Source: an uncultured Eubacteriales bacterium
GTDB lineage: Bacteria > Bacillota > Clostridia > Christensenellales > CAG-138
Assembly: GCA_902794055.1 (NCBI GenBank)
Contig: CADBGC010000001.1
Coordinates: forward strand, 1 to 47,948
DNA: 47,948 bases
Direction of reading: 5' to 3'
Every line of letters starts with the position of its first letter. Position 1 is the first letter of the stretch. The notes beneath the pieces were generated by a model that had not been told where the DNA came from, made no database searches, and saw only the letters and a list, made by a program, of their open reading frames with translations. A program made the position numbers and the translations under genes. Below, in pieces: positions 1 to 47,948 of this stretch.

Positions 1-39
1 TACGGTTTTCAAGGTGCTGCGCTCTCGCTTACTGGCCAC
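1..39 (-). CDS. possible 5' end of a CDS leaving the window (13 codons only, product unknown)
   Basis: Minus strand has GAGAGGGG (54-47), 7 nt, then GTG (39-37), followed by 13 open codons (VASKRERSTLKTV) to the window edge. It lies just downstream of the promoter at 70-98. Confidence 0.3.
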   Translation of the reverse strand, partial: MASKRERSTLKTV

Positions 40-69
40 TTCCGTGCCCCTCTCGGCGACAGCTTGGCT

Positions 70-98
70 ATTATACCTCTCCGCGCAACAAATGTCAA
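70..98 (-). promoter_or_regulatory. consensus sigma-A-type promoter firing leftwards
   Basis: Minus strand reads TTGACA (98-93), a 17-nt spacer, then TATAAT (75-70). Confidence 0.6.
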
Positions 99-308
99 GC
101 CTTTTTGCGAGAATAATTTCGATTTCTTCCAGCCTCCATCTTATGCAAAAAAAGCCAATGATTCATTGACTTTTTTATCATCATTTGCGTTTTCTTTCGA
201 TTTTTCGCGTAAGATATATTTAATTTGGTATGTGTTTTTTGCGATTTATACGGACATTTGCCATCATCTTGACAAGAACGACTCCGTACATATTGTCAAC
301 ACCAAGCG

Positions 309-1106
309 TCAGTTCTGGTTTGCTTTGTCTTCTGAATCTACAGCGATTTCGAAACAACTCAACATAAGTGCAACTTTATTGTAATGCATAACCATACCGT
401 TACAACGTAACATACTACGTTTGTTTCTAAAGTACTTCCACACTCTATAGCTAAATACAATCACAAATGCATATACCGCAACTTGTATTACACTATTATT
501 TCTAATATTCATCAATATATCTGAAAGGCTTGTGGGATTCACATTGATAAAATTTATTATCAGTGGAATAAGTATGCTTGTTAACAAATAATCTGTAAGT
601 TTATTCTGTCTTTCCATTGCAAAGTTCCCCATTTCTCTTCCATTGTCAACAAGAAATGTGGCCTTTTCTGATTCAATGGTCTTTTTAAGTAATAATACTA
701 GCTTCTTATAATCTTTATTCTCTTTTTGTATCGAGTCTCTGTATGCTTCCGTAAGTTCTTTCAAGCTATCCGCAATCGCTATTTTTGTTACCCCTTTAGC
801 CTTGAGTTTTCTGTCTTCATTAGGAAATGTTTGTGCAGAAACGCGCAACTCAATTCCCAATGCGTTCTCCGATGATAGACCAAAGAAGATGCTCGGGTAA
901 AGCGATGTCGGGTGCGCTTTTAAAACGGTGTTCCTCTCTTTTTTAATATCAGTTTCATATCTTGCTGCATCAACAAAGAGAAAAACAGCGACGGTTGCAA
1001 TTATTTGTTCCACCAATGATAGTTTCAGCGATGATACTATACCTATAATTAAAAATAACTTAAAACACAGCGCTATATACTCTCTATAAAACCGTTTTTT
1101 CGTCAT
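309..1106 (-). CDS. hypothetical 4-TM membrane protein in an AT-rich insert (no family recognised)
   Basis: ORF 309-1145. Preferred start is ATG 1106 (MTKKRFY), 6 nt after AAGGAG (1118-1113). Two N-terminal hydrophobic helices (IALCFKLFLIIGIVSS, IIATVAVFLFV), a ~130-aa Lys/Glu-rich middle, and two C-terminal helices (LLTSILIPLIINFI, VIQVAVYAFVIVFSY). GC is clearly lower than the neighbours. Confidence 0.6.
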   Translation of the reverse strand: MTKKRFYREYIALCFKLFLIIGIVSSLKLSLVEQIIATVAVFLFVDAARYETDIKKERNTVLKAHPTSLYPSIFFGLSSENALGIELRVSAQTFPNEDRKLKAKGVTKIAIADSLKELTEAYRDSIQKENKDYKKLVLLLKKTIESEKATFLVDNGREMGNFAMERQNKLTDYLLTSILIPLIINFINVNPTSLSDILMNIRNNSVIQVAVYAFVIVFSYRVWKYFRNKRSMLRCNGMVMHYNKVALMLSCFEIAVDSEDKANQN

Positions 1107-1176
1107 TCTCGTCTCCTTAAAAATCTCGTTTATTATACAATTCAAATACTGTATCTATTTCTCCCGAATTCAATCT

Positions 1177-2244
1177 TCATCTCGACAAGAACGACTCCGC
1201 CGATGGATTGAGGTCGAGGTCGCTGCGCTCGCCCTTCTTCATTCGATAATACCCTTGGCAGGCGATCATCGCGGCATTATCGGTGCAGAAGCGCATATCC
1301 GGGCGGCAGAAGCGCAGCCCCGCGCGGTCGCAATCCCTTTGCAAGGTCTCCCGAAGCGCCGAATTCGCGCTCACGCCCCCTGCGAGGGCGAGAGTTTTCA
1401 TATTATATTTAACAGCGGCCGCGACCGCCTTCTTCGAGAGCGTTTCCACCACCGAATGCTGAAACGACGCCGCAAGATCGGCTCTGTTCAGGCTTTCGCC
1501 CTTCTGCTCGGCATTGTGCATCAGGTTCACCACCGCCGTTTTCACGCCCGAAAAGCTGAAATCGAAATTCGAGGTGTCGGCATTGAACGGCGTGTGCAGC
1601 GGATATGCCGAAGCATCGCCCTCACGAGCAAGCTTTTCGACCTCGGGACCGCCGGGATACGGCAGACCGAGAGCGCGGGCGACCTTATCGAATGCCTCGC
1701 CCGCCGCATCGTCGCGCGTTCTGCCGACGAGCTCAAACTCATCGTAATCCTTGACGAGCACGATATGGCTGTGCCCGCCCGAGGCGATGAGGCACATAAA
1801 CGGCGGCTTCAAATCGGGATAAGTCAGATAATTTGCGGCGATATGCCCCTCGATATGGTTCACGCCGATCATGGGGATATCCTTCGCCATCGCGATGCCC
1901 TTGGCGAAGCTCACGCCGACCAGCAGCGCGCCAATAAGCCCCGGGGAGCTTGTGACCGCCACCGCGCCGATATCATCGAGCGACGCGTTTGCTGTTTGAA
2001 GCGCCTCGTCCACGACCGCATTTATGCGCTCGGCATGGCTTCTTGAGGCGATCTCCGGCACAACGCCGCCGTACAGACGGTGGATCGGTATCTGCGTATG
2101 CACCGCCATCGACAGCACCTCTCTGCCGCCGCGCAGCACCGCCGCCGCTGTCTCATCGCATGAGGTTTCAATGCCGAGGGTCAGCGCGTTTTCAGTATCT
2201 CTATATTGCTCAAATGCAGTTTTTGTTCTTGAAAAATAGTTCAT
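1177..2244 (-). CDS. tsaD: tRNA N6-adenosine threonylcarbamoyltransferase TsaD (Kae1/Gcp family)
   Basis: 355-aa ORF with LTLGIETSCDETAAAVL, GVNHIEGH, ASGGHSH and LALAGGVSANS motifs typical of TsaD. Confidence 0.9.
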   Translation of the reverse strand: MNYFSRTKTAFEQYRDTENALTLGIETSCDETAAAVLRGGREVLSMAVHTQIPIHRLYGGVVPEIASRSHAERINAVVDEALQTANASLDDIGAVAVTSSPGLIGALLVGVSFAKGIAMAKDIPMIGVNHIEGHIAANYLTYPDLKPPFMCLIASGGHSHIVLVKDYDEFELVGRTRDDAAGEAFDKVARALGLPYPGGPEVEKLAREGDASAYPLHTPFNADTSNFDFSFSGVKTAVVNLMHNAEQKGESLNRADLAASFQHSVVETLSKKAVAAAVKYNMKTLALAGGVSANSALRETLQRDCDRAGLRFCRPDMRFCTDNAAMIACQGYYRMKKGERSDLDLNPSAESFLSR

Positions 2245-2265
2245 ATCCTATTGCAAAGCCAAAGC

Positions 2266-3000
2266 TTATTCCGCGTTCAGGGTGTGCGGCTCCGTTTTCC
2301 CGCTCCTTTTCAGATAAACTCCGCAGACCGCCGCTATCGCCGCCATCGCGCCGCCCGCGAACAGGAAGATGCGCAGCACCATATCGAAGAACAGCTCGGC
2401 GGGGCATATCCGTATCATGCGGCTCACGGCGGGATCGAAGGTGGAGCTTTCAAGATCGAGGAAAACGATATGGAACACCGCCCAGAAGGAGTTGAAATCG
2501 AGCGCCGCCCATGCGCCGAGTGCTAGAAGGAAGCCCACAACGCCCGCTATCGACCAGAGCGCGGCCTTGGCGGTAAAGCGCAGTATGCTTCGCCTTTCGC
2601 CCTTCGTTCTGTTCGCGGCAAGAGCAAGCGCAAGGCTGATTATCGCAAGCGCAAGAACGATGTACCCGGTGACCGTCAGCTTTTTATACAGACTCCGAAC
2701 GTCCACCATGTGCGCGCGCTCGGTCTCGTTATACATCTGCATCCGCTCGCCGAATACTTCCACCTCAACGTCCATGCTGTCCGCATCGCCCTTCATATAA
2801 TGGACCATCTGCATGAAGGCGGCGATCATATCGTCGGTGCTCATGCCGGTATAGGAGTTTATATCGAGCTTATCGTACTCCCTTTTGAGCCAAGCGCGGT
2901 CGCCCGAAGCGATACTCACGGCGAGGAAGATCAGCATGAGCATGACGAGCGGCAGGGTGACGCAGATGAAAGATCTTGAAACGGTTTGAAGCTTTTTCAT
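2266..3000 (-). CDS. TIGR01906/DUF1461-like integral membrane protein (Lit-like)
   Basis: 244 aa. N-terminal TM helix, extracytoplasmic segment with NETERAHMVDVRSLY, then three C-terminal TM helices. The pattern matches my recollection of this family. Confidence 0.5.
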   Translation of the reverse strand: MKKLQTVSRSFICVTLPLVMLMLIFLAVSIASGDRAWLKREYDKLDINSYTGMSTDDMIAAFMQMVHYMKGDADSMDVEVEVFGERMQMYNETERAHMVDVRSLYKKLTVTGYIVLALAIISLALALAANRTKGERRSILRFTAKAALWSIAGVVGFLLALGAWAALDFNSFWAVFHIVFLDLESSTFDPAVSRMIRICPAELFFDMVLRIFLFAGGAMAAIAAVCGVYLKRSGKTEPHTLNAE

Positions 3001-3090
3001 TGAAGTTTCTTCCCTCTGTTAAGCCGCCGCCCAAGCCGATTGGCTCAAGCGGCGGTAAATTTCAATTATGGAAGTGATGGGCTGATATGG

Positions 3091-3190
3091 AGAGATTCCG
3101 CAGGAATTTCAGAATAATGAATCAATTCATAAGAAACGCCCGTGGCGTTTCCACCACAATTATTCACTATTCATTATTCATTATTCACTA
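3091..3190 (+). repeat. composite intergenic repeat, copy A (hairpin 1, hairpin 2, TATTCA(C/T) heptad array)
   Basis: AGATTCC-GCA-GGAATTT (3093-3109), AAACGCC-CGT-GGCGTTT (3134-3150), then TATTCAC TATTCAT TATTCAT TATTCAC TA (3161-3190). Colinear with copy C at 30090-30184. Confidence 0.8.
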
Positions 3191-3200
3191 ACCCATCCTG

Positions 3201-4562
3201 TCATCTTTCCGACATGATGACCCGCATTATCCTCTCATGCGCCTGATCGAGCTCATACTGAACGTAAGGCATCCAGATATCCTTGGTGGGAACGCCAACG
3301 AACCACTTACCCTCGAGCGAGGTGAACACCTTCACCGGGTAGTAGTATTCCTCGGCCACCTTCACCCTGCCGTTTTCGCGCTTGATGCGAATTTCGGTGA
3401 TGAAGGTGTCGTTTGCCATCTGCCCGTCCATGCTGGAGATGAAGTTGCCCATCGAGTAAACGCAGAGCACCTTTCTGCCGTCCGAAGCGGTGAGCCAAAC
3501 CGAGGGCTGAACCGCATGGGAATGCGAGCCGAGAATAACGTCCACACCCGCGTTCGCCATCTGCTGCGCATGCTGGCGCACCGCCCAGGTGGGCTCGTGC
3601 GTATTCTCCGCGCCCCAGTGGTTGTATGCCACCACGAGCTCCGCGCCCGCCGCCTTTGCGGAGGCAACGTCGCGGCGCACCTTCTCCTCGGAGTATTTGT
3701 TTATCATGTACGGCCTGTCGGCAACGAGGCTCTCCCTGTAGTTGAAGAACTCGGAATACGAGAGCAGAGCCACCTTGATGCCCTTGACGTTGAGCATTAC
3801 GAAGCGCTTCTCGGACTCGGAGCGGAACAGACCCGTATGCTTAAAGCCGTAGTTTTCAACGGCAGTGAGCGTTTCCTCTATGCCGAGAACGCCCGCATCG
3901 AGGCAATGGTTGTTTGCCATAACGAGCGCATCGAAGCCCGCGTATTTAACACCCATCAGATAGAGCGGCGGGGCGTTGAGATTCGGCATGCCGTTTTCAA
4001 ACTGATAGAGCTGAGTGGAGTACGGCGAGGAGGGCGAAAGCACGGTTTCAAGATTGCCCACGGCGCAGTCCGCTTTATTTAATATGTAGCGAACGTACTC
4101 AAACGAGGGTCTGAAGTCGTATTCAAGGCCGCTGTTCGCCTGACTGAGCGCGCCGCGCTGCTGCATCGAAAGGCACATAAGGTCGCCAACGAACATCATC
4201 GAAGCCGTTGCGGAGGACGGAACCGGCGTTGCGGTCGCCTCGGGCTCGGGAGTCGGTGTCAGCACCGGAAGCTCCGTTGCGGGCTCCTCGGTGGGTTCCT
4301 CGGTCGGCTCCTCGGTGGGCTCCTCGGAGGGCTCCTCGGAGAACTCGGGCGTTTGCTCGGGCTCGGGCGTATCGGTCGGCACGGGTGTCGCCGTCGGCAC
4401 CGGGGTGGGAATGAACGCCGGAGTGGGCGTGTCCACGTCCACAAGGGTGTTTATAAGCTCCTCCTCCTTGCAGGCGAGCGCGCAGGCAAGCAGCAGCAAA
4501 AGTGCCGCGATGAGCGCGAAAACGCGCAGACGGTTTCCGGCGGGTTTAAGGCTTTTCTTCAT
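3201..4562 (-). CDS. CapA-family (PGA_cap, metallophosphatase-like) lipoprotein with a Pro/Thr/Glu-rich linker
   Basis: ORF 3201-4583. Start at MKKSLKP (4562) is preferred. Lipoprotein-type signal (LLLLLAC), EEPT repeats, then MFVGDLM, GNLET, ANNHCLDAG and GSHSH motifs. Confidence 0.75.
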   Translation of the reverse strand: MKKSLKPAGNRLRVFALIAALLLLLACALACKEEELINTLVDVDTPTPAFIPTPVPTATPVPTDTPEPEQTPEFSEEPSEEPTEEPTEEPTEEPATELPVLTPTPEPEATATPVPSSATASMMFVGDLMCLSMQQRGALSQANSGLEYDFRPSFEYVRYILNKADCAVGNLETVLSPSSPYSTQLYQFENGMPNLNAPPLYLMGVKYAGFDALVMANNHCLDAGVLGIEETLTAVENYGFKHTGLFRSESEKRFVMLNVKGIKVALLSYSEFFNYRESLVADRPYMINKYSEEKVRRDVASAKAAGAELVVAYNHWGAENTHEPTWAVRQHAQQMANAGVDVILGSHSHAVQPSVWLTASDGRKVLCVYSMGNFISSMDGQMANDTFITEIRIKRENGRVKVAEEYYYPVKVFTSLEGKWFVGVPTKDIWMPYVQYELDQAHERIMRVIMSER

Positions 4563-4614
4563 ATTCTTCTCTCTTTTTTCCATCCTTGCTTAGATCGAAA
4601 CAATTCGTTTTTTG

Positions 4615-5544
4615 TTACTGCCGTGCATTCTCCGCCGCCTTTGCCGCGATCAGCGCAGCGAGGCGGACGTTGTTGTACACAAGCGCGATATTTGCCTCAA
4701 GGCTCTCGCCGTCGGTAAGCTCCGAGATGCGCTTGAGAAGGAACGGGGTTATATCCCTGCCGTCCAGCCTCAGCTTTTCGGCCTCCTTGACGGCGCGCAC
4801 CGTGGCCTTCTCGATCTTCTCGCCGTCCGGCGCATACTTTTCGGGTATCGGGTTCACGATCACCATGCCGCTCTGCATATCGAGCGCATCCATCGCCTCC
4901 ACCATGCCCGCAAGTTCCTCCACCGAGTCCGCACGAACGGGCGCTCTGTAGCCGCTGTCGGGAGTGTAGAAGGCGGGAACGCGGTCGGTACGGAACGCGA
5001 TCACGGGCACGCCCTGCGTTTCGAGGTATTCAAGGGTTCTGCCGATATCGAGTATGCTCTTCGGCCCCGCGCAAACGACCGCAACGGGGGTTCTTCCAAG
5101 CTCGTTCATATCGGCGGAGATATCCATTGTGGTCTCCGCGCCGCGGTGAACGCCGCCGATGCCGCCGGTGGCAAAAATCTTGATGCCCGCGCGGTTGGCA
5201 ATGAACATGGTGCCCGCAACGGTGGTGGCGCCGTCCTCGCCCCTTGCGATAACGGCGGGAATATCCCTTCTGGAAACCTTTTTAACTTCCGTTCCGGCCT
5301 TGCCGAGATATTCTATCTGTTCGTCGGTTAAGCCCGCGTGCATAACGCCCTTAATAATGGCGCAGACCGCCGCCACGGCGCCATGCCGCTCCGCGATGCG
5401 CTTGCAGGCGAGGGCGGTTTTAACGTTGTCGGGATACGGCATCCCGTGGCAGATAATTGTGCTTTCAAGGGCGATCACGGGCTTGCCCGCAGCGAGCGCC
5501 GCCTTGACCTCGGGGGATAAAACCACGTTATAATTAGTGCTCAT
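4615..5544 (-). CDS. psuG: pseudouridine-5'-phosphate glycosidase
   Basis: 309 aa. ALESTIICHGMPYPDN and FATGGIGGVHRG motifs. AAGGAGA SD upstream of ATG 5544. Confidence 0.85.
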   Translation of the reverse strand: MSTNYNVVLSPEVKAALAAGKPVIALESTIICHGMPYPDNVKTALACKRIAERHGAVAAVCAIIKGVMHAGLTDEQIEYLGKAGTEVKKVSRRDIPAVIARGEDGATTVAGTMFIANRAGIKIFATGGIGGVHRGAETTMDISADMNELGRTPVAVVCAGPKSILDIGRTLEYLETQGVPVIAFRTDRVPAFYTPDSGYRAPVRADSVEELAGMVEAMDALDMQSGMVIVNPIPEKYAPDGEKIEKATVRAVKEAEKLRLDGRDITPFLLKRISELTDGESLEANIALVYNNVRLAALIAAKAAENARQ

Positions 5545-5579
5545 TCTTTCTCCTTTTCCTTCATTCGCCGCACGGCTCG

Positions 5580-5894
5580 TTATTTTTCAATATAGAAATC
5601 CGCAACGCGCCTTTCGCTCGCGACCTTTTTTATATAGGCCGAAACCTCGGCATGGGGCGGAAAATCGCGGTATGCATGCATATCCTCTATGCTTTTGAAT
5701 TCGCAAACGAGCGCCATATCGCCGCTCTGCTCGCTGTGGAGCACGTCCTCCCCCACCTCGAGGGAAAGAAGCGTGGGCGCAACGCCGATGAGCGCGCGAA
5801 GCTTATCCGCAACGATGCGCATATTTTCTTCGCGTGTCTTGCCTTCAGCCATTTCATGAAAGCGCCAGATAACAAGATGCTTGAGTATTTTCAA
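5580..5894 (-). CDS. Dabb-family stress-responsive alpha/beta-barrel protein
   Basis: ORF 5580-5927. TTG 5894 (KILKHLVIWRF) lies 7 nt after AGGA and fits the family's usual MIKHIV-type N-terminus. ATG 5927 would sit only ~8 nt from the predicted TSS and has no SD. Confidence 0.6.
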   Translation of the reverse strand: MKILKHLVIWRFHEMAEGKTREENMRIVADKLRALIGVAPTLLSLEVGEDVLHSEQSGDMALVCEFKSIEDMHAYRDFPPHAEVSAYIKKVASERRVADFYIEK

Positions 5895-5941
5895 AGTTTT
5901 ATCCTGCCTTTCGCCTTGATCGAGCATATTTTTACATTTAT

Positions 5942-5970
5942 ATTATACCACAATATGAAACAGCACTCAA
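5942..5970 (-). promoter_or_regulatory. promoter of the Dabb gene (extended -10)
   Basis: Minus strand reads TTGAGT (5970-5965), a 17-nt spacer, then TGG TATAAT (5950-5942). Confidence 0.55.
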
Positions 5971-5984
5971 CAGCATTTGCACAA

Positions 5985-6130
5985 TTTTGGCAAATTTCGT
6001 TTTTTTCGTTTTCAAGCGGCGGTCGAGCGGTAAATTATATTATTATTTTTTATAGCAAAATCGTAAACCAAAAGGCTTGTTCGTGCGTTTTATATAATGG
6101 AGTGAGCCTCATGTGTAACTTCGATCTCCA
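5985..6130 (+). repeat. direct repeat R1 flanking the AT-rich cassette
   Basis: Colinear with 8815-8961. Shared blocks are TTTTGGCAAATTTCGTTTT, AATCGTAAACCAAAAGGC, AATGGAGTGAGC, TCATGTGTAACTTCGA and CTCCA. Confidence 0.75.
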
Positions 6131-6381
6131 TACCGATTTCAACTGCCGCGCGTGACAAGGCATTCTGCGCAAAAAACGGCAAAAGCTTGTGAACCTGAAA
6201 ACCGATACCACGCTTCATGCGTTAAATAATTCCTCTCATTCCACGCAGGCGGGAAGCGCGCTGCCGAATACTGGCAAACTCGGATTATAGTGGCGGATTA
6301 AATAGCGCTGCGACAACCCTAATTTGAAAATACATTAGGTCTTTATAGAAAATTTTTCGGCATTTTATAGCACTTTTTCTA

Positions 6382-6410
6382 TTGATTTTTCTTGTGTATT
6401 TGTGTATACT
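6382..6410 (+). promoter_or_regulatory. cassette promoter
   Basis: TTGATT (6382-6387), a 17-nt spacer, then TATACT (6405-6410), about 120 nt upstream of the 164-aa ORF. Confidence 0.5.
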
Positions 6411-6531
6411 ATAAGTGTAAGGTGTTTTTATGTTAGGCAACGAGTTGGTTATTTGTTATCGGCTACCGTTGAAGCAATACTTGTTGCCGTAGCATAAGGT
6501 AAAACAAAAAGCTTACGAAAGGAGCATTACT

Positions 6532-7026
6532 ATGTCAGATGCAGCAGTAATTCATGCGGTATTCCATGAAGTATTTGGACGTCAGCCAGACTTCTTATCG
6601 AGTTTTAATGATCGATTGTTGGCGCAGAAAACCATTTATCTGCTTCAACGATTGGGTGTAACATGTGGTGACTATTCTTTTAGATGGTATAAGCATGGAC
6701 CGTATTCTCAGCAGCTACAAAACACGCTTTTGGAGTCTTCGCCTAGTTCCGACGATCTTGAAAAGATTACTTTTTCTAAGATTGGGCATTCCAACATTGA
6801 GAAGATTAAAGGTATGCTTGAAGAACCGCACGCTCCTTACGATGAAGCTCAATGGTTTGAGGCACTTGGATCAATTCAGTATTTGAAGAGGTATCGTTTT
6901 CCGTTGTTATCACGCGATAATATCATATCCAAGCTTTCTGAGCTGAAGCCTGGTCTTCGAGATCATTTGGCTAATTCAAGAGCATACGATGTGCTTAAAA
7001 AATATTCATTAATCATTGATTATTGA
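6532..7026 (+). CDS. small YwgA-like / Panacea (DUF4065)-like protein
   Basis: 164 aa with SD AAAGGAG 8 nt upstream. The segment RLLAQKTIYLLQRLGV...FRWYKHGPYSQQLQNTL resembles the KLQKLLY...GP(V/Y) signature of Panacea/SocA-like antitoxin domains and of B. subtilis YwgA, as I remember them. Confidence 0.55.
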   Translation: MSDAAVIHAVFHEVFGRQPDFLSSFNDRLLAQKTIYLLQRLGVTCGDYSFRWYKHGPYSQQLQNTLLESSPSSDDLEKITFSKIGHSNIEKIKGMLEEPHAPYDEAQWFEALGSIQYLKRYRFPLLSRDNIISKLSELKPGLRDHLANSRAYDVLKKYSLIIDY

Positions 7027-7049
7027 ATTGATTGTTTTATTTGTGTTAA

Positions 7050-8690
7050 ATGAATATGGCTGCAGATAACTTGCATACAACCGAATATAGAATCAAAATG
7101 GTAGATTCTATTATTGATAACGTGCATGGTTTTATTGGTTTAACCGAAGTTGAATGTGAAATTGAAAAGCTTCCCATTTTCAAGCGTCTTCAAAATATAT
7201 CTCAGCTCGGTTTAACTAGTCGTGTTTTTCCGTGCGCTCTCCACAATAGATATATTCATTCTTTGGGCGTTATGCATATTGTTGACCAAATGGCCACAAG
7301 GCTTGAATTCAGTGATGATGCTCGTCAAATCATTCGTTTAGCAGGAATGCTCCATGACATAGGGCATTACCCGTTTTCGCATGATGTTGAAACCGCATAT
7401 GATGATGCTATACAATTGAGCGACAGCCCTTCGGAAGAATTTTCAAACTATGCAACGAAAGCACGTGAAACTATTAAAAACTTAACGTCACCACAAGTCG
7501 ATGTCAAATTCTTCCTTGATCGGCGTAACTCAGAGTTGCATCACGAATCTATTGGCGAAACTGTAATAAGTAACAGTGCCAATATCAAAAAACTTATACT
7601 CGAGAAATACATAAATAAAACTGATTATTATTCTGAGAATTATAATTATGATAAGTCCCAAAATGAAAAAGTATTAAGGAGTATCATTCTCGATATTTGT
7701 GCCATCATTGTCGGCGATAGTAAGCATAAATCTGAGTTTTTTCCTAAAGAATTCGGAATGATGGTTCAGATTATGCATTCTGAGCTGGATGCTGATCGGA
7801 TAGATTATTTGCTTCGTGATGCAACATTTTCTGGAATCTCATATGGAGCCTTCGATTTTGGAGTACTGATTCAAAATCTCGATAAAATGCTTGATCCTGA
7901 TTCTAATGAATACATTGTGGGAGTAACAATCGATGGAATCGGGTGCGCTGAACAATATCTTTTGAATAGATATTTTGCGTACAGCCAAGTAATACACCAC
8001 AAGTACACTTCTATCCTTGGTTGCGCATTGCAAAGTGTTGTAAAATGGCTGATTTCAGATGACGAATCAGGCTTTCCTGACGAGTACAAAGATGTAAAGA
8101 AGTTGGCTGAAAATCACGAGAATGATGCATTGTATATCGGCTATACCGATGCTTTTTTAATGGACAAAATTAACAGAGCGTGTGATAATGCGAATTGTCC
8201 TGAGCAAATCAAAAGGCTTGCTCGCTGTATTAAAGAATATGAGCTGTTAGCTATGTCAAATCAAGACGATGATGAGTTTATTTGTTCTGGCATTGACGAA
8301 TCCTATATATCCGAAAAAATAGAAAATAGTAACCCGTTTATCGAGCTCGGTAAAACAGATGGATCCATTCAAGATGTGATTTACCGATATAGTGAAATGA
8401 GATTGACAAAGCATATTCCTCATAAGGATTTTGAAGAGCGTCTCAACAAAGCCGTTAAGCCTGAAGATGGTAATACTGAAGATGGTAATACTGAAGATAA
8501 ATCGGATTTTGCTGAAAACTTAAAAGCAGACTACCGCTCTGATCGTCTTCAAGATGGGCTTGTAATCGTAGAACCGAACAATCCTGGTTCAAAGCCCAAA
8601 ATGCTTATTGATTCAGATCGTTCAATGCTCCGAGACATCTATAATTTGCGTTACTGTGTGCTAAGGCGCTATTCCATTCCAAAGCTCTAA
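7050..8690 (+). CDS. SAMHD1-like HD-domain phosphohydrolase (COG1078-type, putative dNTP triphosphohydrolase)
   Basis: 546 aa. NVHGFIGLTEVE, PIFKRLQNISQLG, FPCALHNRYIHSLGV, MLHDIGHYPFSH and DADRIDYLLRDATFSG align by eye with the SAMHD1/EF1143 HD core (H..HD..D). No clear SD, so the start is uncertain. Confidence 0.8.
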   Translation: MNMAADNLHTTEYRIKMVDSIIDNVHGFIGLTEVECEIEKLPIFKRLQNISQLGLTSRVFPCALHNRYIHSLGVMHIVDQMATRLEFSDDARQIIRLAGMLHDIGHYPFSHDVETAYDDAIQLSDSPSEEFSNYATKARETIKNLTSPQVDVKFFLDRRNSELHHESIGETVISNSANIKKLILEKYINKTDYYSENYNYDKSQNEKVLRSIILDICAIIVGDSKHKSEFFPKEFGMMVQIMHSELDADRIDYLLRDATFSGISYGAFDFGVLIQNLDKMLDPDSNEYIVGVTIDGIGCAEQYLLNRYFAYSQVIHHKYTSILGCALQSVVKWLISDDESGFPDEYKDVKKLAENHENDALYIGYTDAFLMDKINRACDNANCPEQIKRLARCIKEYELLAMSNQDDDEFICSGIDESYISEKIENSNPFIELGKTDGSIQDVIYRYSEMRLTKHIPHKDFEERLNKAVKPEDGNTEDGNTEDKSDFAENLKADYRSDRLQDGLVIVEPNNPGSKPKMLIDSDRSMLRDIYNLRYCVLRRYSIPKL

Positions 8691-8730
8691 TGTATTGTAT
8701 AAATTTGTTAGAAACCTATCTTCTCAGAAT

Positions 8731-8775
8731 GCAGACACCGCAAATTCGATTCGCGGTGTCTGCGCATTTATTTAG
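8731..8775 (+). terminator. rho-independent terminator of the cassette
   Basis: GCAGACACCGC (8731-8741) pairs with GCGGTGTCTGC (8753-8763), an 11-bp stem followed by a T-rich GCATTTATTTA. Confidence 0.6.
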
Positions 8776-8814
8776 TGGAAGTATCCTGCTATCAAGATTA
8801 CTACACCTTAAACT

Positions 8815-8961
8815 TTTTGGCAAATTTCGTTTTAGCGCTTTTTGGCGGCAGATGATCGCCCAATTATTCTTTTATTATTTTTTTAGCAGAATCGTAAACC
8901 AAAAGGCATCCTAGTGCGTTCTATTTAATGGAGTGAGCTTCATGTGTAACTTCGACCTCCA
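8815..8961 (+). repeat. direct repeat R2 flanking the AT-rich cassette
   Basis: See R1 (5985-6130). Same orientation, about three quarters identical by eye, with several perfect blocks. Confidence 0.75.
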
Positions 8962-9046
8962 AAACCGTTTATAAGCGCTGCGTGGTGCGAGGACCACGCA
9001 GCGAAGGACGAACCCACCTGTTCGCCGGAACGGATAGATGACAAAG

Positions 9047-9081
9047 CCCGCCGCACGGAATATGCGGCGGGTTTTAGTTTT
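9047..9081 (+). terminator. strong hairpin terminator (T-tract on the plus strand; may also serve clpB in reverse)
   Basis: CCCGCCGCA (9047-9055), loop CGGAATA, TGCGGCGGG (9063-9071), then TTTTAGTTTT. Confidence 0.6.
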
Positions 9082-9116
9082 AAAAATGAAGCTTGCTGCG
9101 GATAATGAAGGAATTT

Positions 9117-9145
9117 AGGAAGAAATTCGCGCGGAATTTCTTCCT
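9117..9145. repeat. solo hairpin-1 module of the composite repeat family (copy E)
   Basis: AGGAAGAAATTC-GCGCG-GAATTTCTTCCT forms a perfect 12-bp stem. It has the same GAAATTC/GAATTTC core as copies A-C. Confidence 0.6.
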
Positions 9146-9171
9146 GTTTTTCGTTTATCTTCAGCAAAAGC

Positions 9172-11754
9172 TTACCGCACCTTAAATTCCCCGTCCTTAT
9201 AGTCCACGGTCACGGTGCTGCCCTCCTCGGGGCTTTCGGCGATTATAAACCGCGCTATAAGGCTTTCGATGCGCCCCTGGATAAAGCGCTTGATGGGCCT
9301 TGCGCCGAAGAGCGGATCGGTGCCGTTTTCGAGAATGGCGGTCTTCGCCGCATCGGTCACGGCAAGCTCCAGCCTGCGTTCGCTCATGCGGCGGGCAAGG
9401 TCACGAAGCTGCAGGTCGATTATGCCGCGCATATTCTCGCTTGTCAGCGCGCGGAAGTAAACGATCTCATCGAGCCTGTTTATAAACTCGGGGCGGAACT
9501 TGGATTTGAGAAGCTTATTTAAAAGTTCCTGCGTTTCGTCCGTCAGCTCGCCCTGCTCCATCTCGGAGAGGATAAGGTCGCTGCCGAGGTTCGATGTCAA
9601 AATGATGATCGTGTTCTTGAAGTCCACGGTGCGCCCCTGCCCGTCGGTTATCCTGCCGTCGTCGAGCACCTGCAAAAGCACGTTCAGCACGTCCGGATGC
9701 GCCTTTTCGACCTCATCAAAAAGCAATACCGCGTAAGGCTTTCTGCGCACCGCCTCGGTGAGCTGGCCGCCCTCGTCGTAGCCAACGTAGCCCGGAGGAG
9801 CGCCGATCAGACGGGAAACGGAATACTGCTCCATGTACTCGCTCATGTCGATGCGCACCATGCTTCTTTCGTCGTCGAACAGGGCTTCTGCGAGCGCCTT
9901 GCACAGCTCGGTTTTACCCACGCCCGTGGGACCCATGAACAGGAACGAGCCGATCGGGCGGTTCGGGTTCTGGATGCCCGCGCGCGAGCGCAGGATCGCA
10001 TCGCAAACGCGGCGCACGGCCTCATCCTGCCCGATTATGCGGCGGTGGAGCTGCTCATCAAGGCGGAGCAGCTTCTTTCTTTCGCTCTCAAGCAGCTTGG
10101 AAACGGGGATGCCCGTCCACCGCGCCACGATCTTCGCTATCTCCTCGGAGGAAACGTGGTCACGAAGCAGGCTGTTTTCGCGCTCCGCGCCCTTCTTCTC
10201 CTCCTCGGCAAGCTCCTTTTGAAGAATCGGCAGCTCGCCGTACTTGAGCTTGGCGGCGAGGTTCAGATCGTAATCGCTCTCCGCCTTCTGGATCTCGGCA
10301 TTGACCTGTTCGATGCGCTCGCGAAGCTGCTGCACCCTGCCGATGGCGTTCTTCTCGTTTTCCCATTTCGCCTTCATCTCGTTGAGTTTTTCGCGCTGAC
10401 GGGCGAGCTCCTCGCGTATCTCGCCAAGATGCTCTACGGTGTGCGAATCGGTATCGTTTTTAAGCGCCTGCTCCTCTATCTCGAGCTGCATTATGCGCCT
10501 TGAAATTTCGTCCATCTCGCTCGGCATCGAGTTCATCTCGGTCTTGATCAGCGCGCAGGCCTCGTCCACAAGGTCGATCGCCTTATCGGGCAGGAAACGA
10601 TCCGAAATATACCTATCCGAAAGCGTGGCGGCGGCGATCAGCGCACCGTCGTGTATCTTCACGCCGTGATAGACCTCGTAGCGCTCCTTCAAGCCGCGCA
10701 AAATGGAGATCGTATCCTCCACGCTCGGCTCGGCAACCGTCACGGGCTGAAAACGCCGCTCGAGCGCCGCGTCCTTCTCGATGTACTTGCGGTACTCATC
10801 GAGCGTAGTGGCACCGATGCAGTGCAGCTCGCCGCGCGCCAGCATCGGCTTCAGGATATTGCCCGCATCCATCGCGCCGTCGGTCTTGCCCGCGCCGACG
10901 ATGGTATGAAGCTCATCTATGAACAGGATAATTTTGCCGTCACTCTGCTTTATTTCATTCAGAACGGCCTTGAGCCTTTCCTCGAATTCGCCGCGGTACT
11001 TCGCGCCGGCGACCAGCGCACCCATATCGAGCGCGAAGAGCTTTCTGTCCTTGAGGTTATCTGGTACGTCGCCGCGCACAATCCTCTGCGCCAGCCCCTC
11101 GGCGATGGCGGTCTTGCCCACGCCCGGTTCACCGATAAGGCAGGGGTTGTTCTTGGTTTTCCTCGAAAGAATGCGGATAACGCTTCTTATCTCATTATCC
11201 CTGCCGATAACGGGGTCGAGCTTCTGCTTTTTCGCAAGCTCGGTCAGATCCTGCCCGTATTTATTCAGCACGTCGTAGGTGCTCTCGGGATTGTCGCTGT
11301 TTATGCGGGTGTTGCCGCGCACCTGCCTCAGCACGGTCAGATAGGCGTTTCGCTCGATATTGAACCTCTTAAACAGCGGCTTCAGCACGCCGTCCGCCTT
11401 CTCGATGAGGCCGAGCATGATGTGCTCCACCGAGATATAGCTGTCTCCCATCGCCTTGGCTTCGTCCTCTGCGCGGTTCAGCGCGGAATTCAGCTCGCTT
11501 GTGATATAGAGCTGCCCGCCGCTCCCGCCGCCGTAGCTCGCCTGCTTCTTGAGCTCGGCCTCGACAGCGGCGCGGAATGCGTTCATCTCAACGCCCATCG
11601 CGGTCAAAAGCTGCGCGTTCAGATCGTCCGCATCGTTCGTCAGCGCGTACAGGGCGTGTATCTGCCCCACCTGCGTATGCCTGCGCTCCTCGGCAAGCCT
11701 CTGCGCCTGATTCAAAGTTTCAAGCGTCTTCTGTGTCATTTTCTCTGCGTTCAT
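9172..11754 (-). CDS. clpB: ATP-dependent chaperone/disaggregase ClpB
   Basis: Two AAA+ modules ([10 protein letters not shown] and [10 protein letters not shown] Walker A), a long coiled-coil M-domain and a Clp N-domain. ATG 11754 lies 6 nt after GAGGTG; the ORF track started at GTG 11763. Confidence 0.95.
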
Positions 11755-11858
11755 ATTACTCACCTCACAAAAGGTTATTTTAACGTATTCATCGGAAAGC
11801 TATGCTTTGCCCGGCTATTTCTTTCGGCTCTAGCATACCGCTTATCGCCGCGCCGTTG

Positions 11859-11885
11859 TTAGCACTCTCTTTCCTTGAGTGCTAA
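11859..11885. promoter_or_regulatory. CIRCE element (HrcA operator) upstream of clpB
   Basis: Perfect TTAGCACTC-N9-GAGTGCTAA, immediately downstream (minus strand) of a TATAAT at 11892-11887 and ~105 nt upstream of the clpB ATG. Confidence 0.85.
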
Positions 11886-12029
11886 CATTATAACTCTTTC
11901 CGCGTGGTTTGTGTAGCTTGTTCACAGCTTTGTTCATGCAAATACACAAGTTTGACACAATTCGCCGCTTTCTTGCGCAAAAAAAGCGGTGCATGGGGCT
12001 GCACCGCAAGTTTTGGATCGTAATGATCG

Positions 12030-12443
12030 TTAGGAATGCTTCTGAACCGCATCGTCCACGCCGGGGATCGCCGCACTCTTGCCCTTGAGCGCAAGGAATG
12101 CCAGCACGAGAAACGCGGCGTAGCGCACAACGGTGATCGCATCGTCGAGGAAGCTTTGGATCCTGATAAGGGTTGAATAGTTGAAGCTGGACTTGAAGAT
12201 GCCGATGAAGCTGTTTATCGCCTCGAAAACGCCGGGAACGAAAGCGATAACATAGGTCAGCGCAGTCAGGAACACGTGGATCACGAGCGCCTTGATCGCC
12301 GATTTGCGCAGCCATTCGTCATCCTCACGAATGAGCACGTAGCCCGCCGCGATGACTAACGCCACGGTGTTGCCGAAAAGTCCGAGCAAATACACGATGG
12401 CGGCAAGCAGATTGGCCGAGATTCCGAGTTTTGATTTGTTCAT
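12030..12443 (-). CDS. small polytopic membrane protein, unknown function
   Basis: ORF 12030-12545 (TTG). ATG 12443 (MNKSKLG) is preferred. Four hydrophobic helices and no recognised motif. Confidence 0.45.
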   Translation of the reverse strand: MNKSKLGISANLLAAIVYLLGLFGNTVALVIAAGYVLIREDDEWLRKSAIKALVIHVFLTALTYVIAFVPGVFEAINSFIGIFKSSFNYSTLIRIQSFLDDAITVVRYAAFLVLAFLALKGKSAAIPGVDDAVQKHS

Positions 12444-12595
12444 TCCTCTTACCTTGCAGCGCCCGATACGGAGCGCCGCATCCTTCCTGTTTATTTCGGA
12501 GAGCTTCTCCACATGCAGTATATCATAGATAGGTTCAATCGTCAATATTAATCAAAACTGCCCGCTCTATACGTGGCGATCGGCATTTCTCCGCT

Positions 12596-12640
12596 CCCAA
12601 AAGCCGAAAACCGCCCGAGCATTTTCGGGCGGCCTTCGGC
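12596..12640 (-). terminator. terminator of the large secreted-protein gene
   Basis: Nested hairpin: GCCGAA/TTCGGC around CCGCCCGA-GCATTT-TCGGGCGG (12611-12632). The minus strand is followed by CTTTTGGG. Confidence 0.55.
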
Positions 12641-12715
12641 TTTGATATTGAGTTGGACTAACTAAAGTATTGTGTTTTAAGCTGTCGCGCGCGCTCGGCT
12701 TGGCTCATTCGCCCG

Positions 12716-15700
12716 TTACTTCGCCACGTTGGTGATGGTAACGCTGAATTGGCCGTTGTTTGTCGAGCTGTAATTGCCGCTTGCGAGAATGCTTTCGGGG
12801 TAGTTGGGTGTCCAGCTGTCAAGATTCAGCCAATTCTCTACGAGGTAGTAGGCGTTTGAATCGAGCACGGGCTTGCCGTTCTGATAGATAACGTTGCCGT
12901 TCGCATCCTTGAGGAAGACCCTGGGAAGGAAGGTGTTTTCGGAGCCGTCGTTGGTGTAGGCGGTGGACTTGAAGGTGCCCCTGAAATTATTGGCGCTGCT
13001 CAGAATAAGGGTGGAGATGACCTCGTCCTGCCCGTTGCCGCGCTTCATGAGCTTTACCTCGAGCTGTGCGCCTGCGGGAGCGCTGACACTGCCGCCGCCC
13101 GCATTCTTCCACGCGATGTTGACGTTGATCCTCGCCATCGCCCAGCGGTGACGGAGCTCGAAGCGGAAATTGTTTCCGGAGGTGTTCACAAGATTGTTTT
13201 CGGTGAGCAGCCAGCGGGAATCCGCATTCACGACCTTAACGGTGTAGTTGATAGCGTTGCCGTTTTCATCGAACTTCGGAATATTCGTCCAGCTCGCCCG
13301 ATCGTCCCAATTCTTGTTGCCGCCGAAGGGGTTGGAGAAGGTCTGAACACTGCCCGTGGGCTGACCGTTTGCAAGGAGCTGATAGCTGATGCTGCGGGGG
13401 ATATGCTTATCCTCACCGTTGCCCCATTCGGTATTGTTGTCCATGCTGACGAAGCGATTTACGATGCTGAAGTTCAGGTACTCCTGCTGCACGGCAGCGG
13501 TGGTGCCGAATACCCTGATCTCGGCCGCGCTCATGTACTTGTTTACGTCCGCGCTGCTGCTGCCGTAGGTGGTAACGCCCTCAAGCTTAACGAACTTCGC
13601 CATGACGGGGGTTTCGAAGTAAACGGTCTTGAGCGCATTGTCGTTGGACCATGTTCCGCTGCTTACGGCCGTCCATGATCTGCCGTCCATGCTGGTGTAG
13701 ATCTTATAGTTGTTTACCCTGCCGTTGACCGCAGTCATGCGAGGCTGGTACTCATACCTGCTGACCTGCGCGGGAGCAGCAAGCTCAAGCGTGATATAGC
13801 GCTCCTCAAGGGGCGATGCGTAGCGATGCCTGGTGTGCCACATGGTGTCGTTGCTGCCGTCGATCGCCTTCTCCCTGCCTTCGCCGTTCGCAAGCTGCTC
13901 GGTGGCGACACTGATGCCGCTTATTTCAAGCTTGTTGCTCGGATCGTTGCTCGGCTCGGTTTCGGGGCGGAATACCCTGATCTCAGCCGCGTTCATATAC
14001 ATATTAGCTTCGCCGCCGCTGTTGCCGTAGGTGGTAACGCCCTCGAGCTTAACGAACTTCGCCAGAACGGGGTTTGCGAATTCAACTTTCTTGAGCGTGT
14101 TGTTATTCGCCCAGCTGCCGCTGCTCACCTCGGTCCAGGATTTGCCGTCCGTGCTGACGGAGAGCCTGTACTGGTTTACCCTGCCGTTGCTGCCGTTGCC
14201 GGACTGATACTCATACCTGCCGATATAGGTGGGCTCGAGGAGCTCAACGGTGATGTAGCGCTCGGATGCGGGCGCAGCATAGTGCCACTTGGTGTGCCAG
14301 AGAGTGTTGTTGTTGCCGTCGAAGGCCTTTTCCCTGCCCTCGCCGCCTTGCTCGGAAGCTACGTTCACGCTGCTTACGCCGACCTGATAGTTGACGTTGC
14401 CGAAGAGCCTGATCTCGGCCGCGCTCATATACATATTCGCTTCGCCGCTGCTGTTGCCGTGGGTGGTAACGCCCTCGAGCTTAACGAATTTTGCCACAAC
14501 GGGGTTCTCGAATTCAACGGTCTTGAGCGCGCTGTTGTTCGCCCAATTGCCGGTGCTTACCTGGGTCCAGTTCTGACCGTCCGAGCTGATCGAGATCTTA
14601 TAGTTGTTTACCCTGCCGTTGCTCGCGGTCAGGCGGGGCTGATACTCAAACCTCTTGATCGCCTCGTAGGCGTTGAGCTCGATGGTGATGTAGCGCTCGG
14701 ATGCGGGCGCAGCATAGCCGTGCTTGGTGTGCCAAATGGTGTTGTTGTTGCCGTCGATGACCTTCGCCTTGTCCTCGCCGTTCTGCTCGGAAGCAACGGT
14801 CAGGTTGCGAACGCCGAGCTGAACGAAGCCGTCCTGATCGGGGGTGTGCGCGGGAGTGGGGGCGGGAGTGGGGGTCGGGACCGCCGTGGGAACGGGGGTG
14901 GGGTCGGGCATGGTGCCCACGTTGTGAAGTCTCCATTCGCAGTATACGGTCTGCGGGGCATCCGCATTTGCGGGGAACGGGTCAACTTCGCTCATGATGA
15001 TCTGATAAGCCTTTGAAACGGATACGGGAACGGTGTAGCCGTGCCTATTGACCATATTCTTATAAGCCTGAGCAACCGTGTTGCCGCTCATCATCTCGTT
15101 CCAGAAGGTTTTGCCCGAGGTGATAACGCCAAGGTGGCTGGGGTCCTTAGAATAGCCGTAAACCGCTGACGCGCCGGCCGCAATAAGCGCTCTGCCGGTG
15201 GTTCCGTTGCCGTCCTGCTTCATGCCGAAGCAGGAAGCGAGGTGGACAAAGCAGTTGGAAAGCCTGCCGTTGATATGGCCCTGTATGAACCTGCCGTCGA
15301 TATAGGCGATGTTGCCGTTGTATGCGGCCCAGCCCTTTGCGTAGTCATCGCTGGTAATGCCGTCGAAGGTGGTGAGGGTCAGATAGGTGGTGCCGTTGCC
15401 GTAGGAGCCGTGGGTATCGAAGATCACCACGCCCTTATTCTTGATGTGGTTAACGATGTTTGCGGCGGATGCCTGAGTGGACTGCAGAAGCGTGTAGCTG
15501 CCGCCGGTCGAATTTGCTATGCTTTGAGCTACTTTTTTGAAGTTGGTAAGATTGTACGCTACGTCGTGGCCGTAGTAGGGGCCGACGAGCAGAACGTTCC
15601 TTGAGTAGGGGCCGTTGTGTCCTTTGGTTACGGAAACTTCGGGATCCTTGCCCGCGGTGATAACGATCTTCTCGGTGTCCTGAGCACTCGGATCGTCAAC

Positions 15701-16042
15701 TCTTTCGAGCTCGTTGCGAAGGTGGTAGTTGTATGCGCAGAGCATACCGTCAACGCTGAAGAAGAAGCCGTCTTCGGTGAAATCGCCGAAGCTGTCCAAG
15801 CTCGTGTCCTTGAAGTTCAGCGCGGCCTGGTAGGCGGCGTTGATGACCTCTTTGCGGGAAAGACCAGCCGCGATGGCTTTCGCCTCTGCGGCCTCGATCT
15901 GCTGCCAGGCTTTTTCAAGCTTGCTCATCTGCCTGTTCTCACGCGTTACCGCGTGAAAGCCTTCGGCAAGCGAAAAAGCGGGGATCGCAGCGACGATCAT
16001 GAGGATCGCTATCGCTGCAGCGATGAGTCTCCTTGTTTTCAT
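12716..16042 (-). CDS. secreted multidomain protein: N-terminal clan-CD-like (HGS...SC) peptidase-like region, 3 x F5/8 type C (discoidin) domains, C-terminal Ig/Cna-B-like region
   Basis: Start ATG 16042 (MKTRRLI) follows GGAGG. Signal peptide, VVIFDTHGSYG and HLASCFG, a PT linker, three ~145-aa repeats (DGNNNT(I/L)WHTK...ERYIT(I/V)EL...AKFVKLEGVTT...AAEIR(L/V)F), then a beta-rich tail. Confidence 0.7.
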   Translation of the reverse strand: MKTRRLIAAAIAILMIVAAIPAFSLAEGFHAVTRENRQMSKLEKAWQQIEAAEAKAIAAGLSRKEVINAAYQAALNFKDTSLDSFGDFTEDGFFFSVDGMLCAYNYHLRNELERVDDPSAQDTEKIVITAGKDPEVSVTKGHNGPYSRNVLLVGPYYGHDVAYNLTNFKKVAQSIANSTGGSYTLLQSTQASAANIVNHIKNKGVVIFDTHGSYGNGTTYLTLTTFDGITSDDYAKGWAAYNGNIAYIDGRFIQGHINGRLSNCFVHLASCFGMKQDGNGTTGRALIAAGASAVYGYSKDPSHLGVITSGKTFWNEMMSGNTVAQAYKNMVNRHGYTVPVSVSKAYQIIMSEVDPFPANADAPQTVYCEWRLHNVGTMPDPTPVPTAVPTPTPAPTPAHTPDQDGFVQLGVRNLTVASEQNGEDKAKVIDGNNNTIWHTKHGYAAPASERYITIELNAYEAIKRFEYQPRLTASNGRVNNYKISISSDGQNWTQVSTGNWANNSALKTVEFENPVVAKFVKLEGVTTHGNSSGEANMYMSAAEIRLFGNVNYQVGVSSVNVASEQGGEGREKAFDGNNNTLWHTKWHYAAPASERYITVELLEPTYIGRYEYQSGNGSNGRVNQYRLSVSTDGKSWTEVSSGSWANNNTLKKVEFANPVLAKFVKLEGVTTYGNSGGEANMYMNAAEIRVFRPETEPSNDPSNKLEISGISVATEQLANGEGREKAIDGSNDTMWHTRHRYASPLEERYITLELAAPAQVSRYEYQPRMTAVNGRVNNYKIYTSMDGRSWTAVSSGTWSNDNALKTVYFETPVMAKFVKLEGVTTYGSSSADVNKYMSAAEIRVFGTTAAVQQEYLNFSIVNRFVSMDNNTEWGNGEDKHIPRSISYQLLANGQPTGSVQTFSNPFGGNKNWDDRASWTNIPKFDENGNAINYTVKVVNADSRWLLTENNLVNTSGNNFRFELRHRWAMARINVNIAWKNAGGGSVSAPAGAQLEVKLMKRGNGQDEVISTLILSSANNFRGTFKSTAYTNDGSENTFLPRVFLKDANGNVIYQNGKPVLDSNAYYLVENWLNLDSWTPNYPESILASGNYSSTNNGQFSVTITNVAK
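13505..14830 (-). repeat. three tandem ~440-nt coding repeats (F5/8-type-C domain units)
   Basis: Unit boundaries lie near 14397 and 13965, marked by recurring GATCAGG(G/C)T..TTCGG (EIR(L/V)F) ends. The units are clearly homologous at both protein and DNA level. Confidence 0.7.
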
Positions 16043-16525
16043 TTTTGACCTCCATTGTTCTGAACTCGTGAACCGTCGATATATTTTTTTGTGCGTGGTG
16101 CGAGATACCACTATGAGTTCATGTTTTGAATTTTATCAAATGCAAATGGATTTGTCAAGCATTTTTTCAATATTTATAAGAAAAATTTTTACTATCATTT
16201 TTCGTTTTCGGCAAAAATTTTATGCAGTATCAGCAAGGTTTACAAAGTACATTTTTCATTTTTAACTCATTAAAGGTATATTGTATCTCGAATTTTGTCA
16301 AAAATATGTCCTTCTAAAAGCCGCCGAACCTTCAAAAAAACGCCTTTCGTGCACGATTTTTTCCGCTTTTCCGCTTCTGCGGCAGCAGCTCGATTGAAAT
16401 TTCGGCAGCGAAGAACATTATATTTTCCGCCTCGGAAGCCGATAACGGTCGGAATCCGCCAAAGCGGGGCGGCTTGATGTAATACAATATATCGCCCTCC
16501 CCCGCCGTTTTCCCATCTCGAAACC

Positions 16526-16554
16526 TTGACTGCGCCGCGTCAAAATGATATAAT
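16526..16554 (+). promoter_or_regulatory. rny promoter (extended -10)
   Basis: TTGACT (16526-16531), a 17-nt spacer, then TGA TATAAT (16546-16554). Confidence 0.6.
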
Positions 16555-16662
16555 AGTACGAATGCTTGTATGTTGGCGCAGTAGTCGCTGAATATTGCTT
16601 AATTGTTTTTGAAAAGACTGCTGCGGGGCATTGCATTTAATATATATAGGAGGTAGAATTCT

Positions 16663-18216
16663 GTGCCCACATGGTTACAATACGTGCTTCCCGTGCTTGC
16701 ACTGCTCATCGGCGCTGCCGCCGGTGCCTTCGGGATCCACATGTATGATAAGCATAATGCAGAATCCAAGGTCGCCGAAGCCGATCAGATGGTCAAAAAG
16801 ATGATCGACGACGCGCAGAAGCGAGCCGAAACCATCAAGAAAGAAACCTTGCTCGAAGCGAAAGAAGAGGTCTATCGCCTCAAGAGCGAAACCGAACGCG
16901 AAAACAAGGAACGCAGGAAGGAGCTGCAGCGCGCCGAAAGCCGTTTGCAGCAGAAGGAAGAAAGCTTCGACAAGAAGCAGGAAGGGCTTGAACAGCGCGA
17001 GCAGCAGCTCAACAAGCGCCTCAAGGCCATCGATGCCAAGGAAGCCGAGATCGACCAGCTCCACGAGCAGAAGAAGGCCGAGCTCGAGCGCGTTGCCTGC
17101 ATGACGCAGGACGAGGCAAAGAACGTGCTTCTTGCAAACGTTGAGAAGGACGCGCGCCACGAGGCCGCCGTCATAATCCGCGATATCGAAGCCAAGACCA
17201 AGGCCGAGGCGGACAGGCGAGCCACCAACATCATCTCGATGGCGATCCAGCGCTGCGCAGCCGACCACGTTGCCGAAGCCACCGTTTCCGTAGTCGCTCT
17301 TCCGAACGACGAAATGAAGGGCAGGATCATCGGCCGCGAGGGCAGAAACATCCGCACCCTTGAGACCGCAACGGGCGTTGATCTGATCATCGACGACACG
17401 CCCGAGGCCGTCATCCTCTCCGGCTTCGACCCGATGCGCCGCGAGATCGCCCGCATCGCCCTTGAAAAGCTGATCCTCGACGGGCGAATCCATCCCGCAA
17501 GGATCGAGGAAATGGTCGAAAAGGCCCGCAAAGAGGTCGAAACGCAGATCCGCGAGGCCGGCGAACAGGCCGTCTTCGAGGTCGGCATCCACGGCCTGCA
17601 CCCCGAGCTCGTAAGGCTCCTCGGCAGGCTCCGCTACCGCACCAGCTACGGTCAGAACGTGCTCAAGCACTCGATCGAGGTCGCCCATCTCTGCGGACTT
17701 ATGGCAACCGAGCTTGGCGTGAACGTTCAGCTCGCAAAGCGCGCAGGCCTTCTGCACGACATCGGCAAGGCCGTTGACCACGAGATGGAAGGCACCCACA
17801 ACCAGATCGGCGCCGATCTTGCGAAGAAATATCGCGAAAACAACCAGATCGTGCACTGTATCCTCGCCCACCATGGCGACGTGGACCCCGGAACGGTCGA
17901 AGCTGTGCTCGTTCAGGCGGCGGACGCGATCAGCGCAGCCCGTCCCGGCGCAAGGCGCGAAACGCTTGAAAACTACATCAAGCGCCTTGAAAAGCTTGAG
18001 GAGATCGCAAACTCCTTCGACGGCGTTGACAAGAGCTTCGCTATCCAGGCCGGCCGCGAGGTGCGCATAATGGTCAAGAGCGAAACCGTTTCCGACACGG
18101 ATATAATCGTCGTCGCGAAGGACATCGTGAAGCGCATCGAGGCCGAGCTCGAGTATCCCGGACAGATCAAGGTCAACGTCATCAGGGAAACGAGAGCCAC
18201 CGAGTACGCGAAGTAA
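16663..18216 (+). CDS. rny: ribonuclease Y
   Basis: 517 aa. N-terminal TM helix, Lys/Glu-rich coiled coil, KH domain ([15 protein letters not shown]) and HD domain (LLHDIGKA...HH). GTG start 9 nt after AGGAGG. Confidence 0.95.
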
Positions 18217-18238
18217 GCGGAAAACCGAATACAAACCG

Positions 18239-18268
18239 AAACCGCCCCGGGAAACCGAGGCGGTTTTT
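18239..18268 (+). terminator. rny terminator
   Basis: AACCGCC (18240-18246) pairs with GGCGGTT (18259-18265), followed by TTT. Confidence 0.6.
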
Positions 18269-18292
18269 CCATTATGCCAGTATTTTGCTTTT

Positions 18293-19108
18293 TCAGCCGC
18301 GCTTTTTAAACAGCCTAAAGCTGTTTACGCCGTCCTCCGCGCGCTCGGTATTGCAGTAAAGCTTGAGCTCGCTGCCCGGAGCGCTCGTCTGCTTCGACTC
18401 GGCAGCCTTTGAAAGCAAAAGCCCGAGCAGAGTGTTCATAAAGGCGTTGGCGGAAGCGAGCTTTTTATCATCCAGCTCAAAAATCAGGGCGTAATCGCCG
18501 CCTTTTTCGATCGGCGGAAGCTCCCCCATAAACTCGGCGGCTCTTTGCCAGCCGCGCTTTTCATAGATAAGCTCGTGATCGCGGTCGCCCGCATAGTCAT
18601 GCGGCGGCTCCTCGCCAAAATCAAAGTCGATATCCCCGATCTGCGACAGGTCTATTCCGTCAAATGCGCCGAGCGTGCTCCCGATGATGCCTTCATACTG
18701 CTCGGCGGTGATGCCGAAATCCTCGGCGGGATCATAGCCGCGCATCTCTGCCTCGATCTGCTGCTTGATCTGTTCGATCTTCTTCTTTATGTCGTTCATT
18801 TCGGTTCGATACGACTCTCGGATGCTTTGAATTTCGGCGAGCCTCGCCTCCGCCTCCGCAAGCTTTTCATCGAAGGCGGCAAGGATCGCGCGATCATCCT
18901 TTTCGATCAGATTTTTTATCTCCTCTATCGTGAAACCCGCCCGCTGAAGGTTCTTTATCCTCACGAAATCGGCGGCCTGCTCCTCGCTGTAATGGCGATA
19001 GCCGCTGTTTTCATCCACCCGCGCAGGCTTTAAAAGCCCAACGCTGTCATAGTAGCGAAGCGTTTGCGGCTTTGCACCGCAGAGAAGCGAAAAATCCTTG
19101 ATGGTCAT
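18293..19108 (-). CDS. MerR-family transcriptional regulator with a C-terminal effector-like domain
   Basis: N-terminal IKDFSLLCGAKPQTLRYYDSVGLLKP...GYRHYSEEQ is a MerR HTH, followed by a coiled-coil dimerisation helix. Confidence 0.8.
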   Translation of the reverse strand: MTIKDFSLLCGAKPQTLRYYDSVGLLKPARVDENSGYRHYSEEQAADFVRIKNLQRAGFTIEEIKNLIEKDDRAILAAFDEKLAEAEARLAEIQSIRESYRTEMNDIKKKIEQIKQQIEAEMRGYDPAEDFGITAEQYEGIIGSTLGAFDGIDLSQIGDIDFDFGEEPPHDYAGDRDHELIYEKRGWQRAAEFMGELPPIEKGGDYALIFELDDKKLASANAFMNTLLGLLLSKAAESKQTSAPGSELKLYCNTERAEDGVNSFRLFKKRG

Positions 19109-19196
19109 ATCTTTTTACCTCCTTATGGCGCAAGCATATCATTACAGCGCACTTTAAGGTCAAGAGGGTCGCATCCGAAAAATAGAATATATTTTT

Positions 19197-19262
19197 AGAA
19201 ATTCCTTTGGAATTTCTTCCTCAACTATTCACTCTTCACTATTCACCCTTCACTATTCACTA
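19197..19262 (+). repeat. composite intergenic repeat, copy B (hairpin 1 plus heptad array, no hairpin 2)
   Basis: GAAATTCC-TTT-GGAATTTC (19198-19216), then CTATTCA CTCTTCA CTATTCA CCCTTCA CTATTCA CTA, ending 5 nt before the stop of the next minus-strand gene. Confidence 0.75.
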
Positions 19263-19267
19263 AAATC

Positions 19268-20626
19268 TCAATCCTCCCCGTCCGAATACTCCTCGCGGCT
19301 CAATGCCTCGAACCGTTCGCGCATGGTGGGGCTGTTTTTCGTCAGCTTCTTTATCGAAAGATCCTGCGCCTTGTCGTTTGCAAGCCTCAAATTATTCTCG
19401 CTCGAAAGCAGCGCCGCCTTGGTCTTTTGCAGATGGTCGATCGTTTTGTCGATCTCGTCTATCGCAGTTTGGAACTTTTCGCTCGCAAGGCGGTAGTTCC
19501 TGCCGAATTTATCCTTAAAGGCGTTCATTTCGTTCTCAAAATTGGTGATATCTATGCTCTGGCTTCTTGCGACCGCAAGCTGCTGCTTATATGAAAGCGC
19601 ATTTTTCGCGGCATTCCGAAGCAGCGATATCATCGGGATGAAGAACTGCGGGCGGATAACGTACATCTTTTCGTATCTATACGAAACGTCAACTATGCCC
19701 GCATTGTAAAGCTCGCTGTCCGCCTCAAGCAGCGACACCAGCACCGCATATTCGCAGCCCTTTTCGCGGCGATCCTTATCCAGCTTTTTGAAGAAATCCT
19801 CGTTCTTATGCTTCTTTTCCGTCTCGTCCAGCTCGTTTTTCATTTCAAACATGATTGAAAGAAGCTCCGAGCCGTCCTCGGCGGTCTCGCGGAAGATATA
19901 GTCGCCCTTCGTGCCGCTCGAAGCATCATTATCCTTTTCGAAATACGCGCCCGGGAACGCCACGGCGCGCAGCTTGTTGAACTCGGTCTCGCAGTGCTGC
20001 TCAAGCGTTTCGCCCACCATCTTGGTGGACTGCTTTGCCTTGAGGTCCTTATAAAAATCTATCTGCACGTCCTTACTTTTGAGCTCCTGCGCGTGCCGCT
20101 CCTGTATATTCTTTTCCTTGAGCTCATTTTCCTTTTTCTCAAGCGCAAGATCGTTTCTAAGCTTCTGTATCTCGCTGTTCTTCTCGCTCAGCGCGGCGGC
20201 GATGCGCGTTTCCGCTTCCCGCTGCTCCGCTTCGAGCTTTCCGCTGAGGCGCTCTATCTCGCGCTCCTTCTCGGAAAGAAGCTTCTCCTGCGCTGCGGCA
20301 AGGCGTATCCTTTCCGCGTCGCGTTCGGCTTCAAGGCGGTTCTTTTCGGCCTCGGCTTCGGCGGCAATGCGCTGCTTTTCGGCCTCGCGCTCGGCGGTCA
20401 AGACCGCAAGCTTCTGCTTCAGCGCCGCGATCTCGCCCTCCTTCTTGGTCTCCGCCTCGCTGACGGCAAGCTTAACGGCGCTCTCCTTCGCATCGGTAAG
20501 CGCCTTCTCCTGCTTTTCGACTTCCTTTTGAAACTCCTTATCGCGCACCTGCTTGACTATCGCGGCATAGCCCGCCTCGTCCACCTGAAAAACTTCGCCG
20601 CACTTGGGGCATTTTATCTGCTGCAT
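19268..20626 (-). CDS. DUF2130-like protein: CxxC knuckle, long coiled coil, C-terminal PD-(D/E)xK-like domain
   Basis: ATG 20626 ([13 protein letters not shown]) lies 7 nt after GGAGGA. About 180 aa of Glu/Lys/Ala-rich heptads, then GDYIFRE...FEMKNE. Confidence 0.6.
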
Positions 20627-20806
20627 ATACTTATCCTCCGTAAAAATATCCATCGTTTCGTTTTCTGCGCTCCGCACCGTTTCCGAAGCAAAAACCCATC
20701 ATTTATATACTACCACAAGTTCGTGCGGCAGTAAACAGAATAAGCGAAAATGAATAAAAAGAAAAAGCGGAAATCCGCTCGTTATCCTCGTTATGAAAAG
20801 CCCTGC

Positions 20807-21088
20807 TCAACCCTTTTTAAGCAGCCTCCGCACCTCCTGTATACTGCGCTCTGCGCTGTCGAGCGCGTTTATAACGCTTTGCGTATCCACAAGGTTGTTT
20901 TCGGTTCGCCCCAAGAGATAATCTGCGGTCACGCCGAAGAAATCCGCAAGCTTGAGGATCGCGGAGCTGTCCGGATTGGTTTTGCCCGTTTCATAGTTTG
21001 AAAGCGTTTTTTGATCTATACCCGTAGCGGCGGCAACGTCAATCTGCCGAAGATCGCGATCCTCGCGCAGCGCTCTTATTCTGTTCAT
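20807..21088 (-). CDS. XRE-family (Cro/CI-type HTH) transcriptional regulator
   Basis: 93 aa. LRQIDVAAATGIDQKTLSNYETGKTNP is an HTH_3 motif. GGAGGTG SD 5 nt upstream. Confidence 0.85.
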   Translation of the reverse strand: MNRIRALREDRDLRQIDVAAATGIDQKTLSNYETGKTNPDSSAILKLADFFGVTADYLLGRTENNLVDTQSVINALDSAERSIQEVRRLLKKG

Positions 21089-21111
21089 AAAAACACCTCC
21101 GATACAAGTTT

Positions 21112-21135
21112 GGTATATTTCAACTGAATTATACC
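21112..21135. promoter_or_regulatory. inverted repeat overlapping the putative xre -10 (candidate autoregulatory operator)
   Basis: GGTATA-N12-TATACC. The minus-strand TGG TATAAT lies at 21136-21128. Confidence 0.4.
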
Positions 21136-21155
21136 AAAAAATTTCTATAAAAAGC

Positions 21156-21184
21156 TTGCAACAGGAAAATATTCGTGGTATAAT
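21156..21184 (+). promoter_or_regulatory. promoter of the divergent three-gene operon
   Basis: TTGCAA (21156-21161), a 17-nt spacer, then TGG TATAAT (21176-21184). Confidence 0.65.
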
Positions 21185-21189
21185 GCGTT

Positions 21190-21209
21190 TATACTAAAAA
21201 ATTAGTATA
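21190..21209. promoter_or_regulatory. perfect palindromic operator at the predicted TSS
   Basis: TATACTAA-AAAA-TTAGTATA has 8-bp perfect arms and starts 6 nt after the -10. Confidence 0.55.
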
Positions 21210-21235
21210 AATTAATTGTCACAGGAGGACACGGT

Positions 21236-21577
21236 ATGTTTTTTGCAGGGCTATGCCTTTTCTGCTTATCGTTGCCGATTTCCATCAGCATGATAAAAAG
21301 CTTGGATTTGATAAACAAGCATCCTTACACCTACCGACTGGCAAACGGCCTTACCAAGGAAACGGTCGAGGTTCTCGCGTTTCTATTTCCAATACTCGCT
21401 ATAGTCAGCATCGTTTTGATGGTTTTCGGCTGGATAAAACGAAGAAACAAGGCTTCACTGGATTCCATTGTCAACGGAGAGAAGCAAAATTACTGCGAAA
21501 GCTGTAAAATCAATGTTTCAGAACAGCACTCAGCCTGCCCCGTTTGCGGCAAATCATTAAAGAATAAAGGAGAATGA
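21236..21577 (+). CDS. small 2-TM membrane protein with a C-terminal zinc ribbon
   Basis: 113 aa with AGGAGG SD. Two hydrophobic helices, then CESC...CPVC. Confidence 0.5.
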   Translation: MFFAGLCLFCLSLPISISMIKSLDLINKHPYTYRLANGLTKETVEVLAFLFPILAIVSIVLMVFGWIKRRNKASLDSIVNGEKQNYCESCKINVSEQHSACPVCGKSLKNKGE

Positions 21578-21580
21578 CAC

Positions 21581-21892
21581 ATGGCACGCACAACAGTAAA
21601 GGTAAAATACTCAAGCTTTGATGGCCTGCAGAACAAGATTTCTGCACTGCTTTCAAGCAAGGGCTACAAAAACATTAACGAGAACAACGAGGATGTTTGG
21701 AAAAATGGAATGGGTTTTCTAACCGCTATGAAATACATAAAGATCGAGTTCGCCGAAAACAACACACTTGTTATCTCCGGCTGGTGCAGAGCCATGGCGG
21801 GCGGCGAAATGGATCTGAATGGTGTGGTCGGCGCTCTGCCTAAAAAGCAGGTAATGAACGTTATAAAGGAACTGCAGGCGATCGTAAAATAA
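21581..21892 (+). CDS. hypothetical 103-aa soluble protein
   Basis: AAGGAG SD overlaps the preceding stop. No motif recognised. Confidence 0.5.
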   Translation: MARTTVKVKYSSFDGLQNKISALLSSKGYKNINENNEDVWKNGMGFLTAMKYIKIEFAENNTLVISGWCRAMAGGEMDLNGVVGALPKKQVMNVIKELQAIVK

Positions 21893-21940
21893 CGCCTTTT
21901 GCTTTGGAAGAAAACAACGATATTCTATGGAGGTAACAGA

Positions 21941-22957
21941 ATGAAGAAAATTGCATCGCTTATCATCGCCGCCGCATTTATGCTGGTCGGTTTCGCGGCA
22001 TTGGGCGGCATAACTGCTGCCGCAGATTCATCGGTTCCATCCGGCTATGCTCCGAATGATTTTTTAAAGCTCCGCGCTTTCCTTGAAACCATGGATGCAA
22101 ACGGAGTTAAAAACGGCGAAAAGCTCTGCAGTGAGTTTGGCACAGAATATGATTCCGATGATCCCGAAACATGGGGAAATGTTGAAGAACATGATGGAGT
22201 TTATGGCGAGGTATTGTGGCTTACCGGAGATGACGGGCTTCGACACGCAGAATGGATTTTCTTCGGATATCTCGATCTTTTCGGCGAACTCGATTTGAGC
22301 GGGTTCGATCATCTGAAATATGTCAATATTTCGGCCAATCGTATAACTGCCGTTGATCTTGAAGGTGCATCGGCGATCGAGTCCTTCGTGTGCGATGAAA
22401 ACCCCATCGGCTTCATCAATTGGAATAACACCGCAGAGAACGTATCTATCAAACTTTCCGCTGAGAACGGATATGTTAATACTTATTATGAATGGAAGGA
22501 AGACTTTGCAAATTTTCCCTGTGCTTGGCGCGCGAAAGCATGGAATGAAGGTGATGCTCGGTTTATCGGATGGTATGATGCTGACGGAAATTGCATTTCG
22601 AGTGAACAGGAATATGAAATCTGTGAAACATGGGCAGGAGAGGATAATGCCGGAGCACCTGCCGACGTTCAGCTTGACCTGACTGCTCGATTTGAATCGA
22701 CCGTGCAGCCCACGGAAGAGCCCACAGCAGCGCCCGTCGAGCCCACCACGGCACCCGCCGAGCCCACTGCGGCACCCGCCGAACCTACTGCTGCGCCCGC
22801 TGAACCCACCGCTGCGCCCGCTGTACCAACCGTTGCCCCCACCGATGCTCCGAAGCCACCGAATACCGGGATGGTCGCGCTTTCAGCAGTCGGTATTCTC
22901 GCAGCAGCAACAGGGGTGATCGTTGGAGTTCGCGCCGCAAAGAAAAACAGAGCTTAA
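21941..22957 (+). CDS. sortase-anchored surface protein with an LRR-like region and an EPTAAPA repeat stalk
   Basis: ATG 21941 (MKKIASLII) follows GGAGG. Signal peptide, LDLSGFDHLKYVNISANRITAVDL LRR-like segment, 6 x 21-nt EPTAAPA units, and a C-terminal PPNTG + TM + KKNRA, matching the (S/P)PxTG sorting signal known for clostridial sortase B. Confidence 0.7.
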   Translation: MKKIASLIIAAAFMLVGFAALGGITAAADSSVPSGYAPNDFLKLRAFLETMDANGVKNGEKLCSEFGTEYDSDDPETWGNVEEHDGVYGEVLWLTGDDGLRHAEWIFFGYLDLFGELDLSGFDHLKYVNISANRITAVDLEGASAIESFVCDENPIGFINWNNTAENVSIKLSAENGYVNTYYEWKEDFANFPCAWRAKAWNEGDARFIGWYDADGNCISSEQEYEICETWAGEDNAGAPADVQLDLTARFESTVQPTEEPTAAPVEPTTAPAEPTAAPAEPTAAPAEPTAAPAVPTVAPTDAPKPPNTGMVALSAVGILAAATGVIVGVRAAKKNRA

Positions 22958-23032
22958 TAAATTGGCATACACGATGAGGCTGCCGTTATAAGCCGGAATA
23001 ATATTGCTTCAAGATGACCACTTCCTGCCAAC

Positions 23033-23073
23033 GGGAGCCGTATGCGGAATACTGCACACGGCTCCCATTTTTT
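23033..23073 (+). terminator. terminator of the surface-protein operon
   Basis: GGGAGCCGT (23033-23041) pairs with ACGGCTCCC (23058-23066), followed by ATTTTTT. Confidence 0.65.
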
Positions 23074-25060
23074 ACCCTATCAATCTCGCCGCTGCGTTCA
23101 CCGCCGCCAGTATCACCAGCCCCACGACCGTCGGCAGCGCGATCCCGAGCAGCATCCATTTCACGCCGCCCGCTTCCTTTTTTATCGTTAGGCAGGTGGT
23201 GGAGCAGGGCCAATGAAAGAGCGTGAACAGGATCACGGCAAGGAAGGTCGCCGCGCTCCAGCCGTTTGCGGTCAGTATCGAGAAAAGCTCCGGGCCGCCC
23301 GCGCTTTCCGCCAGCACGCCGCCGCCCGTGTAGATCATAAGCAGTATCGGCAGCACTATCTCATTCGCGGGAAAGCCGAGGATGAATGCGGCGAGTATTG
23401 CCCCGTCCAGCCCGAAAAGCCGCGCAAAAGGATCGAGCAGGGCGCGGAATTCGGAAAGCAGAGTGCCGCCGCCGAGCCTAATATTCGCCGCCGCAAAGAG
23501 GATGAGCCCCGCAGGAGCGGCAACGATCGCGGCGCGGGCGAGCACGTGCAGCGTTCGATCGAGCATACTGCGAATGAGCACCTGCGCTATCTTGGGCGGG
23601 CGGTAGGGCGGCAGCTCCATCAAAAACGACGAAGCTTCGCCGCGAAAAAGCGTTTTTGAAAGCAGTTTTGTAACCGCGAGCGAAACGCCGACCGCAAGCA
23701 CTATCAGCGCAGCGAGCACCGCCGCAGAGCCGAGAGAAGATGCCGCGCCCCCGCCCGCAAGCAGCAGCGAAGCGAGCGTTATCAGCAGCGGAAAGCGCCC
23801 GTTGCAGGGCACGAAGCTGTTTGTGAGCATCGCCGCAAGCCTCTCGCGCCGACTTGAGATTATGCGGCAGCCCACCACGCCCGCCGCGTTGCACCCGAAG
23901 CCCATCGAGATCGTCAGCGCCTGCTTGCCGCAGGAGCCGCAGCGGGCGAAGCAGCGGTCGAGGCAGAACGCCGCGCGGGGAAGGTAGCCGAGATCCTCAA
24001 GCAGCGTGAAAAGCGGAAAGAAGATCGCCATCGGCGGCAGCATCACCGCCACCACCCAAGCGAGCGTGCGAAACATTCCGAACGCAAGCGCATCGCGAAG
24101 CCATGGGGCAACCCTTAGCCAATCAAGCATCCGTATCAACAGTTTTTCCGCCCACGAAAAGGCGGAGAACAGCAGCTCGCTCGGGCGGTTCGCGCCGATT
24201 ATCGTGATATAGAAAACGAGCATCAGAAGCAGAAACATTATCGGAAACGCCGTCCATTTCCCCGCTGCGATCCTATCGAGCCGCGCGGTCAGGCTCCCCC
24301 TTCCCGCCTTTTTCGAGCTTTCGCCGCCATCGCCCGAAGTTTTCCGCACCGCCCCCCAAATCAGCCGCGAGCACTCCCTTTGGCAGGCTATCGCGGCGGC
24401 TTCGTTTTCGCCGCTCTCTGCGTTCTCCCTTGGAAGAAAAGCCGCGCAGCGCACCTGCGTTTTTTGCGCCGTTTCGGTGTCGTTTTCGCCGTTCATCACT
24501 TGAAAAACTGCCTCCGTCAGCGCGGAGAGCCCGATGCCATTTCGCGCCGAGCAGGGAACGACCGGAACGCCGAGCCGCGCCGAAAGCAGGGCGTGATCGA
24601 CCGAAATTCCGCTCCTTTCGGCCTCGTCGATAAGGTTCAGGCAGATAACGACCTTCGGCGTTAGCGCAAGCACCTGCAAGGCAAGCGGCAGGCTCGATTC
24701 AAGGCTTGCGGCGTTCACGACTGCGACCACGGCTTCGGGCGCGCTTTTAATTAGGAAATCCCGCGCGATACCCTCCTCAAACGATGCAGGATCGAGGCTT
24801 CGGCAGCCGGGCAGATCGACGAGCAGCAGCTTTTTCTCCGCTTCCCCCTCCCTTGCGCGGCAAACGCCGCTTGCAAGCGAAACGGTTTTGCCGCTCCAGT
24901 TGCCCGTGTGCTGCTTGAGCCCCGTAAGCGCATTAAAAACCGTGCTTTTGCCAACGTTCGCCTTACCCGCAAGCGCGATAACGGGCAGCTTCTCGGGGTT
25001 TTCAAGCGTTTCAAATTCGCGCATCGCGCCGCGCCCCGCGGAGAAGGAAGTCAGACCCAT
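23072..25060 (-). CDS. feoB: ferrous iron transporter FeoB
   Basis: 662 aa. N-terminal G-domain (GKANVGKSTVFNALTG, DLPG) followed by a polytopic membrane domain. ATG 25060 lies 7 nt after GGAGG and overlaps the feoA end. Confidence 0.9.
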   Translation of the reverse strand: MGLTSFSAGRGAMREFETLENPEKLPVIALAGKANVGKSTVFNALTGLKQHTGNWSGKTVSLASGVCRAREGEAEKKLLLVDLPGCRSLDPASFEEGIARDFLIKSAPEAVVAVVNAASLESSLPLALQVLALTPKVVICLNLIDEAERSGISVDHALLSARLGVPVVPCSARNGIGLSALTEAVFQVMNGENDTETAQKTQVRCAAFLPRENAESGENEAAAIACQRECSRLIWGAVRKTSGDGGESSKKAGRGSLTARLDRIAAGKWTAFPIMFLLLMLVFYITIIGANRPSELLFSAFSWAEKLLIRMLDWLRVAPWLRDALAFGMFRTLAWVVAVMLPPMAIFFPLFTLLEDLGYLPRAAFCLDRCFARCGSCGKQALTISMGFGCNAAGVVGCRIISSRRERLAAMLTNSFVPCNGRFPLLITLASLLLAGGGAASSLGSAAVLAALIVLAVGVSLAVTKLLSKTLFRGEASSFLMELPPYRPPKIAQVLIRSMLDRTLHVLARAAIVAAPAGLILFAAANIRLGGGTLLSEFRALLDPFARLFGLDGAILAAFILGFPANEIVLPILLMIYTGGGVLAESAGGPELFSILTANGWSAATFLAVILFTLFHWPCSTTCLTIKKEAGGVKWMLLGIALPTVVGLVILAAVNAAARLIG

Positions 25061-25365
25061 GTTTGCGCCTCCTCTCCATGCTCCGCCGCATCGGTTTCTT
25101 CACAGGCTGTCGAAACGATGATCTTGTCCGCATCGGCGTTTCTTATCGCCGTCACCGCGCCGCACACGAGATAGCCCGAAGGATCGCCGAGCGGGCTTTC
25201 AAGCACCTTGACGGCGCGCTCCCCCTCAAAAAAGCCCAGCTCCACAAGCCGCCGCCGAAGCTCGCCCGTGGCTTCCAGAGCCGTTATCCTCGCCGAAGCG
25301 CCGAGCGCAAGCTCGCTCATGCGCCGTTCACCCGCTTTCTCGCCTTCTCCCCGTTTTTTACCCAT
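25051..25365 (-). CDS. feoA: FeoA-family protein (with a short Lys/Gly/Glu N-terminal extension)
   Basis: LGASARITALEATGELRRRLVELGFFEGERAVKV is a FeoA SH3-like core. GGAGGG SD 5 nt before ATG 25365. Confidence 0.75.
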   Translation of the reverse strand: MGKKRGEGEKAGERRMSELALGASARITALEATGELRRRLVELGFFEGERAVKVLESPLGDPSGYLVCGAVTAIRNADADKIIVSTACEETDAAEHGEEAQTWV

Positions 25366-25433
25366 CTTCGCCCTCCAATGCCCGTTTCTGCCATAATATG
25401 CGGGGAAAGCGGACGAGGTTACAATATAAAGAA

Positions 25434-25460
25434 AAAACGCTTCGACTTGCTCAGCGTTTT
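25434..25460. terminator. bidirectional hairpin terminator after padR
   Basis: AAAACGCT (25434-25441) pairs with AGCGTTTT (25453-25460), with A/T tracts on both sides. It abuts the padR stop. Confidence 0.55.
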
Positions 25461-25462
25461 TC

Positions 25463-25795
25463 TTATTCCATCAGTTCTTTGAATATCTCCGATATCTCCG
25501 CATATTCCTTTCGCGTTTTCTCAAGGTATTCGCGCCCCTCCCGCGTTATCGAATAATAGCTTCTTGCGCGCCCCTCGGCGACCTCGGTGGACGATATCTC
25601 GATATAGCCCTGCTCCTCAAGGCGGTACAGCACGGGGTAGAGTATGGAAATCGTGTAGCGCCCTTCGCTTTTTTCCTTCAGCGTGGCGGATATCTCATAG
25701 CCGTACATCGGCCTTTCCGAAAGAAAGCGCAGCACAACGAGCGGGCTTGTGGCCCGCTTGAAATACGATATAAAGGAATGACCTGTATCGGGCAT
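25463..25795 (-). CDS. PadR-family transcriptional regulator
   Basis: 110 aa. LVVLRFLSERPMYGYEI...YPVLYRLEEQGYI...YYSITREGREYL is a winged-helix PadR signature. Confidence 0.85.
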   Translation of the reverse strand: MPDTGHSFISYFKRATSPLVVLRFLSERPMYGYEISATLKEKSEGRYTISILYPVLYRLEEQGYIEISSTEVAEGRARSYYSITREGREYLEKTRKEYAEISEIFKELME

Positions 25796-25951
25796 CCTCT
25801 AATCCTCCGTTTGCCGCAGCGCGGCATTTTCTTATATTTTCAAGCCATATTATAACACAAATTTTGATTTTATCAATATATAGCATTGACAAATATAAAG
25901 GGTATGTGATAAACTTGAAGCAAACAAACGGTAAAAAAGGAGGTTCGCCCC

Positions 25952-28120
25952 TTGGATATTGCAAAAAGACTGTTTAGAAGACCCGTTTCAACGGCGGTTT
26001 GGGTCGCCGTGCTGACGCTTGCCGCGCTGCTTATCGGCGTTGGCGCATCGGTGCTGCACGCCGCGCACGCCATGCGCGAAAAGCTCGACTCCAAGCAAAC
26101 GACCATCGCCGTTCACAGGCTCCCTCGTGAACAAAACGAAGACGGCACCTTTACCACCACCGGCGACCTTCAAAGCTGCCCTCTGTTCGACGAGGATATT
26201 GCCTATCTTCGTTCGCTGCCGCAGGTGAAGGATATCGACCTGCGCTATCTTTCGGGCGCATATCTCGAGGGCGTTTACACGAAGCTCGGCCTCACCGATT
26301 TCTTCGGAATGAAGCAAGACAACGGCTTGGGGGTGAACGACGGCAGCAACGGCGTGGTGCTGATCGGCGAGGTCGAAAGCGCCTTCACTCTGAATTTCGG
26401 CAGCGTAACGCGCTACGATCTTTCCGCGTTCGGGCTTGGAAGCTCTGTTGGCCAAAGATACAACTGCGCCATCCTCCGCGTTGAGGATGCGCTCGCCATT
26501 CACCCCGATTACCCGATTTACGCGCGGTATGACGGCGATGATGACTACACGGGCAGAGTTACGCTTATGTTCCCCGCCTTCGGCGACGGCAGGACCTCCT
26601 TCTTCAAGGTCGGCAAGCGCTACGCGGTGCGCGGCGCTTACGATCCCGATCCTGCCGGATGGGGTGAGGATTATCCCGTCAACGAGCCGGTTTGCCCGAA
26701 TGTCAATCTTATAAACGATGGCTTTTTAAGCGCATTTATCGAGGGCGATTCCCTCGCCTGTTATCGCGATATCGAAGCTGAGATTGTTAATATGATAGAT
26801 CCTTTCACCGGCGAGATCAGCTTAGGCCATATCACCCCCGTTCTTTCAAGGGGTGAGCGCGTGCCCGTTGCCGTGGAATGGAACGGCACCGCCGATGAGC
26901 TTGCAAAGGACGAGGTTTGGGGAAAATTCATCGAAGAATACCGTATGGCGCAGTGCTCATTCCCCGTGCTCGGAACTAACCGCCTTGAAAGCATGTATTC
27001 CTTCGTTCAAAACGAGGCGAGCATAGTTCAGGGTCGAAGCTTCACCAAGGATGAGTACGATACAGGCGCGAAGGTGCTGGTGATGGACGAAGGCGCGGCG
27101 GTCAAGGCCGGGCTCTCCGTGGGCGACAAGGTTTCCCTGAAGCAGTTCCGCCCCGCCATCGGCTACGATGAGGGCAATCAATCCTTCCATAACGACTTCT
27201 ACTCTGCATCCGATGAATATAACAACCCAACGCTCGGCAGCAATGTGTTCTTCCACGGCCTGCCCGAGGGCGAGGCGGAGGAATTCACGATAGTCGGCCT
27301 TTACCGCATCGAAAACGAGTGGAAGGATGCCCTTTGCTCCTTCACGCCAAACACGCTGTTCATGCCCCGCGCGGCGCAGACGGAGCTTGCCTGCGGCGGC
27401 CCGTCGAAGAATCTCGGCGCTGAGCCCATCTCCCAATTCGATGCGGAAGGAAACGAGACCCAATTGATGCTGCCACGGCTCGAGATGGGCGGAGTTTGCG
27501 GCGTTTATATGTCCATAATACTCAAAAACGGCAGTATGAACGAGTTTCTTGAAAGGCTCGAGGCCGACTGCGAGTATGAGAATATTCCGTTTGGCGAGGA
27601 TGGGTACTTTGTAAAGCGAGTAAAGGGGCTGAACAGCAAAACCTTCTTCTGCTTCGATCAGGGCTACGAGGCGGTCAAAGCCTCCGTTGAGGGCGTTTGG
27701 GCATCCGCGCTGAAGCTGCTCGGTATGACGAGCGCGCTTGCGCTGCTGCTGTTCATCGCGTATCTGCTTCTGTATCAGGCGCCGGAGCGAAGAACGCTCG
27801 GCATAATGCGCTCGCTCGGCGCAAAACCGCAGCGCACAAGGCGGTATCTTTTCATAAGCGGGCTTGTGCTCGCCGCTGTCGGAATAGCCATCGGCACGGC
27901 GCTCTCGGCGGCGTTCGCAAATCTTATAGCGGATAAGCTTGCCGGAGCCGTGATGGGCGAGAACGCCGAGCTTATGCGCGAATCGCTCGCCGGGGACAGG
28001 CTTCCCTCTTGGCTATACGCGCTGATCGCGCTTATCGAGCTGATAATCGCCGCCGTTCTGCTCCATGCACACGCGGCGCACCTATCGAAAAAGGAGCCGA
28101 GAAAGCTGCTGGTGAAATGA
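25952..28120 (+). CDS. FtsX/MacB-type ABC transporter permease with a large extracytoplasmic domain
   Basis: 722 aa. TTG start 8 nt after AAGGAGG. N-terminal TM helix, ~550-aa ectodomain and a C-terminal FtsX-like 3-TM bundle (LGIMRSLGA). Confidence 0.7.
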   Translation: MDIAKRLFRRPVSTAVWVAVLTLAALLIGVGASVLHAAHAMREKLDSKQTTIAVHRLPREQNEDGTFTTTGDLQSCPLFDEDIAYLRSLPQVKDIDLRYLSGAYLEGVYTKLGLTDFFGMKQDNGLGVNDGSNGVVLIGEVESAFTLNFGSVTRYDLSAFGLGSSVGQRYNCAILRVEDALAIHPDYPIYARYDGDDDYTGRVTLMFPAFGDGRTSFFKVGKRYAVRGAYDPDPAGWGEDYPVNEPVCPNVNLINDGFLSAFIEGDSLACYRDIEAEIVNMIDPFTGEISLGHITPVLSRGERVPVAVEWNGTADELAKDEVWGKFIEEYRMAQCSFPVLGTNRLESMYSFVQNEASIVQGRSFTKDEYDTGAKVLVMDEGAAVKAGLSVGDKVSLKQFRPAIGYDEGNQSFHNDFYSASDEYNNPTLGSNVFFHGLPEGEAEEFTIVGLYRIENEWKDALCSFTPNTLFMPRAAQTELACGGPSKNLGAEPISQFDAEGNETQLMLPRLEMGGVCGVYMSIILKNGSMNEFLERLEADCEYENIPFGEDGYFVKRVKGLNSKTFFCFDQGYEAVKASVEGVWASALKLLGMTSALALLLFIAYLLLYQAPERRTLGIMRSLGAKPQRTRRYLFISGLVLAAVGIAIGTALSAAFANLIADKLAGAVMGENAELMRESLAGDRLPSWLYALIALIELIIAAVLLHAHAAHLSKKEPRKLLVK

Positions 28121-28121
28121 T

Positions 28122-29282
28122 ATGAGTCCGTTCTTTTTCAACCGAATGAAGCGCGCACCGCTGAAGCATATCTGCGCCGCGCTCGCATCGCTGGCGATGG
28201 CCGCGCTGCTCTGCTTTCTCGCCGTTTACCGAAGCGATCAAAAGGCGAAGCTCGAAGCGGCGATAGACAATTCCGAGGTGCTCTGCGTGGTCACGAATAT
28301 CGGCGGAACGCAGTCCACCTCCCTGCGCATGGGCTGGGGCGCGGCGCAGGCGGTTACGCTTCGTGAGCACTACCGGCTTCCCGAATTTGTCCGCGATCTT
28401 CGCATGACGAAGGAGCTTGAAGTAATGTGCGATTTCGGCTCGGAGCTCAAGCTTATCGCGCTTACGAGCCCCAAGGGGATCGACGAACTCGATCCCGCGC
28501 TCGGCGGCGAGGTGACGCTGTTTTACGATGATTTTTACACCTCCGAAGAGCCGCTTCTGCTCGTTTCCGAGGAGGTTTTCAACGGGCTCGGCGGCGAAAC
28601 CGCCGTTTCCGCCATCGTGACCGATCCGCACGTGGATAAGCGCTACTTCCCCGATGAACCCGATAAGGGCGTTGGCAGTGCGGAATTCACCGTTGCGGGC
28701 TATTACAAGGGTCCGGGCGAAAAGCTCTTTATGCCGTTTGAGGCGGGGGAGCTGATAGTGGACCGCATAACGGGCTCGCGCACGCTCGATTCGCTGGCGT
28801 TCCTTGCAAGCGATAACCGCAGGCTGAATGAGCTTCGCGATGCCGCGTCCGACGTTTTCGGAAGCGTTATCCCCGGCGGCGTTTCGGGTGAATACCGCTT
28901 CGCCCTCACCGTGCACGACGAGAACCTGAACTCCACCGTTGAGGCGCTGACGAGGAATATCGAGCGCACTAATATCTTTATCCCCATCGCGCTCGCGCTG
29001 ACTCTTGCAGCGGGCTTGCTCATCGGCTATATCTCAACGAGGAACGAGAAAAACACCTATGCGCTCTCGCGCAGCGCGGGCATGACGAAGAAAAAGCTCT
29101 TTACCTCTGCGCTTCTGGAGCAGCTTTTGCTGCCGCTTGTCGCCTGCATCATCGCGGGCGCAGCGCTCCGCTCGCCGCTTCCCGCGCTCGCGGTTTTCGC
29201 GCTGTATTCGCTCGGCTGCTTAATAGCCGTTATTCGCGCGCTGCGGGTATCCCCCTCAAGACTGCTCCGTGAACAGGAATAA
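28122..29282 (+). CDS. second FtsX-like permease subunit
   Basis: 386 aa. N-terminal TM helix, ectodomain, and a C-terminal 3-TM region with ALSRSAGMTKKKL. Confidence 0.6.
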   Translation: MSPFFFNRMKRAPLKHICAALASLAMAALLCFLAVYRSDQKAKLEAAIDNSEVLCVVTNIGGTQSTSLRMGWGAAQAVTLREHYRLPEFVRDLRMTKELEVMCDFGSELKLIALTSPKGIDELDPALGGEVTLFYDDFYTSEEPLLLVSEEVFNGLGGETAVSAIVTDPHVDKRYFPDEPDKGVGSAEFTVAGYYKGPGEKLFMPFEAGELIVDRITGSRTLDSLAFLASDNRRLNELRDAASDVFGSVIPGGVSGEYRFALTVHDENLNSTVEALTRNIERTNIFIPIALALTLAAGLLIGYISTRNEKNTYALSRSAGMTKKKLFTSALLEQLLLPLVACIIAGAALRSPLPALAVFALYSLGCLIAVIRALRVSPSRLLREQE

Positions 29283-29296
29283 GAAAGGACAGCATT

Positions 29297-29974
29297 ATGG
29301 AAATATTGACCGCAAAAGAAGTTTCGTTTTCCTATATCAACCGTTTTCAGCGCGTTGATGCGCTCAAGGGCGTTTCCTGCGGCTTTGAAACGGGGAAGGC
29401 GTATGCCATAGTCGGCAAAAGCGGCAGCGGAAAAACCACGCTGCTCTCGCTGCTCGCGGGGCTTGAAACGCCCACGGAGGGCGAGGTGCTTTTCGAGGGG
29501 AAGTCGCTTTCCACCCTCGATCGGGACGAGTACCGCCGCGATTCCGCCGCCGTGATCTATCAAAGCCTGAACCTCTTTCCCCTGCTCACCGCCGAGGAAA
29601 ACGTTATGTTTCCGCTGAAGCTGATGAAGCTTGAAAAGGACGAGGCGATGCGGCGCGCAAGGGCCGCGCTGCTCTCGGTTGGCATAGGCGAGGATAAATT
29701 CAAGCGCCTTCCCTCCCGCCTTTCGGGCGGCGAACAGCAGCGCGTTGCCATCGCCCGCGCGGTATCGGCGCAAAGCCGCATAATACTTGCCGACGAGCCG
29801 ACGGGAAATTTAGACATCACAAACGGCAATCAGGTGGTTTCGATACTTCTGCGCCTTGCGCACGATGAGGGCCGCTGCGTTATAATCGTTACCCACGACC
29901 TTGAGATCGCCGCGCAGACCGACGAGGTTTTCATGATGAAGGACGGCGTTCTTGAACGAGGGCTTCAGGTTTAA
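29297..29974 (+). CDS. ABC transporter ATP-binding protein (MacB/LolD-like)
   Basis: GKSGSGKTTLL Walker A, LSGGEQQRVAIARA signature, ILADEPTGNLD Walker B, and VTHD H-loop. Confidence 0.9.
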   Translation: MEILTAKEVSFSYINRFQRVDALKGVSCGFETGKAYAIVGKSGSGKTTLLSLLAGLETPTEGEVLFEGKSLSTLDRDEYRRDSAAVIYQSLNLFPLLTAEENVMFPLKLMKLEKDEAMRRARAALLSVGIGEDKFKRLPSRLSGGEQQRVAIARAVSAQSRIILADEPTGNLDITNGNQVVSILLRLAHDEGRCVIIVTHDLEIAAQTDEVFMMKDGVLERGLQV

Positions 29975-29983
29975 GGGGGAGGT

Positions 29984-30184
29984 GGAAATCCCAAGGCGAT
30001 TTCAAATGATGTGCGCCTTGCGCATGATGCTTGCCTGCGGCAAATGATGTGCGCTTTCAGCGCATGATGCGTTCCTGCGGAACATTGAGGAAGAAATTCC
30101 TGCGGAATTTCAAATGCAATTCAAAAGAAACGCCCTCGGCGTTTCAAACGCAACTATTCACTATTCATTATTCACTATTCACTA
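29984..30184 (+). repeat. composite intergenic repeat, copy C (longest: extra hairpins, hairpin 1, hairpin 2, heptads)
   Basis: Includes a tandem ~40-nt duplication of AAATGATGTGCGC..GCGCATGATGC + (T/G)T(G/T)CC-TGC-GG(C/A)A(A/C) (30004-30083). Then GAAATTCC-TGC-GGAATTTC (30093-30111), AAACGCC-CTC-GGCGTTT (30128-30144), and ACTATTC ACTATTC ATTATTC ACTATTC ACTA (30153-30184). Confidence 0.8.
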
Positions 30185-30219
30185 AAAAGCGGCGCCCCCT
30201 TTCGGGATGCGCCGCTTTT
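30185..30219. terminator. bidirectional terminator between convergent ABC genes
   Basis: AAAAGCGGCGC (30185-30195) pairs with GCGCCGCTTTT (30209-30219) around a CCC..GGG inner stem. Confidence 0.7.
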
Positions 30220-30232
30220 ACGTCTATTCGCT

Positions 30233-32119
30233 TTACGCCTTCCTCAGCCTCTCCTTCTCGTACTGGAGCGTATAGAGGTCGAAATACCTGCCCTTCTTTT
30301 CGAGCAGCTCGTGGTGATTGCCCTGCTCCACTATAACGCCCTTGGACAGCACTATGATATTATCCGCGTGCTGTATGGTGGAGAGCCTATGCGCGACTAT
30401 GAGCATAGTGCCGATATTCATCAGCTTTTCGAGCGAATCCTGTATGAGCACCTCGGTCTCGGTGTCGATATTCGCGGTGGCCTCGTCGAGTATCATGACC
30501 GAGGGCTTATGGATTATGGTTCGCGCAAAGCTCAGAAGCTGGCGCTGACCCGCCGAGAAATTGTTTCCGCGCTCGCGCACCACCTCGTCAAGCCCGCTCT
30601 CGAGGCGGTTTATGAAGTGGTCCGCGTTGACGTAGCGGCAGGCCTCGTTTACTTCATCGTCGCTCACGCCGTCCATATCCAAGAGGATATTGCTTCTGAT
30701 CGTTCCCGAGAACAGGAAAACATCTTGCAGCATCTGTCCGAAGTGCTTGCGAAGCGAGCTCATCTTGATCTTTCTGATATCAATTCCGTCGATCAGTATC
30801 TCGCCCTTTTGGAACTCGTAGTTGCGGCAGATCAGCGAAAGAATGGTCGTTTTGCCGCTGCCGGTCGCTCCGACGAACGCCACGGTGTCGTTCGGCATAA
30901 CGTGGAAGGAAACGCCCTTGAGCACCCATTCATTCGGAACGTAGCTGAACCAAACGTCGCGGAACTCGATCTCGCCCCTGACCTCTTCAAGCTCGATAGC
31001 ATCGGGAGCATCCACGAGCGCGGGCTCGATATCCATGATGGTGAACACCTTTTCCGCTGAGGCGAACGCGCTCTGCAGCCAATTGAACTGCTCCGCAAGG
31101 TTTTGGATCGGGTTATAGAATTTATTGATGTACATATAGAAGCTGACGATCGTGCCCGCATCAAACGCCTGGCCGAGCAGCCTTGCGCCATCCAGATACC
31201 CCTTGCCGCCAACGTAGAAAAGGCAGAGCACGGAGCTTATATAGAGCATGTATACGAGCGGACGGAAGATGCCGAAAACGAGTATCTGCTCGCCCTTCGC
31301 CTTGCCGAGCCCGCGGCTCTTATCCTCAAAATCGCGCAGCTTTTCGCCCTCGCGGTTGAAAATCTGGGTTATCTTTATGCCCGAAAGGTTCTCGGAAAGG
31401 TAGGTGTTTATATCGGTCGTTCTGTCCTTAACGCGCCTGTAAGCACGCCTTGCGAACTTTCTGAATATGACCGAGAAAAGCACGATGAACGGCACGAAGC
31501 ACAAAACCATCAGCGTTAAGCCAACGTTCATCACAAACATCGCAACCAAAACGCCCACCACGATGAACATGTTTTTAACAAGGTTCACCAGAAGCGCCGT
31601 AAACATAAGCGAAATGGCGTTCGTGTCGTTCGTGGTTCTCGTTACGAGCTTGCCCACGGGAATGGAGTTCATCTGCTCGTGCGAAAGGCTCTCTATATGG
31701 GTGAAGAGATCCTCGCGCATCTTGGAGATTATCTTCTGCCCCACCCTTTGCAGGATTATCGCCTGCGAATAGGTGCATATCATGGAAACCACGAGTATGC
31801 TCGCGTAGATCGCAACGAGCCTATAGAGCCTTGATAGCTCGAAATCCACCTTGACCAGCTTGGTGATGCTGCCGATGATGAGCGGGGAAACTATGTCGTA
31901 CGCGATGCCGAACAGCACAATGAATCCAACGAGCACGAAGCTGCCGGCATAGGGCTTGGCGTAGCGAAGAAGGCGCTTAATTATCTCGCCGTCCTTCATG
32001 TTTCTATCGAAGCCGATGGCCTGCTTCTTATCCTTCATGGTCGCATAAGCAACTATGAGTATGGTAGATATAACGCCGATTATCGCGCCGACGAGCAGAA
32101 GAGGATAATATTCTCGCAT
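30233..32119 (-). CDS. ABC exporter, fused permease/ATPase (heterodimer partner 2, MsbA/YheH-like)
   Basis: Six-TM domain plus NBD (GATGSGKTT, FSAGQRQLLSFAR, ILDEATANID). ATG 32119 (MREYYP) lies 6 nt after GGGGGTG. Confidence 0.9.
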   Translation of the reverse strand: MREYYPLLLVGAIIGVISTILIVAYATMKDKKQAIGFDRNMKDGEIIKRLLRYAKPYAGSFVLVGFIVLFGIAYDIVSPLIIGSITKLVKVDFELSRLYRLVAIYASILVVSMICTYSQAIILQRVGQKIISKMREDLFTHIESLSHEQMNSIPVGKLVTRTTNDTNAISLMFTALLVNLVKNMFIVVGVLVAMFVMNVGLTLMVLCFVPFIVLFSVIFRKFARRAYRRVKDRTTDINTYLSENLSGIKITQIFNREGEKLRDFEDKSRGLGKAKGEQILVFGIFRPLVYMLYISSVLCLFYVGGKGYLDGARLLGQAFDAGTIVSFYMYINKFYNPIQNLAEQFNWLQSAFASAEKVFTIMDIEPALVDAPDAIELEEVRGEIEFRDVWFSYVPNEWVLKGVSFHVMPNDTVAFVGATGSGKTTILSLICRNYEFQKGEILIDGIDIRKIKMSSLRKHFGQMLQDVFLFSGTIRSNILLDMDGVSDDEVNEACRYVNADHFINRLESGLDEVVRERGNNFSAGQRQLLSFARTIIHKPSVMILDEATANIDTETEVLIQDSLEKLMNIGTMLIVAHRLSTIQHADNIIVLSKGVIVEQGNHHELLEKKGRYFDLYTLQYEKERLRKA

Positions 32120-32132
32120 CGCTTTCACCCCC

Positions 32133-33902
32133 TTATTTCACCGCGTCCTCAAGACGCTGCAGCTCGACCATCTTCGCATACTCGGGGCAGCTTGCAAGAA
32201 GCTCCGCATGGCTGCCGACGGCGGTTACCCTGCCGTCCTCAACGAAGATTATCTTGTCCATTCCCTCGATGGTGGTTATGCGGTGGGCAATGAGTATCGT
32301 GGTTTTGCCCTGCCTGCTCCTTTCGAGGTTGCCGAGGATGATCTTCTCGGTGTCGGTATCGACGGCGGAAACGGAATCGTCGAGGATGAGTATCGGCGCA
32401 TTCTTCATCAGCGCGCGCGCTATCGAGATGCGCTGCTTCTGACCGCCCGAGACCGTAACGCCCCTTTCGCCGAGTACGGTTTCGTATCGATCCTTAAAAT
32501 CGATGATGTTTGAGTGAACGTCCGCAAGCACTGCCGATTCCTCTATCGCCTTTGCATCCACGTCGTCAAACGCGAAATTGATATTGTTTGTTATCGTATC
32601 CGAGAAAAGGAAGTTATCCTGCGGAACGTAGGCGCAGCCCTCGCGCACGGAGCGGATGGTAACGTCGTTCACATCCTGCCCGTCGATGAACAGCGTTCCC
32701 TTGGGAACATTGTAGGTGCGCAAGATCAGATCCACTATCGTGGTCTTGCCGCTGCCCGTTTTGCCGACTATGCCCACGCTCTCGCCCGGGTTTATCTTGA
32801 AGGAAACGTTCTCAAGCGCATCGAACTCGCCGTCGGGATAGCGGAAGGTGAGATTTTTAAATTCGATGCCGCCCTTTACGGAGCCGATATCCACGGCGCC
32901 CGGCGCATCCTTGACCGTTACCTCCGCTTCAAGCAGCTCGGCAACGCGCTTCATCGAGGCCTTGCCGCGCGCGGATTTCTCTATCAGCATCGAAACCGCC
33001 ATAACGGGCCAAACCACCGAGGTGAAGTAGCCGACGTATTCAACGAGCAGACCCGCCGAGAAGCGCTTTTCATGCACCAGATAGCCGCCGTAGCCGAGGA
33101 TGATGCAGATTACCGTTTCAACCAGCAGCACGATAAGCACGTGCATCAGGTTCGATATCTTGGTGTATTTTATGTTCGCTTCCTCGTTTTCAATATTCAG
33201 CTTGCGGAACGAGAGAAGCTGCTTGAGCTCCTTAACGAACGCCTTTATGACCGCGTAGCCCGAGAAGCTCTCCTGCGCGAAGTCCGAAAGGTTGGAGAAC
33301 GCCTGCTGGCGCACCTCCCACTGCTTCATCATCGCCTTGCCCATGAGCGTTCCGATAAGAAGGATGAGGCCGAGCGGGATGAGCGTAAGCAGCGTAAGGG
33401 TAACGTCCATGCGCCACATATTGTAGAAGCCGAGAAGCCCCAAAAACAGCGCATCGAAAAACATCAGAAGTCCGTCGCCGAAGCATTCCTGGATGGTGTC
33501 GAGGTCGTTTGTGAAAAGGCTCATCAGGTTGCCGACCTTGTTTACCTGGTAATAATCCCTCGAAAGCTCCTTGCAGTGGTCGAACATCTTTATGCGGATA
33601 TTCGTTTCCACCTTGATGGCGGAGCCGAAGAAGCAAACGCGCCACAGAAAGCGGCCGAGCACCATTACCACAACGATGCCGATGATGGGCAGGCAGATCT
33701 TATCCAGAAGAAAATCGAGCGTAAACGGAGTCAGCGTGCCCTTATAATTGACCACGCCCTCGTTTATGCCGTCGATCAGCATGCCGTACAGATTCGGTAT
33801 CTTGAGCTGAAAATAGTCCACCAATATGAGCGCGAGCGCTCCAAGCAAAAGAAGCGGCGCGTACTTCAAATAGTAGCGGTTGATGTGCTTTCCGAATATC
33901 AA
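32133..33902 (-). CDS. ABC exporter, fused permease/ATPase (heterodimer partner 1, YheI-like)
   Basis: Six-TM domain plus NBD (GKTGSGKTT, VSGGQKQRISIARA, ILDDSVSAVD). TTG 33902 lies 5 nt after AAGGAGA; the ORF track start at 33932 is also TTG but lacks an SD. Confidence 0.9.
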   Translation of the reverse strand: MIFGKHINRYYLKYAPLLLLGALALILVDYFQLKIPNLYGMLIDGINEGVVNYKGTLTPFTLDFLLDKICLPIIGIVVVMVLGRFLWRVCFFGSAIKVETNIRIKMFDHCKELSRDYYQVNKVGNLMSLFTNDLDTIQECFGDGLLMFFDALFLGLLGFYNMWRMDVTLTLLTLIPLGLILLIGTLMGKAMMKQWEVRQQAFSNLSDFAQESFSGYAVIKAFVKELKQLLSFRKLNIENEEANIKYTKISNLMHVLIVLLVETVICIILGYGGYLVHEKRFSAGLLVEYVGYFTSVVWPVMAVSMLIEKSARGKASMKRVAELLEAEVTVKDAPGAVDIGSVKGGIEFKNLTFRYPDGEFDALENVSFKINPGESVGIVGKTGSGKTTIVDLILRTYNVPKGTLFIDGQDVNDVTIRSVREGCAYVPQDNFLFSDTITNNINFAFDDVDAKAIEESAVLADVHSNIIDFKDRYETVLGERGVTVSGGQKQRISIARALMKNAPILILDDSVSAVDTDTEKIILGNLERSRQGKTTILIAHRITTIEGMDKIIFVEDGRVTAVGSHAELLASCPEYAKMVELQRLEDAVK

Positions 33903-33977
33903 ATTGTTCTCCTTCCGCAGCGGCGAAGGCAATACTGCTCTCTTCCCGCATGCTCCTGCTTATGATTCGTAAACCCT

Positions 33978-34006
33978 ATTATATCGTTAAATGTCAAAAA
34001 TAGCAA
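33978..34006 (-). promoter_or_regulatory. promoter of the ABC exporter operon
   Basis: Minus strand reads TTGCTA (34006-34001), a 17-nt spacer, then TATAAT (33983-33978). Confidence 0.55.
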
Positions 34007-34057
34007 GAGCAAAAACGTTCGCTCCGCATTATTGTTCATCTCATGGGCGGGCTCTAT

Positions 34058-34100
34058 TTAAAAAAGCAGGCTCGGAGAAACGGCAGGCGTTCCTCCGAGC
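34058..34100 (-). terminator. terminator of the zinc-ribbon protein gene
   Basis: CTCGGAG (34071-34077) pairs with CTCCGAG (34093-34099). The minus strand is followed by CCTGCTTTTTTAAA. Confidence 0.5.
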
Positions 34101-34141
34101 GATAAGTATTGTATTATTACGGTTATTTATGCTCCGCAGCA

Positions 34142-34936
34142 TCAGTCTTGCTCCGAGGCATCGTCGGTTATCACGTCGTCGTCAAGGCCGTTCAGCTCCT
34201 CCAGGCTGTCCACGTCCGCACGCTGCAAAAACTCGTTGAAGGGCCATTCGGGCGAGTATTCCTCGCCGAGAAAATCCACGGGGTAGTCCTCATCCACGAA
34301 TTCATAGTCTATCCAGCCGAAATCCGAATTGATATACCAGGTCTTGCCGTCTTTATAATAATAGTCGCTGCCCGCAGAATAGTAGCCGTCGCCCCAATGC
34401 GCCGCGATCTTTGAAATGATGAAAACGGCGATTATCGCGCCCAAAACGGCCAGCGCAGCAGCCAGCAGACCGCCGTAGCGGATATTCTGTCTTTCCGGGG
34501 TCGATCTCTCAAGCCTATAGGAGCCCGGATCGCTCAGCCCCGCCATGCGCTCGGGAAAGATGCCCGCCGCGTGGCAGGAATCGATCAGGCGCGAGAAATA
34601 CAAGCCCGCCGCGCGGGACTCGTCATTGCCGCTGTAAACGATGAACCTTTCGCCGCTCGGCGCGTTTTCATAAACCGTTACGCGCGCTCCGTCGCGAAAA
34701 ATGCCGTTCATAGGCGCATCGTCTATATCCTCGCCTATGGAATGATCCAGCACGGAAAGCGGTATCCCGTGCTCGCGGCAATAGAGCGTCAGCTCCTCTA
34801 CGGTTTGTGGACGGATCACCGAAAAACGGCTGTTTTCGGGAATAAGGCTTTGATCGTAGGTTCCGCACTTGGGGCAGAACGGCTCCTTCCCTCTCAGCTC
34901 GGCTCCGCAGTATTCGCATTTTCTCTCAAGCGACAT
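34142..34936 (-). CDS. zinc-ribbon / single-TM protein with an acidic Tyr/Asp-rich C-terminal ectodomain
   Basis: 264 aa. CEYC...CPKC at the N-terminus, TM helix (GLLAAALAVLGAIIAVFIISKI), and an acidic tail. AAGGAG SD. Confidence 0.55.
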   Translation of the reverse strand: MSLERKCEYCGAELRGKEPFCPKCGTYDQSLIPENSRFSVIRPQTVEELTLYCREHGIPLSVLDHSIGEDIDDAPMNGIFRDGARVTVYENAPSGERFIVYSGNDESRAAGLYFSRLIDSCHAAGIFPERMAGLSDPGSYRLERSTPERQNIRYGGLLAAALAVLGAIIAVFIISKIAAHWGDGYYSAGSDYYYKDGKTWYINSDFGWIDYEFVDEDYPVDFLGEEYSPEWPFNEFLQRADVDSLEELNGLDDDVITDDASEQD

Positions 34937-34975
34937 GATGGCACTCCTTGCTCAGCTCAAAAATCTATCCATAAT

Positions 34976-35004
34976 ATTATATTAAATTATGGCTCTTTTG
35001 TCAA
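34976..35004 (-). promoter_or_regulatory. perfect consensus promoter of the zinc-ribbon protein gene
   Basis: Minus strand reads TTGACA (35004-34999), a 17-nt spacer, then TATAAT (34981-34976). Confidence 0.65.
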
Positions 35005-35030
35005 TGTTTACCGCAGTTCTGCCATAAAAA

Positions 35031-35064
35031 TGCCGTAAAAAGCGCCCCGAAGCTCCGTCGGGGC
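35031..35064 (-). terminator. terminator of the ThrE-family gene
   Basis: GCCCCGA (35043-35049) pairs with TCGGGGC (35058-35064). The minus strand is followed by GCTTTTTACGGCATTTTT. Confidence 0.55.
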
Positions 35065-35098
35065 ACCGCTTTGCATTTATGGCGCAGCTTTATTCCTT

Positions 35099-36430
35099 CT
35101 ATCGGCGCTTTGAGAGCCTGCTTTTCATATAAACACCCCACATCCTGAACATGGTGGAGCTCAAAAGCACGCCCACGGCGACCGCGCCAGCGATAGCGGC
35201 CGTGGCAACGCCCTTTGCCCAGGCATCCGCGCCCATGCCGAGCCTTATAAATTCCGTAGTGTAGTATATGCCCGCGCCGGGTATGAGCGGAACGAGCGCC
35301 GAAAGCAGGTAGCTCGTTGCGGGGAATTTGCGGATACGCGCCAATATCTCGGCGTAGAAGGAGCTTGCGGCGGCGGCGATAAGATACGAAACCGGCTCCG
35401 AAACCCCTATGCGCATGCATATCGAGCAAACGAACCATGAGATGATGCTGCCTATCAGCGCAAAGGGTATCCCCTTTCCGTGCATATTGAAGAACAGACC
35501 GAAGCCAAGCGTTCCGATCATTCCCGCAAGGCATTGGATATAGAGCGGATGATCTATCGGCGAAAGCGTTGGGCTGACGGTAAAAAACTGCCTTGAGAGC
35601 GTGACTGCGGCGCTCGTTCCGAAAACGAGCGCGGCGGCGATTATGAGCACCTGCACCAGCCTGTTTACGCCGCTCATAGTGTCGCCATAGATGATATCGC
35701 GCATACTGTTTGTAAAAAGAAAACCGGGAACGAGTATCATCAGCGCGCCTATCGTGGCGATATCCGTATTCTTGCAGATACCTGCCGCGCCGCAGAGATT
35801 GGCGATGAATGCAAGAATAAAGCTGCAAACGAAGGATTTGAAGAAGGCGTTTGCGTTCAGCCTGCCCGTGAAGCTCAGCGCGGCGGCGGTGGCGGCGCAG
35901 CTAATCCCTGCCGAAAGCAGCTCAAGCAGGCCTCCGCCGAAGAAGATGCCGAAGCCCGCGCCAATAAGGAATGCGCCGAGATAATAGGTGAACTTTCCGT
36001 AGCGGCAAACGCTTGCATCGGTTTCATCAAGCAGCCGCCGAGCCTCCTTCACCGTGGGGCGCTCAAAGCAGATACGGCGGCAGAGCGCGGAATATTTCTC
36101 GATTCCGTCGAGCATCGTGTCGCTCGATTTAAGGCGGCGCACCTTGGTTTCAACGTCGCCCTCGTCGGTCTCAAGCCCTGCGATTATGCAGTTCGGGATA
36201 ACGAAAACGTCCACCTTCTTATAGCCGTACGCCTCGATTATCCTCGTTATCGTGTCCTCAACGCGATAGGTCTCCGCGCCGCAGCTCTGAAGACGGTTTG
36301 CAAGCGCCACGGCGAACTCAAGCAGCTCTTCGTGGTTTATGCGATCCCGTTCGAGCGCTTCGATATCATGGGAATCGGAGCGAAGCGCTTCGCCCGATTC
36401 CGTATTCCTTTTTTTACCCTTTTTCGGCAT
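35099..36430 (-). CDS. threonine/serine exporter family protein (ThrE; fused DUF1212 + DUF3815-like)
   Basis: 443 aa. N-terminal soluble part with GAETYRVEDTITRII, then ~10 TM helices. ATG 36430 is preferred over TTG 36433. Confidence 0.7.
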   Translation of the reverse strand: MPKKGKKRNTESGEALRSDSHDIEALERDRINHEELLEFAVALANRLQSCGAETYRVEDTITRIIEAYGYKKVDVFVIPNCIIAGLETDEGDVETKVRRLKSSDTMLDGIEKYSALCRRICFERPTVKEARRLLDETDASVCRYGKFTYYLGAFLIGAGFGIFFGGGLLELLSAGISCAATAAALSFTGRLNANAFFKSFVCSFILAFIANLCGAAGICKNTDIATIGALMILVPGFLFTNSMRDIIYGDTMSGVNRLVQVLIIAAALVFGTSAAVTLSRQFFTVSPTLSPIDHPLYIQCLAGMIGTLGFGLFFNMHGKGIPFALIGSIISWFVCSICMRIGVSEPVSYLIAAAASSFYAEILARIRKFPATSYLLSALVPLIPGAGIYYTTEFIRLGMGADAWAKGVATAAIAGAVAVGVLLSSTMFRMWGVYMKSRLSKRR

Positions 36431-36454
36431 CAAATTCAGTCTCCGAACAGTTTA

Positions 36455-36841
36455 TTATTTATTCATTCTTCCGTTTGAATACGGATTCTTGTTCTCCTTT
36501 GGCGCATCCTCATGGCTTGCACCCCAGCGGGCGAAGAGCAGCACAAGATAGCGAATGAAGCCGACGAGGAAGAACAGCCCCACCGCAATAAAGAACCATT
36601 TTATCGGCAGCTTCACGGTAAAATGCAGTATCAAAAGCAGCCATATCGGCAGCGAAAAGAAGAGCGAATCCAGCCGCATAAAGAAGAAGAAAACAAGCCC
36701 CGAGAAAAAGCCCTTCCAATCGACCTTGCGGGGCGGAGAGGTCTTGCGGGGATCGTTTTGGTTGTGGGTGGGATTTTCCATGCTGCCTCCGAGGGGGATC
36801 TCTTCATTATTCATTTCTTCATTAGCCGCAGGCATCTTCAT
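36455..36841 (-). CDS. small membrane protein, unknown function
   Basis: 128 aa (alternative start ATG 36781, 4 nt after GGAGG). Three hydrophobic helices and no motif recognised. Confidence 0.45.
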   Translation of the reverse strand: MKMPAANEEMNNEEIPLGGSMENPTHNQNDPRKTSPPRKVDWKGFFSGLVFFFFMRLDSLFFSLPIWLLLILHFTVKLPIKWFFIAVGLFFLVGFIRYLVLLFARWGASHEDAPKENKNPYSNGRMNK

Positions 36842-36855
36842 TAGCCGCTGGCGAC

Positions 36856-37290
36856 TTATTTTCCGGAATAATACTCGATCCTTATCTCGTCCTGCTCGAT
36901 AAGCACGGTATTCTGATTCAGCGCTTTGATAACCTCGTCCGCCGCTTTATAGACGGTCGCCTCGTCCGCATCGTCGAAGTAGCAAACTATCGTGTACTCA
37001 TGGGTTATATTGTTCTTCTCGTCGGTCCATGAGCCGGTCGCCTCCTGGAGCGTGTAGCCCTCGAAATGCTTGAGGCAGATCTCATCCACGATATTCCTCG
37101 CCTCCTCCTGCGAGAACTTGGGCGCATAGGTGTCCTTATCGTTGGTGCCGATATACATAACGTACTGCTTAACGGTATCTGCCGCGGGCGCGGGCGCTTT
37201 TTTCGTTATCGAAACGATCAGCGCGGCAAGCGCAAGAACGAGCGCGAGCGCCGAAAGCACGGTCGGGATAAGATTTTTTCTTTCCTTCAT
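36856..37290 (-). CDS. membrane-anchored small protein (DUF3574-like by recollection)
   Basis: 144 aa with GGAGG SD 7 nt upstream. N-terminal anchor helix, then YIGTNDKDTY...FEGYTLQEATGSWTD... Confidence 0.45.
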   Translation of the reverse strand: MKERKNLIPTVLSALALVLALAALIVSITKKAPAPAADTVKQYVMYIGTNDKDTYAPKFSQEEARNIVDEICLKHFEGYTLQEATGSWTDEKNNITHEYTIVCYFDDADEATVYKAADEVIKALNQNTVLIEQDEIRIEYYSGK

Positions 37291-37345
37291 GGTTTTTCCT
37301 CCTTAAAATCAAGCCGAAGCATTTCTTTCATATATTTTACTGCAA

Positions 37346-37642
37346 TTATTCGCCGCTGTCAAATTCGATTCGCTTATCCCGCTTGCGGTCATACTTCTTC
37401 TTATCCGGTGCAACGCGCGTAACGGGGCTCATTCCCTCCCAAGTGCTGCGCTTTTCGCCGTCGCGCTCCTTCCGCTTCTTCTTTGAAAGCTTGGTATAGG
37501 GAATGAACTTCGCCTTCTTAATTTCCCGAATTATTGCCGTTCTTCGCCATGGCTCAATTCTCCTTTCCGCCCCGTTTTTTCGAGTAAACGAGGCTGTTCG
37601 CAACCGCTTGAAGCTTTTTCTTAGGCACTTCATCATACTCAT
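37346..37642 (-). CDS. small highly basic protein, start unresolved (possible frameshift)
   Basis: The 98-aa ORF overlaps the 3' end of the M48 gene by 89 nt. A well-placed AAGGAGA-8 nt-ATG (37550) is in a different frame and stops after 10 codons. The Lys/Arg-rich tail FIPYTKLSKKKRKERDGEKRSTWEGMSPVTR resembles small clostridial proteins I have seen. Confidence 0.3.
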   Translation of the reverse strand: MSMMKCLRKSFKRLRTASFTRKNGAERRIEPWRRTAIIREIKKAKFIPYTKLSKKKRKERDGEKRSTWEGMSPVTRVAPDKKKYDRKRDKRIEFDSGE

Positions 37643-39887
37643 GCAGAGAGTACTGCCGCTTGCTTGCGGTGTGCAGATAGTTGAATATTTTATGCATTAT
37701 CTCGGCTTTTTCCGTGTTGCCGCAGTCGATCGAGAAGCGCACGATCACCGCGCTTGCCGCCGTTTGCTCCGAAATTTTGTGGCGAACGAGATAGATCTCG
37801 TCTATCATGCCGTTTTCAAAGCCCGCGATATGCTCGAGCATCGCCTCAAGCTCTCCTTCATCGAGCTTTTCCTCCAAAAGCACCGATTTTTTATCTATCG
37901 TGCCGATCTTTTCATATTCGGTAACATACTTTCGCACAAGCTCGGGCGCAGCCTTGCGGTATTTTTCAAGCTCCTCTTCGTTTCCGAGCCTGCAGCTGAG
38001 CGAGCCGATCAGATCGACCCCCTCCGCGAGATAGTTTTCGGTCTCGATCGCCTCATAGAGCAGCGGAAACGCGGCCTTATCGTATCGTTTTGCAAGCAAT
38101 CCGCCCTTGTACAAACAGGCATAAGCCCTGCCCGCCTCGGGGAGCTCGGCTATCGCCCTGTCCGCAAGCGCCTCGGCATCCGACACCCTGCCCATATCCA
38201 CGAGCGCGGAGATAACGTCCGCATATTCCTCGACCACGAGCGGCTTCCCAGCGTTTTCCCAAGCGGGAACGGTCTCAAGCGCGTTCTTTCGTGCCGTAAG
38301 GTAGGTCTCCTCAAGCTCCCTTGCAAATATCCCGTCCGCAAATTCAAGCGCTTTTTTCTTTTCCGCCGCAAACTCCGAATTATCCTCGCACGGAAGTGCT
38401 TTGGCATCCTCCGCGCCCATCGCCGCAAGCCTCATTTTAAGAGTGGGGTGCGAGGCGTTTCGCGCAAGTATCTCGAGCGGGATAAGGCGCATCCACTCGT
38501 CCTTTCTCTTCTCCACGCGCTCCAAAAGCTCCCTGTTTCTGCGCGTTGCAAGGTCATTTGGTACCTTCTCGCCGTCCAGCTCTGAAGGGGTGTCGTAGGA
38601 ATTGCTCTCGAACTCGAAATTGGAGTGAAACTCGGTTTTTATCAGCGCCGAAGCCGCAACGCGCTTATCGCAGCCGATCAGCATGGCGCGATCCGCCTTT
38701 TCCTCCTGCCGCACCGATTCGCCGAAGCGATGAAGCTCGGTCAAAAACGCGGCCTGAACATCCAAAAAGGAGAAGAAAAGCCTGTCAAGCACGGCTCCAA
38801 GCGGAAATATGGAGCGCCCAAGCATCTGCCAGCGGGCGTACCGCGTTATTTTGCTGCCCTTTTCGGACACAACATGCGAAAACTCATGGCGGAATATGGA
38901 AAGAAGCTCATCCTCGGAGAGCAGCGAAAGCAGCTGCACGCCCGTTTGAAGCGATATTTTGCCGTCCACATCGGCGATGCCTATGCTTCCGATATTCGGC
39001 AGTATCGCGATGCGGAAGCCGTCGGTGCAGCCCACCTGCTCCGCCGCGCGCTCCGCTATCGAATAGAGCACGGGAAACTCCGTTTTTTCAACATACAGAC
39101 CGCTGTCGTCCATGAAAGCGGCGGGCGTTTTCAGCCTTATCCTGTTCAAAGCGGCGCAGACGAGCAGAAGCGCATAAACGATGATGAACGCTGTAAGTAT
39201 CGGCGAAAGGCGGAGAAGCGAAGCGAAGAACGCGCAGCCCGTGCCTGAAAAGCCGAGCATAACCGCCGTTACACCTGCGTTCTGCCTGTTTACCGCAAGC
39301 TGCATTTCGGTCTTCTTCGCCGCTTCATCGGCAAGCTCGCGCTGCTGCAAAAAGGTGTTGAACATTTCCTCGCCCGGATAGTCGGAAAACATCGCGGAGA
39401 GCTTCGCCCTTGCGATCAGCCCGCATGTCGCGCAGAACGCCGGCATGGCGGCAAACAGGATGAACAAAAGGATATATACACTGCGGGGAAACAGAAGCCC
39501 CTTTTTTTCGAGAAGCAGCCCCAAAAGAAACGCGAGCAGCACGAGAGCCGCCGCGCAAACGAGCATCAGCACGCCGCGCCGCTTCAAAACGCGGATCTGC
39601 TTATCGCTCTCGTCCTCGGTGCTTCGCTCATTTTTCCTTATAAACACGACCAAAAGCATGATGATGAAGAATTCGAGCAGCACGCCGGCGGCAAAGAGCG
39701 TGCTCTGCCACAACGAGCTCCAATCCATGCGCAGCGACCTAACAACGGTGTGATGGCCGATGTCCTCATGCCAAACAACACTTCTCCATTCCACGCCCTT
39801 AACAGCGATCACGCCCGCGATAAGCAATGCAAAAAAGGCGAATAGAAGCGCGGTGATTATCAGAGCATTTTTCATTTTTCCGTTCAT
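37554..39887 (-). CDS. 6-TM membrane protein with an M48-type zinc metalloprotease domain and a ~300-aa helical C-terminal extension
   Basis: 777 aa. Six hydrophobic helices within aa 8-247. HEFSH (aa 334-338; nt 38874-38888) and a later SHPTLKMRLAAMG motif, as in HtpX/BepA-type M48 enzymes. The ATG overlaps the upstream stop (ATGA). Confidence 0.7.
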   Translation of the reverse strand: MNGKMKNALIITALLFAFFALLIAGVIAVKGVEWRSVVWHEDIGHHTVVRSLRMDWSSLWQSTLFAAGVLLEFFIIMLLVVFIRKNERSTEDESDKQIRVLKRRGVLMLVCAAALVLLAFLLGLLLEKKGLLFPRSVYILLFILFAAMPAFCATCGLIARAKLSAMFSDYPGEEMFNTFLQQRELADEAAKKTEMQLAVNRQNAGVTAVMLGFSGTGCAFFASLLRLSPILTAFIIVYALLLVCAALNRIRLKTPAAFMDDSGLYVEKTEFPVLYSIAERAAEQVGCTDGFRIAILPNIGSIGIADVDGKISLQTGVQLLSLLSEDELLSIFRHEFSHVVSEKGSKITRYARWQMLGRSIFPLGAVLDRLFFSFLDVQAAFLTELHRFGESVRQEEKADRAMLIGCDKRVAASALIKTEFHSNFEFESNSYDTPSELDGEKVPNDLATRRNRELLERVEKRKDEWMRLIPLEILARNASHPTLKMRLAAMGAEDAKALPCEDNSEFAAEKKKALEFADGIFARELEETYLTARKNALETVPAWENAGKPLVVEEYADVISALVDMGRVSDAEALADRAIAELPEAGRAYACLYKGGLLAKRYDKAAFPLLYEAIETENYLAEGVDLIGSLSCRLGNEEELEKYRKAAPELVRKYVTEYEKIGTIDKKSVLLEEKLDEGELEAMLEHIAGFENGMIDEIYLVRHKISEQTAASAVIVRFSIDCGNTEKAEIMHKIFNYLHTASKRQYSLHEYDEVPKKKLQAVANSLVYSKKRGGKEN

Positions 39888-40786
39888 TTACCGAACTCCT
39901 TTTCATGCGATTTGAAAAACTCATAGTATGTCCGAACGTTTTCAAGCTCCTGCCACGGGCGCACCTGCACGGGCTCCGAATCGAGATCATACACCCTTGC
40001 GCCCTCGAGCGCAAGCAGAAACGGCGAATGTGTGGCGATAACGAGCTGGCAGCCGCAGTATCTTGTTAGCTCGGTCAGGATATTGAACAGCTCGAGCTGC
40101 ATCCTGGGACTCATGCTGTTTTCGGGCTCGTCCAAAAGGTAGAGCGTATCGGGCCTGAGCTTTTCATCGAAATACGCGAGGGCGGTCTCGCCGTTGCTCA
40201 TAAGGCGCGTTTCCACGCCCGCGGTTTTATGGATGAACTGCCGCCGCGTTTTGCTCCTTGCAAGCACCTGAAGCCGCAGCTCCTCGTAGTCCTCGATACC
40301 CGAAAGCTTGACCGTGTCGCCGTATTTGCGCCGCGCCCATTCGCCGCGCCCCTGCTCGGTTTCCTCGGCGATGTCGGCGTTATTGTCCCTTGCGGCGAGC
40401 ATATAGTCGAAAACGTCGTCGCTTGTGATGATGCGGCTGCCGTTCGGGATGCGCAGTTTCACTCCCTCGTCATCCGTGCCGAGCTCATAGCGGCAGGCGT
40501 TTGCGTACATATCGAAAAGCTCGCTTGAATTGAACGGCGAAACGCGGTGCAGCTCGAGCTTCTTGGCGATAACGTTCAAAAGCGTACTCTTGCCCGAGCC
40601 GTTGCCGCCGTAGAAGATGGTTATGCGGTCGAATTGCACCGTTTTAAGCCCCTTATGTGGAAAAATCCCGCATGGATAGCCGTTTTCAAGGTAGCCGAAG
40701 CTCGGCCCGCCGTTGTACGCCATGCGTGCGCGGGCAAGGGAGTACTCGGTATCCTCGTTTGGAAGGGTGAAGGAGGTAAGGTACAT
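39884..40786 (-). CDS. ABC/SMC-like AAA_21-type ATPase (no fused effector domain)
   Basis: 300 aa from ATG 40786 (MYLTSFTLP). GGNGSGKSTLLN Walker A, MSNGETAL signature-like, LYLLDEPENSMSP Walker B/D-loop, and IATHSPF H-loop. The ORF-track N-terminal extension (to 40873) reads through repeat copy D. Confidence 0.75.
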   Translation of the reverse strand: MYLTSFTLPNEDTEYSLARARMAYNGGPSFGYLENGYPCGIFPHKGLKTVQFDRITIFYGGNGSGKSTLLNVIAKKLELHRVSPFNSSELFDMYANACRYELGTDDEGVKLRIPNGSRIITSDDVFDYMLAARDNNADIAEETEQGRGEWARRKYGDTVKLSGIEDYEELRLQVLARSKTRRQFIHKTAGVETRLMSNGETALAYFDEKLRPDTLYLLDEPENSMSPRMQLELFNILTELTRYCGCQLVIATHSPFLLALEGARVYDLDSEPVQVRPWQELENVRTYYEFFKSHEKEFGK

Positions 40787-40791
40787 AGTTT

Positions 40792-40838
40792 TAGTGAATA
40801 GTGTATAGTTATGGCCGAAACGCCTATGGCGTTTCGGC
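40792..40838 (-). repeat. composite intergenic repeat, copy D (inverted; heptads plus hairpin 2)
   Basis: The plus strand reads TAGTGAATAGTGTATAGT, then GCCGAAACGCC-TAT-GGCGTTTCGGC (40814-40838). This is the reverse complement of the hairpin 2 + ACTATTCACTA module. Confidence 0.7.
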
Positions 40839-40995
40839 TCTTCCCCGCATTTTGTGTAAACGCTGCACGGCATGAATATTTAAGTGGTTCGAGGTCGTGA
40901 TGGACACATCCGTCCATCACGGTCTTCACAGCACCTTAGCGTAAAGGCTATAGTTTGTCAATGGCGCAAAGCTTTCATTTTACCCTTGTAGATTG

Positions 40996-41247
40996 TTACC
41001 ACTTCAAGCCGTTCTGATGGCATGCCCTGGGCAACGTGGAGCGGAAGCCATAGATGCAGAAAGCTATAAAACGCTGACGTTTATGTCACTCCCGTTCCAG
41101 CATCGGCTCAGGATGCGAACCAAAACGCATTGGAGCGATTGAACTGCAAGATCAAACGCCGAACGAAGGTGTACGTAGCTTTCCCGATGTAGAGTCCGCG
41201 CCATGCTTATCTGCGCCGAGCTTCGTCATGTGGCTTCAAGCGCATAG
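40996..41247 (+). pseudogene. decayed 3' fragment of an IS256-family (Transposase_mut) transposase gene
   Basis: Three frames give LTFMSLPFQHRLRMRT / ALERLNCKIKRRTKV / SFPDVESA / MLICAELRHVASSA*. This matches the conserved C-terminal LTF..FP..HW..iRTtN.lERLNreIrRRt.VvgiFP...SalrL block only if at least 2 frameshifts are allowed. No N-terminal part is present. Confidence 0.6.
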
Positions 41248-41370
41248 CAAAACAAGCGCTTCGCGACTCTACTGCTGTTGGGCATACCGGCATCAAAATG
41301 ACAATGGCGATTATGCAGGAAAATGATTCTGCGCAAAAGTATTGGTCGGACCACTTCTTCTCCGCGTCAT

Positions 41371-42885
41371 CTATTCAGGCTTTTTATAAACATCAAACCA
41401 TTCAATACTGTCAATCTTGGTATAATTCCTAACGATGAACTCTATTAATTCATCATGGCTTTGAACTCCTCTATGGCCATTTCGTGAAACAAGATATAAG
41501 AATCTACCTTCACCGGCAAGCAACTCGTCCGGCGTGGCCGTCCCAAGATTTCCAATAAGCAACATATCCCAGCCTTTTTCATAATCGTTGAGTGGAATCT
41601 TTATTGCAGCAGCACTGCTATCAGCAATTCTTACATTGTATCCATCTAATTTTTCACGGATGATATAGTCGTCTATTGTCTTTATTGCAGATTCCATTCC
41701 CTCATCAATTGGAATCAGTTCATAGTTTGGCAAATCCGATAATTTGCAGTTATCCTTTTCCGGCAGTTGACTCACTATCGAGATCAATGCGGCTAGAAGC
41801 ACTACAAATACGGCTGTGTATTTTTTACCTTTTGAAACATTTGTGTTTGGATAAAACAATGCAATGGTTGGCATAAAAGGAATTATTGCATAAAACACAT
41901 GCTCCGCATCACATAATGGATACATTATCGAACAAAAAGCTAAGGCAAGCAGCAAACTTGTTAACTGCACGTTTGAAATGTCTTTCCCACGTTTAATTGT
42001 CTTAAATACAAGCAGAGCACAAATAACGAGCAAAATTGCAAAGAAAGCAAAAAACCCTGGCATTTTAGCGAGCAAGTCTAACGGGGTAAAGCGCTGCGTA
42101 AAAGTGCCAATTCCCTCGACTGTATACTCCCAAAAATAAGTAAATGTATTGTTTGCTATCGATATTAATACATATGCGATGCTTGGCAATATGCTCAAGG
42201 CAATCCTGATGATAACGCTTTTTCTAGATATGCGCCCAAGTATTGATAAAGCAATGCATAACCCGATGTTTGCTGCAAACAATGCTGTGCCAGTATTCTG
42301 TTTTATCAATGGTGCTATTCCGATTAGCAAGCCTTGTAATTGGTTAATAGTATTTCCGTTCTTCTGAGAAGCTGTTTTTATTTGTTCCAATCTTATTATA
42401 GACGCTATTATCAGCAAGCTCAGGCCGTTATAGTCATATCTGTAAAACACTGTTATCATGGTAAACGACAGCAGTAAAATGATGTATGCGGTAAAACGAT
42501 CCTGCTCGTTAGCCACAACTTTAAACAGCATACAAAGCAACGCAAACAGAAGAATAAACCCTGCAATTCTATAGCTGAACAAACCGCCGCCAAGTAGGGA
42601 TATGAATGCCGAAGAAATATATGCAGAAAGCGGCGTCTGAACCATATTAAAGTCCCTATATGGAGTCATTCCCAAACTGATGTTATGCGCGAAAGAGTAA
42701 TTCCATAACTCGTCTAAAGAATTCAACGGCCTGAAAAACACTACCGTGCAAAGCAAACAAATAACAATGTATGGAAATAAAGCTCGTGCTCTATTCATAT
42801 ACTGTCTACTATTCATTTTCTTCGGCTTCCCCATCTCTTGAAAAATAATAACTATGCCGCTCGATCCACGATGGCTTAATCTCAA
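41371..42885 (-). CDS. polytopic membrane protein, GT-C (PMT_2/ArnT-like) putative glycosyltransferase
   Basis: 504 aa, very AT-rich, ~11 TM helices. First-loop DELWNY motif resembles the DE motif of GT-C enzymes. C-terminal soluble domain. Start codon uncertain (M1/M18/M24/M30). Confidence 0.5.
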   Translation of the reverse strand: MRLSHRGSSGIVIIFQEMGKPKKMNSRQYMNRARALFPYIVICLLCTVVFFRPLNSLDELWNYSFAHNISLGMTPYRDFNMVQTPLSAYISSAFISLLGGGLFSYRIAGFILLFALLCMLFKVVANEQDRFTAYIILLLSFTMITVFYRYDYNGLSLLIIASIIRLEQIKTASQKNGNTINQLQGLLIGIAPLIKQNTGTALFAANIGLCIALSILGRISRKSVIIRIALSILPSIAYVLISIANNTFTYFWEYTVEGIGTFTQRFTPLDLLAKMPGFFAFFAILLVICALLVFKTIKRGKDISNVQLTSLLLALAFCSIMYPLCDAEHVFYAIIPFMPTIALFYPNTNVSKGKKYTAVFVVLLAALISIVSQLPEKDNCKLSDLPNYELIPIDEGMESAIKTIDDYIIREKLDGYNVRIADSSAAAIKIPLNDYEKGWDMLLIGNLGTATPDELLAGEGRFLYLVSRNGHRGVQSHDELIEFIVRNYTKIDSIEWFDVYKKPE

Positions 42886-43080
42886 ATATTGCCATGCAAT
42901 GTTATGTGAAAATCGTTCGATTTCTCAAATACATCCTTGAGGCAATTATGTTGCTGTTGAGCATTTCTAATTGTCAACATATCATTAATTGGCAAAACCC
43001 ATGTCGCACTTTCCAATCGATTATCTATTGATCGATCAGGCTTTCAAACCGAAAAATCGGCAGTTTTGCTTACGCTTCAA

Positions 43081-44652
43081 TCAACTTAATCTTTTGAAAT
43101 ATGCCATGTCTTCATCTTCATAGATCAATCTGTAGTTTTGGGGTTGGCTGCTTAAGTATGCAAACAATGGGCGCGTTTTCAGTGTAACGAATGCATCAAA
43201 ATCATATTTTGAGATAATGCTTTCGACGCTAAATTCATTTGTGTTTTCATCATGCATCGGGCTTAGGTAAGTCAAAGACATACCATCTCGCATAATGTTT
43301 TCGGCTGCAAACAAATCTGCCCTGGCATCGAAGAAGGTTTTTATATCATTAAAGATTAATGCCTCACCAAAATTATAGTCATTAAAGATCCGCATTGCAG
43401 CATCTGTCTTTATCACACTTATCGCTTCTTCGCTCAAAACTGTCTGGATCAGATTGCCATTCCGAATCTTTTTTGCAAATCGCACCGAACAGATCACCAA
43501 GAGAACTATTGCCGTGGCAATAGATAACCCTAATATTATTCTCTCCCATCGTCTCTTGATTTCTTTAATATCACATTTAGGAACATATTTAAAAGCGCAG
43601 AAAACCGATGCAATATACCACAGTATTATGAATCTTACGCTTCTCAAAAAGCAAAATACAAAGAACAGCATTATTACTATGTCGATCATATCTATCCTTT
43701 TCTCGGTTGATATGAAACCGACAAACATTAGAAGCATTGGAACAAAATAAAGGATAACTGCTCCAATATTTTTAGCATCAGGCGGCTGCCACTCGCTTAT
43801 CATCGCCATGCTGATCTTATCACTCAAGTTTTGGAACGGATACACAATAACCTTTGAGCCAATCGGATTAAGCAACAATGCCAATACGGCGAGCAAGGTT
43901 GTCAGACTTAACTCCAAAATATCCTTTTTAGAGTATTTGTTGTTTGATATTTTACCAGTTTTAACTTCGAACACTCCAGCTATCAAGAACAACGCACATA
44001 GCAAGTACGATAGACTGGATGATCCACCGTGCAAATTGCTCCATAGAACAGATAAAAACGGTATTATGAATATTCTTTTGTCGCGTTTTTGATGCCATGA
44101 AAACAACACCTTCAGTTCAGCAAACAATAGAAAAAAAGAGAAAACATGCGGTCTGCCGTAAAAAAACGAACAAAGAACTGGGCTTAGCAGGATAAAAAAC
44201 AACCCTGTAAGCGGAAGGTTTGTTTTGGAAAAATTTTTTGCCTCGTTCCACAAAAGACCGACAAGTAATATGGCTAACGCAAAAGAAAAAACGAAAATAC
44301 CGGTTTCCCCAAAAGCACTGTATAGATGATAGAAAAACACATCCGACAACCACTCATGCGCCGTCCAAGGGATGCCCTTTTCAATGCCAACCCATGAGAA
44401 CACATCATGTGTAGGTACACTATTCGTGCTCACAACATACTCGCCAACTTTTACGTGCCACCAGAAATCATTGCCGCTAATTCCATCGCCAAATAGATAA
44501 ACAACCATTGCTACAACGAGTATTGACAGCAACAAAACGAAAAGCTTTTGTGTTAAGCTGTATTGGCTGTTGTGCTGTTTGCTTTTAAACATCATTTCTT
44601 TCATTTTAGAACCACGACCTGCATTTGAACAGCCATTACTCCTCCTCACCAT
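43081..44652 (-). CDS. polytopic membrane protein, GT-C-like putative glycosyltransferase
   Basis: 523 aa, AT-rich. GNDFWWHVKVGEYV, HEWLSD, NLHGG and EWQPPD loop motifs, ~12 TM helices and a C-terminal soluble domain. ATG 44652 overlaps the kinase stop by 7 nt (alternative ATG 44604). Confidence 0.45.
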   Translation of the reverse strand: MVRRSNGCSNAGRGSKMKEMMFKSKQHNSQYSLTQKLFVLLLSILVVAMVVYLFGDGISGNDFWWHVKVGEYVVSTNSVPTHDVFSWVGIEKGIPWTAHEWLSDVFFYHLYSAFGETGIFVFSFALAILLVGLLWNEAKNFSKTNLPLTGLFFILLSPVLCSFFYGRPHVFSFFLLFAELKVLFSWHQKRDKRIFIIPFLSVLWSNLHGGSSSLSYLLCALFLIAGVFEVKTGKISNNKYSKKDILELSLTTLLAVLALLLNPIGSKVIVYPFQNLSDKISMAMISEWQPPDAKNIGAVILYFVPMLLMFVGFISTEKRIDMIDIVIMLFFVFCFLRSVRFIILWYIASVFCAFKYVPKCDIKEIKRRWERIILGLSIATAIVLLVICSVRFAKKIRNGNLIQTVLSEEAISVIKTDAAMRIFNDYNFGEALIFNDIKTFFDARADLFAAENIMRDGMSLTYLSPMHDENTNEFSVESIISKYDFDAFVTLKTRPLFAYLSSQPQNYRLIYEDEDMAYFKRLS

Positions 44653-46787
44653 CCAAACTCAGTGCAGTTCACCAGAGCCGCACGCAAGGCATCGATTTGG
44701 CTCTGCGGTATTGGATTGCCATAAAGCCAAATGGTCTTCAATCCAACTAATCTCATCAAATAAGTAACGTTGGAAATATTATTGTATTCAAGATACAGCT
44801 TTTGCAGCCACGTCATGTTTTGAAGCGCAGAAACATTTGAAATATTGTTTCTTCCCAGCTTCAAAAGTTTCAGCTTGGTCAATCCTGATACTGCGCTGAT
44901 GTTGGTGATATTGTTCTCGCTTAGTATCAGTTTTGTAATATTTTTAAATTTCGCAACATCACTAATATCCGTCAAGCCGCAGTTCTTAAGCTCAAGCTCA
45001 GTAAAATTAAGAAGCGTCTGCGTGGTTATCGTTCCCGTCAGATTATACTTCTGACGAAGAGCCGCTTCAAAAGTCGAACTGTTGAAATGAACAGACGGGT
45101 TCGCGGTCGGTGGTGTTGTTGGCGGCGGGGTTATCGGCTTAGGTGTCGTCGGCGTCGGCGTTACCGTAGGCTTCGGCGTTGTCGGCTTCGGCGTTACCGT
45201 AGGCTTCGGCGTTGTCGGCTTCGGTGTTACAGGCACCGGCGTTGCGGGCTTCGGCGTTGCCGCTGTTGGTTTCGGCGTTGCCGTTGTTGGCAACGAAGTA
45301 GGCACAGCACTATTAACCGCTGTGGGCACAACCGTAGACTTGGGAATCTGCGTAGCATTTGTTGAGCTCGGCGGCGGTGTTCCGATCAGCGAATCCGTCG
45401 GAAGCGCTGTTGGCAAAGACGAATTTGGTATGTTTGAAAAAGTCGGAACTTGAGTCGCCCCGGGTCCAAACGAATACGCTATGGGATCATTTGTAATAAC
45501 CAAGCCAATAGCCGCTCCGGGATCTTCACCCGAACCGACGTCAGGATTGTTTGTTTCAGTGCTGATAGGCGGTTTAGTTCCTGTGGGCAGCAAAGTGGTA
45601 ATTGCTGATTTTTGCTCTTCATCCGAACCCTTTTTTGAAAGCGCGCCAACAATTACCCCACCTAAGACAGCCACGGCAAGCACCGAAGCTGCGGCGATAA
45701 TGATGGGCTTTTTATTCTTCTCTTTCTTTTTGTCACTATTCTTTTTTTCGTCCTTGCCATCATCGGCTGATGCAGAAGCTATCGGTTTCCCCTTGGAGCT
45801 CTTAGCGCCCTTCTTATTGGATATGGGCGCAATAGGAAGAGTGGGCTCTATCATCTCGCCATCATCACTGTAATTCTCCAATGCATAGAGGAGCTCTTCG
45901 GCATTTTGGTATCTGTCATCCGGTTTAAATGCGCAAGCCTTTAGAATCACATTCCCCAGCCCGACCGAGGCGTTGCAGGGCATAGGCAGAGGCTGTCCGC
46001 TCATGCGCTTTTTTACGGCGATTTCATACTGGTCAGGCGTATACTTTCCCGTAGTGGGTAAAAACGGAAGCCTATTGCTGTTGAGAAGCTGATATAAAAC
46101 CAACCCAAGCGAGCAAATGTCGATCGTTCTAACATCGCCATATCCGCTGCCAATATGCTCCTCATATGCCATATATCCGCTGGTTCCCATTCGGCCGGTC
46201 ATGCTGAAGGTTGCAGTGGAAAGCTGTTTTGCTATACCGAAATCCGCCAGTTTATATGTGGCTTCATTGTCTTTAATTTCCGCCAAGATATTGGCAGGCT
46301 TTATATCGCGGTGAATTATTCCCTCTTCATTGCACGCTATCAACGCTTTGCAAACATCTTTTCCGAGCCGAACGACCTCTTCCTCGCTCCAGTGCGATTT
46401 AATATATTCTTGCGAATCGGTCAAGAGTTCCATCACGATTATTATATCGTACTTGATCTCTTCTTCATTTTTGACCACCTTCGCATCCTCAAGATGAACG
46501 ACGTTTTTACAGCCGCTCAGCTTGTCCATCGCGGCGATTTCGTTCTCAAAACGCGCAGCAAGATCGGCGTAATACTCTCGAACGCCTTCTTCGTCCATTT
46601 CCCGCCTCAGATTCTCCACATCAGATTCTGATTTGGGAATAGAGATGTGCTTCAAAGCATAGTACTTACGCTCATCTTGATCTTCTTTGTACACCTTATA
46701 AACGGTACCATAGGTGCCGGCGCCGAGTTTTTTTTCGATTATCCAGCCATCTATTGATGTAACAACTTCCGTAGCGTTATCAGCCAT
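44646..46787 (-). CDS. Hanks-type Ser/Thr protein kinase with a TM helix, Pro/Thr-rich stalk and an extracellular leucine-rich-repeat domain
   Basis: GAGTYGTVYK, YALKHI, HRDIKPANIL, DFGIAK and GTSGYMAYE kinase motifs. TM helix IIIAAASVLAVAVLGGVIVGAL, a TPKPT stalk, and four or more 22-aa LRRs (LxxLxLxxNNISNxSxL). Confidence 0.9.
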   Translation of the reverse strand: MADNATEVVTSIDGWIIEKKLGAGTYGTVYKVYKEDQDERKYYALKHISIPKSESDVENLRREMDEEGVREYYADLAARFENEIAAMDKLSGCKNVVHLEDAKVVKNEEEIKYDIIIVMELLTDSQEYIKSHWSEEEVVRLGKDVCKALIACNEEGIIHRDIKPANILAEIKDNEATYKLADFGIAKQLSTATFSMTGRMGTSGYMAYEEHIGSGYGDVRTIDICSLGLVLYQLLNSNRLPFLPTTGKYTPDQYEIAVKKRMSGQPLPMPCNASVGLGNVILKACAFKPDDRYQNAEELLYALENYSDDGEMIEPTLPIAPISNKKGAKSSKGKPIASASADDGKDEKKNSDKKKEKNKKPIIIAAASVLAVAVLGGVIVGALSKKGSDEEQKSAITTLLPTGTKPPISTETNNPDVGSGEDPGAAIGLVITNDPIAYSFGPGATQVPTFSNIPNSSLPTALPTDSLIGTPPPSSTNATQIPKSTVVPTAVNSAVPTSLPTTATPKPTAATPKPATPVPVTPKPTTPKPTVTPKPTTPKPTVTPTPTTPKPITPPPTTPPTANPSVHFNSSTFEAALRQKYNLTGTITTQTLLNFTELELKNCGLTDISDVAKFKNITKLILSENNITNISAVSGLTKLKLLKLGRNNISNVSALQNMTWLQKLYLEYNNISNVTYLMRLVGLKTIWLYGNPIPQSQIDALRAALVNCTEFGW

Positions 46788-46821
46788 GTTATCACCCCTA
46801 CCGTAATAAATCAGCTATTTT

Positions 46822-47670
46822 TCATCGTCCGAGACGGCGCATACCCATGCAAAGCCTTTTAAGCAAAGAATTGCCCCTTGCTCCAATTCTAATCACCAAC
46901 GCTGTGGTGTTGTCCGTTCCTCCCTTTTTCAGCGCAGCATCAACTATTTTTTCAGCGGTTGACTTAACACCATTTTCTTTCAGCAATAATTCTGAAAGCT
47001 CATTGTGAGCAAGCACCGCACTTACTCCATCACTGCAAAGCAGGAACGTATCTCCTTCTCTAATGCGTAGATCGCAGCACGGCGGCACTTCGAAAAGCAT
47101 ATCTTCCGCATACATACCCAGAAAACGCGTTAGCCGATTGCTACCGGGATGCTTATCCGCCATCTCCTTGGACATTATGCCGGAGTCGATGAGCATCTGC
47201 CCCTCGGTATGGTCCTTTGTAAGCAGCGTCAGCTTGCCTCGGCGCATTAGATAAATGCGGCTGTCGCCCATTCCGGTGTAATACACTTTGTTGCCGAAAA
47301 ACACCGCTGCAACTATCGTGCTGCCCATTCCTAAATGATTGGGCTCTGAATCAATGTGTCCTCTGATTCCTTCCTGTGCCTTTTCGATCGCATTGCACAG
47401 AAGTTTCGAATCGGTATCCGAGCTTCGTGAAACGTCCTCAAACTGCTTGTTCAGCGCCTCCATTGCAGTAAACGATGCCACCTCGCCGGCTTCCTCTCCG
47501 CCCATGCCGTCAGCCACAGCTGCTATAAGTCGCTCGGAAAGATTACCCTCTGCTTCATGCATTTGATCTCCATGATCGGGCGGTGCAAAAACAGAATTAA
47601 TAAGGAAGTTGTCCTCATTATTCTTTCGTTTATTCGTTTTGCTGACCACAGCGCAGTTATAGCAATACAT
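46822..47670 (-). CDS. PP2C-family Ser/Thr protein phosphatase
   Basis: 282 aa. NEDNF, VADGMGGEEAGE, GDSRIY, LLCSDG and GGTDNTTALV motifs. Confidence 0.9.
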   Translation of the reverse strand: MYCYNCAVVSKTNKRKNNEDNFLINSVFAPPDHGDQMHEAEGNLSERLIAAVADGMGGEEAGEVASFTAMEALNKQFEDVSRSSDTDSKLLCNAIEKAQEGIRGHIDSEPNHLGMGSTIVAAVFFGNKVYYTGMGDSRIYLMRRGKLTLLTKDHTEGQMLIDSGIMSKEMADKHPGSNRLTRFLGMYAEDMLFEVPPCCDLRIREGDTFLLCSDGVSAVLAHNELSELLLKENGVKSTAEKIVDAALKKGGTDNTTALVIRIGARGNSLLKRLCMGMRRLGR

Positions 47671-47690
47671 AAATCTCCCCGTTTTTCGAA

Positions 47691-47948
47691 CTACTCAACG
47701 ACCGCTTCGGTAGCCATATAACCGCATTCCTCGATAATCCTGACACCACATTTTGACGCATCGATGTAAGCTGCCCTTTTTCTTATCGGGAGCAGATCCA
47801 ATGTCCTTTCCTGCTCCAACGTCGCTTCGTCCGGGCTATAAGAAAACTCACTGCTCGGAAGGTAAGTCTTTTTCTCGACCTGAAGCTTTCTCATTGCTGT
47901 GTTATTAGCCGACTTTCTATATCTGCGCAGGCGTACCACAGCCATAAC
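47691..47948 (-). CDS. hypothetical protein, probably truncated by the window edge
   Basis: The ORF is open to the right edge. It lies 20 nt upstream of PP2C in the same orientation. No motif recognised. Confidence 0.35.
   Translation of the reverse strand, partial: VMAVVRLRRYRKSANNTAMRKLQVEKKTYLPSSEFSYSPDEATLEQERTLDLLPIRKRAAYIDASKCGVRIIEECGYMATEAVVE

Follow-up and report, generated by a model that had tools for sequence, protein, structure and literature searches.

Depletion of deoxynucleotides is an antiviral strategy common to animals, through SAMHD1, and bacteria, through dGTPase and Clover, and the restraint of such toxic enzymes is understood in few cases. The Dgt-family dGTPase is a single-gene system, an HD dNTPase which depletes nucleotides during infection (Tal et al., bioRxiv 10.1101/2021.04.26.441389). 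In Clover, the dNTPase CloA is highly toxic when left unrestrained by the absence of CloB, a nucleotidyltransferase of the Pol-beta type ([D/E]h[D/E] active site) which makes the inhibitory nucleotide p3diT (PMC12265719). Panacea (DUF4065) domains act as antitoxins against many unrelated toxins (PMC8832971), and DUF4065 proteins are homologous to the C-terminal domain of DarG (PMC13621843). Here we describe a widespread gene pair, encoding a small YwgA-family protein (1899 clusters at 50% identity) and an HD enzyme (>550 metagenome matches), as a good candidate for an anti-phage system that depletes nucleotides under the control of a protein.

Architecture and strain variation of the cassette

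The pair forms an AT-rich two-gene unit in the window, that is, the whole stretch of 47,948 nucleotides that was analysed. Its features are listed below.

5985-6139, no strand: left direct repeat, L-type copy, opening with the perfect 19-nt core TTTTGGCAAATTTCGTTTT (5985-6003)
6000-8829, + strand: 2830-bp segment missing from the empty-site contig L025, by contig comparison
6382-6410, + strand: promoter-like site TTGATT-17-TATACT, a consensus match only (9/12 positions)
6411-6531, + strand: putative 5' leader, assuming that the 6382-6410 site is where transcription begins; it contains a Shine-Dalgarno sequence and is predicted to form a long hairpin
6532-7026, + strand: 164-aa YwgA-family gene, resembling the DarG C-terminal domain; proposed partner or regulator of the HD enzyme
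7050-8690, + strand: 546-aa HD phosphohydrolase gene of the SAMHD1/EF1143/YwfO class; proposed dNTP triphosphohydrolase effector
8731-8745/8749-8763 (arms), + strand: terminator-like hairpin with 15-nt arms, a 3-nt loop and 93% complementarity
8815-8970, no strand: right direct repeat (R-type); cassette-free strains have a single copy, to which it is 98-99% identical

Re-reading of the open reading frames placed both genes where the preliminary description had put them, on the same strand and separated by 23 nt, and every peptide motif quoted there was found in the translations; public gene calls start the HD gene at 7056 (544 aa). The GC content, which had been described as far below that of the flanks, was 0.35-0.41 over positions 6001-9000 as against 0.54-0.63 in the coding flanks. 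The strong Shine-Dalgarno sequence noted for the first gene was identified as AAGGAG (6519-6524), 7 nt 5' of its ATG, and no clear equivalent was seen in the sequence upstream of the second gene. Folding of the putative leader gave a minimum free energy of -32.7 kcal/mol (z -1.87). As to the claim that the cassette has its own promoter, the TTGATT-17-TATACT site is present and is also kept in allele B (see below), but the match is partial and such matches were not enriched in the AT-rich stretch (15, as against 10.2 +/- 3.0 in shuffles), so that the site is plausible rather than proven. The proposed terminator likewise stood as a hairpin, conserved in allele B and directly followed on its 3' side by a weak T-rich tail, but with arms longer than the 11-bp stem that had been claimed.

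The direct repeats said to bracket the cassette proved to be real and non-random. The two copies, about 150 nt long and 2830 nt apart, are ~81-85% identical and have the 19-nt core in common; no further copies were found elsewhere in the window and none arose in 100 shuffles. The L-type copy occurs in cassette-bearing contigs only. The junction of the missing segment lies somewhere inside the shared TTTTGGCAAATTTCG, and this segment could therefore equally be written as 5985-8814. An Rfam scan of the window returned nothing at the gathering score, with only chance-level sRNA matches near the repeats, and a tRNA scan of the window found no tRNA genes, and the repeats are therefore neither an RNA gene of a known family nor an attachment site at a tRNA. 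A mobilisation sequence shared among related loci was also rejected, since the flanking repeats of one such locus (L001) have no homology to those of the window, another (L029) has no flanking repeats, and none of five related loci contains a tRNA gene.

Comparison between strains revealed that the gene pair is horizontally exchanged, with gain, loss and allelic replacement at the strain level. The site is empty in contig L025, while alleles A and B of the cassette encode small proteins with 53% and HD proteins with 48% amino acid identity, and flanking proteins are 97.6-99.7% identical. Over region 6301-6733 the alleles are 83% identical at the nucleotide level. Contigs with an identical PsuG protein carried allele A, allele B, other cassettes or an empty site. 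The mobility suspected from the sequence was thus borne out by an empty site and allelic replacement inside one species. The pair is also carried by a phage (L042), between the genes for the large terminase subunit and the portal, and in Deinococcus is placed beside Tn7-like genes, where predicted TniQ/TniB/transposase-like ORFs follow it directly and an IrrE-like gene precedes it, these neighbours having been identified by reading translations and not by HMM. Other neighbours, in a survey made without a background control, included RmrA-like, AbiLi/AriA-like, methyltransferase and integrase genes.

The pairing itself, earlier proposed as possibly conserved, was recovered in each collection of loci: the small gene preceded the HD gene in 68 of 73 informative metagenome loci, the two were paired in 7/7 close relatives on IMG/VR viral contigs, and an HD gene lay within about 1.5 kb in 10/12 genome loci. 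The genes overlap in L010 and L029, and there is a clade of natural fusions (eight clusters, 664-672 aa). At two loci the small gene is on the opposite strand, convergent with the HD gene and still adjacent. GenBank phages and PLSDB plasmids yielded only HD proteins of <40% identity, and the HD matches in Klebsiella prophage records and plasmids had no small partner. The neighbours of these Klebsiella matches look chromosomal (a LysR regulator, an oxidoreductase and a DJ-1/PfpI protease).

The HD enzyme and its small neighbour

The 546-aa protein is an HD enzyme of the SAMHD1/EF1143/YwfO class (COG1078). The SAMHD1-type core recognised in the preliminary description was recovered by sequence matches in the PDB (2hek at 2e-33; 2q14; EF1143, 2o6i, and SAMHD1 around 1e-12), by family profile searches (3e-42 and 1e-30) and by Foldseek, in which the AF2 model (pLDDT 88.2) matched 2hek, 4lrl/3irh/2o6i, 2q14 and SAMHD1 with a probability of 1.00 and target-normalised TM scores of 0.59-0.77. 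Among the nearest relatives with a solved structure, EF1143 and SAMHD1 are dNTPases; 2hek and 2q14, which are closer than either, are deposited just as a hypothetical protein and a phosphohydrolase. In 27 homologues H65, H102, D103, H106, H111, H164/H165/E166, D249, Y253 and D257 were invariant. Among these, H65, H102-D103 and D249 align to H167, H206-D207 and D311 of SAMHD1 and make up the H...HD...D metal-binding tetrad, and the substrate motif D-x-D-[KR]-x-D-Y...D is found, also invariant, as D247-A-D249-R-I-D252-Y253 and D257. The auxiliary histidines H106 and H111 are accompanied by H164-H165-E166, which contains the HE dyad; H165/E166 we equate, by position, with SAMHD1 H233/E234. The allosteric residues are not conserved, D137, Q142 and R145 of SAMHD1, which we take to form guanine-nucleotide allosteric site 1, being replaced in the alignment by K40, K45 and Q48; this site is specific to SAMHD1 and is not required of the wider HD class. 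The enzyme most likely hydrolyses dNTPs. Its insert and C-terminal domain are variable.

The similarity of the 164-aa protein to YwgA also held, and on profile evidence we regard it as a true homologue: positions 26-157 of the small-family profile matched residues 20-163 of Priestia YwgA (28.1 bits, E 1.6e-10, two targets), and the homologue P0125 is labelled 'YwgA' by JGI. Its AF2 model (pLDDT 93) had a sole PDB match with probability >0.1, namely the DarG chains 7yk3_B/D of the DarTG complex (probability 0.97, TM 0.54-0.57, E 0.19-0.25). DarG was the only or best match of the small family in PADLOC (9.7e-5), in NCBIfam (four members, 5.5e-6 to 8.8e-3, the longest match spanning the whole domain, with all scores far under the 250-bit cut-off) and in the comparison of its profile with the PDB (0.049). 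These signals, each weak and all concordant, suggest a resemblance to the DarT-binding C-terminal domain of DarG, the sole relative of known function. No N-terminal macrodomain was found in the 164-aa protein, and its neighbour is the HD enzyme, not DarT. One element of the model, a helix-helix-beta-hairpin, has some likeness to a winged helix, and the C-terminal half of the protein is hypervariable.

Membership of the Panacea group, to which the small protein had been likened, was not upheld. Pfam gave no match at E <= 1 for the window protein, PF13274 included, just one of 125 family members matched PF13274, marginally (E 0.0054), and BFVD, a set of predicted viral structures, gave no match at E <= 0.001. 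The link to Panacea is an indirect one, through the DarG C-terminal domain, which the family resembles and which is itself homologous to DUF4065. Nucleic-acid mimicry was likewise rejected, as the family is unremarkable in charge and pI (median 5.8; window protein 7.0); the proteins are not acidic, and ssDNA mimicry in the manner of DarG is therefore not indicated. Searches of Pfam, NCBIfam and Foldseek revealed no nucleotidyltransferase family, motif or fold in the small protein.

Proposed function and alternative explanations

We judge it somewhat probable that the cassette is a mobile dNTPase module restrained by a protein, in which the small partner binds the HD enzyme directly, with a role in phage defence. 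The HD enzyme would hydrolyse dNTPs and the YwgA-family protein, with its predicted DarG-C-terminal-domain-like fold, would bind it and restrain or tune it. Infection, or loss of the partner, would free the dNTPase activity, leaving phage DNA synthesis short of nucleotides and the cell arrested. The sequences establish the identity of both proteins, the conserved catalytic residues, the conserved adjacency, the natural fusions, the exchange between strains and the association with a phage and with Tn7-like genes. The substrate, the physical binding, the direction of regulation (the partner may be an inhibitor or a sensor) and the anti-phage role we infer, and the context favours an enzyme that hydrolyses dNTPs and is toxic, a small protein that neutralises it, and a part in defence against phages. 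None of the PADLOC system models was matched by the cassette, and no named defence system for the pair was found in PADLOC or in the literature searched. A full-text literature search returned no paper joining YwgA with an HD domain, nor was an HD or dNTPase partner mentioned in the papers on Panacea and NetFlax when their text was searched.

A broader and distinctly more speculative proposal is that YwgA/DarG-C-terminal-domain-like proteins are ancient, general gates of SAMHD1-type dNTPases, and that the YwfO-YwgA pair, with a housekeeping role in Firmicutes and archaea, was repeatedly recruited onto phages, transposons and chromosomal hotspots for anti-phage dNTP depletion. In such recruited pairs the hypervariable C-terminal half of the small protein, together with the variable parts of the enzyme (its insert and C-terminal domain), might sense phage-specific cues, by analogy with CapRel, in which a fused antitoxin-like domain does so.

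The pair could instead be a diverged YwfO-YwgA paralogue which tunes or sanitises the host (d)NTP pool, with YwgA as an ordinary regulatory subunit and no conflict with phages. The adjacency of ywfO and ywgA, given in the preliminary description for B. subtilis, was verified in Priestia megaterium, where the pair has a core position in ywf/ywh synteny, although with a gene order opposite to that of the cassette, and it is a syntenic core feature in Bacillaceae. In five Sulfolobales/Desulfurococcaceae genomes the pair has housekeeping genes nearby, with thrC between the two homologous genes in Sulfolobales, and in a Lachnospiraceae species it has a stable context that is not defence-like, surrounded by genes for ABC transporters and the cell wall on at least 24 inspected contigs (the protein cluster is recorded on 257). 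A YwfO homologue, MMSYN1_0127, is kept in the minimal Mycoplasma genome Syn3.0 (PMC4993169). The core-gene relatives in Bacillaceae and Sulfolobales show that defence is not an inherent role of the pair. For the cassette, however, this explanation appears unlikely, given a GC content ~20 points lower than that of the host in two genera, an empty site and alleles 48-53% identical within one species, relatives inside a phage structural-gene block and beside Tn7-like genes, and the highest divergence in the non-catalytic segments. On a housekeeping role, the variability of the cassette would be read as dispensability.

Two further explanations seem to us quite improbable. One is an addiction-type type II toxin-antitoxin pair, in which a YwgA-like antitoxin neutralises an HD toxin and the pair stabilises its carrier DNA or mobile element without sensing phages. 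This would suit a small gene that comes first, with tight spacing or overlap, a small protein apparently homologous to the toxin-binding domain of an antitoxin, and the presence of the pair on mobile elements; stable covalent fusions argue, however, against a classical labile antitoxin, as do chromosomal core orthologues, and no autoregulatory DNA-binding domain was evident, Foldseek having returned no winged-helix regulators at E <= 0.001. Neutralisation of a toxin by direct binding would be supported indirectly by the compact operon, the natural fusions and the likeness to an antitoxin domain. The other is that the substrates of the HD enzyme are not dNTPs but, for example, NTPs, (p)ppGpp, nucleic acid or the nucleotides of immune signalling, in which case the pair would serve mobile elements in counter-defence or regulation. 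HD-superfamily enzymes do act on many substrates, the pair occurs inside a phage genome, the SAMHD1 allosteric residues are replaced and the non-catalytic regions are highly diverged, but the conserved residues (tetrad, extra histidines, HE dyad and substrate motif) are the dNTPase set of SAMHD1 and EF1143, themselves among the nearest solved relatives. That the small protein is solely a transcriptional regulator of the operon, which does not bind the enzyme, as its winged-helix-like element might suggest, is very unlikely, given that DarG chains alone stood out in that same Foldseek search, that natural fusions to the enzyme exist, and that adjacency is kept where the two genes converge from opposite strands.

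Comparison with known systems

Among the relatives closest to the cassette are the YwfO-YwgA genes of Bacillaceae. The HD profile matches Priestia megaterium YwfO at 7e-41, that of the small protein aligns with YwgA along its entire length, and the genes are likewise adjacent on the same strand. They differ in their reversed order, HD then YwgA, in a YwfO of 435 aa without most of the 117-233 insert and the long C-terminal region of the cassette enzyme, and in a core syntenic position as against a variable AT-rich segment. If correct, our proposal would offer a testable function for the Bacillus ywfO-ywgA pair.

EF1143 of E. faecalis and human SAMHD1 have the same fold (Foldseek probability 1.0) and catalytic residues as the cassette enzyme, with an identity of just 17-21%. 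Unlike SAMHD1, the cassette enzyme has no SAM domain and does not conserve the allosteric site-1 residues, and unlike both it is encoded alongside a separate small partner. The Dgt-type anti-phage dGTPase works by nucleotide depletion, the mode proposed here, but belongs to a different HD subfamily and has no partner gene; membership of that group was rejected, since the PADLOC dGTPase model (33.9 bits) and NCBIfam NF041026 (20.5 bits, cut-off 400) matched the 546-aa protein over residues 44-120 only.

DarTG would be related through the DarG C-terminal domain, which the small protein appears to resemble; both the DarG macrodomain and DarT are absent from the cassette. On our proposal, a domain so far known for binding a toxin in DarG would act on that branch of bacterial HD enzymes which is nearest to SAMHD1. 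The small protein differs from the Panacea/DUF4065 antitoxins PanA and SocA in having no PF13274 match. Clover is similar in design, with two genes and a partner that restrains a toxic dNTPase effector, as we propose for the cassette. In contrast to CloB, however, the cassette partner shows neither the motif nor the fold of a nucleotidyltransferase, and its likeness is to an antitoxin domain that binds proteins. The pair would add a purely protein-based restraint of a dNTPase.

Cassette layout and the encoded proteins

The two open reading frames of the preliminary description, separated by a 23-nt gap, were recovered as reported, and the low GC content attributed to the cassette was borne out by values of 0.35-0.41 over 6001-9000 as compared with 0.54-0.63 in the coding flanks.

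Features of the cassette
5985-6139 and 8815-8970: direct repeats around the cassette, 81-85% identical
6382-6410, forward strand: promoter-like TTGATT-17-TATACT, a consensus match only
6532-7026, forward strand: small-protein gene, open reading frame of 164 aa
7050-8690, forward strand: HD gene, open reading frame of 546 aa
8731-8763: hairpin with 15-nt arms, 3' of the HD gene

The small gene is preceded by AAGGAG 7 nt ahead of its ATG. Promoter-like matches were not enriched in the AT-rich stretch (15 versus 10.2 +/- 3.0), and a long hairpin was predicted in the leader at 6411-6531 (MFE -32.7 kcal/mol, z -1.87).

An HD domain was detected in the 546-aa protein (Pfam, 9.8e-11), and its sequence matched the PDB entries 2hek (2e-33), 2q14, E. 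faecalis EF1143 and many SAMHD1 structures, with stronger matches to these entries when the family profile was used. An AF2 model (pLDDT 88) retrieved the same structures with a Foldseek probability of 1.0. The metal tetrad H65, H102-D103 and D249 was invariant in 27 homologues, as were the additional histidines H106 and H111, the HHE triplet at 164-166 and the DADRIDY...D motif. Sequence, predicted fold and catalytic residues agree on the SAMHD1-type HD core originally proposed, and the most likely activity of the protein is that of a dNTP triphosphohydrolase. Dgt-type dGTPase models gave only a partial match, confined to residues 44-120 and far under the cut-off. In the family-profile alignment, K40, K45 and Q48 occupy the positions of SAMHD1 D137, Q142 and R145, its guanine allosteric residues. 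Given the invariant catalytic residues and the changed allosteric positions, catalysis looks SAMHD1-like from the alignment while regulation need not be.

The 164-aa protein matched no Pfam family, but belongs to a large family of its own (1899 clusters at E <= 1e-3, 696 at E <= 1e-10), one member of which is named YwgA by JGI. Its confident AF2 model (pLDDT 93) had a single PDB match above 0.1 probability, to the chains of DarG in 7yk3, a DarTG complex (probability 0.97, TM 0.54-0.57). DarG was also its sole PADLOC match (9.7e-5), its best NCBIfam match and the top hit of a profile-versus-PDB search with its family (E 0.049), as well as the sole NCBIfam match both of YwgA from Priestia megaterium (over DarG positions 175-333 of 338) and of two other family members. 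Each of these signals is weak, but all concordantly indicate a resemblance to the C-terminal domain of DarG, which binds and silences a toxin. The likeness to Panacea suggested earlier survives through this domain alone, to which DUF4065 (Panacea) proteins are stated to be homologous (PMC13621843); membership of Panacea itself was rejected, as neither the Pfam model nor predicted viral structures gave a match.

Conservation of the pair

The ywfO-ywgA neighbourhood cited in the preliminary description proved correct in P. megaterium, where a 435-aa HD gene is followed after 24 nt by a 169-aa gene within the rsfA...ywhB-ywhD-ponA neighbourhood, and profiles of both families showed the products of these genes to be homologous to the two proteins encoded in the window. 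The order there is HD gene first, whereas the small gene leads in the window and in every context of its clade retrieved by exact-protein look-up. This order was conserved at 68 of 73 informative metagenome loci; two of the others had the small gene convergent directly downstream of the HD gene and three lacked it. At L125 and L156 the YwgA-like gene has this convergent placement, directly 3' of the HD gene and on the other strand. All seven IMG/VR relatives above 220 bits were paired with the small gene first, and three further viral loci had the order HD gene to small gene.

Searching with the small protein, a same-strand HD gene was found within ~1.5 kb at 10 of 12 genome loci, including five Sulfolobales/Desulfurococcaceae genomes with thrC between the two genes. 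In these archaea (L030-L034, ~10000-13080) a YwgA-like gene, an oppositely oriented threonine-synthase-like gene and a 427-aa COG1078 HD gene follow one another, and their equal spacing in all five genomes argues for an old, vertically kept linkage. In eight protein clusters (P0171, P0282-P0288; 664-672 aa) the YwgA-like domain is fused N-terminally to the HD enzyme; with mutual identities of 66-100%, these fusions form a lineage that is diverging and are not a product of misassembly.

Strain variability and mobility

Direct repeats do bracket the cassette, with a perfect 19-nt core in both copies, 2830 nt apart. The window holds no further copies, no family or tRNA explained them in Rfam and tRNA scans, and no recombinase was found within the 2.8-kb cassette. 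Contigs encoding an identical PsuG protein varied at this site, some carrying the window's allele A, some a diverged allele B (157 + 513 aa), and others different genes inserted ~270 nt further on. The contig L025 has an empty site, in which one repeat copy directly joins the ClpB end to Dabb; both window flanks map to this single copy, which is of the right-hand type, with the junction inside the shared core. A second insertion point, at ~9096-9166 in the window, is flanked by the right repeat and the stop of clpB. In L020-L022 it is occupied by three genes, for proteins of 226 aa, 150 aa (a sigma-70) and 410 aa, and in L024 by a different gene; none of these four contigs has the HD pair.

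The goat-abomasum MAG 'Clostridia bacterium RGIG1529' (L026) is of the same species as the window, and its CapA, PsuG and ClpB are 97.6-99.7% identical to those of the window versus 53% for the small protein and 48% for the HD protein. Divergence between the alleles is concentrated in three regions: in the small protein its C-terminal half, and in the HD protein the insert (~117-230) and the C-terminal region. Catalytic blocks remain >80% identical. At the nucleotide level, alleles A and B are best conserved over 6301-6733 (83% identity), which spans the promoter-like sequence, the leader and codons 1-67 of the small gene.

In an unrelated context (L001), a homologous pair lies between ~310-nt direct repeats at 4834-5145 and 7792-8102. 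These are ~85% identical, spaced 2957 nt apart, each with an 81-aa open reading frame, and not homologous to those of the window; the similar bracketing hints at a common insertion or duplication mechanism. In Allofournierella, too, the pair stands out as AT-rich against a GC-rich genome. In the viral contig L042 (IMG/VR 3300045988_155446, 7476-9479) it has the large terminase subunit, together with a small regulator, on one side and the portal gene on the other, as is typical of morons. In Deinococcus yunweiensis (L035, 4817-16540), translations place QueC-like and HTH-IrrE/ImmA-like genes upstream of a pair of 198 + 566 aa, and TniQ-, TniB- and Mu-type transposase-like frames directly downstream, which suggests that this pair is cargo of a Tn7/Tn5053-like element. 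A survey of 145 neighbouring proteins at ~33 loci found RmrA-like proteins (4), AbiLi/AriA-like ATPases (3), DNA methyltransferases (2) and integrases (4), a suggestive set, although these are raw counts without a background control.

Elsewhere in the window, a probable second defence island occupies 37554-47670 on the minus strand.

Features of the probable second island
46822-47670, minus strand: PP2C phosphatase
44646-46787, minus strand: Ser/Thr kinase with LRRs (PADLOC mad6 9e-46, PD-T4-6 1e-36)
43081-44652 and 41371-42885, minus strand: two AT-rich open reading frames (GC 0.37-0.40), no Pfam or PADLOC match
39884-40873, minus strand: AAA_21/AAA_15 ATPase, AriA/PtuA-like
within 37554-47670, minus strand: 777-aa open reading frame, no match

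Further AT-rich patches lie at 309-1145, 16001-16500, 21001-22957 and 19268-20677, the last encoding a DUF2130 protein; the frames at 309-1145 and 21899-22957 had no Pfam or PADLOC match.

Proposed function and relation to known systems

In the proposed mechanism the HD enzyme would hydrolyse dNTPs, the small protein would gate it through direct protein-protein contact, and infection would release or activate it. Direct gating is the simplest model given the likeness to a toxin-binding domain, the adjacency of the genes and their occasional fusion. As the fusions are stable, the small protein may, as in fused CapRel, act as a gate or sensor and not as an antitoxin of the labile kind. The main alternative is a housekeeping role, as presumed for YwfO-YwgA, which accords with the core-gene relatives of the pair; however, the allelic swapping and phage carriage of the window's clade speak against it.

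No PADLOC v2 model recognises the small/HD pair as a system, and a full-text literature search, with Nicastro et al. 2023 outside its coverage, found no description of a YwgA/DarG-C-terminal-domain-like protein paired with an HD enzyme. Unrestrained dNTPases are toxic, the dNTPase CloA without CloB imposing a fitness cost of >10,000-fold (PMC12265719). The window's pair would belong with one of two known kinds of system, nucleotide-depletion immunity or the toxin-antitoxin-like restraint of a toxic enzyme.
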